64,000 nt of DNA from Selaginella moellendorffii (Eukaryota > Plantae > Lycopodiophyta), in the NCBI RefSeq assembly GCF_000143415.4, contig NW_003314261.1, forward strand, positions 2,491,266 through 2,555,265, in the 5' to 3' direction. The notes under the pieces were generated by a model that saw only the letters and a program-made list of their open reading frames with translations, had not been told where the DNA came from and did no database searches. Positions 1 to 64,000 of the stretch are shown piece after piece; position 1 is the first letter of the stretch; the number at the start of each line of letters is the position of its first letter. Position numbers and translations under genes: made by a program.

Positions 1-573
1 CCAACATCCGGATTCGCGATGCGGGTGAAGGCTTCGTAAGAGAGATCGAAGGAATTAGCGTGACAGCCCGGGCAGAGATCCACGACCCGGACGGTGACTG
101 TAGCGTCGTTCGACCGGCATCCTCCAGCGCCAGAGACCGCGCCCTTGCAAGTGATATCGAAGTAGGCGCCGCAGAGGCCATTGAAGATATCGGGGCTGGC
201 TGCCGCGATCAAATTTCCGGCTGGAAAGGGCCCGCGATCGAAGCCATAGCAAGCCGATGCTGTGATCACACACAAGGGGCAATCAATCAGTTGGTCGAGA
301 GGAAGAATTGATTGAGCGCTTTGAATCGAGGAACTCACGAACGTATTCCGTGTAGAACGTTGCCTCGCCATTTCCTCCTCCGCCGCCTCCGCTACACCAG
401 TTACACTGGCTTTGGCACCCATTGCCGCAGTAATCCGCGGAGCATCCACAGTAGCCCCATTGGCTGCAACACATGTTGTCTCCACAAGGGCGATTGCGAT
501 CACACTGCTGGGCGGTGGCCACCATAGCCGCCGCTACCAGCAGCGAGAGGAGGAAGATCAAACGAGGACTCAT
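1..573 (-). CDS. Secreted hevein (chitin-binding) domain fused to an EG45-like/plant natriuretic peptide-type DPBB domain; 3' end runs off the window
   Basis: Exon 1 (573-339): signal peptide, hevein motif [34 protein letters not shown], Gly linker, [14 protein letters not shown] intron 338-260. Exon 2 continues [40 protein letters not shown]...[33 protein letters not shown], the typical EG45-like pattern. Confidence 0.85.
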
Positions 574-780
574 ACTTTTTTAGCGAGGATAGACCGTGGA
601 TATGATTTATAATATGGATGTATGTAGCTAGGCTCGCAAAGTTGGAATAGAACTCTACAACCATATATATTAATCATTCCTCTTTGATTGAAAATTTCTT
701 TGGGCGGGAGTTCCGGCGATTATACACCGTGTTGTCCACCGTTGGATCAAGGGATTTAAAAGCTCGAGGAGAAACGAGGG

Positions 781-789
781 TTAGGGTTT
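781..789 (-). promoter_or_regulatory. Telo-box (AAACCCTAA) upstream of the snoRNA
   Basis: TTAGGGTTT at 781-789. Telo-boxes are typical of plant snoRNA and ribosome-biogenesis promoters. Confidence 0.5.
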
Positions 790-882
790 ATGCGCACCCA
801 AGTTCTACTGCAGCGTCGTCGTGCTCGCTTTGCGGCCGCGCCGAGGTACGCTGTGAGTTTTTATCAGTGCGTAGATTCACCG

Positions 883-949
883 TCGAGCCAGCTGCTTGAG
901 GCTGCGCCTTAGATCCATGGCGCTTTCTCCAATGATCTGGCTCACATTT
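883..949 (+). ncRNA. Box H/ACA snoRNA hairpin guiding pseudouridylation of 25S rRNA
   Basis: Lower stem GAGCCAG(885-891)/CTGGCTC(937-943); guides CTGCTT(892-897) and CAATGAT(930-936); upper stem GAGG..GCGCC/GGCGC..TCTC; ACA box at 944-946 followed by TTT. The guides are complementary to the conserved LSU rRNA sequence AUCAUUG-UG-AAGCAG, and the pocket-to-ACA spacing is the canonical 14 nt. Confidence 0.85.
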
Positions 950-991
950 CTTGCCGTAGATCGCTTTTATTACGAAGTCTTTGCTCGATCC

Positions 992-2155
992 CTATGGATT
1001 GCTTCTGTCCGTATTGTTTTCCTGCATTTCTTGCATTGCCCGTGACCGCAGCACTGCCTCCTGCTCGCTTTTTGGTAGAGCATTAAACATGAAGATAGAT
1101 TTGTCCCCAATGTCATCCTGGCAGTGGTTTTTTTCTTTAGAAGATTTGAAAGGAAGCAGAGAAGGTCTACCTTTATTGGTTGTGTGAATTTCCTGCCAGC
1201 GAAAACCGCAAAGAGACCCATCCAGGCCGCCAGTAGACCTTGCTTTACGTTGTCATCCATCGCTCCCGACTGATATGCCGCAATGAGTTTTTCTTATAAG
1301 AACTTTGTGCAGGCATGAAAATGGGATGCGTACCAGGTGACCCAAGAGCAAGGATGGTATCACGAAGAAGAGGAGTGCCGCCTCTAGTTTTCCATAGCAC
1401 AATCCTGACGAACGAGCCATAAGTGGTGGTGAGTTCCATTTTTTTTTTCTTTCTGAAAGGAGAGCTCAGTGTTACCTTCTTTGAAAACCAGGCCTGTGAG
1501 TGCTGCAAAGAGAGGCCCGACTGCCCAAACCGCAGCGGGATTCTCCACAACGAATTCCACCAGACCCCTGTCAGCTGGAGTGGCGAAGTTGGATGCTACA
1601 AGTATAGAACCAGCCACTCCGACTGTCCATAGGACTTGCAACGCTCGCTTCAGTGGAGTGACGTAGATGTGTATGAGCAGCAGGGACACCCCGAGTGACC
1701 CGGCTCCAATCGAAAAAAGTAAGTCTTGATAAGTTGAGATCACAGACTTGACAACATTGTCTTCCGGTAGGAACGCCGTAGACGCTACCGCGACAAATGT
1801 AGCTGCCGATGTTACTAGACCAGCTCTGTACAAGAAGACCTGGAGACACAAGGAAATCATGTCACAGTCCACAACGGGTAAAAGTCGGTGGTGATGGAAG
1901 TAAGTGACACCAAATCTCAAGAAAAAGGACGATGGTCGACGAAGATTCAGGCATTACCTCGCGCACGTCGGTCGAATCAATCGACCAGGGGCCGTAGACA
2001 CCATTATAGACCTGAACAGCATCGGTCTTGGACGACGAACTCTGGGCTTTACACAGGAGAATTCTGGGACCTCTCCTCTTGGCAGAGAAGGATCGTATGG
2101 AACGAGGAGCTGTTGCCGATAGAAGTAAAGGCAGAGAGGACAACAAGAGCGCCAT
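992..2155 (-). CDS. DUF2301 integral membrane protein with probable plastid transit peptide (5 exons)
   Basis: YNGVYGPWSIDSTDVREV / FLYRAGLV...IHIYVTPLKRALQVLW...FAALTGLVFKEG / ...FAGRKFTQPIK / DDIGDKSIFMFNAL, with a TAG stop at 992-994. Confidence 0.88.
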
Positions 2156-2924
2156 AGCCAGTGAGATATTATATACCTACACAACAAGAACGGCTCCAAC
2201 TGGATGATTAAAGTAATCACTCCACGCAAGCGGCAAAGCGTAAGTTTCCTTCGTTTTTATCTTTATTCCTCCTTGTTTTGATTCCATTTTGCTTTTCCTG
2301 GTTTGACATAGGATCCATTCAATTTGGCTGTCAATATCTACATCTCTATTTTGCGATGTCTGGCATCTTCTGCAGCATTTACTCTTCCTTTTTAGCTAGG
2401 AGAAGCTCCCTCTTTTAAACCTCACTCACTCGCGTTCTGTTTTTTTCCTTGGAGTTTTTTACTCGCAGGTTCGGATATGGATCCGTGATGCAGCAAGATG
2501 CGTCGCTGCGTGCAAGAGCATCGTCACGGTGGTACAATCAACAATGAAAAAAACACCAAGAAAAAGCGTGGCAGGAGAAAGAGGGTGCTAGTGGGTCCTT
2601 GGCTTTGTGCTACAGCAAGAAACAACAACACAGCTCCTTCGGTTTCCCAGTCGCTTCCGTATGGCAAAGAAGCTCCTTTCCCTGCATCACCGACTAGGTG
2701 GAGACGCGAAAGCACCAATAAATGGATCCCTACTTGGGTAAGCAGGTTTCTCAACTTCCTTGGCAAGATTTTGGTGAATTCGTCGTGCTGTGCATCAGAT
2801 TCAGCAGATAAGTTAAACGGAGTAGTAGGGGAAGATGAATTTGGGAGACCCCAAGAGGCAAGGAAGGCTCAGGTACTATAGAAGATAGGAATTTTGTGCG
2901 AGAAAACAGGAAGCTTTGTCGACC

Positions 2925-5729
2925 ATGGGGTGTGCTACATCAAAGATCGAGAATGAAGAGGTCGTGGCACTTTGTAGCAGTCGTAAAAGGCACGTGAAAG
3001 AAGCTGTGAGCGCTCGTCACAATTTTGCAGCGGCTTTTTCGAACTACGTAATTGCTCTCAAGACAATCGGCTCCGCCTTCAGCCAGTTCAAGGAGGCTGA
3101 GTTCCAGGACACGGCCTCGCCAACGTTTGCTTCGTCCACTCCTATGACAACCGCAACGCCTATGAAGCCTGCAAAACCTCCTCCACTTCCTCCGCTGTAC
3201 GGGCCTTCGGCAACGTCTCAGCAGAAGAATTCACCGTCACCCATGGTGCTGAATCCGATGAAGAGAACTGTCAGCTTGCCACCGATGAACTTCGAGAGGA
3301 AGAAAACCTCAGCAGCGGTGCCAAAGAACGCCGACAACTCGTCAACTCCACCGGTGAAGGCTGCTCGAAGCAGCAGCAGCAGCACGATTAAGAAAAAGAA
3401 GGAAGTTTCTCCATCTCCATCACCATCGCCTGAGCCGGAACTTCGTGAGCAACAAGCAAGTTCCGTGATGGAAGAGGAGTTGACGGAGCCGCAGAAAGAC
3501 GTGAAGGAGTCTTCAAGTGTGGAGAACAACGTTAAAGTGTCGAGTGAAGATGAAGATGACTGGGTTCCACCTCCGCCACCTCCTCCAGTTCCTTCCAGCA
3601 AGGCACCTCCGCCACCACCGCCACCTCCGAGCTCGTCCTGGATGTCTGATCTGTTTGAGTTTTCGCACTCAGCCGTGCCGTTGCCAAGATCAGACGACAA
3701 CGAAGAAGAATTCGATGGCGAAGATCGACGTAAGCAACAGCAACTCGAAGAGGAGAAGCGTCGGAAGCTTCAAGAGGAGGAAGAAAAAGAAGCTCAGGTA
3801 ATTAGTGCGAAGCATGCACGGCAAGCTAACTAATGTCCGCTTTTTTGTTCTTTTTGTGACCAGCGAAAGGAAGAAGAGGAAAGAAAATTGAAGCTGCAAC
3901 AGCAGCAGGAGATGGAACTGAAGCAAAAGCAGCAAGAACAAATGCACAGACTGCCCTCAACTGTGGATGAAGGGGACGAGGATGAAGACGAGGAGGAAGA
4001 AGAACAAGACGAGGACGAATTGGATGAAGAGGAGGAAGAAGAGGAAGATGGTGAAGAGGAGGAGGAAACCGAGGAGGCTGAGCCTGAGGAAGAACCAGCG
4101 AAAAAAACTGTGAGCTATGACCTGCCAAAGTCCGACTTGAGCATTGTGACGTCTTCAAAACGAGGAGGCAACGGTGAGCTAGTTGCTGTGCTCAAGCGCA
4201 TTGTGGAACCTTTCGAGGTGGCTTATGAAAGTGGAAGGCATGTGGCTTCGATGCTCGAGGCGCAGCGTGTTTCCTTCCATCCAAATTTCATTGATGGCAG
4301 ATGTAAGTTCTTCTCTTTCTTTTTTTTTTTTTGGTTCGTTTTGGTTCTGCTTTTCTAATAACAGCGGTTTTGTGTTTGTAGCTGATGAAACTCATGCAAA
4401 GAAGGTTTTGAGAGCTATTTCTTGGAGCAGCAGCAATTCCTCTTTGGCCAGAGCGGCAGCAGAGCAGTCGGTATTCGATGATGAAAGTGGTGACGCGACT
4501 GGAACCCACGCCTCCACTTTAGATCGATTGCTTGCATGGGAGAAGAAGCTGTACGACGAAGTCAAGGTCTAGTTCTCCCTTTTCAAATTATGAAAGCGCG
4601 TCTCTTTAACTCTTTTCTTTCTTCCCCTTTAGAGAGCTGAAGGCCTGCGCGTAGAGCTCGAGAAGAAGAACACTTGGATACAAAAGGAGGAATCTAGAGG
4701 AGGAAATGCCGAAGCGATCGAAAAGGCAAAAGCAGCGGAGAAATTGCTGCACACCCGTCATGTCGTTGCAATGCAAGGCGTGGACACGGCTCGCAACGCC
4801 GTGCTCAGGCTCCGGGACTCGGAACTGTATCCACAACTTCTGGAGCTCCTCAAAGGGTACGCAAACTAGCTATAAAGTTTCGTAGAGCTAAGCTAACCTT
4901 CAAAAGAAACAAAACAGGCTGTACGAGATGTGGAAGAAAACTCACGAATGCCACGAAGAACAGTACAAGGCAGTGGCGGAGATGAAGAAGCTCGACTGCT
5001 CGGACGTGGTGGAGTCGACCAACAGCCTCCACAAGGTGGCGACCGAGCAGCTCAAGGTGGCGCTCAGCCGCTGGCACCAGTACTTCGGCTCGGTGGTGAG
5101 CAGCCACAAAGTCTTCATGCAACAGCTCAACGTGTACGTCAAGGTGAGCGTCAAGTCAGTGGAGCTGGACAAGGGGATCTTCCACGCTGCGTCGCCCAAG
5201 CCCATCTCCACCCTGTGCCACGAGTGGCAAATGGCGCTGGACAGGCTCCCGGACAGGAGCGCGCTCGAGGCCATCAACACGTTCGTGGCGGACCTCCAGC
5301 TGATCGTGGACATGCAAAAGGAGGAGTCGCGGCACAGGAAGAAGGTGGAGGCGCTGGAGAAGGAGGTGAAGGCGCGGGAGATTTACGTGGAGAAGTACGA
5401 GAGGAAGCACGTCAGGAGCGCGGCGGTGAGCCGGACTGTGAGCACGGACGAGAACGGGGAGGTGCCGGTGGAGGTGGTCCGTGGGGGGAGCAACGCGCGG
5501 AGCGTCGCCATGACGGAGAAGAGAGCGCAGCTGGAGGTGCTCAAGAGGAGGCGGGACGAGGAGAGGGAGAAGGCCGAGGAGCTCGGGGAGAGGTCCAAGG
5601 CCAAGACGATTAGCAGCCTGGAGCTTGGGCTGCCGAGCATCTTCTACGCCGCCAGGGCCTTCTCCAAGCAGTGCTTCGAGGCTCACGAGCGATTGCAGGG
5701 GCTGGCAAACAGTAGCATGATCATGGACA

Positions 5730-5734
<5 letters not shown>
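2925..5734 (+). CDS. DUF630/DUF632 protein (NRG2/APSR1/REL2 family)
   Basis: N-terminal MGCATSKIENEEVVALCSSRKRHVKEAVSARHNFAAA (DUF630), a Pro/acidic linker, then HASTLDRLLAWEKKLYDEVK, LRDSELYPQLLELLKG and MWKKTHECHEEQ (DUF632); GT-AG introns. Confidence 0.93.

Positions 5735-5766
<32 letters not shown>
5733..5766. repeat. (GA)17 microsatellite beginning in the stop codon
   Basis: Directly visible. Confidence 0.95.
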
Positions 5767-5769
<3 letters not shown>

Positions 5770-6130
5770 ACAAACAAAGAGATTGATTCTTCTTTCTTCT
5801 TTTTAGTCGTTCTTCTTTTCAGCGAGGCCTAATGCACGCCAGCAGATGCCAAGTCGGGGAAATTTTGAGATCATTGTAGTTCTAAACTTTCATGTGTAGA
5901 AACTAATGCACTGTAATTTCTCGAGAATCTGGAAAGCTTACGTGAAATTAAAGTTCTTGAATCCTTTGCCTAGTGAAGAAATGCCAAGAAAAAGTTATGA
6001 AAACTTACTGCGGCTCTTAGAAGAGAAAAATGATCTGCGGAGAATTTACGTGAAATTTACGAACAGTTTACAAGAAGAAATCGCCAAGGAAAAAGGAAAA
6101 AAAAAATTTAATGGATCCAGTGTTTGTTCT

Positions 6131-6658
6131 TCAAAGGTCGCTTGTTTCTGTGCGAAGAGAGCCTACTCGCTCCAGATGGTACTTCCTGGTGACATAGATG
6201 TAGGAGCCAGCGATGAGCAAGAGGACGGCGACTATGCAAGCAAACACCACACCCGCGATTATCCCTTCTTGCTTCCCTCCTCCGTGTCTTCTCGCCGATA
6301 TCGCTTGCATCAAAGGAGAGATTTCCTCCACACCATCGCCATCGCCTCTGCCATCACCGTCTTCACTACCTCCTGGATCTGATCGAGCTCGCGGAGGCTT
6401 TGGACGAGAAGTCACGGGAGCTTGAGACTTCGGATGAGCTGGAGCTGGAGCTGGAGATGGAGATGAGAGAACTCTCAAGCCCGCGCTGGAAGGAGAGATA
6501 AGATGCCAGTGATTTCTCCTGCCAGCAACTGGCGAAATCAAGGAAGAAAAAGACGAAGACGAAGACGAAGGAGATCGGTGGCCTGCTGCGGCTGCAATCA
6601 CGCTCCATCGAGGCGAATCAATCAAGAGAGCCAGCACCAGCATGATCAAAGTTGTCAT
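6131..6658 (-). CDS. Single-pass type I membrane protein with Ser/Pro-rich (AGP-like) ectodomain
   Basis: Intronless 175-aa ORF: signal peptide, SPSPAPAPA, TM helix GIIAGVVFACIVAVLLLIAGSYIYV, basic stop-transfer TRK. Confidence 0.7.
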   Translation of the reverse strand: MTTLIMLVLALLIDSPRWSVIAAAAGHRSPSSSSSSFSSLISPVAGRRNHWHLISPSSAGLRVLSSPSPAPAPAHPKSQAPVTSRPKPPRARSDPGGSEDGDGRGDGDGVEEISPLMQAISARRHGGGKQEGIIAGVVFACIVAVLLLIAGSYIYVTRKYHLERVGSLRTETSDL

Positions 6659-7557
6659 GATATATCCTCTCGCGCTCCCTGCTGGGACGATAAGATCTCG
6701 ATCGGCCTATAAGAATGATCACTCGTATCGATCTGACAATGAAAGACGGGCGCTAGTCGCGTATCAAGATCAGCGCGATGGATACGAAATGGAGTGGGAT
6801 GGAGTGCCAGCAAGAGCGACACAACCACAGAATCGCCGTAGAGCGGAAGCTCTAATCAGTCGAATGACGGCAAAACGACTGTGAAGTGGTGGTAAAGAGA
6901 CGCAAGACAATGTCTGCGTGGGGTGCCTTCGTCAACGGTGGGTCAATGCGAGAAGATGCAATTGACACTTCTAGAATGAAGAACAAGTGTCCTGCTTTGC
7001 ATTTCGTCAACACCGGTCGCATTCAAGAACCTAATTTCTCCCTCCTTTTTGGCTTTTGTCTATGGAAGACTGATCCAACGCTGCATGTATTTAAGTTTCC
7101 ACTCGGAGATTTGAAGTTTGCTGCTATTGTCTTTAGATTACTGTATAGTAGGACTGACTAGAAAATCCACAAAGTCTGAGACTTCTCTATTATATACTTG
7201 TCTGACAAATGTTATGAAATTTTGAGCTGTGCTGCTGCTCGTGATTGATGGCGCAACTTTCAGACCAAGAAAAAACAACTGAGAATCAAAAGAGAATGTT
7301 CAGCAAATTTCATTCTCCTGGCTATGCTATCAAGAGCACCTTCCACTTTGTTTTATTATCTCTAAAGCATTAATACAGGTTTGTCTTAATATAAAATTTA
7401 TATCTCTAAAATACTTGGGGCAATTTGTTAAAGGAAAACAAGACCAGACTCTTACAACAATTTGTAAACAACTGAGATGTAAGCCCTCTGGTTTTAAAAA
7501 TGTTTTATTTTATTAGAAGAAAAGAATTTGTTCCTAGGCAGACAAAAAAAGCGCGTT

Positions 7558-8166
7558 TCAAAGGCTGGGCAAGTATCTCCTTACAATGTGCTTCCCTGCC
7601 ACAACGCTCCCCGCCGCAATCCCCCCGAGCGCCCCAGCTATGGCCGCCGTCCTCGGCCCCGCCGCCGCCTTGTAGAGCGCCCCAGTCGCCAGCCCCGCCA
7701 GCACCGGGTTGAGTATATCATCCGCCCCTCGCAAGTACCACGTCCCACTCTCCACGCCCGCGTACAAGAGCCCCAGCACGCCAACCTTGTTCCCGATGCT
7801 CCTCCCCGTGTGCCCGGACGCGTTTAGAACCCGGTTGAGCCTCAGCTTGGTGGTATCGTCCACCTCCCTCGACCTTATTCCATCAAAGATCCCCTTGGCT
7901 CCGCCCAGCACAGCGCCGCCAAGGTATCCCACCCCCGTGTAGTACTGGATATTCTCGCCCAGGGACCGCCGCTGGAACGCCGCCTCCTCCGTGAAGAGGA
8001 ACTCGGGCGCGCTGGGCAGCCGGTAGAGATCAGCGGCGCCGCTGCTGGCGCCGCCACTGGTGCCGTAGAAATCGTAGGGATTGTAGAGCCGGATTTCCTT
8101 CTCGGCGCCGAATTTCCTCTCCTGTGCGCTGGCGCTGCTGCTGCTGCTGCTGCTGCTGCTCATCAT
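7558..8166 (-). CDS. TIM23: Mitochondrial inner membrane translocase TIM23
   Basis: RLYNPY...LYRLPSAPEFLFTEEA...YYTGVGYLGG...KLRLNRVLNASGHTGRSIGNKVGVLGLLYAGVES...AGLATGALYKAAAGPR. First ATG at 8166. Confidence 0.93.
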   Translation of the reverse strand: MMSSSSSSSSSASAQERKFGAEKEIRLYNPYDFYGTSGGASSGAADLYRLPSAPEFLFTEEAAFQRRSLGENIQYYTGVGYLGGAVLGGAKGIFDGIRSREVDDTTKLRLNRVLNASGHTGRSIGNKVGVLGLLYAGVESGTWYLRGADDILNPVLAGLATGALYKAAAGPRTAAIAGALGGIAAGSVVAGKHIVRRYLPSL

Positions 8167-8353
8167 CTTGACTTCCTTTGAAAATTTTGATCGATCGTAC
8201 CGATCGATCTGCCGCTCCTGCTGGGATTGTGGAGACTCACCTCTGCGCCCCCGCGCCTCCGCCCTTGACAAACCCTAAACGTGGAAATAAAAGAAACGGA
8301 TGGAATCTTTCCTTTTGGGCATCATGCGGATATTCGGATCCGACGGTTGGAAT

Positions 8354-10233
8354 TCAAACGGGAGATCCAGCGGCTGTGAGCTGCAGAAAGTAAAGATCAA
8401 GCGATCGTCTCGTGTTTTCTGGATGTTCTACCTCGTTGATTCTCACGAGCAGTGATTTTCTTTGCGCCTCTTCGGCCGAGAGCCGACGATACAGCGCCTG
8501 GATGAGCTCTTTATCGTTTCTTGACGAGGTAATGGCTCGTCTCTCCTCGTTTAATTGGTTTTTCTCGGCTGGACGCAGGAAGTTTTCTTGTTAATCCTCC
8601 AGATTCTTAGCAATTCTCCCTCTACAACTTGAAAATGCTTACCTTCCAGTGTTGAGCGTTCCATTAACAGCTTTTCGCGAAGGCTCTGGTATTCCTTTTC
8701 AAGTTGGTTTTTTCTCCTGAATAAAACCGATAATGTTGAAATTAGAAAAGACGATAAAGTCTGCTTACATTGCAAGAACTTCTTCTGCCTGGGAGTGAAG
8801 AAACTCCTTGAGATGGTTTGCGTCTTCTTCCCGGACCTTCACTTGCATTTCCCTTGCTTGCAAAGCCTCCTCTCTTCTCTGCCAGCCTCTCTCCTGCGAT
8901 CCACGGCAGCCAGCGTAAAAAAAGCAGTGATCCATTCGTCACGCTACCTGAACTTCGGTGTCGAGTTTGAGCTTATCAGTGCGCGTACGAATATCTTCTG
9001 TGGTCTCTAGAGCTCGTTGGCGCTGTTGATAGGCCAAGAACTCAACTTCCTGGAGAGAACTTGGAAGAGGTAAGCGCTGGGAAGTCGAGTTTTGCAATTT
9101 ACTCTCTGCTTGGCTTGAAACCTCTCCTCGAGCGTCGCCTCTTGTTGAGCCAATTGCTCCCGCAGCGTCCTTTGCATGTCATCCAAGTCCTTTCGAGCAC
9201 TAGCTAGCTGCCTGAACAAGTCGAAGCAGTGAAACTTAAGTTGGAGTGGCGGAAAGAAGAATACCATACCGACGGTATGAAGCAGCTTCATCCATCCTGG
9301 CTTGTGCAACTTCGACCTCGCGAATTCTTTTCACCTGTGTATGTAAAACGCCGAAGCTCGCAAGCCACCAACGGGGAAGGAAGAGAAGAAATTACCTGAG
9401 CATCAACTTCAGCTCGTACTTGGTTGTCAAAATCTCGGTGCAGTTTTGTCACTCGCTCCTCTGCAGTCCTTGACGAGCTAAGCTGTTGTTCTTTCTCCAG
9501 CTTCTTTTTGAAAGCGTCGTCGATCTCCTTGAGCCAGGCATCTAAATTGTTTCATCAGAGGAATCAAAGAAGTTCTTTTGACAAACCGAGCTTCTTGGGA
9601 CCAATCTCCTCAGTTTGGGTCGAGGAATCTCGAGTACTTGCAGAGGAAAGAAAATGCTGGACAATGGCGATCAACTGCTGTGCAAGACAGCTGCGTTCCC
9701 CCGAGACCTGGAAGAAATCGAAACATAAACTCGAAAGCCAAGATCAAGCGCAAAGAGTTCTCAAAGCTAAAGAGGAAGTAGCGAAACTCGCCAAGGAGGC
9801 AAAGGACGTACCTCTTTTGTGATCCAGAATGGTGCTAGATCGAGACGAAGGATTTGCACCACTTCATCGCGCGAGAATGGTGGCCAAGAGTCCAATTGGC
9901 TCTCCGGGAAGAACACCGACTGGGTGAACTTAAAGCCGTAGGCCTCGAGATACTCCACAAACGTGCTCGCTAAGATCCGATCCTGGAGCGATGGCCTTGC
10001 CCGCATCGACGGATCAAACAGCGAATGGTCGTCTCCCCGGAGCTTGTGAATCAATGCCGATCGCAGCTGGCTCTAGAGAAAGAGAAAAGGAAAACCACAA
10101 AGAATGCGGGCATTTTAGCCATCGAAATCGTGGCGATCAGCGTGACAAGAACCTTGACGCGCCCGAGAATCCCAGCGGATTGAAAGGACAAGAAGAGCTG
10201 CTCTTTGAGTTCTTCAGCTGACAAGGGCTCCAT
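8354..10233 (-). CDS. OFD1: OFD1-like centriole/basal body protein (N-terminal LisH/TOF region plus long coiled coil), multi-exon
   Basis: MEPLSAEELKEQLFLSFQSAGILGRVK/SQLRSALIHKL...VEYLEAYGFKFTQSVFFPESQL resembles the OFD1 N-terminus as recalled. Later exons (VKRIREVEVAQARMDEA, EVEFLAYQQRQRAL) resemble the OFD1 coiled coil. Stop inferred at 8354-8356. Confidence 0.78.
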
Positions 10234-10287
10234 TTTTAGGGTTCTTCCCTGTGTTTTTAGGGTTCTTACAATTTCTCTGTGCGAGAA

Positions 10288-11430
10288 ATGGACGCGACCA
10301 GGAAGGCGATGTTCCGGTCGCGGCTGCGGCAGGCGGCGGAGCGCAAGGAGAAGATCGATTCACCTCTGGCTAGGTACGAAATCATTGAGAAAGAGCGAGT
10401 ATCTAGGTGATTTTCTTTCTTTCTCAGGTACAATGATCTCGGGCAGCTTGTTTGTAAAGTCTGTAACATATCGATCAAGACGGAGGCTCTTTGGGGAGCT
10501 CATCTCGCATCTCAACAGCACAAAGAAGTAAGCCGAGAGAGAAATTTCTTTCGCGTTTTAGCGTAAGTAAGTTTCTCACTGTGCAGGGTGGCTGAGAGTG
10601 GGAAAAAAATTCCTTTTCTTCTGCAGGCTGCCGATGAGTTGAAAGAGCGAGCAAAGCGATTGAAAGCCGCTGCTGCTGCTGCCGAGCCAACTCGATCGAC
10701 CTCAGTAGCGCAAAAATCCGAGCAAAATGGGAATAAATCCGAGGCAGTAAAAGGTGACTCTCAGCGAGGTGAGACAAGTCTAGTTGTGATCTTTTGATGC
10801 CGTGACTGAGAGATAGCTAACTTTGCAGCCGATTCTAACCGGAAACCAAGCAATGGTGAAGCTCCTCCTGCTCAAAGCAAGGATAGGACTGGACCCTTGC
10901 CTGAAGGCTTCTTTGACAATGCGGCCGCGGACATGAAGGCCCGAGGAGTAGAAGCGCCTAAGATCAACATGCAGTACGTCTTTGCCAGGTTTTGGGTGTG
11001 GAGCTAAAAGGTTTTTGCGTCTAGGGAGGAGCTGGACCATTTCCACAAGCTTATAGAGGAGGATGTCAAGGCAGTCGATGATAGGCACCGGGAAGAGGAG
11101 GTACGTATTCTTCTGTGTGGATTTCTCTTTCGCTGATAGATTTATCCAGGTTGAAGCAGCGGAAATCCGACACGAGGAAGAAGAAATTGAGCAAAGGTAG
11201 AGCTAGACTCTTGCTCTGGGTTTTCACAGCTCTGATTTTCTTTCTCTCTGTTTTTTTCCAGCCTTTGTGTGGAACGCGTTGAGATGCTTAAGAAACGAAA
11301 GCTTGAGTTACGCGACGAGACCAAGCCGGGAGACTCAAAGTCAAAGAAGCCAGAGAACTTACTTGACGAATTATCAAGCGATGACGAGAGCGACGAAGAA
11401 CCGGTTTTGGATTGGCGAGGTAGACGCTAA
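10288..11430 (+). CDS. ZNF830/CCDC16-like C2H2 zinc finger splicing-associated protein
   Basis: MDATRKAMFRSRLR...KIDSPLARYNDLGQLVCKVCNISIKTEALWGAHLASQQH; GPLPEGFFDN; acidic C-terminus ending DWRGRR*. Confidence 0.88.
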
Positions 11431-11501
11431 GCCCCAAGATCAAACTCGTTAGCAAGTATGCTCCAAGATCAAACTCGTTACCAAGTAACTTACAAATTGC
11501 T

Positions 11502-11973
11502 TTAGACTCTCTCGAGCTCATGAATGTGCTTGAGCTTTTGCGCTTTGAGAATGTCACTCCATCCCTGGAGCAGCCTCTTCTGCCGTTTAATCAGCTCGTC
11601 TTTCGCCCTGAGCTCGCTTTCGAGCCCAGCAATTTCCTGGAGACTAAAGTTCTAAGACAAGAAAAATCGCATGGAGGAAAAGAAGAACCTTTTTCAAGAG
11701 CTCCTCTTTGGGAGGCTGGTGTTCATGCTGTACCCGAATGAAAAATACTTGCAGCTGCTTCGCCGCTTCCATGAACTCCCGGGCATGGCGCTCCACATCC
11801 ACTAGAAGCGAAAAACCAAAATCCTTTGACACCGAAGAGAAAGACGTTATGTTACCGTGGTGGGAGGGATGAGTGGAACGATCGGCCGCCTGGAGCTCTC
11901 GAGCAGGGAGGCACGGCAACAATGTCGCGTCCAAAGACGCGACCCACGACTGGACTTCGTTTAGGCTGCTCAT
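11502..11973 (-). CDS. MED28: Mediator of RNA polymerase II subunit 28 (3 exons)
   Basis: LDATLLPCLPARELQAADRSTHPSHH/VDVERHAREFMEAAKQLQVFF...KK/EIAGLESELRAKDELIK...HIHELERV*. Confidence 0.92.
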
Positions 11974-12786
11974 ACCAAACACAACCCTAAAAAGAAAGAT
12001 GCAATAAAAAAGGTACTTTGCGATTGATTTGTGATTTTGAGAGTAGCAAGATCTACTTCCGATTTTTTTTTCCTGATTACCAAGTTTTGACACAGCATCT
12101 CTTGCGTCTACCCGTAAAACTCCTGTGTTCAATTATTGTTTTTTTCAAGATTTTGCTATGCTATTTGGGTTGAGAAAAATATTTCAAAATAAAATAATAA
12201 CAGTACTTTAAATTAATATTATTTTTGGTTTGCTTAAGGCACAATTCACCAAGATAAAACTTTAAGTGGAGATACTTAGGATATATTTGAATATTCTGAT
12301 CTAACAGTTGTTATTCATTTAGATTATATTTAAAATTATGAACATATTTGTAATTTATAAATTTTTATAAACATGTTTTAGTATATTCTAGTTTATTCTA
12401 ACATATAATGGTTGAAAATTAATCTTGTGTTTATAAATTATAAACATATTTATAATTATAAAATTCTATTTGATCAATTGGTAGTGGTTGTACAATACTC
12501 TTCTCCAGATCCATCAGTAGATAAGTCATGTTTCCCACTCCATTTCTCCCCTCCATTAGCTTTTCCATCCATTGAGAAGTTGGTTCTTCTCATTTCTACT
12601 TCCCATCTAGCTGTTTCACTACCATTATTAAACCCTTGATGCATTTTTGACCTTAGCCCATGTCCTTTGTCTATTTCTACTATCACCATGAAAGAATTAG
12701 TTAACGAGTCTGAACCACTTCAATTGTTTGCTTTGATTGTTAATCTTATTTATCGTTCCATTGACTCAACTGTTTGCTTGTTGGTG

Positions 12787-13010
12787 AAGTATTAGGATTT
12801 CCAAGATGTTTTTGACAAGAGAAAAGCTAGTGGTTTGCCTCCTCATCATTTTTATGACTGTGCTATTGAGTTATAAAAGGATGCTTAGCCCCCATGGGGA
12901 CCCATCTACAATCTCTCACCATTAGAGCTGGCTGCCCTTAAGGAGTATGTGGACTCTAATTTGGAATCTAGCTTCATTCAGCACTCTTAGTCACTTGCAG
13001 GGGCACTCCA
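12787..13010 (+). mobile_element. Decayed Tf2/chromovirus-type Ty3/gypsy pol fragment in an AT-rich block
   Basis: Translates as Y*DFQDVFDKRKASGLPPHHFYDCAIEL*KDA*PPWGPIYNLSPLELAALKEYVDSNLESSFIQHS*SLAGA, the start of the RT domain with several stops. Confidence 0.8.
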
Positions 13011-13856
13011 AATGGCTAAAATTTATAATTTCAGTTTTTAGGAATAATAATAATCTTATTTAATCAAATGAGAATTGAGCTTGTGTCATTTTTCTGATAT
13101 TAAATGTAATGCACCCTATTTTTCCCTATTGGAGCCAATTAGAAAAAATAGACAATTGTTTAATGAAAAAGCTCTTTATGACTATTTATCCCTATACATC
13201 CCCCAAAGTTCTATGAATTTACAATAATATTATATTTAAATCTCATCCTATAATAACATATATTACAGTTATGGTAATTCCACTAAGACTAAAGTGTATA
13301 ATACTAAATTTATATAGAAAATGCAAGATCTTCAAAATAACTTTATGTTGTGAAAGCATGGAGGTGGTTCTTGGGGTATTTTAATTATATTTATTTTGTT
13401 CATTGTAAAGTTGTAATTGGTAAATTTTTGCCACAAAAAATAGATAAAAAATGTAAGATAAAAATAAATTATTTTCACCAAAATTAATCAAAGAATATTA
13501 ATCTCAATAAACAATATACTTGGTGGTTCTTTGATTTATGAATAAGTTTATGAAAATATAAATGAGTAAATGATTAGAATTTTCTTGCCAATATTTAAGA
13601 AATTATTATGTAGTAAGATAAAGGTATAAAACACTAAATATGAGAATTAATATTAATGCAGAACATTTAAAGGATGTCTAAGTTAAATTTCGTCCATTTA
13701 TTTTAATAAGAAGACAATTTTAAAATATTAGTTTATAGAAACATTAAATTTATCTTTAGTTATATAAATTTCACATGCTGCTATTTATTAGGATTAACAA
13801 AATATATAACATTTATACTAACACTAGGTTTAATATTATAAAGAACTTTTACTCCT

Positions 13857-13858
<2 letters not shown>

Positions 13859-13903
<45 letters not shown>

Positions 13904-13946
13904 ACACACACACACATATATATACCTCTGTGTGTGTGTGTGTGTG
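13859..13946. repeat. Compound microsatellite (TA)n-(CA)n-(TA)n-(TG)n
   Basis: Directly visible. Confidence 0.9.
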
Positions 13947-14309
13947 AGTGCTCATATAATAGTTATTTTATTAAATATGACTTGGATGTAAAGTATATAC
14001 CTATAATATCCAGCCATATTTTTAATTTAATGGTTGTAATTTTATACTCTTAAACTATCTGCAGGAAACTGTCCTTGTGGTTGTGGCCAGCCTTCTTTCC
14101 TGTGCGTCAGTTGGGGTATATTTTGTCACTCAGTTTAAATCCAAAAGTCCTAGGCTAAAGTCGCTATTTGTAAAGGTGAATGGTACTACGTTGAATAAGA
14201 GTGAAAACAACCTCTACAAATTTTCAACTGTTTTAATGTGAGCAAGAGTCAAGTTGACGAATCACCATGTACGAGAGCCTTGGCTGTGGGATGCACCCCA
14301 TCCGCCGGT

Positions 14310-16030
14310 CGGCCACATTTGACGCTGGATTGGGATGCCTGGTAGCCGGTTGCAAGAAGCTCCAAGTCGTCGTCCTCAACGGCTGTGTTGGTATTTTGGA
14401 TGCCGGGCTTTGCTTCCTTGCTTCCAACAGTAAAGAGCCCACCACCATCGACGCCTCATACACAGAGGTCTCTATCGAAAGGTCTCTCTTTGCTTTTCAT
14501 TTCTTTTTCCTGTGTTGTCATCTTTGGTTCATTTAGCATAGACCGTGGTTGATTTAACCAGAAACTTCTCTTTTTGGTCCTTGTGTCTTTCGAGTTTGGT
14601 TGACCTGATAAAAAAATCTGTTTTTGTTTTTGCTTACTGTTTCCCAGATCACTGATGACGGCATCATCAAACTTGCCGTCTCTCAGAGTGTTGAATCTGG
14701 CTGCGTGCTCCAACGTTGGAGACGCGGGATTCTCGTACAAGTACATCATTGCTGGTATGTACGATGACGATTCTAAAATACAGTCGTTCTAGTCTTCTTT
14801 TTGCTCAGGAACTGGATCTATCTTGACCAATGTGGGAATCTTGTTTCTCTTGAAGCGAAGCTTGTAGTTTCTAAAGCTCTCATCTGTAAATTCCTTGTGG
14901 AGTATCAATTAATTTGGTTCTTATACTCGTGAGAAAAACGATCGCAGATCACTGCCAGCTGTTGGAAGCAGTTGGAAAGCTCACGCAGATCCGAACATGG
15001 CTGGCTGCGAAATCGCCGGCGATGGGCTTCGCTTAGTGGGCTCTTTCTGTCTTCAGCTAAGCGACTAAGTTTGAGCAAGTGTAGAGACGGATTCTGGCAT
15101 GGCTTCCATTTTACATGGCTGCAAAAACCCCTGGAAGCTTGATCTTACTTGCTGCCTCCACCTCACGGAGATCACTGCTTGCAACATCGCAAGGTCGAGC
15201 GCGGGTCTTGTCAGCTTAAAGATCGAAGCTAGAACAACATTTCACTGTTGATAGATCGTTGTAGCTGCTTGGAAGAACTGGACGTGACCGATTGCAACAT
15301 CGATGACGCAGATATGAGAGTGTAGCTCAAAGCTGACAGTTGCAGGACTGGAATGTATTGCGAAATGTAGGTTTTTGAAGACTCTCAAGCTCGGGTTTTG
15401 CAAGGTCAGCGACAATGGCACCGAGCATGTTGGAAGAAATTGCTCCAACTTGATCAAGCTCGATTTATACAGGTCAGTTTTGTGGACTTTCCGAAGTGCC
15501 AGCATAAAAGTCTCACTTTTTTGTTTATCAACGTACAGGTCGGGGAATGTTGGTGATGCGGGAGTTGCGTCCATAGCCGCTGGCTGTCGCAAGTTGAGAA
15601 TTCTAATCCTCTCGTACTGTCCAAACATCACGGACGCTTCCATCGTCTTCAATTCGCAGCTCAGCTATCTCCAGCAGCTTTGCAAACGAGTTGGCCTGGA
15701 GAAAAAACTCCCGGAATTCAAGAACCTTGTAAAGCAAACACGATCTCAAACACTGCGGCATTGGCGATCGGGGAATGACCTCCATCGTCTACTGCTTTGC
15801 AAATCTCCAACAGGTTCAAGCTCTTCCAAATCTTTCTTCTCAAAAGCTTACGGTCGTTTTTCTTCTCTTACCAGCTAAATCTATCGTATTGCCGGATCTC
15901 CAACGCTGGACTCGTGATGCTGGGAAATCTTCGCTGCTTGCAAAACGTGAAGCTCGTCCAGATCGGGAATGTTTCCGTCGAAGTTCTCGCGGCATCACTC
16001 CTTTCGTGTGTTTACTTCAAGAAAGCATGC
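14310..16030 (+). pseudogene. F-box/LRR-repeat protein (FBL3-like) pseudogene retaining introns
   Basis: Cys-containing LRRs (DAGLGCLVAGCKKLQVVVLNGC, LKTLKLGFCKVSDNG, GDAGVASIAAGCRKLRILILSYCPNITD, LNLSYCRISNAGL) with frameshifts and stops; no F-box or start codon seen. Confidence 0.8.
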
Positions 16031-16169
16031 CATGGCCTGGAGAACAGTGGGCAATATGGATCAAGCCCAAAGAGCTTCGTGGAAAGCTTTCATGTCCGTT
16101 CAAAAACGCGCGAAAGATTCGTGAGAAAGTGGCCTTGGAGCCTGAATCCTCATGATCAAAGCTTACACC

Positions 16170-16380
16170 CGAGTTTTCCGTGAGATGCCCGGCCTTTCAC
16201 ATTGATGTTCTTGCCTGCGGTGTTTAGCACATCTAGTCACATTGGCTGCTTGGAGAAAAGCCACCTGTGTGTGCTTCACGTCGATTACCTTCGACCATGG
16301 ATTGATCTCAGTCGCTCAGGACAGTTTGGGAGAGCTCAAGATCTGATGAACAACATGCTGTTTCTCCCTCATGAGGCTCC
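16170..16380 (+). pseudogene. Degenerate PLS-class PPR gene fragment
   Basis: AVFSTSSHIGCLEK...IDLSRSGQFGRAQDLMNNMLFLP resembles the terminal PPR motifs (ACSH.G; IDLL.RSG.L..A.DL...MPF.P). Confidence 0.5.
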
Positions 16381-18173
16381 AGCCAGAAGCTCCGTCGCCA
16401 TATCCTTAGAGCAATCTTGTGCAAATTGCAGCATCATCTATTACTGAGCACTTCATATCATATGTGTTTGTTAGGTGACGCAGGAGAGGGCGGTGCTCGA
16501 TCGGCTGGATTGTTAAGGAAAGGAGTTAGTTTAGCGCGTAAACGATGGCAAGGACAATGACGCATCAAAGAAAATGCCAAGAACAAACAAAGAATGTGCA
16601 GGCAAGCGACAGACTTACATACGCAGCGGCCAAACAAATATTTCTTCTGCCTTGCAGCCGGACCGATCGACGAAGACTCCGTCAAATCCTGGCGAGATTT
16701 CCAGCGAGAAAACCCGATTCGCTACGAACCTGTGAAGCCAGAGAAGAGAATGCGGCCCGCCGGATGGAACGCCGCTCACCAATGATTCGTGATCGGAGAA
16801 AGAAATGGATGCCTGAATCATGAGCGGCCATAAATTTCCAAGCTTAATGTCCATTACGATCCGGCGCAGCTCTTACCTAACAGAGAGGAGAAAGCGAGCG
16901 AGAAATCGAGCCGATCGCTCGCAGCAACGCGATTCCGGGATTAGGGCTCCTCAAAAACCACTGACTATCCGAGTACTTTTGGACCAGCCCTCCTATATCT
17001 CAAACTTATTTTTAACGAAGAATATTATTTCACATTTGCATAGATAATTTTTTTGTAACAAACTCAAGTTTTAAATAAATCTGAATAGAAATATTTAACA
17101 ATTTCTATATAGTTTCTTAACATATGTTTTTCGTTTTACAAAAAGTTATAATCAATAACATCCATTATAGTATTTTGTAGTAATTGTTAATTTAAATACA
17201 TCCAGAAAAAAATTTGAAAAATTTAAATTAAATTTTTAGATTGGTTTAATGAATAATTTAATATTATTTTATTGAGTTGAGTATTCTACTTCTTTTAATT
17301 ACAATTGTAAAAGTCAATTATTGAGTTAAAAAAATATATTGGACTTCATATATGTAAATTGTATAAATATTTTCATAAAATCTAAACATATATTGTTAGC
17401 AAAGAAAATGAGCATGAAGATTTAGTGATAAAAGAGCTTTTACATTTACTTTAGCTTACTCGCTTAGCTAAACATGAGTATATTCCTTTTTTTAAAATAC
17501 ACGTTCAAGATATTTTTATTTAGTTGCATGGCTATTTTATTATTTTATTTTTTATTAGAAATTTTTTCCAACTTGAACAACATTTATCCAGACTGTTTTG
17601 CATATTTAATTATAGTTAAAAAATAAATGAAAAAACTGCTCTTCACAATTAAAAAAAAAGTCAACATATTTATTTATTGAGTTGGATGAGAATATCCACT
17701 ATGCATTAGTAAGTATTAACACTAAATGTAATTATATATTAATGCTATAACTAACCAAATATAAATAATAAGAGTAAATATAAATTCAATAAAAAAATTA
17801 ATTTTGATAAATTAAAATTCTCCTATCTCCTCTTTCTTTTTGCTTAGATTGTTGTTTCACAAAACTCAAGTCCACTAAAACGTTAGAAATGAAAGAAAAA
17901 TGAAAAACCAATGCACGACACAGTTCGTATTACAAGGTGGCCTCGGTCGGGTCGTTGTGGTTATAGGTGGCCTTTTGTCACAAGAAAACAAGCTTCTCAG
18001 AGCTTCAAGGAAGTGATATCCGGGCTTCAAAGTTCCACTGTATCATGATGGAGAAGAATTAAAAAAGCAAGAGGAGGAGACATAGACGATTAAAGGCTTC
18101 TCAAATAGCTCGGCTCTTCCTGAGTGTGTTTTAAAGGTTGAGAGGCTTCAGCATGGGGAAATGTGGCTCCTTG

Positions 18174-18240
18174 AAGTAGCAGTAGTAGTAGTAATACAAG
18201 TAGTAGTAGCAGTAGTAGTAGCAGTAGTGATAGTAGTATA
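18174..18240. repeat. Imperfect (GTA/GCA)n trinucleotide repeat in the 3' region of the KH gene
   Basis: Directly visible. Confidence 0.8.
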
Positions 18241-18383
18241 GCTCGCAGCTGTGTGGAAGATGGTATAAGGCAAAGGGTAAGGATGTTAAACAGCCAAGCT
18301 AGTGCCTAAGCTTCTCGCCCAAAACGCCTAAAGACTGAATGCAAAGTAGCATGCAAGCAGCGAAGGGAAAGGACCACAGTACC

Positions 18384-20690
18384 TCAGTAGAGTCCAGTTG
18401 CTTGGGTCTGTGCCGTGAACATAAACGCTTCCAGCAGGCTTTGAGCAGCTTGCGTCTGATCGGGCGCGCCAGATATCTCGATTATGCGCTTGTCGGACCC
18501 GGGCTTGGGGTCATGAAGTTTCACTTTAGCTCCAGAGATCTATAGACAAGAAACATATAAGTTGCTCGGAGCAAAGCTTGTGAAATACCTGGCGTATCTG
18601 AGCTATATTGCTCCCCCCTTTCCCGATAATAGAGCCAATTACGGTTCCTGGAATGGTTATCTCGATCGTAGTACCTGCAACACTTGCCACCAGTCCAGAT
18701 CCTGCTCTGCCACTGCCAACGAAAAAAGGAGTGTCAAAAACTTGAAGCAACTAAGAATGAAGAGCATACGTTCCAAAACTGGCAGCTGTTGGTGTTGATC
18801 CAACATATGAGAGAGCGCCAAGTCCACCAGCAGCACCCTGTCAAAAGAAGATGGAATGAAGAGTCAGTGAAAAGCTGGAGATACCTGTAGACCCCAGTTT
18901 CTTGGGGTGGCGGGTATGGAAGAACGTAGACCCTGAGAACCTAGACCGGGTAGAGAAAACATTCCTGGAGATGGTTCATGCCTTGGTTCATACGTCGATG
19001 AGACAGGCACGCTCCCTTGGACCCCAAGACCCGGATTACTCGAGACATTTTTCATGTGCTCTGAAAATATGTTTGCTCTTAACCTGGTTATGATTTCAAT
19101 AACAGCATCCCTGGCCACAGTAATATCCCCTACAACCTGCACGTTGATTTGTTAGCTACTTTCTTGGAAGATCACACAGTAGTTGTTACCTGAACAAGTT
19201 CGTCGTCTTCATGAGCACACTTGGGTAAAGCTTCTTTGGACAAAACTCTAATATTCGCCCGAGTGTTCCTTCTCATGTCAGCAATAATACTACCTTTCTT
19301 CCCAAGTAAACAGCCAATATTTGCGGATGGAACCAAGAACCGGGTTGTCATAGCTCCATCCTTCTCGGCACTTGGATCAGAAATCCGGCTTTGGAGTTGT
19401 AGTACAGCTTCCAAAGCTGGAGATACCTGCTCATGAAGTACCTGGAAAAATACAAGTTGCGGATAGAAAAAGAACGTAAAAGAGTTACCTCATTAGAAGT
19501 AATGTGTATGACTCGTTCCTCTGCATTGGCCACCGCGTCCGCAATCTTGATCCGAGCACAAGTTTCCTCCCGGATCGATCTGATGATCATACCACCCTTG
19601 CCGATCACGCTGCCAATCTTCTCATTCGGACATAGCAACCTTACGGCAAATTCTCCCTCGACTGGCTCGTCTTTTACCCGACCACCACCAGGGAGTCCGT
19701 GTGCCAAAGGAAACGCGGAGGCTCCGTAAGACCAAGTCGAGCCGCCAAGACCACCTAGGTGAGGAGCGATACCGACCAAGTGCCCTCCTAGCTGACCCGG
19801 AGCAATGGAAGCATTCCCCTGGGGGAAAAACGCTCCCGGAGGAAGTAACGTACCCGGTAGAATAGTAGACTCTTGAAAAGGTCCTAAATGCCCTGCTTGA
19901 GGAGGCTTGTCTCTGGGAGGATTGTCATAGAGCCGAGTCGAGATCGTCGTGAGAGCTTTCTTCACGAGAGCCAACTCTCCAGTCAACTAAAACATGGAAA
20001 CAGAAAACCAATGTGAGAACCGAGGAACGAGACAAACCAAGAGAAAGATAAGATTGTTCTTGCCTGGACGAGCTCGTCAGTGTGATACGCACACTTTGGA
20101 AGCTGCTCCCTGGGAAGAACACGAATTTGTGCCCCGGATTCCACCCTCATTTGCTCGATGATCTTCCCGGCTTTGCCGAGCAAGCAGCCAATCTGGTTGC
20201 TGGGCACCAGCAGCCGCGCAGTGACATTCCTGGAAGAATCCTCGTCCTCATCAAACTCCTCGCCCTCTACAATCCTAGCAAAAACCTTGAACAGCGCCTC
20301 CTGTGACGCTGGAAGAGGTGTGCTCTCCTCGCCATTTTGCTCCTTGTCCTTGTCCATTTCCTTGCTCCCACCCCGAGGCTTACCTTCCCGCCTCTCCCTT
20401 GGCGAGATGAAAATCACCCTCTCATCCGACCCTGGAATCCCATCCGCGACCTTAATCTTGGCGCCCGTCTCGTTCCTCAGCGATTTGATGATGCTGCCGC
20501 CCTTGCCAATGACGCTGCCGATCTTGGCCCCGGGGCAGAGAATCCTGTACACCACATCGTCGACGGGAGGAGCGGCAGCCTCGGGAGTCCGCTCGAAACC
20601 GCCTCGCCGCCTCTGCCGGACGCTGCGATCGACGGAATCCTCCTCAAACTGGGAATGCGATCGCTTGTGCGCGTAGCGCGCGCCCTCCAT
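18384..20690 (-). CDS. Five-KH-domain RNA-binding protein (HEN4/RCF3-like family)
   Basis: Five GxxG KH loops: IGSVIGKGGSIIK, IGCLLGKAGKII, IGSVIGKGGMII, IGCLLGKKGSII, IGSIIGKGGSNI. The last exon ends ...QAAQSLLEAFMFTAQTQATGLY*. Confidence 0.93.
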
Positions 20691-20829
20691 CCCTCACTTT
20701 CCTTAGCCGCGATAAACCCTATCCGCCATAGCCAAAGATTAGGGCAAATCCGGGTAGTTAAATTCAATTCAGCTGATCGAGTTAGGGCGCAGCAAAAAAC
20801 TTAAATTTCAAACAATGCAATTCGCAAAG

Positions 20830-20891
20830 AAAATATCGCTCGAAAAGTGTGCCATGGATTGACAAGATATTTCCAAAATATCTCCACGTGG
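20830..20891 (+). promoter_or_regulatory. Evening elements plus G-box in the divergent promoter between the KH and RVE genes
   Basis: AAAATATCT at 20875-20883 immediately followed by CCACGTGG at 20884-20891; inverted AGATATTT at 20865-20872; near match AAAATATCG at 20830-20838. Confidence 0.7.
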
Positions 20892-20929
20892 TGTCCTTGT
20901 GGCTCAGGTTTAGGGTTCTTGAGGACGGC

Positions 20930-21886
20930 ATGGCGATCGCGCAGCAGCAGCGCCAAATGCAGGAGAGCGATGCCGCCAGGAAGATCCGCAAGCCCTACAC
21001 CATCACCAAGTCGCGCGAGAACTGGGCGGATGAAGAGCACGACAAATTCCTCGAGGCGCTGCATCTGTGAGTTCTTCCTCTCTTCTTTACAGTTCTCGAT
21101 ATTTTGCTTCTCCGCGTAGCTTCGATCGCGATTGGAAGAAGATTGAGGCCTTCGTGGGCTCTAAAACCGTGATACAGGTGAGAGTTCTCTTTGTTTTTTC
21201 TTTCTGTGATCCTTCTTTTTGTTGCTAGATTCGCAGCCACGCGCAGAAGTATTTCTTGAAGGTACAGAGAAACGGCACTGGAGAACACGTACCGCCTCCA
21301 AGGCCAAAGAGGAAAGCCGCACTACCATATCCTCAAAAAGCTCCGAAAGCCGGTATAATCTTGGAAACGGTTAGCGATTCTAATCCCTTCTCGTTGTTCT
21401 TCCGTTTTGCAGTACCTTCAACTGTTGCGGTGGTCGAACGATCTCCGGAAAGTCCCAGCAGCAGCGGTAGTGATGATGCTTCTCCTGGTAAGACAAGACA
21501 ATTTATCCATCGTTTCTATGGTTTAGCAAAGAGCTTTTCCTTTCCTTCTTTTCTTTCCAGCGACACCAGCACCAAATTTCGCAGCAGTCTATCAATTCCT
21601 TGGGAACGTCTTTGATCCAAATGCGTCTGGCCATCTCAACGCTTTAGGTGGAATGACTCCGATCGATCGCGAGACGGTAAGCATCTCAAAGTCCATCCAA
21701 AAAAGACCAGGCAAGTGAAAAAAAACACAAAAAACAGGTCTTACTTCTCATGAGGAACTTGACTGTCAACTTATCCACCAACGATATGACTGATCACGTA
21801 AGAGGTTCAAAGAACTCGTCACAAGCTCAAAGTTGAAAACTTTTGTGCTGCAGCTAAATTATCTTTGTCCTCCCGTTGGAGTCTAA
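20930..21886 (+). CDS. REVEILLE/LCL-clade single-MYB (SHAQKYF) circadian transcription factor, RVE4/6/8-like
   Basis: [76 protein letters not shown] and the LCL domain [16 protein letters not shown]...[20 protein letters not shown]. Confidence 0.93.
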
Positions 21887-22074
21887 ATGGCTCGCTTTTA
21901 AATTGGATCCAGCAAAGGTAAAAGGAAAAGTCTGGGATCTGTTTTGCATGGTTTATGTAAATTCCTAACTATGCCATGGTAAATATTCTAATTGATGGTT
22001 AAAGCTTACTTTTCAAATGGTAAAGAAATCATCTGAGATTTGTTTTCGGATAAACAGAAAAAATCGATTAATTA

Positions 22075-22940
22075 TCAGCCACCATGCCTTTTGGTAAAGG
22101 CAAAGTTGTCTCTGTAACAAGTCTTGTTCATCTCATTTCTCCACATCATCATCTCTTGCTCTTTTCTTGCCGCAAGCTCCAGAGTTTTGATTTCCATTTC
22201 CATAGCACCATCGTTCCTCTCCTGTCCAAGCTGTGGATTCCCGAACTGCTCAAAGCCCAACACCAGATCTCTCTCATCTATATCCTCCACCTTGAAATCC
22301 TTGAGAAAATTCCGTCCAAACTCCTCGTCCTGGCGTCCTTGGATCATCTCCACCCCACAATCCCGCGCCCCTTGGAGAATGTCCCTGCACCATTCTGGCC
22401 ACTCTGCCTCGTCTACTTCCAGGGACTCATCGTCCATGAGAGACATGATCAGGCAGTGGAGCTCGTGGTTGACCGGCAACGACTGGGTAGCTAGTGCGTT
22501 GACCCCACCTGTCTCGCCACCTTTTGTCTTGGTCCTCTTTCTGGGGGTCCGTTTTGCCCTCGTTGTTCCACCCACGGTGTGTTGGCTCTTGATGCTCATT
22601 GTCAATTTAAAACCAAAGGGTAAAACTATAACGAAACCTAAGGTCCTATTGATATTCGCAGTTACCTTTGTGCGTGGCTTCGTACGTGATTGGACGAGAT
22701 ATCCAAGCCAATTAGAGGGAGCTCCGTCATCGACGAGCGCGAGCTCCATCCCTTCATCCATGAAGACGAACGATGTTGCTTCCACTGGCGGATCAAACGC
22801 GAGCGTTTGAGGTGGTGTTTCCCAGGTTGATCTGAGGTCCTGTTCGCGAGAATGCATTGTTGCTTGGCACCAGTGATCACTGATATGATACGACTAGCAG
22901 CTTTGAGACCTTCATGCCTGGACACCACCTCACTCGGCAT
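22075..22940 (-). CDS. Hypothetical protein, possibly a degenerate SHAQKY-type MYB-related gene
   Basis: Long acidic ORF 22075-22857. The overlapping upstream frame ends HVRSHAQ at a GT donor that would splice in frame into it. Gene structure is uncertain. Confidence 0.35.
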
Positions 22941-22996
22941 GCGTAATGTCCTGCCAAAAGGGTGTTTGAGAAGACAACTTAAAAGCCTTTTGGTAC

Positions 22997-24544
22997 CTAT
23001 CCCGATTTTCCATCAAGTCCAGAAGTGCCATTACCGGATAAATCAAGTGGTGTATCTCCATCCTGAAAGAAAAGAATATTAAAGAGCGGGAGATGGAAGA
23101 GAGCCCACCTCGTTAGCAATTGTCCAGTCGGCTCCACGATTGAGCAAGACGCGAAGTATATCTCTCTGTTGGCAGCGAACCGCGACATGGAGCGGTGTCC
23201 AGCCCGCCTACAATCCACGAATTGAAGAACATCACATCCGGAAAAAAGAAAACCACCAGATCGGACCTTGTCAACAGAGTTTACATGCACTCCATATTTT
23301 AGCAGCAGTCTCACGACACTGGGACTCCCACTGGCGACTGCATGGTGTAAGAGCGTTGAGCCATCCTGCAAGGAATAGCAAGATATTTAGACACGACAGT
23401 GGCCCCCCAGAGAAAAGGAAGAGACAAAACCCCAGACCTTGTCCCGATAGAAAACGTTGGCTCCACCATGGATTAAATGTTTGACGATGTGAAGTCTGCC
23501 AGCTTGAACAGCTTTACGCAAAACCGTAACTCCTTCCTGCACGTCACTCCCTTGAGTGGGACACAACACAAAGACTTCCTATCCCTTTTTCTCTCTTTTT
23601 CTTCTCGCACTCTCAAGTACCTCGTTCACATTGTCTTCGTGATCATCCTGTTGCATCAGCTCCGCAACAAGAAATGGCTGCTGTGGCGAGGCCAGCGTGT
23701 GTAAAGGCATCCATTTCTCCTGCATGATCCACACCCAGTCAGTCGCGTTGCCTTCACGGTCGTTCTGGATGAACTTACACAACTTCTTTTCTCGATAGTT
23801 CGGCGGTCGCACTCCTGGAAGAGCTTCCTCTCATTTCCTTTGAGATTTTCTCCCTACAGTAACAGTAAGTAGATCATCTGTCACTTTAAAGGACGAACAA
23901 AAGAAGAAGAAGGAAGAATGGAATCGAAAAAGTAAGAAATAGTGACTTACTTTGGAATAGTTTGGTGGAGCTGGCTCGGTCACCTTCTTTGCCTGTTTCG
24001 AATTTTTCCGCGTGGCCTTGCCACAGTTGTCTAGATTTTGCGAGCGCTCGGCCGAAACAAGCTCGCCACCATTGTCATCTCCGAGCTCCAAATCATCACT
24101 GAGTTCTTCGTGGCGATAAGAAGCTCGATGAAGTTGACGACCACCTTCAAAGACAGTGTGTGCGACTTCTTCTTCTTCTTCTTCGATCTTCTCCTGTTGA
24201 ATGGCCTCGTCAATGATTTCGCCAAGCTTCTCCCGCAGCTTAGCCTTTTCCTCCTTGCTCCTCGACCGTCTCCCCTTGAGAACCTCTCTCCTCTTCTGCC
24301 GCTTGGTCCTGTTGAGATCGTCTTGCAAATCCCTCCATCTCTCGGGGACCAAGCCTCTAACTGGTACCTGAGCCACAAATCTCGTCCTTGCGCCTAGTGG
24401 AGGCGCCGGCGCTGGACGCTTCACAACCGACTCGAAAATCCCCTCCTCCACCTCCGCATCCTTCCCATCCGCCGCCTCCTCGTCCCTCCACAGCGAAATC
24501 TCCGCCAGCATTCTCATCGCCCGGCCGCATTTCTTGCGATCCAC
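22997..24544 (-). CDS. Plastid ankyrin-repeat protein, AKRP/EMB506-like (start and end uncertain)
   Basis: LVPERWRDLQDDLNRTKRQKRR, then ankyrin exons KWMPLHTLA, EGVTVLRKAV, DGSTLLHHAVASG, AGWTPLHVAVRCQQRDILRVLLNRGAD, DGDTPLDL. Confidence 0.75.
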
Positions 24545-25226
24545 GCTCTGCCTGTCCGCAATCCCAATTCAATCATCGAGCGCTCCAAATCAATATCAAA
24601 ATCTTACGCACTGCTGCCGAATCACAGCAGCACCGCTCCCAGGGAGCCACACCCCGCAGGCCACGAGCGGCATAGCCCAAGAACCCTAAATCTAAAAAAC
24701 GCCAGGTCACCACTGCCACGTCGGCAGAATGTTAGGTCTTTGCCGCTAAAGTTAGCTACCACTACAGTTTTAGCGAGGCTAGAAAAATGCGGGTTTCTAG
24801 ATTTGGTGGAGTAGTCAAGCCATAGTGGCCCCTGTCCATTTGATGTGCTTGTTCATTCATTGGGCTAGTCAAGGGAGACCCTTCTTCGATTTTTCTCCCC
24901 TCTTGCGGCCTTCCACCGTCGCGGCGCCCGCGGCGTGAATGGATTCCAGCTGCTTGGCGGTGCTTCGCGCCAAAGATCAGGTCAGTAGACATCGCCTGGC
25001 GCCAGCACCGACGACTCATCGATGATCGGAGCTCCGGATTACCTAGATTTTGCTGGAGGCGGCGCCGATCCGCTCGGCATTGCGATAGAATCGTCAACAC
25101 GGGCGAGAAATAGTTCTCATCTTCCCAGGAAATAGTGTCGCAGCTACAGTCCTTCTGGAGGATTCTTAGTTCCAGCTCTAGCACTAGCTCCCATGATTTG
25201 GACAGGATAGGGGAAGGGATAGGGGG

Positions 25227-27152
25227 ATGGAGCAGCAGCAGCAGGGATTGGTAGTGTGGCTGGGATTGGTGGTCGTGTTGCGGGCGGCATGGTGCCTGGA
25301 CGAATGCAACGCGACGTGTCTACAAATCCACACGAGAGCCTGCGAGTCTTGCAAGGGCGCTATAGGACCGTTCCAGGCGTTTAGAAACGAGGCCTTCCTC
25401 TTCATTGACGCTCCTGACGCTTTAAATTCTCCGACCAGCGTCGATTCTCCCAGTGGCAGGCCTTGCGCTGTCAACGATATCCTTTGCCAGGGGCCGCCAT
25501 CGACAGAGGAGAAGCACTGCTGCGCAAGCTGCGAGGGTGAGACGGTCAAGTGTAAGCTCTTTACGTTCTCGCCGTCATTCAACAAGTCCAACCAAAACAC
25601 CGTCCAAGTTTTCTTCTGGAACGAGGCGGATGGTCCGTCGACCAGGGCGGTCAGCACCACCGCTACTCCTCCACCACCGCACTCGTGTTCTTCGGCCGGT
25701 TGCAACTCAACGCTTGGATCTTGCTCGAGAAAAGCTTGCCCGCCAGGTACTTGGATACGTCGTGTTTTTTTCCTTGGTTTATAGTTTCTCTTTTGTTTGT
25801 TTGTCTGTCGTTCTTACATGCTTTTGATCATGTCCTACCAGGCTGCCGGTGTAAGAAGTCCTCCAAAAAGACCATGTTCATCATAGGTGAGCTTACATTT
25901 TGATTTAACTTTTTTTTTGTTTTTCGCGACTGAATTCCACTTTTATGAATCAGGTGGAGCATCTGGTGCCGGGCTTCTCTTCGTGCTTGTCTGCTTGATC
26001 GTCTTCGTTGCAAGGAGGAGGCATCTCTCTGCGAGAAGGCGATGCCGCAGCGACCGAGCACAGATCCTCACCGACGCAACCTGCGCCTACACTCCCATGG
26101 TGTTCACGTTCAGGGAGCTTAAAACAGCAACTAAATCCTTCGCCGAGAGCAGGCTTCTAGGAGGCGGAGGATTCAGCACGGTCTACCAGGGCAAACTCCC
26201 CGACGGTCGCATCGTAGCGGTCAAGAAACTCAACCAGGGAAACAAGCAGGGAATCCAGCAATTTCAGAACGAAGTCAACATTCTTTCACAGGTCCGGCAT
26301 CCAAACTTGGTCCAGCTTCTCGGCTACTGCCTCGAAGGCCGGGACTTACTGCTGGTCTACGAATTCGTCCTCAATGGAACTCTAGCCGACCACCTACACG
26401 GCGAGAAAGGAAACGGGCTCTCTCTCGAGACTCGGATCACAATCGCACTGGAAACCGCTCAAGCACTGGCCTACCTGCACTTCTACGTCAAGCCACCGAT
26501 CTACCACAGGGACGTGAAGACGTCCAACATTCTCCTGGACAAGGATTTCAAGGCCAAGGTGGCGGACTTTGGGCTCTCCCGGCTCACGCACCTGGACGCA
26601 ACGCACATATCCACGGCTCCCCAGGGAACTCCCGGCTACCTCGACCCGGACTACCACGAGAGCTACCAGCTGACGGACAAGAGCGACGTCTACAGCTTTG
26701 GCGTCGTCCTCCTCGAGCTCATCTCCAGGAAGAAGGCCGTGGACATGACGCGGGACAAGAAGGAGATCAACCTGGCATCCATGGCCCTCGCTCGGATCCA
26801 CTCGGGCGCGTTACACGAGCTCTTCGATCCGGACCTGAGCGTCAAGTACTGGAAGCTCTTGACGAGGCTGGTGGAGGTGGCGTTTCGGTGCTTGGCGGCG
26901 GAGAAGGACGATCGGCCAAGCATGGTGGAGGTCGTCCGGGAGCTGGAGCAGCTTAGCGGCATGACGATCAGCTCCAGCAGCTCCAAGAAATCGTCGAGAT
27001 TCAAGCTGGAGCACCAAAGTTCCGGCGAGCTCCGGAAGCAGAGGAGTGTGGCCAGCACTAACATGGAGGAGGATTCTCCCACGTCGGTGCAAGTCAAGTG
27101 GCCCAGCACTCACACATCTCCCAGTAACAGCAGATCAGAGATTTATAACTGA
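25227..27152 (+). CDS. WAK/LRK10L-type receptor-like Ser/Thr kinase
   Basis: Signal peptide, Cys-rich ectodomain, TM helix, and an RD kinase domain (IYHRDVKTSNILLD, DFGLSRL, HISTAPQGTPGYLDPDYHESYQLTDKSDVYSFG); two short introns. Confidence 0.92.
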
Positions 27153-27545
27153 TCCGAAAACTTTGGAAAAATCTTCTTTTTTTTCTCTCTTTTCTCTTCA
27201 CAAAGCCTGGGATCTGTGTTTTGTACATTATATATTTATATAATGTATATATTCCAGAGAACTTTTTTATTTGAGAGTTCTTACCTACCTAGAGAACGAA
27301 GAACCAGCAGTGGTGGTACCTGGGCCTGTGGAAACACGAGGAAAACAACACTGACTAGGATGCTTAAAATTCGAGACATTAGCTGTGATGAAATAGTGAA
27401 GCAGCTGCTCCATCCGTGGAGAATTGGAGGAGAAGTAAGCTAAGCTATGGCGTGCAATTCGTAAAGCAAGCTAAAAGTGAGTTATAAATGAAGACAAACC
27501 AAAGTGAATTCAAAAGAATTAAAATGAAAAAAAACAAATTAAAAC

Positions 27546-27720
27546 TGTGAGTGCTTGGAATATGGAAAGGGAATATAGAAATGTGCATATCAATTAGCCC
27601 AAAAGCCCTAGCTTATATATAGGAGCGAGTGGTCCAGATTGAAACTAATCCGACGGCTACCAAAATCCCATTACGCTAATATTAGTATATGGCATCATAG
27701 CCGTACACTTGGCCCTCACA
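27546..27720 (-). repeat. 3' LTR of A1 (175 bp)
   Basis: TGTGAG...CTCACA; 13 transition differences from the 5' LTR by manual count. Confidence 0.95.
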
Positions 27721-27836
27721 TCATTCCCCCCTCTCAGGATAATGGAAGACTATCAGGGTTCTCTTGTAGACGGGCCGGGATCTGGAGGAACATCAGGAGG
27801 AGGTATCGGCGGATCTGTAGATGGTATTAACTGCTC

Positions 27837-30800
27837 CTAATCCCTTTGTATGAAGCATTTCAACCGCTGCACATGCACAATCTCTAGAGGATCGGCCTGC
27901 TGGACGTCATGCCGAACCTCATAAACTTGTGGTCCAACTGGCCACAACACCCGATACGGTCCTTTCCACTGTGCAAGGAGCCCCTTAGATAAACCACGTA
28001 CCGTAAGATGGGGAAAACGGACTAACACCAAATCATCCACTTTGTACTCCGCAGGTGGACGATGACGGGAGTTGTAGTGCCGTTGTTGTCCCACTTGTAT
28101 GCGGCCTAAGTGTTTGGCAGACTCTGCTCGGACAAGTGGAAGAATGCTTGTCAAATATTGATCCCATGACTTAGCATCCGCAGCTCGTGGCAATCGCGAA
28201 GGTAAACCCAGCTCCGTTAGTAATATTGGATCATGACCATATAGGAGTTTATATGGTGAAGCACCAATAGAACTCTGCACCCCAGTGACATATGCATACC
28301 GAAGAGACGGCAAATAACCATCCCAATCCGAATGCTGAAAGTTCACATACTTCGCAATCATCCCCTTGAACGTCCGAACGAGCCGTTCCACCAGACCGTC
28401 TGATTGTGGATGATAAGCACTCATGAAAGTGTGGCGAATCCCCAACCGAGACGTCAAAACATGAAATGCCTCAGCCATAAAAGCGGGACCATTATCCGAA
28501 AGGATCCACTCTGGACAAGAATGCTGGAACACCACTCGATTGAAGAGGAAGTATCCAATAGTAGTTGTAGAGGCACTAGCAAGAGCACTAACTTCCACCC
28601 AACGAGTCAAATAGTCAGAAGCAATAATAACATACTCATTGCCAGCAGTTGACCGTGGAAAAGGTCCCATAAGATCAAACGCCACCAATTCAAACGGATG
28701 GGAAATTGCAATTGACTCCAATCGTCCTTCCGCAGTCCGAGGGGGAGTATTACGAGCTTGGCACCAAACGCAGCTACGCACATACCGGATAATATCACGT
28801 CACATCTCCGGCCAATAGAAAGACTTGCATAACTTCTCAATTACACGATGATGTCCCATATGCCCACCTAGAACAGGAGAATCATGGTAGGCATGGAGAA
28901 ACTGCGGAATAAAGATAGAAGGCACCACTAGCAGTAAATGATCATCAGGATCTGTCCCCACAAAATAAAGAAGGCCACCTTCAAGACGATATTGAGAATG
29001 TAAATGCCGGAAAGGCAAGTCATCAGCAAGTGATGCAGGATTCTTAAACCCATCTTGAAGCCTTCGAATCCATGGCTCAATCTTTTGAGCCTCGCGAACC
29101 TCATCAAGTGAAGGTAGATCTTCCTCTGCACCTTGTGGACACTGAACGTCAAGTATAGCAACCGCTGACGGCACAGAATCCTCATCTAGAAAATCCACAG
29201 ATGCTGGAATGACAGGCTCGTCAGAAACATGAGAAGAGAATGAAGAAGGAAGAGGAGCTCGAGAAAGGGCATCAGCATCAGCCATAAAACTCCCTGGGCA
29301 GTGAACAACATCAAAATCATATATCTGAAGCTTCAAAGCCCACCGAGCAGTACGACCAACCAGGTTCTTTCGCTTTAATAACGAAGTAACAGCAGCATGG
29401 TCACTTTCAAGTAACGTCCGAGAACCATGTAGATATGCATGAAGTTTCTCGAAACCCCAAACTGCTGCTAAACACTCCTTCTCTGTCGTGGAGTAGTTCA
29501 TCTCCGCTGGTTGTAATGTACGGCTTATATATGCAATGGGACGGTGCTGACCAGGCACACTCAAGCTCTCTTGCATTAACACACCTCCAAGACCAATGTC
29601 AGAAGCATCCACGCACAAAATAAAAGGTCGAGTGTAGTCAGGATATGCCAAAACCAGAGGAGTTGTCAATAACTTTTTGAGATCCCCAAACGCCCGATCA
29701 CAATCCGGAGACTAGATGAAAGATGATGTTGATGACTTCAGCAACGCTCGCAATGGTGCAGTGCGATCAGAAAGATGATCCACAAAACGCCCGAGATACT
29801 GCACCTTGCCCAAAAAACGCTGCACATCATTCACACACTTCGGAGTAGGGAACTTTAGAACAGCCACAAGTTTGTCAGGATCAACTTGCAAACCCTCACA
29901 AGAAATACGGTACCCAAGATAAGTTGTGTCCTTGGATCCAAACATGCACTTCGACTGCTTCAGCTTTAAACCAACGTCGTGTAGCCGATCCAACACTTTA
30001 CAAACATCATGAACGTGCTCCTCCTACATCCCCTCCGAGTGGATCAAGACATCATCAATGAAGTCAGCAGTCACCTCCGGCATATCGCAAAGAACCTCGT
30101 CCATCATCCGTTGAAAAGTTGCTGGAGCATTGTTCAAACCAAATGGCATCATTAAGAACTCATACAAACCAAATGGTGTACGAAAAGCAGTCTTAGGAAT
30201 ATCTTCTTCGGCCATCGGTACTTGCCAGTACCCAGAAGCAAGATCTAGCTTGGTGAACCAACAACTTCACCCCAGACGATCCAAGAGATCAGCAGTGTGA
30301 GGAAGAGGGTACACATCCGGGATCGTTACGTTGTTTAACGGACGATAGTCGATGCAGAAACGAATACTCCCATCAGGCTTCGTCACAAGATGAGGTTCAC
30401 ATGCCTAAGGACTTCGCGACTTCCGAATAACACCCTTCTCCAACATCTCCTGGACATTTGCACGTAAAATCTTGATCTCCTTTGGTGACCGATGACGAAC
30501 AAGAACCTTGATTGGACGAGCATCCCCAGTTGGAATTGGATGACGTGTAGCAATCTTGGCTCCAGACGATAGGTCAAAGTCAAAGAGATCAGAATACTCC
30601 TTCATGAGCCGGTCAACTGCTGCAACACAAAGATCGTCGGAGGGATCGGAAAAGGGAAGAGCAGAACATGATGGAAACACAGGAGGAAATAATGGGGGAA
30701 CAAAAGTAATGGAAGTAGAGGTAAAAGTAGAGGGACGAAGAGGTACAGATGTGAGAGGAATGGAGGAAATATAAGGAAGTATGAGACAAGGGGGAGAAGC

Positions 30801-31241
30801 CTCAAAGTCACACTTGGAATGAGTGCGCTGCAACCAATCCATACCAAGAATGAAGTCAAAAGCTTGACTTGGCACCACCCGCAACGACTGCAACTCAAGC
30901 TCGAGATCGCCCACATGCACAACCAGGTCTGCCTCATCCCGTGCACATGCATGTGTACGGCCGTTGCCATAAAGAATGAAAATTGGTTCCACCGCACGAC
31001 ACAAGTGTAGATGACAACGTGTGGCAATAGGTCGAGCAATAAAAGATAAACTCGAACCTGTATCAACCAACACTGAGAGAATAATATGAGACCTCTTGTT
31101 ATAAAGATGAGCTTGAAAAGTAAACACTGGATGAACTGGTGCCGAGTGAACCCCTTGATGATACTCCCGAAAGAAAGATGAAGGGGTCACTAACTTATTC
31201 ACGCAAGGTCCTTCCATTACCCGTGCGACTCCTCGTTTCCC
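27837..31241 (-). pseudogene. pol of A1 (protease, RT, RNase H, integrase), interrupted by stops
   Basis: ORF pieces 30405-31352, 30024-30215, 29712-29996, 28800-29669 and 27837-28781 lie in one frame, separated by nonsense codons. Confidence 0.93.
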
Positions 31242-32149
31242 GGATTCATCTCGGTGTCCAAACCTTCCACTGCAGCAGCACCAACGGGACATTGTTGATG
31301 CCAAGGTCTCCACCCAGGAAATGGAGGTCGCCAATCTAGAAAGCGCCGACAACGCCGATAAGTATGACCAACTTCATCACACGCCCAGCAACGAACATCA
31401 CGGCCACGACCACGTCCTCGTCCTTGTCCTTGGACTCGAGTAGCAGCAGCATCAACCTCCATGGGAACAGGACCATCACTCATAGAAAGTGGAGTGGAAG
31501 GACGTGCAGCAAGAAGTGGAAGAGGCGACGTCTCACAATGTTGTGCCAAGCGAAGAGCATCGTCAAGGGTGGCAGGAGCAAGTGCATGCATAAGGCCGAC
31601 AAGATCTTGACGAAGTGCTGGCTACAACATTCCTAGCTTGATCCGCTCCGACATATTGGGCTCCGCACGAAGCAAAAGACTTCGGAAACGAATGCCAAAT
31701 TGCATTACCGACTCAAATGACCCTTGGCGAAGACGATGCAATTGTTGGAAGGCATCGTCACAATCGTCGGCATGTCCGAAGGCGCGTTTGAAGACGTCCG
31801 GAAGATCACTCCAATCCTCACGAGTGGCCGCACTCAATCCATTGTACCACTGCAATGCCGTCCCTTGGAGACACGTGGGAAACTCATGTAAACGTCAATC
31901 ATCATCCCAAGAATGATATATGGCAATCACCGTGAAGTGATCGAACTAATGGTACACATCATCCCCGGGATTCCTACGAAAGAACTTTGGCCAAACGTGA
32001 GGATTGGCACCAAGAGCAGGAGGAGTTGGACCACGTGCCGTGAATGCCACCATCAATTGAGTTTGATTGTTCAATTGCAAGTGCATAGCATCAAGCAATT
32101 GGACCAACTGCTGCTCGAGAGTCAAAGGAGGAGATTGCTGATCTGCCAT
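31217..32149 (-). pseudogene. gag of A1
   Basis: MADQQSPP...; retrotransposon gag core (LQWYNGL...W..L...FKRAF); PVPMEVD; zinc knuckle CWACDEVGHTYRRC; internal stops. Confidence 0.9.
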
Positions 32150-32382
32150 GGAGACGAATGAAAAAGAAAGAGCAAAAGAAGAGAAATGACAAAAAGCTAG
32201 AAGGAAATGGTAGATCTAGACAATGCAAAAAGCTAGATCTAAACCAAAATCCTGAAAGGAAAGAACAAAAAGAAGGAAATGGAAAAAACTAGATCTAGAC
32301 AATGCAAAAGCTAGATCTAAACCAAAATCCTAAATCCAAGCACTTTTCAGGGACAATCAAAGGTGCCCCTCACCTCCACCAA

Positions 32383-32557
32383 TGTGAGTGCTTGGAATAT
32401 GGAAAGGGAATACAGAAATGTGCATATCAATTAACCCAAAAACCCTAGTTTATATACAGGAGTGAGTGGTCTAGATTGAAACTAATCCGACGGCTACCAA
32501 AATCCCACTACGCTAATATTAGTATACAGCATCGTAGTTGTACACTTGGCCCTCACA
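32383..32557 (-). repeat. 5' LTR of A1
   Basis: Direct repeat of 27546-27720, adjacent to the PBS TGGTGGAGGTGAGGGG. Confidence 0.95.
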
Positions 32558-32627
32558 AAACGAATTAAAATAAAAACAAAACAAATTAAAACACATCATG
32601 ATTACTTTGAGCAGTGTTTTAAGGTTC

Positions 32628-32801
32628 TGTGAGTGAATGGAATATGGAAAAGGAATATAGAAATGTGCATCTCAATTAGCCCAAAAACCCTAGCTTATAT
32701 ACAGGAGCAAGTGGTCCGGATTGAAACCAATCCGACGGCTACCAAAATCCACTACACTAATATTAGTATACGGCATCGTAGCCGTACACTTGGCCCTCAC
32801 A
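32628..32801 (-). repeat. 3' LTR of A2 (174 bp)
   Basis: TG..CA termini, PPT adjacent; shares diagnostic variants with the split 5' LTR. Confidence 0.95.
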
Positions 32802-32833
32802 TCATCCCCTCCTCTCGGAATAATGGAAGGCAG

Positions 32834-35460
32834 TCAGGGTTCTCTTGTAGATGGGCCGGGATCTAGTGGAACGTCAGGAGGAGGCATCGGGGGATCTGTA
32901 GACGGTATTAACTGCTCCTGATCCCTTTGTATGAAGCGTTTTAACCGCTGCACATGCACAATCTCCGGAGGATCGGCCTGCTGAACGTCATGCCGAACCT
33001 CATAAACTTGTGGTCCAACTTGCCGCAAGACCCGATACGGTCCTTTCCACTGCGCAAGGAGCCCCTTAGATAAACCACATACCGTAAGATGGGGAAAACG
33101 GACTAACACCAAATCATCCACTTTGTACTCCGCAGGTGGACGATGATGGGAATTGTAGCGCCGTTGTTGTCCCACTTGTACACGGCCTAAGTGTTCAGCA
33201 GACTCTACTCGGACAAGTGGAAGAATGCTTGTCAAATATTGATCCCATGACCTAGCATCAGGAGCTCGTGGCAATCGCGAAGGTAAACCCAGCTCTGTTG
33301 GTAATATTGGATCATGACCATATAGAAGTTTATATGGTGAAGCACCAACAGAACTCTGCACCTCTGTGATATAGGCATACCGAAGAGACGGCAAATAACC
33401 ATCCCAATCTGAATGTTGAAAGTTCACATACTTCGCAATCATCCCTTTGAATGTCCGAACGAGCCGTTCCACCAGATCGTCTGATTGTGGATGATAAGCA
33501 CTCGTAAAAGTGTGGCGTATCCCCAACCGAGATGTCAAAACATGAAATACCTCAGCCATAAATGCAGGACCATTATCTGAAAGAATCCGCTCTGGACAAG
33601 AATGCTGGAACACCACTCGATTGAGGAGGAAGTATCCAACAGCAGTGGCAGAGGCACTAGCAAGAGCACCAACTTCCACCCAACGAGTCAAGTAGTCAGA
33701 AGCAATAATAACATATTCATTGCCAGCAGTCGATCGTGGAAAAGGTCCCATAAGATCAAACGCCACCAACTCAAACGGACGAGAAACTGCAATTGACTCC
33801 AACCGTCCTTCTGCAGCACAAGGGGGAGTATTACGAGCTTGGCACCAAACGCAACTACGCACATACCAGATAATATCACGTCGCATCTCTGGCCAATAGA
33901 AAGATCTGCGCAGCTTCTTGGTGACACGACGGTGCCCCATATGCCCACCTAGAATAGGAGAATCATGGTAGGCATGGAGAAACCGCGGAATAAACACCGA
34001 AGGTACCACCAGCCGTAAATGATCAGCAGGATCCGTCCCCACAAAATAAAGAAGGCCATCTTCAAGGCGATATTGAGAATGTAAATGCCGAAAAGGCAAG
34101 TCATCAGCAAGTGATGCAGGATTCTCAAACCCATCTCGAAGCCTTCGAATCCACGGCTCAATCTTTTGAGCCTTGCGAACCTCATCAAGTGAAGGTAGAT
34201 CTTGCTCTACGCCCTGTGGACACTAAACGTCAAGGATAGCAACCGCCGACGGCACAGCATCCTCATCTAGAAAATCCACAGATGCTGGAACAACAGGTTC
34301 GTCAGAAACATGAGAAGTGAGTGGAGAAGGAAGAGGAGCTCGAGAAAGGGCATCAGCATCAGCCATAGAACTCCCTGGGCGATGAACAACATCGAAATCA
34401 TATATCTGAAGCTTCAAAGCCCATCGAGTCATACGACCAACCAGGTTCTTCCGCTTCAATAATAAAGTAACAGCAACATGGTCACCTTCAAGTAACGTCC
34501 GAGAACCATGTAGATATGCATGAAGTTTCTCGAAACCCCAGACTGCTGCTAAACACTCCTTCTCCGTCGTGGAGTAGTTCATCTCCACTGGTTGCAATGT
34601 ACGGCTTATGTATGCAATGGGATGGCGCTGACCAGGCACACTCGAGCTCTCTTGCATCAACACACCTCCAAGACCAATGTCAGAAGCATCCACGCACAAA
34701 ATAAAAGGTCGAGTGTAGTCAGGATATGCCAAAACCGGAGGAGTCGTCAATAGCTCTTTGAGATTCACGAACGCTTGCTCACAATCCGGAGACCAGATGA
34801 AAGATGACGTGGATGGCTTCAGCAACGCTCGCAATGGTGTAGTGCGATCGGAAAGATGATCCACAAAACGACCAAGATACTACACCTTACCCAAAAAACG
34901 CTGCACATCATTCACACACTTCGGAGTAGGGAACTTTAGAACAGCCACAAGTTTGTCAGGATCAACTTGCAAACCCTCACGAGAAATACGGTACCCAAGA
35001 TAAGTTGTGTCCTTGGACCCAAACACGCACTTCAATCGCTTCAGCTTTAAACCAACGTCGCGTAGCCGATCCAACACTTTACAAACATCACGAACATGCT
35101 CCTCCCATGTCCCCTCCGAGTGGATCAAGACATCATCAATGAAGTCAGCCGTCACCTCCGGCATATCGCAAAGAACCTCGTCCATCATCCGCTGAAAAGT
35201 TGCTGGAGCACTGTTCAAACCAAACGGTATCACCAAAAACTCGTACAAACCAAATGGTGTACGAAAAGCAGTATTAGGAATATCTTCTTCGGCCATCAGT
35301 ACTTGCCAATACCCAGAAGCAAGATCTAGCTTGGTGAACCAACGACTTCGCCCCAGACGATCCAAGAGATCAGCAGTGTGAGGAAGCGGGTACACGTCCG
35401 GGATCGTCACTTCATTTAACGGACGATAGTCAATGCAGAAACGAATACTCCCATCAGGCT
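32834..35460 (-). pseudogene. RT-RNase H-integrase part of A2 pol
   Basis: ORFs 34880-35410, 34223-34864 and 32834-34099, separated by TAG stops. Confidence 0.93.
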
Positions 35461-35754
35461 TGTCTCAACCAAAAACAAGGTTCAGGGGACTCCGACTTTG
35501 AACCCAAGGCTGCATCGGAGCCATAGATTAAATCATGCACAGCATATGGTATATGCTAGCAATTAGAACCGCTAGCATTTCAAAAGGGGGAATCCAAATT
35601 GTGGATCCCTATCTCCATTCCATTGTTTCTCTTATCAATACACAGCATTCTTTTACTCGTGCTTCTTCTCTGCCCTTGGAGATCGGGCCCTTTTCTCTTT
35701 TGTTTTCTTACTAACAATAGATTTCCAGTGAAGAGGAGTTTTCTCACCTCTTCA
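35461..35754 (+). repeat. 5' LTR of element B
   Basis: TGTCTC...CTTCA followed by the PBS. Confidence 0.95.
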
Positions 35755-35934
35755 TTTGGCGACCACGGCTTCTGAATTCCCCTTCAGGTTCACAAATTCT
35801 TCCATTTTTTCTCCATTCTCTGTGCGCAGATAGCAAGAACGATCCAGAAATCTACCCATCTCGCCCAAATTCGCCCAAATTACGCCCTAATTCGTACATT
35901 CGCCCAAATTCAACACGCAAATGCCACTGCCACC

Positions 35935-38900
35935 ATGGATCAACGGCGTCCAAGCGGTTGCTGCCCAATGCAGTAAAGACAGAAACTTTCCAGAGGAGAT
36001 CTTTGAAGAATCTGCAAGCTCTCTCTCGAGATCTGCAAGTCCAATCACCGACGGAGAACACCAATGACTCTCTTTGACAAGAAACTCCAATCTACCAGCA
36101 CCTTCATCAGCAAACGCCCTCAGCAGCTTCATTGGCAAACTCCATCTCCGAGCACAAGACCACCCACTCCAAGTTCGAGACATCAACCAGCGCCCTCGAC
36201 ACAAACCGACACCACTACCGAAACGAACCCATCTTCTGTGCAGTCGTCGACCCAGCAATCCTAGCGTTCCGACACAAGTCCAATTCCTGCGCCCACTCCA
36301 AATACCAAAGCACATCCTCAAAACCTACACCAACGACGAACCCATCACTTTGTTACCCGGTATCGGACAACTTGTCGAGGGACAACTTCACAACGCACCG
36401 TTCTCGGAGAGAGCACCAAGTCAAAACTTCGGAAACTCAGGAAAACAATCGACAAGCTCAAGGGAAAAGCCAAGACCGACATCAAAGAATTTCGATCTGG
36501 AATTTGGTGTACTAAGTGCAAGAACGAAGGACATCCGGCAAGTGACTGCAAGCTCCAAATCTCCAAATGCCAGATCTGTACCAAAGAAGGTCATGACGCC
36601 AAGACTTGCAGATTTCAAAATTCTCCAGAAGTTCGACAAGTCTCGAACTATCCCCGACAGCAGTTTCGACAACCATATCCAAATCAATACTTGGACAATT
36701 ACCAGCCACCACCTCTGACAAACTGGAGACCACCGAGAAACAACTTCCAACACCAGAGTCGACAATGGAATGATCAACCTCACTACAACAACTACAACAA
36801 TTACAACAACGACTACAACAACAACTACAACGATCGACAATACCTGCCGAACTGGAACTACCCGGCAAACTGAGACAACTACAACCAAGGATACCAACAA
36901 TACCCAAGATACCAAAACCGAAGATACCAAGGCCAAGGTTATCAAGACCAGGCCTACCAAGGCAACTACAACAACCGACTATGGCAACCTCAACTTCAAA
37001 ACCAAGGCGGTCTGCCGAGACTTGGTCCACCGCCTCCTCGACAACAAGATCAGAACCAGCAGCAACCACCAACAACAAGGATGGTCGAGACCGACGAAAT
37101 ACCTTATGCCGACAATGACGACTCAGATCCTCAAGTCATGGCAGTACAAACCCGAGCACAAATTCGAGCAAAAAAACAACAACAACCGGACAGAGATTTC
37201 GGAGATAGTGAAGAGAAAGGCCCTGAGAGCCCGACAAAACTCCGGGAATGGAAAAAGAAGCAGAAGTTAGCTGCCAAGATACAGCAGCAACTCGCTCTAC
37301 AACCACCCGAATTAGTGATTTTAGACTCCGACAATGAAGCTCAACCATCACCAGCTCGACAACAATGCCAAGACTCAATACCAGAAAACAGACAGACACA
37401 TCGTCCAACATCGACACCGACACCAGAACACAATTCGGCAAATTTCGACAAAATCCAAGCAGTCGCAGAGACTATCCTCAACCAAAATATTCAGATCACC
37501 ATCGGCCAACTGCTGAAGATTGCACCCTACCTCACCAAACAGCTCACCGATCTGACATCTGCACCGACCAACACTTTGATAGACTCGCCCACACTCAACT
37601 CGACATAGACAGCTGTTGACACATTTCGAACCGAGATTCAACCAGGTGATTGTGACAATGATGTTCTGACAATCGACCTACAACTCGACAAACATCTTGT
37701 TCGAGGAGCCATAATTGACGGCGGCTCCAGCGTTAATATTATTGAAGAAAGTCTTGTTCAACAACTCAACATCGGCCCAGTTCACCCAGCACCTTTCAAT
37801 GTCCGAATGGCCGACCACCGATCTGTTCAACCCAAAGGCATCATCCAAAAAGTCAACACCACCATTCAAGGCGTCGAAATACCAGTCAACTATGTCGTCC
37901 TCAAACTACCGGAGCAGACCGACGGATACTCAATTCTCCTCGGTCGACCTTGGCTCCGAACTGCCCAAGTTTATCAAGATTGGCCCAATGACAATCTTAT
38001 CCTTCACGGACCAGACGGACCAACAACTGTGTCGACAAAAGCGACTAAATTGCTGTCCAGCCACAACCGACCTATTGACTTGGAAGAATATAATCTCGAA
38101 GATGGCCTCGACGACTATCAAGAACAACAAATTCTCACAGCCTACCCCGATCTCGAACCTTTGGCCGAGATCGACCTCTTCCGAATTGTCGCCGACTTCC
38201 AACGAGAACGACCCCCAATTACATCAGCACTGAAAAATCCAGTCACTTGAGATAAAAACTCGAAGCACCACCAGCATTCACAGTCGACAACCACAACAAA
38301 GTTGCCTACATTCCGTCAATTCCAGCAGACCAAAAACTCGAAAAAGTCAGCCTTGCCGACGATGGCAACAAACACTACATTGTACTCGCCACTGACATCT
38401 CGGCAAGTTTTCGAGACAAAGGCATCAATCTTCTCCGAAAGAAGAAACACTTGTTCGCTTGGAGTTATCGAGACCTTAAGGGAGTTTCGCCAAAACTTAG
38501 CCTTCACACCATCACCCTTCTTCCAGACTCAAAACCAAGAAGACAAGCAGCCTACCGAATGAATCCGAATCTGATGGAACAAGTAAAGAAAGAACTCGAC
38601 AAGCTTCTCCAAGTCGAGTACATCTACCCAATTCAGAATCCGATATGGCTTTCACCACTGGTGGTTGTACTGAAGAAAAATGGCAAACTTCGAATCTACG
38701 TCAACTATAAACAGCTCAACGACGCCACCGAAAAAGATGTCTTCCCGATACCATTTACCGACGAAGTTCTTGACGCAGTCGCCGGACACGAGATGTATTC
38801 CTTCCTCGATGGTTTCTCCGGCTACAACCAAATTCACATCGCCGAAGAAGATCAGCACAAGACAGCATTCATTAGTCCATGGGGAGCCTATGCTTATCGA

Positions 38901-39302
38901 CGAATGCCTTTTGGACTCTGCAACGCCCCATTTACCTTCCAAAGGCTTGTTACCAACACTTTCCGAGACTACCTCACTGACTTCATGAGAGTCTTCATGG
39001 ACGACTTCAGCGTTTTCAGCTCGGAAGATCAACATCTTGAATGCCTGGAGAAATGCCTCAACAAGTGTGAGGAGAACAACATAGCACTCAACCCCGACAA
39101 ATGCGCTTTCTTCGTCAAATCTGGAGTACTCCTCGGCCACGTTGTCTGCAAAGATGGCATTCTCATCGACAAGGACAAAGTTGACGTCATCTCAAAACTT
39201 GAACCGCCGAAGAACCAGAAAGAACTTCGGCGCTTCCTCGGCAAAGTCAGATATCACTGACGATTCATCCACAAGTACGCTCACATTGCCAAACCACTCA
39301 CC
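35935..39302 (+). pseudogene. gag-PR-RT of element B with frameshifts and stops
   Basis: WCTKCKNEGHPASDC and CQICTKEGHDAKTC knuckles; Asn/Tyr/Gln-rich tract; protease; RT ORF 38451-39260. Confidence 0.88.
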
Positions 39303-39429
39303 TAGTGGATTTTGGTAGCCGTCGGATTGGTTTCAATCCGGACCACTCGCTCCTGTATATAAGCTAGGGTTTTTGGGCTAATTGAGATGCACATTTCTGT
39401 ATTCCTTTTCCATATTCCATGCACTCACA
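39303..39429 (+). repeat. Inverted major part of the A2 5' LTR
   Basis: Reverse complement of the first 127 nt of the LTR as read on plus; followed by the PBS TGGTGGAGATGAGGGG (39431-39446). Confidence 0.93.
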
Positions 39430-39662
39430 TTGGTGGAGATGAGGGGCACCTTTGATTGTCCCTGGGGAGTGCTTGGATTTGGGATTTCGATTTAGATCTA
39501 GCTTTTGCATTGTCTAGATCTAGCTTTTTCCATTTCCTTTCTTTTGTTCTTTCCTTTTAGGATTTTGGTTTAGATCTAGCTTTTTGCATTGTCTAGATTT
39601 ACCATTTCTTTCCAGCTTTTTGTCATTTCTCTTCTTTTGCTCTTTCTTTTTCATTCATCTTC

Positions 39663-41436
39663 ATGGCCGATCCGCAATCTCCTCCTTTGACTCTAGAGTA
39701 GCAATTGGTTCAATTGCTTGATGCTATGCGCTTGCAATTGAATAATCAAACTCAGTTGATGGCGGCATTCACGGCACATGGTACAACTCCTCCTGCTTTT
39801 GGTGCCAATCCTCGCGTTCGGCCGGAGTTCTTTCGTGGGAATCCTGGGGATGATGTGTACCATTGGTTCGATCACTTCACGGTGATTGCCACATATCATT
39901 CTTGGGATGATGCTCGCCGTTTGCGCGAGTTCCCCACATGTCTCCAAGGGACGGCATTGCAGTGGTACAATGGATTGAGCGCAGCTACTCGTGGCGATTG
40001 GATTGTTCTTCCGGACGTCTTCAAACGCGCTTTTGGACACGCCGACGATTGTGATGATGCCTTCCAACAATTGCATCGTCTTCGCCAAGGGCCATCTGAG
40101 TCAGTGATGCAATTTGGCATTCGTTTCCGAAGTCTTTTGCTTCGTGCGGAGCCCAATATGTCGGAGCGGATCAAGCTAGGAATGTTGTAGCCAGCACTTC
40201 GTCAAGATCTTGTCGGCCTTATGCATGCACTTGCTCCTGCCACCCTTGACGATGCTCTTCGCTTGGCACAATGTTATGAGATGTCGCCTCTTCCACTTCT
40301 TGCTACACGTCCTTCAGCTCTACTTCCTATGAGTGATGCTCCTGTTCCCATGGAGGTTGATGCTGCTGCTACTCGAGTCCAAGGACAAGGGCGAGGACGT
40401 GGTCGTGGCCGTGACGTCCGTTGCTGGGCGTGTGATGAAGTTGGTCATACTTATCGGCGTTGTCGGCGCTTTCCGGATTAGCGACCTCCATTTCCTGGGT
40501 GGAGACCTTGGCGTCAGCAACGTCCCATTGGTGCTGCTGCGGTGGAAGGTTTGGATCCCGAGGTGCATTCGGGAAACGAGGAGTCGCGCGAGTAATGGAG
40601 GGACCTTGCACGAATAAGTTAGTGACCCCTCCATCTTTCTTTCGGGAGTATCATCAAGGGGTTCACTCGGCACCGGTTCATCCAGTGTTTACTTTCCAAG
40701 CTCGTTTTTATAACAAAAGGTCTCCTATTCTTCTCTCCGTGTTGGTTGATACAGGTTCGAGTTTATCTTCTATTGCTCGACCTGTTGCCACACGTTGTCG
40801 TCTACACTTACGTCGTGCGGCAGATCCAGTTTTCATTCTTTACGGCAACGGCCGTACACATGCATGTGCACGAGATGAGGCAGACCTGGTTGTGCATGTG
40901 GGCGATCTCGACTTGAGTTGCAGTCGTTGCGGGTGGTGCCGAGTCAAGCTTTTGACCTCATTCTTGGTATGGATTGGTTGCAGCACAATCATGCCAAGTG
41001 TGACTTTGAGGCTTCTCCCCCTTGTCTCATACTTCCTTATGTTTCATCCATTCCTCTCACTTCTGTACCTCTTCGTCCCTCTACTTTTACCTCTGCTTCC
41101 ATTACTTTTGTTCCCCCACTATTTCCTCTTGTGTTTCCATCTTGTTTTGCTCTTCCCTTTTCCGATCCCTCCGATGATCTTTGTGTTGCAGCTGTTGACC
41201 AGCTCATAAAGGAGTATTCTGATCTCTTTGAATTTGACCTATCATCTGGGGCCAAGATTGCCACATGTCATCCCATTCCAACCGGGGATGCTCGTCCAAT
41301 CAAGGTTCCTGTTCGTCGTCGGTCACCCAAGGAGATCAAGATTTTACGTGCAAACGTCAAGGAGATGTTGGAGAAGGGTGTTATTCGGAAGTCGCGGAGT
41401 CCTTGGGCATGTGAACCTCATCTTGTGACGAAGCCT
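39663..41436 (+). pseudogene. gag and protease of A2 (inside the inverted segment)
   Basis: Highly similar to A1 gag/PR; ends ...CEPHLVTKP exactly where the A2 RT resumes at 35460. Confidence 0.92.
40571..40634 (+). promoter_or_regulatory. -1 programmed ribosomal frameshift signal (G GGA AAC plus H-type pseudoknot) at the gag/pol junction; second copy at 31178-31241 on minus
   Basis: Heptamer 40571-40577 in gag phase; 6-nt spacer; stem 1 TCGCGCGAG/CTTGCACGA; stem 2 ATGGAGGG/CCCTCCAT. pol is in the -1 frame. Confidence 0.8.
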
Positions 41437-41730
41437 TGAAGAGGTGAGAAAACTCCTCTTCACTGGAAATCTATTGTTAGTAAGAAAACAAAAGAGAAAA
41501 GGGCCCGATCTCCAAGGGCAGAGAAGAAGCACGAGTAAAAGAATGTTGTGTATTAATAAGAGAAACAATGGAATGGAGATAGGGATCCACAATTTGGATT
41601 CCCCCTTTTGAAATGCTAGCGGTTCTAACTGCTAGCATATACCATATGTTGTGCATGATTTAATCTATGGCTCTGATGCAGCCCTGGGTTCAAAGTCGGA
41701 GTCCCCTGAACCTTGTTTTTGGTTGAGACA
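41437..41730 (-). repeat. 3' LTR of element B (inverted)
   Basis: Reverse complement of 35461-35754 with about 6 transitions; PPT AGGGGAGCAGAG adjacent. Confidence 0.95.
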
Positions 41731-41749
41731 CTCTGCTCCCCTGACAGAA

Positions 41750-43747
41750 CTAGACACCGTCCTCGGTGCGAACATAGTCAGTTTCCATCGCTTGTTGCTG
41801 CTGCTGCTCCAGTCGATAGAGGCGACGTTTTTGTTGTGGGAGTGTAAGCTCGTGGTTAGGGACGCTGTCTGGTGGATCTGTCCCATCTTCCTGGAGGTCG
41901 GCTACCTCAGCCAGCAGGGCGGTATGATCATCCTCGAGTTTTCGGTAGCGGGTGTTGAGCTCTTCGTATTTGAATTTGTAGGTGAATTCGTGAGCTGCTG
42001 ATGGGGTTGATGGCTGCTTGGAGACGATCTTCCTGATGTCCCGGAGGTCAGTGCGGATCTGCTTCATCTCTTCAATCTGAGTATCCAGCCGGTGGTTTAA
42101 AGGCTCATAAAATTCCTTCTTGATCGCTCCCCAGGTGTATATGAAGGAGTCTTGCTTGAGAAGATGCTGTGCAATGTCGGCTGGTGTTGGGAAGTAGTTT
42201 GCTTGCTCGCGGTGCATGCGTTGATCCAAGGCTTCAAACAACTTGCGGGTGCAGTAGCTTGGGTCGCGAAGTTTATCTTCGTACTCCTTCCTGATCTCAT
42301 CATAATCACGGCGTACCTGACTCTGTGGTTGAGGCATGGTTGCTGCTCCTGCTCCTGCTCGGTGATCCTGGTGTTTCTCGCTAGGGTTCGCTCTGTTCTT
42401 GGTCCCGGGAGTTGAAGTTACTGGAGGCTGAATCTGCTTCGTTGGATGTGGGTGACGTGGTTGGGCCAGATTCTTTGAGGTGGTTGGAGATGAGCTTTTC
42501 AGTTTGATGGTGGATGAACGGCCCAGATGTGGCGTTGAAATTAATTTATCCGTTGAGAAATTTTTCGCTTGGAATTTTGTTGAAGGGGCGGAATTTTTGT
42601 GAATGCTGGTCGTGGTATTTGCTGGAAGAGACATGGTTGCGTGTTCTTCAAGTGATTGGCGAAGGTAGTCAATGTTTTCTTTTGTAGAACGTGTCAAGGA
42701 GGTCGGGGCGTTGAGAATGTTGTTCTCAGCTGGTGTAGAAATTGAGTTCTGGGCGATCAGCTGACGTTTTTCTTTGGCAATGTTGATGTGTTTGTGAGAA
42801 GTTGTCGGTTTTGGGGCTGATTCGAGTGGATGCGGGTTCTGGGGTGATTGTTGATGGTGGTGTGAGTTGTGTTCCTTGTCGCTGATGATGAGGTGCTCTC
42901 GGATCAGCGGTTTGGGAGCTGGATTCGCTGGTGTTTTGCGTGTGAAGCGGCGGCGAAGTGGAGTTGAATTGTTGGAGTGTTTGTTGCTGGAGCTGGTGTT
43001 GTTGGAGTGAGTTGAGCTTGATTGTTGAGATGCTGGCTTCTGTTTCTTGTTGGGAGTTGCTCCTTCTGATTTTGAGTGTTCTTCGGAGCTGTCGCTTTGT
43101 TCTGTGGAGTTCGTTTGGGTTGTCCACGGTTGCTTGTTGGGAAGAGCTTGGTGTAGAGCGATCAGCAGTGGGAAGATTACTGTGCGCATGGTCTTCTTGT
43201 TGAGTGTGGCGAGGATGGCGCGGTCGAGAAGCTTGAGAAGGAGCTCGTGGAGATGGTGAGCCACGTTCACACGTTTGCCGTCGAGTAGAGCTCCGTAGAC
43301 TTCTGCTGTGCACTTGCCGATGGTGCGATCTGTTGGGTGAAGTTCGTAGTAGAGGAGGAGGGCTTTGAGTCGATCCATATGTTGCTCGTCGATGTCCTCC
43401 CATGTGAGCTCACCGGTAATTTCTCGATTGGCTTTGATGATTTGCTGTGGAACTTCTCCTGAAAATTTGAGCATTCCCTTGTTGGAGATTTTGAAAACAG
43501 AGGCGATTCTTGCTGGGCTGAGGGTGATCTCGTTGGTGCCGTCGGTTATGGTGCTGTTCTTGGGGTTGAAGGAGGCAGCCAGTTTCCTCGCTAGTTTTTT
43601 ATCAGGGTGTGTTGAAAAGGCCTTGTGGAGGAGCTCAAATCCGTGGTCCTTGAGCCAGGTGGTTGTGTCGTTGCTGGGAAGCCTAGGAATATGGTGTATG
43701 ACGTATCTGAGGCATCGGGGTGGATGAGCTGGCATCTTTCTCTTCAT
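41750..43747 (-). CDS. Intact additional ORF (665 aa) of element B between integrase and the 3' LTR
   Basis: Uninterrupted ATG-initiated ORF, co-oriented with B pol and ending at the PPT. Globular N-terminus, S/T/N-rich linker, C-terminal coiled coil. Confidence 0.8.
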   Translation of the reverse strand: MKRKMPAHPPRCLRYVIHHIPRLPSNDTTTWLKDHGFELLHKAFSTHPDKKLARKLAASFNPKNSTITDGTNEITLSPARIASVFKISNKGMLKFSGEVPQQIIKANREITGELTWEDIDEQHMDRLKALLLYYELHPTDRTIGKCTAEVYGALLDGKRVNVAHHLHELLLKLLDRAILATLNKKTMRTVIFPLLIALHQALPNKQPWTTQTNSTEQSDSSEEHSKSEGATPNKKQKPASQQSSSTHSNNTSSSNKHSNNSTPLRRRFTRKTPANPAPKPLIREHLIISDKEHNSHHHQQSPQNPHPLESAPKPTTSHKHINIAKEKRQLIAQNSISTPAENNILNAPTSLTRSTKENIDYLRQSLEEHATMSLPANTTTSIHKNSAPSTKFQAKNFSTDKLISTPHLGRSSTIKLKSSSPTTSKNLAQPRHPHPTKQIQPPVTSTPGTKNRANPSEKHQDHRAGAGAATMPQPQSQVRRDYDEIRKEYEDKLRDPSYCTRKLFEALDQRMHREQANYFPTPADIAQHLLKQDSFIYTWGAIKKEFYEPLNHRLDTQIEEMKQIRTDLRDIRKIVSKQPSTPSAAHEFTYKFKYEELNTRYRKLEDDHTALLAEVADLQEDGTDPPDSVPNHELTLPQQKRRLYRLEQQQQQAMETDYVRTEDGV

Positions 43748-44064
43748 TTTCTGCGATCGAAGTGCTCGCCCCGTTAGGGTTCTTGAAACCTATAACTGTT
43801 GGTTGGCTGATCGTGCGGCACTCGATTGCTGGTGATGAACGGTCGAGATTTGTTGACGGAATTGATGTGGTTTGATTTGGCTTGATTGCAAATCAATGGT
43901 GGATATTGGTGATGAAGTTAACTCAAGTTCAACTGTTGATATTTGCTCAGGTGGCGTTGATCCAACGGTAGCTTGGGACTTACAAATTTTTGCTGCTGTT
44001 TGTTGCTGAAGTTGGTGGATGAGTTCGTGTTGAGTTGAGTTGAGTTGTATCGAACTGATTTGAG

Positions 44065-45973
44065 TTAAAGTTTGTCTATTGGGGTGAGTGTTGATTGTTG
44101 GTTTTGGGGTGTTTGTCGGTTTGGGTCTGAAATTTGTTGAGGTGCTGATGTTGAATATGTTGACGTGATATGGTCAAAGCTTGTTGAGGTTGACGATCTC
44201 AGTGAAGTCTTCGGCGAGTGTGCTGACTTTGGCGGTGCCGTTGGGGTATAGTTCAATGATTTTGAAAGGTCCTTGCCAGTTGGTGTGGAGTTTTCGGCCA
44301 AGTTTGCCGATGGGTCCTCGGTACCAGAGAACATGGTCGTCGACGCTGTATTTGGGAATGTTATGCTGGGATGCTTGTCGGTCGTGCCGAGCTTTTCTCT
44401 GTTTTTGGATGGCGTGAAGTGTCCAAAGGGCATTTAGTCGGAGTTCGTCGAGATGTTCGAGTTGCTGAAGCCTTTCTCGAACTGCATGTCGGGTATCAAG
44501 ATTATACTTGACGGTGACTCGCATGCTTGGGACGATGAATTCAATTGGTGTGATGGCTTCTGTTCCAAAGGCGAGTTTGAATGGCGTCATGTCAGTGGTG
44601 ACTTTATACGCAGTGCGATAGGCCCAAAGTACGTCGAGAAGTTTGTCGTCCCAGTCTTTGCCGGAATCGTTGATGACTTTTTTGAGGATGGTCTTCAGTG
44701 TTTTGTTCGTTGCTTCTGCTTGACCGTTGCCTTGAGGATAGTATGGTGTTGACGTTTTATGTCGGAGTTTGAACTCGGTGGCGAGATGTTCGATTGTTTG
44801 GTTGATGAAGTGGGTGCCTCTATCGGTGACGAGTTCAAGTGGTGTGCCGAAACGAGTGATGATATTTTCGTAGATGAAGGTTGCTGTTGCTTTTGCTGTG
44901 GCATGTTGGAGAGGTATTGCTTCGGCCCACTTGGTAGTGTAATCGGTGGCAACGATGATGTACTGATTTCATCGACGGGTGCTGACTTGGGGTCCGACGA
45001 AGTCGAGTCCCCATTTCTGAAATGGTGCCATTGGGAATGTTGGGTTGAGTTGTTGAGTCTGAGTTTTCGGTGGTAATCGGTATCTTTGACATGTGTCGCA
45101 GCATTTGCAGAATTCTTCAGTGTCGTGCCAGAGTGTCGGCCACCAGAGGCCGGCTTGAAGAATCTTCCGAGTGGTTGTGTCAGCAGCGAAGTGTCCGCCG
45201 GAAGGTCCATCATGAGCTTCCTTGATGATTTGAGTTGTGTGTGGCTGCTTGATGCATCGGCAAAGAATGTTGTCAATTCCGAGTTTGTAGAGAGTGCCTC
45301 CAATGATTGAGTATCGTCGGGTTTTAGCAACAAAAGTCTTCTTTTGGTCGGACGTAGTGTACTGATCTGGAACTTTTGCTGAGTTGAGGTAACTGAAGAC
45401 GTCATCGAGCTAGGTTGCTGGTATTGAAACTCGGAATAGGTTTGAGTCGGGTAAGTCGTCGGTAAGTATTTCGGGTTTGTCGCCGGTGGTGATCCGGCTG
45501 AGATAATCTGCTTGTTCATGATTTTTGCCGGGTTTGTGGACAATCTCGAAGTTGTATTCTTGTAGTAAAAGGAACCATCTTGATATTCGACCAGATAGTA
45601 TTGGCTTGTTGATGAGGTAAAGGATTCCCTTGTGGTCGACGAAAATTACGACTTTAATTGACAGTATGTAGTGTCGAAACTTCTGAAGTGAGTAGATCAT
45701 GCCGAGAGCTTCTTTCTCGGTGGTGGTGTAATTTCGTTCAGCTGAGTTGAGTAGTCGGCTGGCGTAGTAGATCGGTTGATCTCAGTTGTCGTGTTGAGTT
45801 TGGCTCAGAATTGCACCAGTGGCGACGTCGGAAGTGTCGACATGAATGTGGAACTCTTGGGTCCAATCGGGCTTGGCAAGGATCGGTGCTGTTGTTAGTT
45901 TGAGTCGGAGATTATCGAATGCTTGTTGCTGTTCGGACGTCCATGTCCATTGGGCATTTTGTTTTAGTCCATC
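44065..45973 (-). pseudogene. RNase H and integrase of element B
   Basis: WTWTSEQQQAF..APILAKPDW..FHIHVDTSDVATG; YTTTEKEALGMIYSLQKFRHY; PFQKWGLDFVGP; TPFKLAFGTEAITPIEF; WQGPF. Contains stops. Confidence 0.9.
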
Positions 45974-46020
45974 CGCTAATATTAGTATACGGCATCGTAG
46001 CCGTACACTTGGCCCTCACA
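45974..46020 (-). repeat. Terminal 47 bp of the A2 5' LTR left outside the inversion
   Basis: CGCTAATATTAG...GGCCCTCACA followed by the TSD GTTC. Confidence 0.93.
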
Positions 46021-46277
46021 GTTCTAAAATATTCACTCGCATCTTAATGGGCCATAAATCGCCAACCCACATGGCATAAATTATTCTTCTTTATATCATG
46101 TTGTAATTCAAATAAAAAATTTTAAGGATAACTTTTAAGCAAAATCAAACAAGATAAACTGCCCTCCACTTGGAGGCAAATGCAAAGATATCCACTCATG
46201 AACTTCCGTTGATCCATGAAACGAACAATTTCCTTCCAAAGTAGATTGGTCAAAGAAGATTCCAAACCGTTTAAAAG

Positions 46278-47180
46278 CACTCCCGGCTTGATCGCCTCGA
46301 TCTCACCCTTCAGTTTCTAGCTCGAGTACTTTGGATTTGCTCGCACGGCATCGCCATTTTGAGGCGCTTGTGGCCAGATCAAGAATCTGCTGCTCTCGGC
46401 GGATCCACGCAACCGGCGTTGCATGCACAGCACAAATCAGGGGCTCTACTTCCCACCCTTCACAATTGGAAAGGTATTCTTATTCCTCTTCTTATTCTTA
46501 ATCTTCTTAATTTTGCTCAGCTCGCACAGTTTTCCTGTTGTAAGGTTCTCCCGGTATCGAGAGTGATTTCTTCAGACAATGTGGACTACAAAGCTGGGGA
46601 TATCGTGACGTGCTTGGTGAATACTCGCTCGCTGTTGCGAGGCGGGAAAGATGGATTTTGTCCACTCAAGAGGATGGATGCGTTCCATTGGAAAATTATC
46701 TCTCCTTTCTGGTTATAGAATGCATTGACAATGTCACGAGAACTATGATACACGATCCAGGCATCCCCGGATTCACTGCTTGGATTAATCATCCCCTAAT
46801 TGGGATTCGAGCGTGGCTATTGAGATGGTTGAGGGTGGCTTCCAGCATCTTGCCACCAACATTGTCGAAGTAGACGTCAGTCAACAGCCTAGAACTATAT
46901 AGAAGCACTCAAGAAACTTGAGAATGGACAAGAAGATGTTCGGTTACCTTAGCATTCCAGTCCTTTCTTGTAATTGAACGAGAAAGTCAAAATCTGAGAG
47001 AGACAGACAAACACACAGAGACAGAAACGTAGCACTGAAAGTCTGGACAGTGAAACCTCGCCTTCTCGTCAGTGCCTACAACCTCAACAGCCTCGTGTTT
47101 TCGCAATTAGACACAGTGAAACCTTACCTTCTCGTCAGTGCCTTCGTGTTTTCGCAATTAGACCCGCGGCAAGCCCTGGA
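46278..47180. pseudogene. Scrambled, partly inverted duplicate of the neighbouring alkenal reductase gene
   Basis: About 46278-46360 matches 48630-48750 in the same orientation. About 46385-46786 matches 48145-48610 in the opposite orientation, including introns. About 46787-46990 matches 47685-47900 in the same orientation. Many indels. Confidence 0.8.
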
Positions 47181-47360
47181 GAATTTGGAGAAGCTGGTGT
47201 CAAGTCGTCATCTTAAAAAAGTTGCTTCCACTGCAAGATTGTCTCCAAGCATAATGTATTGTCCCTGTTTTACTTATAAACGCATGAAAAGAGCTTAATA
47301 TAATAATAATTATAATAAACCAAATTTGAAAACACAAAAGTGAATATATATAGTTGCTTT

Positions 47361-48743
<1,383 letters not shown>

Positions 48744-49078
48744 TGAGAGACTCTTGTCGCCAGGAAAACTCCGAGTGATGGCCGGACCTAAGCACGATCA
48801 ATCAGGTTAGAGACAAATTTTGTGTTTTCTTGCGGTTTGGAATCTAGTTTGACGAAGGAGGGGACATTCTTTTGTTCGGTCAGATTGTTCGTTTTGCGGG
48901 TCAACGGGTTCCAAGCTCGAATCTCTTCGTTGTGAAGTAAGTGGCCATGGAATCTGGAAGTTCATGATTGAGCACCATAGCTTTTAAGCTGTCGATATAT
49001 TGAATATATATCTGCGCATTTGCCTCAAGTTATCTGTGTGGCAGCCTATCTTGTTTGCTTGGTGTGTGGAGATCGAGA

Positions 49079-49306
49079 ATGGCGGTGGAGCAGAGGAAGA
49101 GCGCGGCGGTGATTTGGGCATTTGCATTTGCGATGGTTTTGATGATTGGAGCGGTGGCTGCTAAAGGAGGTGATGGGCATGGAACTGGAGGGCGGCCCCA
49201 AACTGGTAAATCTTCCAAGAGCACTGCTGTTGCTGCTGCGAAACTCATGCCGCAAGATATGATTCTTGGTTTCCTGGGTTTGATGTTTAGCTGGGTCTGG
49301 ATGTAA
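49079..49306 (+). CDS. Small secreted, probably GPI-anchored Gly-rich peptide (75 aa)
   Basis: Signal peptide ending AVAA; mature KGGDGHGTGGRPQTGKSSKS; small-residue omega region; hydrophobic tail MILGFLGLMFSWVWM; TATA-like sequence at about 49004. Confidence 0.6.
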   Translation: MAVEQRKSAAVIWAFAFAMVLMIGAVAAKGGDGHGTGGRPQTGKSSKSTAVAAAKLMPQDMILGFLGLMFSWVWM

Positions 49307-50515
49307 CTTTGGATATATCTTTGGATTTCAATTGGCCTTTTTAAAAACAGCTCGCTCAGAGTTATAAGACAATTTTTCTTTAATCAAGTCTTAACCATCT
49401 TAGGCTGATTCACGCCTCCTCTGTAGCTCCAGCAAAAATCCCTGCCATACATAAGTAGCTTGAGATGTTCTTTGGAGCTTCTAAGCAATAGGTGACAAGA
49501 GCAACTAGAAAGAAACTCCCAAACATGAGATTGTTTTTGTGGCTTGACCCAGCAGTTGCGATTTCAAACAAAAACAAGCTGTAAACTTGATATACAATGA
49601 TGAAAAAACTAATTGAATCTGAGAAGATATCAAGAGAACTTCCCGATGCGATATTCACTATTTGAAACATTTGACGAATATACCATTTTATATAAAATTA
49701 TATATTGTGGCTAAAAGGTTCTTTTTATAAATGCAAGGAAGAATCCAGAGTCCTTTTTAGCGACAGATGGAGTCTTATGCAATGGTGACGATGGTCATGA
49801 TCGCCCTAGCCAATTGCACGGTCGAATAGTGAATGGCATGGAACTGATTGTCTATGGGGAAGTGCATTGCAGCAGATCACGTTTTTGTCAATCTAAAAAC
49901 CGAGCTAAAATATCTTTTTATGGATATGATCTTGGATTTCGCTTAGAATTATAAGACAATTAAGTCTTAAACATCTTAGGCAGAATTATTGATTGATGCA
50001 AAGAGTTATAAAGCATTAGAGATTTGTGAAACACAAAAAACTTTTTGGGATTGGTTGAAGATGATGAACTCCCTGCTAGTTAGACTTCTTCAAATCTAAT
50101 GAATCACTAAACTGATTCTTCCAGGAAATCTTAAGCCTCATCTGTATCTCATTAACAAAAAATAGAAACCAGGTATTGTATTTGATATTTATTAATATAT
50201 AATTACATATTTTTAAAACTAACTTCATGAATATTCATGATGCCCTAAAGTTGGATTTTAGACCGGACACATCCTGGGCTGGAGCATCGGTCCACATTAA
50301 AGCGATCATGGCCATCATCCATGAGAATATCAATTCATGGAGTTAAGATTTGAGAAAATCTTTATTTTGATAAATAGCAAAATCTTAACAATCCAAAAAA
50401 ACTATAAATCGATTTCTGAATATTATTTATGTACAGAAAAAGCCCCATATTTCACAATTACCACTGGTAATTTACCAGTCTCGGAGGAGTTTTGCACCCC
50501 TCCATTTTATGTTGG

Positions 50516-50903
50516 CTAGGTTACTATTTGCAAAACACGTACAACCCGTGAATCTTCCTGATAGTAAATACCATAACCATATATGTTCCATCTTATGGCA
50601 TTGTTTGAGTTGCACAGCTCCTTGTCCCTCCTGTCAAATACGGTAAAAGTGGCAGTCTTACCGTTCCATTTAGCCGTGCACCAAAACCAAGTATCCCATC
50701 TCATTTGGAATTCCCAGCGCGTGAAAGCATTGTCGTGTAGAACAATAGGGTCACACAAGAGATTCATGTCACTGCCACACCAGTTCACAACAAACACCTG
50801 AAAGTCTTGGTAGAAATTTTTTCCTGCAGCAATCATAACCATGGGTTGTAGAAGAGCTATATAGAATCAAAACTAAGAATGCCAATACTCTGCTCCTTGA
50901 CAT
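50516..50903 (-). pseudogene. S-protein homologue (SPH/Self-incomp_S1-like) secreted protein, apparently frameshifted in the signal peptide
   Basis: FQVFVVNWCGSDMNLLC...WEFQMRWDTWFWCTAKWNGKTATFTVFDRRDKELC...IRWNIYGYGIY fits the SPH pattern. The hydrophobic leader MSRSRVLAFLVLILY from the ATG at 50903 is in another frame. Confidence 0.55.
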
Positions 50904-51236
50904 GATCATAGCTGTGATCTCATTGCTTGTATTAAATCAAAATTGCCAATATTTTGCTTCTCATGATCATGATTGGGTCTCTGTTTATAAGGATAAAACC
51001 ATAGCATTGTTTAGATTTGAGAAAGACAATGGTAGAGAAAGCTATTCTGGCTTTCTTCTGTTTTTTTGGAACTTGGGAAAAAGGCCTTTTCTTTGTCTTG
51101 ATAAAATAAGAAATTAATTATTATTAGTATCCTTTAGCGTTTATAAACAGGACTGTAAATCATACTTAATTATATGTAAAGTTAGTCACATTTAAACAAA
51201 CCAGTTCCAGTTTGAATTGCGCTAGGGCTTTGGGAA

Positions 51237-54200
51237 ATGGTGGGGTCTTGTGGCGGCAACTATGCCGCCACTGCGACGCTCTTTCGCGGCGTGCGATTCT
51301 TCCTGTCCGGCTTCGATCGCGCCGAGGAGTGCCAGGTGAGTGAGATTTTTGGCGACCGCCACGATTTCTCGCCCCGCCGCTGTGGTGCAGTTCATCGATG
51401 CCCTGGAGCAGCATGGAGCGAGCAATGCAGGCCAATACTCGAGCTCTTGCAGCCATGTCATCGTTTCGCAGCATACCTATGTAGGCATTTTATCATTCCA
51501 TCTCTATGATTCATCCATCGCGCTTGGCAGGACGATCCGATTTGTGCTGCTGCTAGAAAAGATGGGAAGGTTCTTGTTACCAAGAGCTGGGTCCTGGACT
51601 CTCTGGAGCAATGCGAGTTAAAGAATGCAAACAGCGTAAGTTTTTCTTCGTCATTCGCTGCCTTGTGGTCTCTAAAAAATCTTCTCACGTTGCGTAGGTT
51701 CTTTACATGCCCGTCAGGGATCTGGCTGGGATCCCAGGTGCTAAGAAAGTCTGCGTTTGTTTGACTGGATACCAAAGCGCGTCTCGGCGAGAGATTGAGG
51801 TGGAGTTCTTTGTTCTTTGTGCACGGGCATGAAACACTTCTCTTGTCCTTTTGATTTAACAGGCAATGGTAGCTATGATGGGCGCATCTTTCACTAAACC
51901 GTTAGATGCTAGGAAGGTGACTCACCTGGTCTGCTACAAGTTTGAAGGTGAAACGTTTCTAGCGTTTTGTCACTTAATCTAACTTCTGCGTTCGTAACCA
52001 GGTGACAAGTACGAGCTTGCGGAGCATATGAAATTAAAGCTTGTGAACCATCGCTGGCTTGAGGACTGGTAAGCTCGGCGATATTAGTCTGCCTGTGCAT
52101 ATAACTTTCTGGTAGTAACTTTCTGTAGTTTAAGGACGTGGTCCTTAGTGGACGAGGCGAATTACAGGATAAGGTGGGGCATTGTGGAAGCTTTATTATG
52201 GGGCAACTAATTTGAGTGCTACTGCAGTGCCCACGACCTGGAAATTGCTGAGGCACAAGCTAAAGACGCTCAAGTTTCTGAGCAACCAAACGAGACGAAT
52301 GCTGCACCTCCCGAAATCGCTCCGGATCCACCTGACGTCGATTCAGAGGCTACAACGCAACTGTGTGAGGCTGAAGACGACTGCGTTGTGGAGGGTGAAA
52401 ACGTCACCAGTAAGTTCATGGGCTCACCTATGGATACCGGCAACGACAGTGCTACTAAACAAAGGGTGATGGATACCGTCAACGACAGTGCTGCTAAACT
52501 AGCAGAGCAAAGGGTGATGGATACCGGCAACGACCGTGCTACTAAATCAGCAGAGCACAGGGTGATGCCGAGTAATGCAAGGAACGAGTCGCTGTCAGGA
52601 GGGGAAAGCGAATCTCCTAGTTTGAAGAAGAGGAAAAGTTTTGAGGCGTCCAGTGACCATAAAAAAACTGGCGAGGATTCAATCAGGAAGAGAGGCAGGC
52701 CTTTAAGTAGTCTTTCGCCGCGGCCTCGTCACTCGGACCGGACTATGGATGGCCAGAGTCCTGATGCAGTGAAACAGTCCCCGTCAAAAAGCAGTAACGG
52801 TATGAATCTGTCTCTCTTGGTCTTTTCCAACGTCGAGAAATGTTAATGCAGGATCAGGCAAAAGGATCTACATTGAGCCGGAGAGAAGCTCATTTCACTC
52901 CAAGTCAGGTACACATTTGCTGGCGTAAATTTTCTCGCTGACGGAATGTAACTTCAGGATCGGCTGCCAAAAAAAGTGGCAAACACAATGCAGCGGGTAT
53001 GGGCATGGACAACAAAAAGGAGGGGAGCTTCAAAAGCCGGAGGCTGACCAGAAGCGGTTCGAAGGACAGTATCACGGACGCAAACGGACATGAAACTCGA
53101 AGAAAGTCCTTATCGGGATCAGCTGAGAAACTAACTAGCAAGGACGATGCAGTGGAGTCGAAGCATCAGCCTGCAAACGAGCCCAAGGCACAGAAGCAAA
53201 CGGACGTCATAAATCTTGATGATGAGGAAGAGAAAAAAGATGAAGCTGCAAAAGAAGCTGCCGAAGTACCTGTAAAGCGGGGAAGAGGACGACCGAAGAA
53301 GTCGAAGCCGATAATCCCAGAAACAACAAAAGACTATCGGTTCGCTTTGAGTGGACATACCGAGGAGAAGAGGAAGCACAGGCTTGTCATTCGGAGCCTC
53401 CACGGCCACCTCTGCAGGGACGACCACATCTGGAAAGAGCAGACGACTCACTGCGTGATGGGCTCGCCGCTTCGGCGAACCGAAAAACTCTTCGCTGCTC
53501 TGGCTTCCGGACGGTACGTTGGTATACTCGATTCTCCCGGCTTTCTAACCTCACTCTTCCAGATGGATACTCAAGTTCGACTATCTGGAAGCTTGTGCAA
53601 AGGCCAGGAGATTCGTCGACGAGGAACCATACGAGTGGTTCGAGCCAGGAGATGCAAAAGACGGAACGATCGACCTGAGAGCTCCAAGGAAATGGCGGCT
53701 GTCTAAGCAGGAAACCGGCTGTGGTGCCTTCGAAGGACTGAGAGTGATCGTGTATGGAGAATGCATTCTTCCCTCCTTGGTAAGAGCCTTCCTTTCTTTT
53801 CTAGTTCCTTGGTTCTTAGCTTTGATCGTCAGGGTACTCTCAAACGCGCCATCAAGGCCGGAGGAGGAGCTGTGGTGGCGGTGGAGCCACCATACACAAT
53901 TCCTCTAGCAACCGGGGTGGACTTCGCGATCGTCGGGCTGGGAATCCCCGAGAACGATCCACGCGTGGTGGAGATCCTCAAGCGCAAGGTGGCGTGCGTG
54001 AGGGACGAGTTCTTCGTGGAGTTCGTGTGCAATCCATCCGCGAGCTGGGAGAAGCACGTCCTCTTCAGCACCGAGGCCGCGGTGGAGAAAGCTCTCGCCA
54101 AGCTCGCCACCATCAAGTCATACTCATCGCACAAGCAGTCAGGAGGAGGAGAAGAGGATGATGGTGGCGGAGGAGCAGCGGCGGCGGTCGTGGCGGAGGA

Positions 54201-54366
54201 AGAAATGGATCGAGCTTGCAACGTTTGCGGTCGCAAAGATAGCGAAGAAGTGATGCTCTTCTGCGATGGAGACGATTGCGAGGTTGCGACGCATACGTTT
54301 TGCCTGGAGCCGCCGCTGGACAAAGTTCCAGCGGGAGACTGGTACTGTGCTCGTTGTTCTTCCTAA
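51237..54366 (+). CDS. Multi-BRCT-domain protein with C-terminal PHD finger (At4g02110-like)
   Basis: LFRGVRFFLSGFD; VCLTGYQ...MVAMMGASFTKPLDARKVTHLVCYKFEGDKYELA; PLRRTEKLFAALASGRWIL; AT-hook KRGRGRPKK; PHD CNVCGRKDSEEVMLFCDGDDCEVATHTFCLEPPLDKVPAGDWYCARC. Confidence 0.92.
52428..52567 (+). repeat. Coding tandem repeat (36-42 bp units, VMDTGNDSA[T/A]K) in the BRCT gene linker
   Basis: ATGGATACCG..AACGAC.GTGCT.CTAAA repeated three times. Confidence 0.8.
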
Positions 54367-54464
54367 AAATGTGTTAAAAAAATGATAGTCCTCTCAAGAA
54401 CCCTAATATTTGAATGTTTTAACAATGTTTTAACAGCAAGAACCCTAATTTTTTATCGCCAAGT

Positions 54465-55256
54465 ATGTGGATCACGCGCTTCTTGTCTGTGCTAGGGTTC
54501 TTGGCGCTGGGCCTGGCGCTCTCGCCGCTTGGGGATCATCTCCGTGGCTGGGCGGCGGGCAAGAATGCGGCAGCTGGAGGCGGAGCTCTGGCGGTGCGAA
54601 TGGTGCATCTCCTGGGATTTGCCACGGCGTGGGGGACGTCGCTCTGGGTGACTTTCATTGGCGGGATTATCATGTTTAAGTGAGTGCCTCGATTCTTTCT
54701 CGCTTTCTGGCTAGGAATTCTCTGACTGGAAAAAAACTTCTTTTGGATTCAAAGGCATCTTCCAAGGCACCAGTTTGGGAATCTCCAGTCGAAGCTCTTC
54801 CCCGTCTACTTCGAATTGCTAGCGGTGTGTTCCACTGCGTGTATTGGAGCGTTTTCTCTGCTACACCCTTGGGGATCGAGCACCAGTGCCGAGAAGATGC
54901 AGCTCGGAGCTCTCGTTTTCTCGCTGGTGGGGACGCTTCTCAACCTACTAGTCTTCGAGCCCATGACAATCAAGGTAACCAAAAGTCATCCATCTCAAGA
55001 GCTTTTTTTTCTCATCTCTCTTTGAAACAAACCTGTGCAGACAATGAAGGAGAGGCACAAGATCGAGAGAGAAGAATCGATCGGAGAAGAAGTTGGACTC
55101 TCCAAGAACAAGGAGGCGGCCAAGCGCAACCCGGCCCTTGCCAAGATCAACAAGAAGTTTGGCATGGTTCACGGCCTGTCCTCTTTGGCGAATCTCTTCT
55201 GTTTCGGAGGATTCGCCGTCCACTCCTGGTATCTGGCAGGAAAGTTGGCCCTGTGA
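54465..55256 (+). CDS. TMEM205/DUF4149 membrane protein (3 exons)
   Basis: VHLLGFATAWGTSLWVTFIGGIIMFK/HLPRHQFGNLQSKLFPVYF...NLLVFEPMTIK/TMKERHKIERE...NKKFGMVHGLSSLANL. Confidence 0.9.
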
Positions 55257-55419
55257 CAAGTTTTATCAGCATTGGTAGACAACGCCAAGATAGAAACCAA
55301 CAGGCAAGGCATTTTTGCATCTCTCCTTTATCGTAAATAACGTAAGAAGGTTATGAAAGCAATCCAGGCTCATTTCTGGATTGCAATTGAATCAAACCAC
55401 TCTGTCCTTCCTTACAGTG

Positions 55420-55989
55420 TTAACAGGAGCTTGTTGCTATTCTACTGATGCTAGAACTATCCGTGGACGATCTCCTCTCGCGCCGAAGTAGCAACATTCG
55501 TTGGCGGGTTTTCTCGGCTCTCTTGGTCACGTAGACGTAGCTCCCTGCTACTCCAAATACCACTCCCACGATCACTATCAAAGCTATCCCTGCCCTGACC
55601 ACTCCTCCATTGATGGTGGCACGGCTGACACTGACGCCAGGCACTGGAGATGGAGCCGGGGACCTCTCGTGCTCGTCACTGTCTTCTTCTCCCAGTGTTG
55701 CGGGAGGCTTGACGATCGATGGCGCTTGTGCTTGCAAAGATGGGGCCGGGGACCTCTCGTGGTCTTCGTCCTCGTCCCTCTCATGATCGTCATCGTCTTC
55801 TTCTAGCAGCGCTGCGGGTGGCTTGACGATCGAGAACTCGGATGGTGCTTGTGCTTGCGGAGCTGGAGAGAGAGAGACCTGGAGACGACGACTGGAGCGT
55901 TGCTGAGCGCTACACAGCTGCAACCTTGAGAACACCATCGCCACCACCACCGCCACGACTACAATCTTCCTGCATTCTATCCGAGCCAT
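55420..55989 (-). CDS. Single-pass membrane protein with repeated Pro/acidic ectodomain (AGP-like)
   Basis: Signal peptide; duplicated unit QAQAPS..IVKPPA.L.EED..EHERSPAPS; TM helix AGIALIVIVGVVFGVAGSYVYV; basic tail. Confidence 0.7.
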   Translation of the reverse strand: MARIECRKIVVVAVVVAMVFSRLQLCSAQQRSSRRLQVSLSPAPQAQAPSEFSIVKPPAALLEEDDDDHERDEDEDHERSPAPSLQAQAPSIVKPPATLGEEDSDEHERSPAPSPVPGVSVSRATINGGVVRAGIALIVIVGVVFGVAGSYVYVTKRAEKTRQRMLLLRRERRSSTDSSSISRIATSSC

Positions 55990-56155
55990 TGCAGATCTCT
56001 CTCGATTTGCGTGTCTGGCCTGAAATACGCATGGAGTTCCGCGTTGCCGGCCAAACAGCTAGGATTGCTCTCCCGGACGGCGATTCCTACACGGATGTGC
56101 TGAAAACTTCTCGTTTGACTTGGTATGACTTAAGTCTTTGGTAGGTTCTCGAAGA

Positions 56156-58826
56156 TTAGCTATACACAGGGCAGCCATCCACAACAATCCCAGGCTGCGT
56201 GGGACACTTTGCCAGAGGGCAGTGATCGCGATCCGAGGTCCCCCACCAGGTGAGCGAGACGTCCTCGAGGCCGAGGCTGAAGTAGAGCACCACGGCCATG
56301 AAGGCCGAGCCGGCGTCCAGCGCCGCGGACAGCACGTAGTTGTAGCGCTTCCACCACGCCTTGCGGTACTTGTAGACGAAATAGTTGAAGACGACGCCGA
56401 GTGTGATCCAGGTCGTGTAGTTCACCGACGTCGCGGGTGGCATGTACCCGGTGGCTCCCAGGATCACGGGGATGTTCACGTAGCGCAGGAACTCCACCTT
56501 GGGGAGCGCTCGCGAGAGGATCCAGACGGGAATTGGAGCCAGGATGCCGATGAGGAAAAACCAGCTCAGCTGGCTGTACTCGCCCAGGGAGCCGAAGATC
56601 CGCTTGGGACCGACAAGGCCCCAGATGACTGATGCGTCGAAGAAGACGCGATCGCTGGGGCACGTCCAGGGGCTGCTCGCCGGGAGCTTCTCGGTGTCAC
56701 AGATGTTGTCGATCCCGTTTAGCAGCCACCATGCCACTCCCATGTTGACGGTGGCCGCAATGATCGTTCCTACAATCTGGGAAGCATGAAGATATCTTAG
56801 ACCTTTGAAATTGATCAATGGTGGTCTGGGTGCTTTACCTGGACGGTGAACATCGATCGTGGTGGGATCTTCATGTAGTGGCCGAGCTTAAAGTCGGAAA
56901 GAAACGAGAGCGCTTGGGTCATGCTCATGTACCCATACGTCTTGAAGACAACGTTGGCGATGGGCTTCCCCGGAAGCATGTAACCCACGATATACTCGGT
57001 GATGATGTTTAGTCCCGGAGTCTGTGACCACAGTGAAGTAAGAAAGCAAACAAAAAGAGAGCTACAAAGCCAAAAGTGATGGAGTACTCACGATGTTGGT
57101 GGTGGCAGTGATAACTCCAACTGGGAGCGTGAAAGTTGCGGCAATGGCGCAGGAGAGAATCACACCCCACCACGGGAGCTGGATTTGCTCCTTAAAGCCC
57201 AAGCAAGTCGCGATGGCTACACCCAGCGAAACCAACATGAGAATCACAAACCACAAGTTGGGGATTGTTGGGTATCGCTGCATCATTCGCGCATGAACAT
57301 CGGGTGGAGACTTGAGTGCGGACCGGCTCATCCTCCAAATGTCCCTATGCGCAAAGTCGAGTTTAGTGCGAGAAAAGGTGGCAAGAAACTGTGTAAAAGT
57401 TACGAGAAAAAAAAGCTTACTTTCCGTGGAAGCAGAGGACGTGGGTGATGGTTGACGCTACGGCCGCGAAGCCAAACCCGTACGTCATGGCGAAGAATGT
57501 GCTCATGTGGATGGGACCTTGCCGCTGGTATTCCGCCATGTCCAGCTCGAACTTATCATTCACCACCTTTTGTATGTCGTAGATCTGGCCCTTGGACGTA
57601 AACAGATGGCTGGAGAAGATCGGAAAGGTCTTGGCGTTGTAGATGTTGGCCCAATAGAAGGTTGGCATCATCACGTAGGCGATGAGGATGTAGCCCACGG
57701 CGACGTTGGCGATGGCGAAGAATGGAGAGACGAGAGGACTTCCGAGGTAAGAGGAGGCCGAAGCCCAGTCGAGGCCGATGGCGCCGAGTCCGAGCCCCTG
57801 GAAGCCCGACCCGAGCTGCTGTGCCAGGACCGAGTTGGGGAAGGCCCAGCAAACCCAGGAGATGGAGGAGAGGACGCTGAAGAGGTAGCCCGGGAGTGCG
57901 TAGTACGCGAAGCCGACGGTGAGGAAGATGAGGAAGAACTGGATCCTCGTCAGGCCCTTGACGCTCTCCTTGTCGTGTAAAGTCCTGTCAAATGGGTCAT
58001 GGTCAAGATTAGAATCGATCACGCGAGAGATATGATCTTGGGTCAAGAGTTGCGAGAAAGTCCAAGAACTTGGGGACCAAATGGAGAGTAAACGATGGAG
58101 ACTAAAGGAGCTAAGCTATGGACTTACTTGAAAAGAGAGACTTGCACGAGGTTCCCGGGCCACCACATACTCGCAGGCTCCACCAGATACTTTCGCAAAA
58201 GACCAGCCCATCCATAGCCCAAGACCTCAAGCAGTCAAATCAATCACTTGCAACTTAGCTTCTTCGAGGAAAACAAGGAAGAGAAAGCGAGAAAGAAAAG
58301 CTTGATTTGTTACCTGAGTGGTGATCACCAGCAAGAGCCCAGTGTAGAAATGGATCTTCCTCTTGTAGAAAGCTTTGATGATGTCGACGATGAAGACCGC
58401 GTAAGCCCCTCCATTCCCAAACGCGGAGCCAGCATTGGCGAAGATGGTGATAAGGACGTGCTCCTTCTTGTTGAAGGGCCCCGGATTGAGCGAGAACTCG
58501 AAGCCCGTGAAGGGGACGCGGTAGATCCTGGTGGGCAGCACCGCGGCCATGAAGCGGCCGATTGGCAGCGCCACGATCTGGGCCGAGGTGAGCGTGATCA
58601 CCAGCGGCTCCGTGCGGTAGGAGAAGAACTGGTTGAGGAAGGAGAGCATTGCGCACGCAAGGATGCCAATCGCCCACATCCGGAACGTCCACACTGGCTG
58701 CGAGGGATCGTCCTCCACATCCACCGTGAGCGCCACTTGCTCAATTGGCGATTGCTCCTCTTTCGAATCGCCATGGAACTCTTCCTCTTGCTCACCTCGC
58801 TTGCCCGCCTCCATGTCGGTCGCCAT
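56156..58826 (-). CDS. Oligopeptide transporter (OPT family, PT clade)
   Basis: [13 protein letters not shown]...[13 protein letters not shown]; [21 protein letters not shown]; [13 protein letters not shown]; [23 protein letters not shown]; [16 protein letters not shown]. Confidence 0.95.
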
Positions 58827-59368
58827 AGCGGCTCTCTTCTTTTTCTCACTGGCTTGCCCCTCCAAGAAGCATGGAAGGAGAAAGAAAACTGGAAGAAATC
58901 TAGACTTTAGGAGAGCACGCAAAAGGAGACCGCCTATAAATATTTCCAGCACTTTGGCTCTTAAAATGGATCATGTGTTCCTTGTTTGGATTAAAATTGC
59001 CAACCATGGCAATGATTTTTACACATATGACGGCATTGTTAAATGATTCTTTTTCAAAGTTGTTTTCCCACTCGCACGCGGAGAATTGAATGCAACGTTG
59101 AACTTAGTGTAAATCAGTACTATAAAGGTTTTACGATATTCTAATCAGCACACGTTTAGATCGATCGATTCTTTGATATCTGACTAGTCTTTATCCGGAA
59201 AAACAATATTTGCTTTCGATGAGAAAATGCGAGAAAGGGATTTATCAGATTCTCGCGACTTTTCCACCAGATTATTCATGTTTTCATGTCGGAAATGACG
59301 AGATTAGCACTGCAAAGTGTCGAGGACAAGTTAATCGAAACTCGTAAAGAACACTTGACTTACCACGA

Positions 59369-61802
59369 TCACGCACTGGTAATAATGCGCTGCTTGAGCT
59401 CTTCTGGTAACTTGTTCTGGGACTGCGCAAAGGAACCTCACGAGTTAAAAGCCACGTAGAGATTTAGAGATGGATTTTTCACGTACCTGGAAATGACGCA
59501 TGAAGAGTATGGGAGCACATCCAAGTTGGGTCATGGATTGGCCACCGACGTCCCTTTTCATGTGCTTGATCTCGTGCGCAGATAGAAAATCTTCCTTGTG
59601 CGTCCCAGCTAGCGCACAAACTCGTAGTAGCGCATCTAGCGAATTCATCTACACCGAGAGACGTAGAGAGTTAAAAACGCAGCGAGATAAAAGCAAAGCT
59701 TTTACCTTCATGTATGGACAGGAAGCACATCCTCCACTTGGTGAGCATCCTTCGCCAGAGGAAACGCCTGGGACAATTGTGAAGGCCGAAGAGCTGAGAG
59801 AATTATCCGTGGAAGACGTTGTCACAGCATCGGAGGACACGGGAAAAACGATCTCCACTTCTATGCTTGCACTCTTGCCAGCCGATTTGTCACCCTTGAG
59901 GATGTGTTGCACGGCTGCAGCTATAGCAGTTATCATTCCGGACTCCGTTCCCAATACAAACTGGAGACGATCGTCAAAATCGCGTTCCACTGCTTCCTGG
60001 ACCCGGACCCGGATGAAGTCCAGAATGTTTTGCGTCGATCCTACAATTCCCATTCCCCTTCTTTTCGCTTCCATTGCAAGAGTAAACATTTCCCCTGGAA
60101 CCTCGAAGTGTGCTGTGAGATAGGCATCGCCGTAACCTTCCCGGACCCGGCTCACAACATCCTTTCCAAACATATCGTGCACGATACACGAACCATCCTG
60201 CCACGGTGCCAGTGTCAAAAAACTAATAAAGGCAATGAGCTGCGACTCGGGGCACCTGGAAGTAGTGAAAACGCGGCAGGAGGGAGGCTATTGTTTGCTT
60301 GTTGTGCAAAGGATGGACTGCTGCAATGTCATCGTCCTCCATAGCTGCAAGTTGTTGAAACAATACCGCAAGATTGGCACCCATGTAGGAATCAGGACCA
60401 TACCACACAGTTAGATCGGGTATTTCAGCGAATGCCTGTTACGACAAAAGTGAGTTATCAGACAAAGCAAGAAAAGACAAACCTGTAGTACTGTCTGGAC
60501 AACGTTGGACGAAGTGCACGTAATAGTTGGAACCAAAGAATGAGATCGAGCTTTTGTTTCTAGAGACGTGTTGATGTAGATGACATGCAGAGCTGGAGCC
60601 TTTACACTGCGATTTTCTAAATAGTCTGTGTAAGACGAGCTCTCTGCCGCTTCAGCAAGTGAGCATCCTATTCTTTCCTTGGACATTCGATAAACACGAA
60701 CCTATAGTACCACACATTAATAACACTAACAACAAAAAAGAAAAGAAACAAACCTTTTCGTAGCCAGCCTGATCCAAGATTGCTCTTGCATTCTCGGACA
60801 TAAAGTCCACACCAAGCACAGCAATGGCCTGACAGCCTTGGTCAGCCATCTTAACTGCGCGATCCGCCATGACGAGCGAGTCTGATATGTGGATGTGAGG
60901 CCATAGCTTCTGAGCAGCAACCAAAACACCCTGAACTTCGGGGTCCATGTAAAAATGTGCCACGACTCCGATGCGCTTCTTCCTGAGATAATCTGCAAGA
61001 AGCTGAACCTTAGTTGCGTCTGGCAACAGATACTTCGCCTAAGTAACAAGAAGGAAAAAAAAAAGAGAGACATGAGAACGATATAGAAAGATCTAAGTTT
61101 TATCTTTCTCGTGCCTACCTGCGCGATCGCAAAGCTTCCTTCCGGCTTGAATCCATCGGCAGTGATGACCAGCGAAGGAAAGGGATCAAACGTACGCTTT
61201 CCCTCGCGCCGAGCGAGCAAATGCCTCACGCGCTTCTGTAAAGCAAGGAGCACATTATACCATGTGTTGGATCGCGACGACGAACCACTCAATCCCATGG
61301 TTGCCAGGTCCAGCGACAGCCCCACAATCTCTTCCGCCAGTGCGCCATCGAGAGCCTCCCGGAGAACTGCACAGAATCCCCGAGTCAGCTCGGCATCACT
61401 GTCAGCTCCAAAGTGCACGGCGGCAGCGCCACTGGAATCATCATCTAGACTCGCCGTCAGCCAAACCTGTGCAGTGCAGCCCATGACCCTGTTCTCCGCC
61501 ACGCGCTCCTCGTCCCCGAGCCGCGGCAGCCGCGCGGCCCGATCAAGCAGATACTGGATCCGTGCGCGAGGAGACTCCCCTGCTTGCGCCACGCCGAGCA
61601 AGGATCGCTCAACCCTAGCCGCGAGCGATGGATTATCGCTGCTACCGCGCGATTTACCTTCCTGTTCCAAGATCGTGGACGCGCGAGCGCTCTTGATCCT
61701 GATCCTGCCGCCGCAGCGATATTTCGAGCTCACCGGCTCGGGATTGTGGCGCTGGAATGGAAAAGAGAGCGCGCCATCGCGGAGGGAGAACGCGGCCGCC
61801 AT
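59369..61802 (-). CDS. QS: Plastid quinolinate synthase (SufE-NadA fusion, SufE3)
   Basis: Transit peptide; SufE ENRVMGCTAQVWL; NadA VVAHFYMDPEVQG, IGCSLA, YINTSLETKA, CIVH, TAHFEVPGE, GGCASCPYMK. Stop at 59369-59371. Confidence 0.95.
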
Positions 61803-61858
61803 AGCTTGGCAAAATTAGGGCTCTTGGAAAAGATAAATGTAAAAGAGGGAAAATACAT

Positions 61859-62774
61859 TCAAGCGCCATTACCATTCCCAGAGGCGTCCGCCGCCGCCGC
61901 CTCCGCCGCCTCTTTGCGCTTGGCATCCATCTCCGCTTGGATTTGGGCCTCCACATCGGCGATGTTGACGAGCTTGTGCTCGTTAAATGCTGCGCCCTCG
62001 GAGAGGAGGAATTTGAAGACGTCCTCGCCCTCGATGCCCTTTGTTCTCGCGAGATAGAGCGGCGTGAGGCCATACTTGTCTTCCCGGTTGATCTTGCCGC
62101 CGAATTGGACGAGCAGGCCTTGGATCGATCAAGGAGTAGCAAAAGAAGTGGGAGAAGAAGAAGAAGAAGAAGACCATGGAAGGATACGGACAATGGGTAA
62201 GCTTCCAGCTCTGGCCGCCCAGTGGAGAGCAGTTCTGCAATGCAAGGAAACGATCATCTCATCATCTTCTTCCTAGAGAGAAAGTTTCCCCAAATCAGTA
62301 GCGAAATTTCTTTGACCATGTCTGTGACGAATCCACTCTTTGTACCTGCTCGTGTGCGTGTCTTGCGCATTGATGCTGGCGCCTAGCTTGATGAGATCCT
62401 CGCAAATCTTGAGATGGTTGCAATCGGACGCCCAGATCAGCGCGGTTCTTCCATACCGATCCTACACTTCCATTTGGATGAATCGAGACAGAGGAAGAAT
62501 TTAGGCGATGCCATACCTTGGCATCGGCATCGAAATCCTTGTCCTTGGAGAACTTGAGCACCGCCCGGTGATCGCCAATCTCCGCGGCATCGAAGATGTT
62601 CTTGGGCGGCGCGCCGCGGCCGTGGAGATCGTAGATCGCAAACTGGCGCGTGGGGAGCTTGTTGGCCGCCTCGGACTTGCGCACCTGCTCCTGAGCTTGT
62701 GCCTGGAGGATCGCGGCCTCCTCCTTCTTGGATTGCTGCCGCCGCCGCTCCATGGCCCTCTCCTTATCGTCCAT
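61859..62774 (-). CDS. Small ankyrin-repeat protein (4 exons, third intron U12-type)
   Basis: NIFDAAEIGD; DRYGRTALIWASDCNHLKICEDLIKLGASINAQD; TALHWAARAGSLPIVR; LLVQFGGKINREDKYGLTPLYLA...GNGA*. Confidence 0.85.
62119..62187 (-). other. U12-type (minor spliceosome) GT-AG intron
   Basis: 5' site GTATCCTTC; branch box TCCTTGAT ending 9 nt before the intron end; removing it restores the ankyrin reading frame. Confidence 0.8.
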
Positions 62775-63548
62775 GCCGTCCCGAAGAACCCTAAAACGGT
62801 TGTCCCATGAAATTCAAACTGCCCGCCAAATGGGTAACGAATATGCTCAATTTTAAAGCCTTAACCCAACCCTAACCCTACATTCGCCTAGAAATTGGGG
62901 CTCTTTATAAAAGACGGCAAGGTGTGTCTTTAAGCCGGTTGACCGTGTCGAGAGTTCTATTTTCGTGGCCGAGAATGTCAAGGAAAATGTCTCAAAGTGG
63001 GATCAGCACTACGGCACTTTGTTTTTTTGTATCCATGTCATTCGTCTCTCGCTCTAGTTCAAAGGGTCAAAATTTTCAGGCTCAAAGCAGATGATTCCAC
63101 GAGAACAATGTGAGACACGAAATCGCGATGAATTGCGCTCGCTCTTTCCATCTCATCTCGCGGGGGGAGGTGGAAATCGTCGACCTTTGTTTGCTGGAGG
63201 AAATGAGACAAGAAGAAGTTGAAGAAACGGACGCAAAGAACACAAGGTACACCGATTTTTTCTTTTCGCCTTTTATTTTTTTCTTTGGTGAGGAGTTTTA
63301 ATTGGATTTGCCAATCAGCAGTAGCTTAGGCACTGACGTTCTTACGTCTTAGAAAGAACACGCAATATGATCCAAAAAAGCGCAGATTATTTTATCCAAG
63401 GAGAAGAAAAAACTGCGAATCGAACTCGCCAAAATTGGATTTTTAGAAACAATATCTATGCGAAGACGAATGAATGAATGAACGAACAAGAGAAAAACGA
63501 TAGACAGCTTTCCTTCTCCCGGGGAGGAAGAAAGAAGAACACTGATTG

Positions 63549-64000
63549 CTATGACGGAGGAGGGGGACGAGGATCGCTCTCCTCCTCCTCGTCGAGTTCG
63601 AATGGATTGAAGCTCTGCTCGTGATGCCATTCTTGCGAGAACAAGTTCTCGATCATCTGCTGCTGCTGCTGCTGATGCTGATGCTGCTGCTGCCGGAGCA
63701 AATGATGCTGCAAAAGAATCTCTTGCCGCCTGCGCTGCTGCTCTTGATGCTGTGGATCCTGTTCTTCCACTCCAAATCGCGGCAGCTGGGCTAGGCTCTG
63801 CTGGATTTGTTGCTGGCGATGGATCTGCTGCTCGTGAATCTGGGTTTGCTGGGCCTGCTGGAGCTGCTGCTGCTGCTGGGAGGAGAATCCGACGGATGGC
63901 GATTGCTGGAGGAATGGCGGGCGATAGCCAAGAACCCTAAGTTGCTCCTGCTGGAGCACCGATGCGTGGAACAAGCTCTGCGCGCTCTGCGGCCATGCGA
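63549..64000 (-). CDS. C-terminal Gln-rich part of a protein (possibly a transcription factor); 5' part lies outside the window
   Basis: Frame is open to the window edge; poly-Q tracts; ends FNPFELDEEEESDPRPPPPS*. Confidence 0.55.
   Translation of the reverse strand, partial: AWPQSAQSLFHASVLQQEQLRVLGYRPPFLQQSPSVGFSSQQQQQLQQAQQTQIHEQQIHRQQQIQQSLAQLPRFGVEEQDPQHQEQQRRRQEILLQHHLLRQQQHQHQQQQQQMIENLFSQEWHHEQSFNPFELDEEEESDPRPPPPS

Follow-up and report, generated by a model that had tools for sequence, protein, structure and literature searches.

The question raised by this locus is how a segment of 6671 bp, composed of pieces of two nested retrotransposons, came to lie back to front with respect to both of its flanks. 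The segment occupies positions 39303-45973 of the window (the whole stretch of 64,000 nucleotides analysed here, to which all coordinates refer), and its reversal is read directly from the self-comparison of the window. An inversion with these limits had been proposed in the initial annotation and is borne out, as part of the retrotransposon copy A1 (30375-32510) and a long terminal repeat (LTR) of element B both match the segment in reverse. Flipping 39303-45973 restores four independent structures: the orientation of the B LTRs together with their AGGCT flanks, the domain order of B, the split LTR of A2, and the GTTC repeat around A2. Chance can reasonably be set aside, as a single flip recovers both LTR pairs, both target-site duplications (TSDs), the reading frame and the domain order at once.

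Anatomy of the nested elements

The features of the locus, in order along the window, are as follows (RT, reverse transcriptase).

27546-32557, minus strand: A1, full-length Ty3/gypsy element, with 175-nt LTRs at 27546-27720 and 32383-32557 and the TSD AAAC
32624-32627: left copy of the A2 TSD, GTTC
32628-35460, minus strand: 3' part of A2 in the original orientation, with the 3' LTR at 32628-32801, then integrase, RNase H and RT
35461-39302, plus strand: 5' part of B in the original orientation, with the 5' LTR at 35461-35754, a low-complexity gag-like region and RT at 38451-39302
39302/39303: junction 1, where the RT/RNase H linker of B adjoins an internal point of the A2 5' LTR; microhomology 0
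39303-41436, plus strand: 5' part of A2, inverted, with the inner 127 nt of the 5' LTR at 39303-39429, gag at 39705-40190 and protease at 40460-41403
41437-45973, minus strand: 3' part of B, inverted, with the 3' LTR at 41437-41730, a 665-aa open reading frame (ORF), integrase and RNase H
45973/45974: junction 2, where the reversed start of the B RNase H adjoins the outer 47 nt of the A2 5' LTR; microhomology 0
45974-46020, minus strand: outer 47 nt of the A2 5' LTR in the original orientation, followed by the right copy of the TSD, GTTC, at 46021-46024

Element A is a Ty3/gypsy retrotransposon of the minus strand with gag, protease, RT, RNase H and integrase, as established by self-comparison and Pfam scans. 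Its LTRs are 174-175 nt long with the ends TG..CA, and its TSD is 4 bp. The two LTRs of A1 are ~92.6% identical (about 7% diverged), and A1 provides both the uninverted reference for A2 and the empty site for the insertion of B. A2 begins at 32628, 70 bp to the right of A1 and directly after GTTC, and is colinear with A1 as far as 35460, where B interrupts it. The rest of A2 is found in reverse: in the self-comparison, A1 30375-32510 matches 41436-39303 (2136 nt, 92.8%) and the left LTR of A2, 32628-32754, matches 39429-39303 (127 nt, 97.6%). The second GTTC is met only beyond junction 2, so that A2 is indeed enclosed by the two copies claimed for it from the start.

Element B is likewise of the Ty3/gypsy type with LTR ends TG..CA (Pfam and self-comparison). 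Its LTRs match each other in reverse (35461-35754 against 41730-41437, 294 nt, 98%), and the flip turns these two 294-nt repeats into direct ones flanked by AGGCT, which is found beside B at 35456-35460 and, on the reverse strand, at 41432-41436. As A1 supplies the empty site, AGGCT is the 5-bp TSD of B, and the direct LTRs with AGGCT flanks that the initial annotation had described are confirmed. After the flip, the pol order of B is RT, RNase H, integrase, the extra ORF and LTR; a protease was not detected in B by Pfam. The RT carries an in-frame stop at 39258-39260, and the final codons of the 5' part, 39282-39302, read HIAKPLT. The RNase H (45422-45973) has one in-frame stop and starts with DGLKQNAQWTW, read from 45973 on the reverse strand, and the integrase (~44177-45316) is degenerate with a broken reading frame. 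The 665-aa ORF (41750-43747) is intact; relatives of it were found neither by a word search of the protein collection nor in viral contigs. Among named sequences, the B RT is closest to those of liverworts (Riccia, Marchantia) and of the fern Adiantum, with 50-57% identity. For the SufE-domain gene in the flanks, the best matches are 46-55% identical, those with a name, from Ginkgo and Taxus, being at 46-47%; the DNA is that of a land plant and not human, and the lineage is probably a thinly sampled one outside the seed plants. Elements A and B are both degenerate, with in-frame stops.

The two junctions

The exactness of the flip can be followed base by base at the A2 LTR. Read as its reverse complement, 39303-39429 finishes with ...CCACTA and the sequence from 45974 begins with CGCTAA..., and these two ends fall in neighbouring columns when aligned with the three other A LTRs. 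The split 5' LTR amounts to 127 + 47 = 174 nt, the length of the left LTR, to which it can be aligned gap-free with four differences, which agrees with the rejoining ...CCACTA/CGCTAA... read earlier from the letters alone.

In the case of B, the join was tested with the RT and RNase H pieces kept apart. It runs in frame as HIAKPLT/DGLKQNAQWTW, as had been claimed, and the distance from PLT to a conserved W is 11 residues in B as well as in its relatives P0063, P0039, P0038 and P0035, with the residues matching position by position. The RT and RNase H pieces of B lie 15 residues apart (one in-frame stop + 14), and the aligned gap between the two domains is likewise 15 residues in three RTs of known structure, 8wus, 4mh8 and 8r0s; the Ty3 structure gives 13 residues vs 15, a value from a weak alignment (E = 0.14). 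When the 21 bases to the left of junction 1 were used in a metagenome scan, the sole match was an unrelated gypsy element, L001, which has the same HIAKPLT codons and likewise shows 11 residues from PLT to W. At the B break, exactness at the level of single bases is derived from the frame and the residue spacing only. Taken with the A2 LTR alignment, every base of the ancestral arrangement is accounted for by two reciprocal junctions.

Neither breakpoint can be slid by a single base, hence the microhomology is 0 at both. There is no filler or duplication at the junctions, and the junction regions (±300 bp) show no similarity to each other, all matches having E ≥ 1. The breaks lie in the RT/RNase H linker of B and 47 nt inside the A2 5' LTR; neither coincides with the end of an element, and the inverted segment is not surrounded by a new TSD. 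The conservative character of the junctions and the lack of homology between them are thus direct observations. The earlier description of them as free of deletion, duplication, filler and microhomology holds on all counts (the sliding test gives 0, the A2 LTR is gapless, filler is absent); so does the statement that they lie away from element ends and are not products of LTR recombination or ordinary transposition. Staggered cuts that were filled in or trimmed are ruled out, because nothing is duplicated or lost.

In both ancestral sites the break is preceded, at a distance of a few bases, by CCACT and followed, again within a few bases, by CTAA, and short palindromes are present at both junctions. 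A pattern of the CCACT/CTAA type occurs in ~2% of simulated random inversions in the window (p ~0.02, in a test set up post hoc).

Origin of the inversion

The segment is probably a real chromosomal micro-inversion, made by two clean double-strand breaks and religation of the piece between them in reverse by c-NHEJ. According to this scheme, the Ty3/gypsy element A2 would have landed at a distance of 70 bp from the older A1, to which it is related, and a second Ty3/gypsy element, B, would have inserted into the pol region of A2. Two double-strand breaks, 6.67 kb apart, would then have fallen in the RT/RNase H linker of B and 47 nt inside the A2 5' LTR, and the excised segment would have been religated in reverse by classical (Ku/Lig4-type) NHEJ, with no resection, fill-in or filler. 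The ends were presumably blunt, and c-NHEJ, by which unresected blunt ends are handled (PMC7156093), is the probable joiner.

A close precedent is given by the Cas9-induced inversions in Arabidopsis (Schmidt et al. 2020, PMC7474074), which likewise arise from two breaks and reversed religation, most of their junctions being free of loss and of microhomology: with two nuclease breaks, 10 of the 14 inversion junctions were without sequence loss, and both junctions were loss-free in 3 of 7 independent events. There the cutter is a known blunt-cutting nuclease, whereas here the inversion is of 6.7 kb and lies wholly in transposon sequence. The Cas9 inversion reportedly spans 1.17 Mb. Radiation-induced inversions in Arabidopsis are also two-break events closed by end joining, and 6 of the 26 rearrangement junctions in gamma-irradiated plants were without indel (PMC8775353); most junctions in that material show small deletions, microhomology or insertions, while here both are clean. 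This comparison also speaks against a real event, as spontaneous, 'dirty' breaks are joined free of loss at all four ends in a minority of cases only, and at the gamma-ray rate of ~23% per junction both junctions would be clean in a few per cent of events. Of the three candidates named in the initial annotation, end joining is accordingly the one favoured, with its plant precedent (PMC7474074), site-specific activity is disfavoured, as the two sites have no shared core, and a data artefact is kept as the main competitor. Most likely, the locus presents a new instance of a known mechanism and no new mechanism.

According to the artefact explanation, the inverted arrangement is absent from the organism and arose in the data, when assembly editing, scaffolding, curation or later processing cut the segment out at arbitrary points and turned it round. 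We consider this unlikely, though it deserves to be taken seriously, since a computational cut-and-flip always produces perfectly conservative junctions and biological repair does so only sometimes (PMC8775353). The breakpoints, however, offer neither an inverted repeat nor a repeat edge in common by which an assembler could be misled; in the uninverted arrangement no inverted repeats bounded the segment, so that there was nothing to flip across, and a chimeric read makes one junction rather than an exactly reciprocal pair. The window is also free of N and of gaps, which weakens the case for an in-silico flip; scaffolders and contig-breaking tools normally mark their joins with N. The event probably took place in the organism rather than in the data. 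A conservative rearrangement made by an enzyme, with a recombinase, subunit exchange of topoisomerase II or a transposon-encoded nuclease cutting the two sites and sealing them crosswise, is very improbable. It would suit the conservative nature of the event, and the CCACT/CTAA context with its short palindromes, seen in ~2% of the simulated inversions, speaks for it, but that figure is post hoc, and the distances from motif to break are unequal (4 and 6 nt vs 1 and 2 nt). Crossover by a tyrosine or serine recombinase depends on a core that is identical in both sites, which here share 0 bases; no recombinase was found among the scanned ORFs. In the case of topoisomerase II, a 4-nt staggered exchange would be expected to leave a 4-bp loss and a 4-bp inverted duplication, neither of which is present. 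Slightly less credible still is the idea that the inversion was left behind by some unrecognised activity, one that would make paired blunt cuts and reseal them conservatively and independently of homology; the weak CCACT...CTAA context is the sole hint of it.

Mechanisms that depend on copying or on homology fare worse again. Template switching during replication, of the FoSTeS/MMBIR type, is known to make small inversions within repeats, but it needs priming microhomology, which is 0 at this locus, and it usually leaves duplications, deletions or templated insertions, whereas nothing was gained or lost; it is highly improbable as the source of the segment. The lowest standing is given to homologous recombination between inverted repeats (LTR with LTR, or A pol with B pol) and to an integrase or transposase reaction (autointegration or alternative transposition). 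Inverted pol homology is available nearby, as A and B both belong to the Ty3/gypsy type and point in opposite directions; the breaks, however, are at non-homologous positions (pol linker and LTR interior) in regions without similarity, and an integrase or transposase is contradicted by the absence of a break at any element terminus and of a new TSD around the segment. NAHR, including that between LTRs, likewise inverts segments in repeat-rich DNA, but it needs inverted homologous repeats at both breakpoints, and there are none here. The inverted repeats now present are the result of the inversion and not its cause.

Timing and consequences

The event can be placed in the history of the locus. 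The inversion splits B and hence took place after B had inserted, as is directly seen. The nesting and the LTR divergence together suggest the order A1, A2, B into A2, and inversion. The two LTRs of B are separated by 6 transitions over 294 nt (K2P 0.021), and those of A2 are unlike at 4 of 174 positions (K2P 0.023). With a plant substitution rate of ~1e-8 per site per year, which may differ in this lineage, the inversion would be younger than roughly one million years.

Three new inverted repeats were created by the inversion, as observed in the self-comparison. The longest comprises 2.1 kb of A gag-protease (A1 30375-32510 vs 39303-41436, 92.8%), with arms 6.8 kb apart, the second is formed by the B LTRs (294 nt, 98%, arms 5.7 kb apart), and the third by the A2 LTR fragment (127 nt, 97.6%). 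In principle, these repeats could promote further flips. They could also, again in principle, yield hairpin RNA directed against both families in the manner of Mu killer, the maize locus in which an inverted duplication of a transposon silences its own family. The likeness lies in a part of a transposon being inverted beside a related copy; here the arms are 5.7-6.8 kb apart.

In general, nested retrotransposons can be used as a ruler, since their LTRs, TSDs and reading frames allow a rearrangement to be reconstructed at base level with no outgroup. As a two-break inversion that was conservative throughout, in a genome resembling that of a non-seed plant, the locus would also offer a useful data point on the fidelity of repair. 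The inversion is confined to transposon sequence, leaving host genes undisturbed; the flanking genes are plant nuclear genes, namely DUF630/DUF632, protein kinase, Tim17, KH, a SufE-domain gene and OPT.

Symmetrical sequences at and across the inversion

The 6671-bp inversion (39303-45973) cuts through the nest formed by A2, a Ty3/gypsy element, and B, a second Ty3/gypsy element inserted in it. A short palindrome straddles each of its junctions:

39294-39308, CCACT..AGTGG with a 5-nt spacer, across junction 39302/39303
45964-45979, TTAG..CTAA with an 8-nt spacer, across junction 45973/45974

The palindromes arise because CCACT lay to the left and CTAA to the right of the break at both ancestral sites. 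Such a pattern was obtained in ~2% of simulated random inversions, in a test that was chosen post hoc. On a larger scale, long inverted repeats were made by the inversion:

30375-32510 versus 39303-41436, gag-protease region of A, 2.1 kb, 92.8% identity
35461-35754 versus 41437-41730, LTR of B, 294 nt, 98% identity

Both repeats could potentially act as a source of hairpin RNA and as substrates for further inversions.

Base composition and additional reading frame of B

The sense strand of B is strongly skewed, being high in A and C and low in G and T (36000-38000 on the plus strand; 42000-46000 on the minus strand), with a GC skew of about -0.28 and an AT skew of about +0.33. The switch in the sign of the skew coincides exactly with the inversion. 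The element also carries an additional reading frame:

41750-43747, minus strand, intact ORF of 665 aa that starts with ATG and lies between the integrase and the 3' LTR

Outside this ORF, the pol of B is broken. The product of the ORF is of low complexity and rich in charged residues; no family was assigned in a Pfam scan, and no relatives were found in a word search or among the scanned viral contigs.

Neighbouring copies of A and other features of the window

A1 (27546-32557) and A2 (from 32628 onward) show 92.5% identity. The two copies are separated by only 70 bp, share the same orientation, and are flanked by separate 4-bp duplications (AAAC for A1, GTTC for A2), which suggests that one small target region was hit repeatedly by insertion. 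Close to the nest, on its right, lies a further repeat pair:

46377-46488 and 48510-48621, inverted repeats of 112 nt, 90% identity, 2 kb apart

Fainter inverted similarity is present inside the pair (46548-46794 versus 48130-48407), and the pair may represent a terminal-inverted-repeat element or a foldback. AT-rich stretches occur at 12001-14000 (GC 0.27), which includes an (AT)22 run at 13859-13902, and at 16001-18000 (GC 0.36), while elsewhere the window is ~50% GC.
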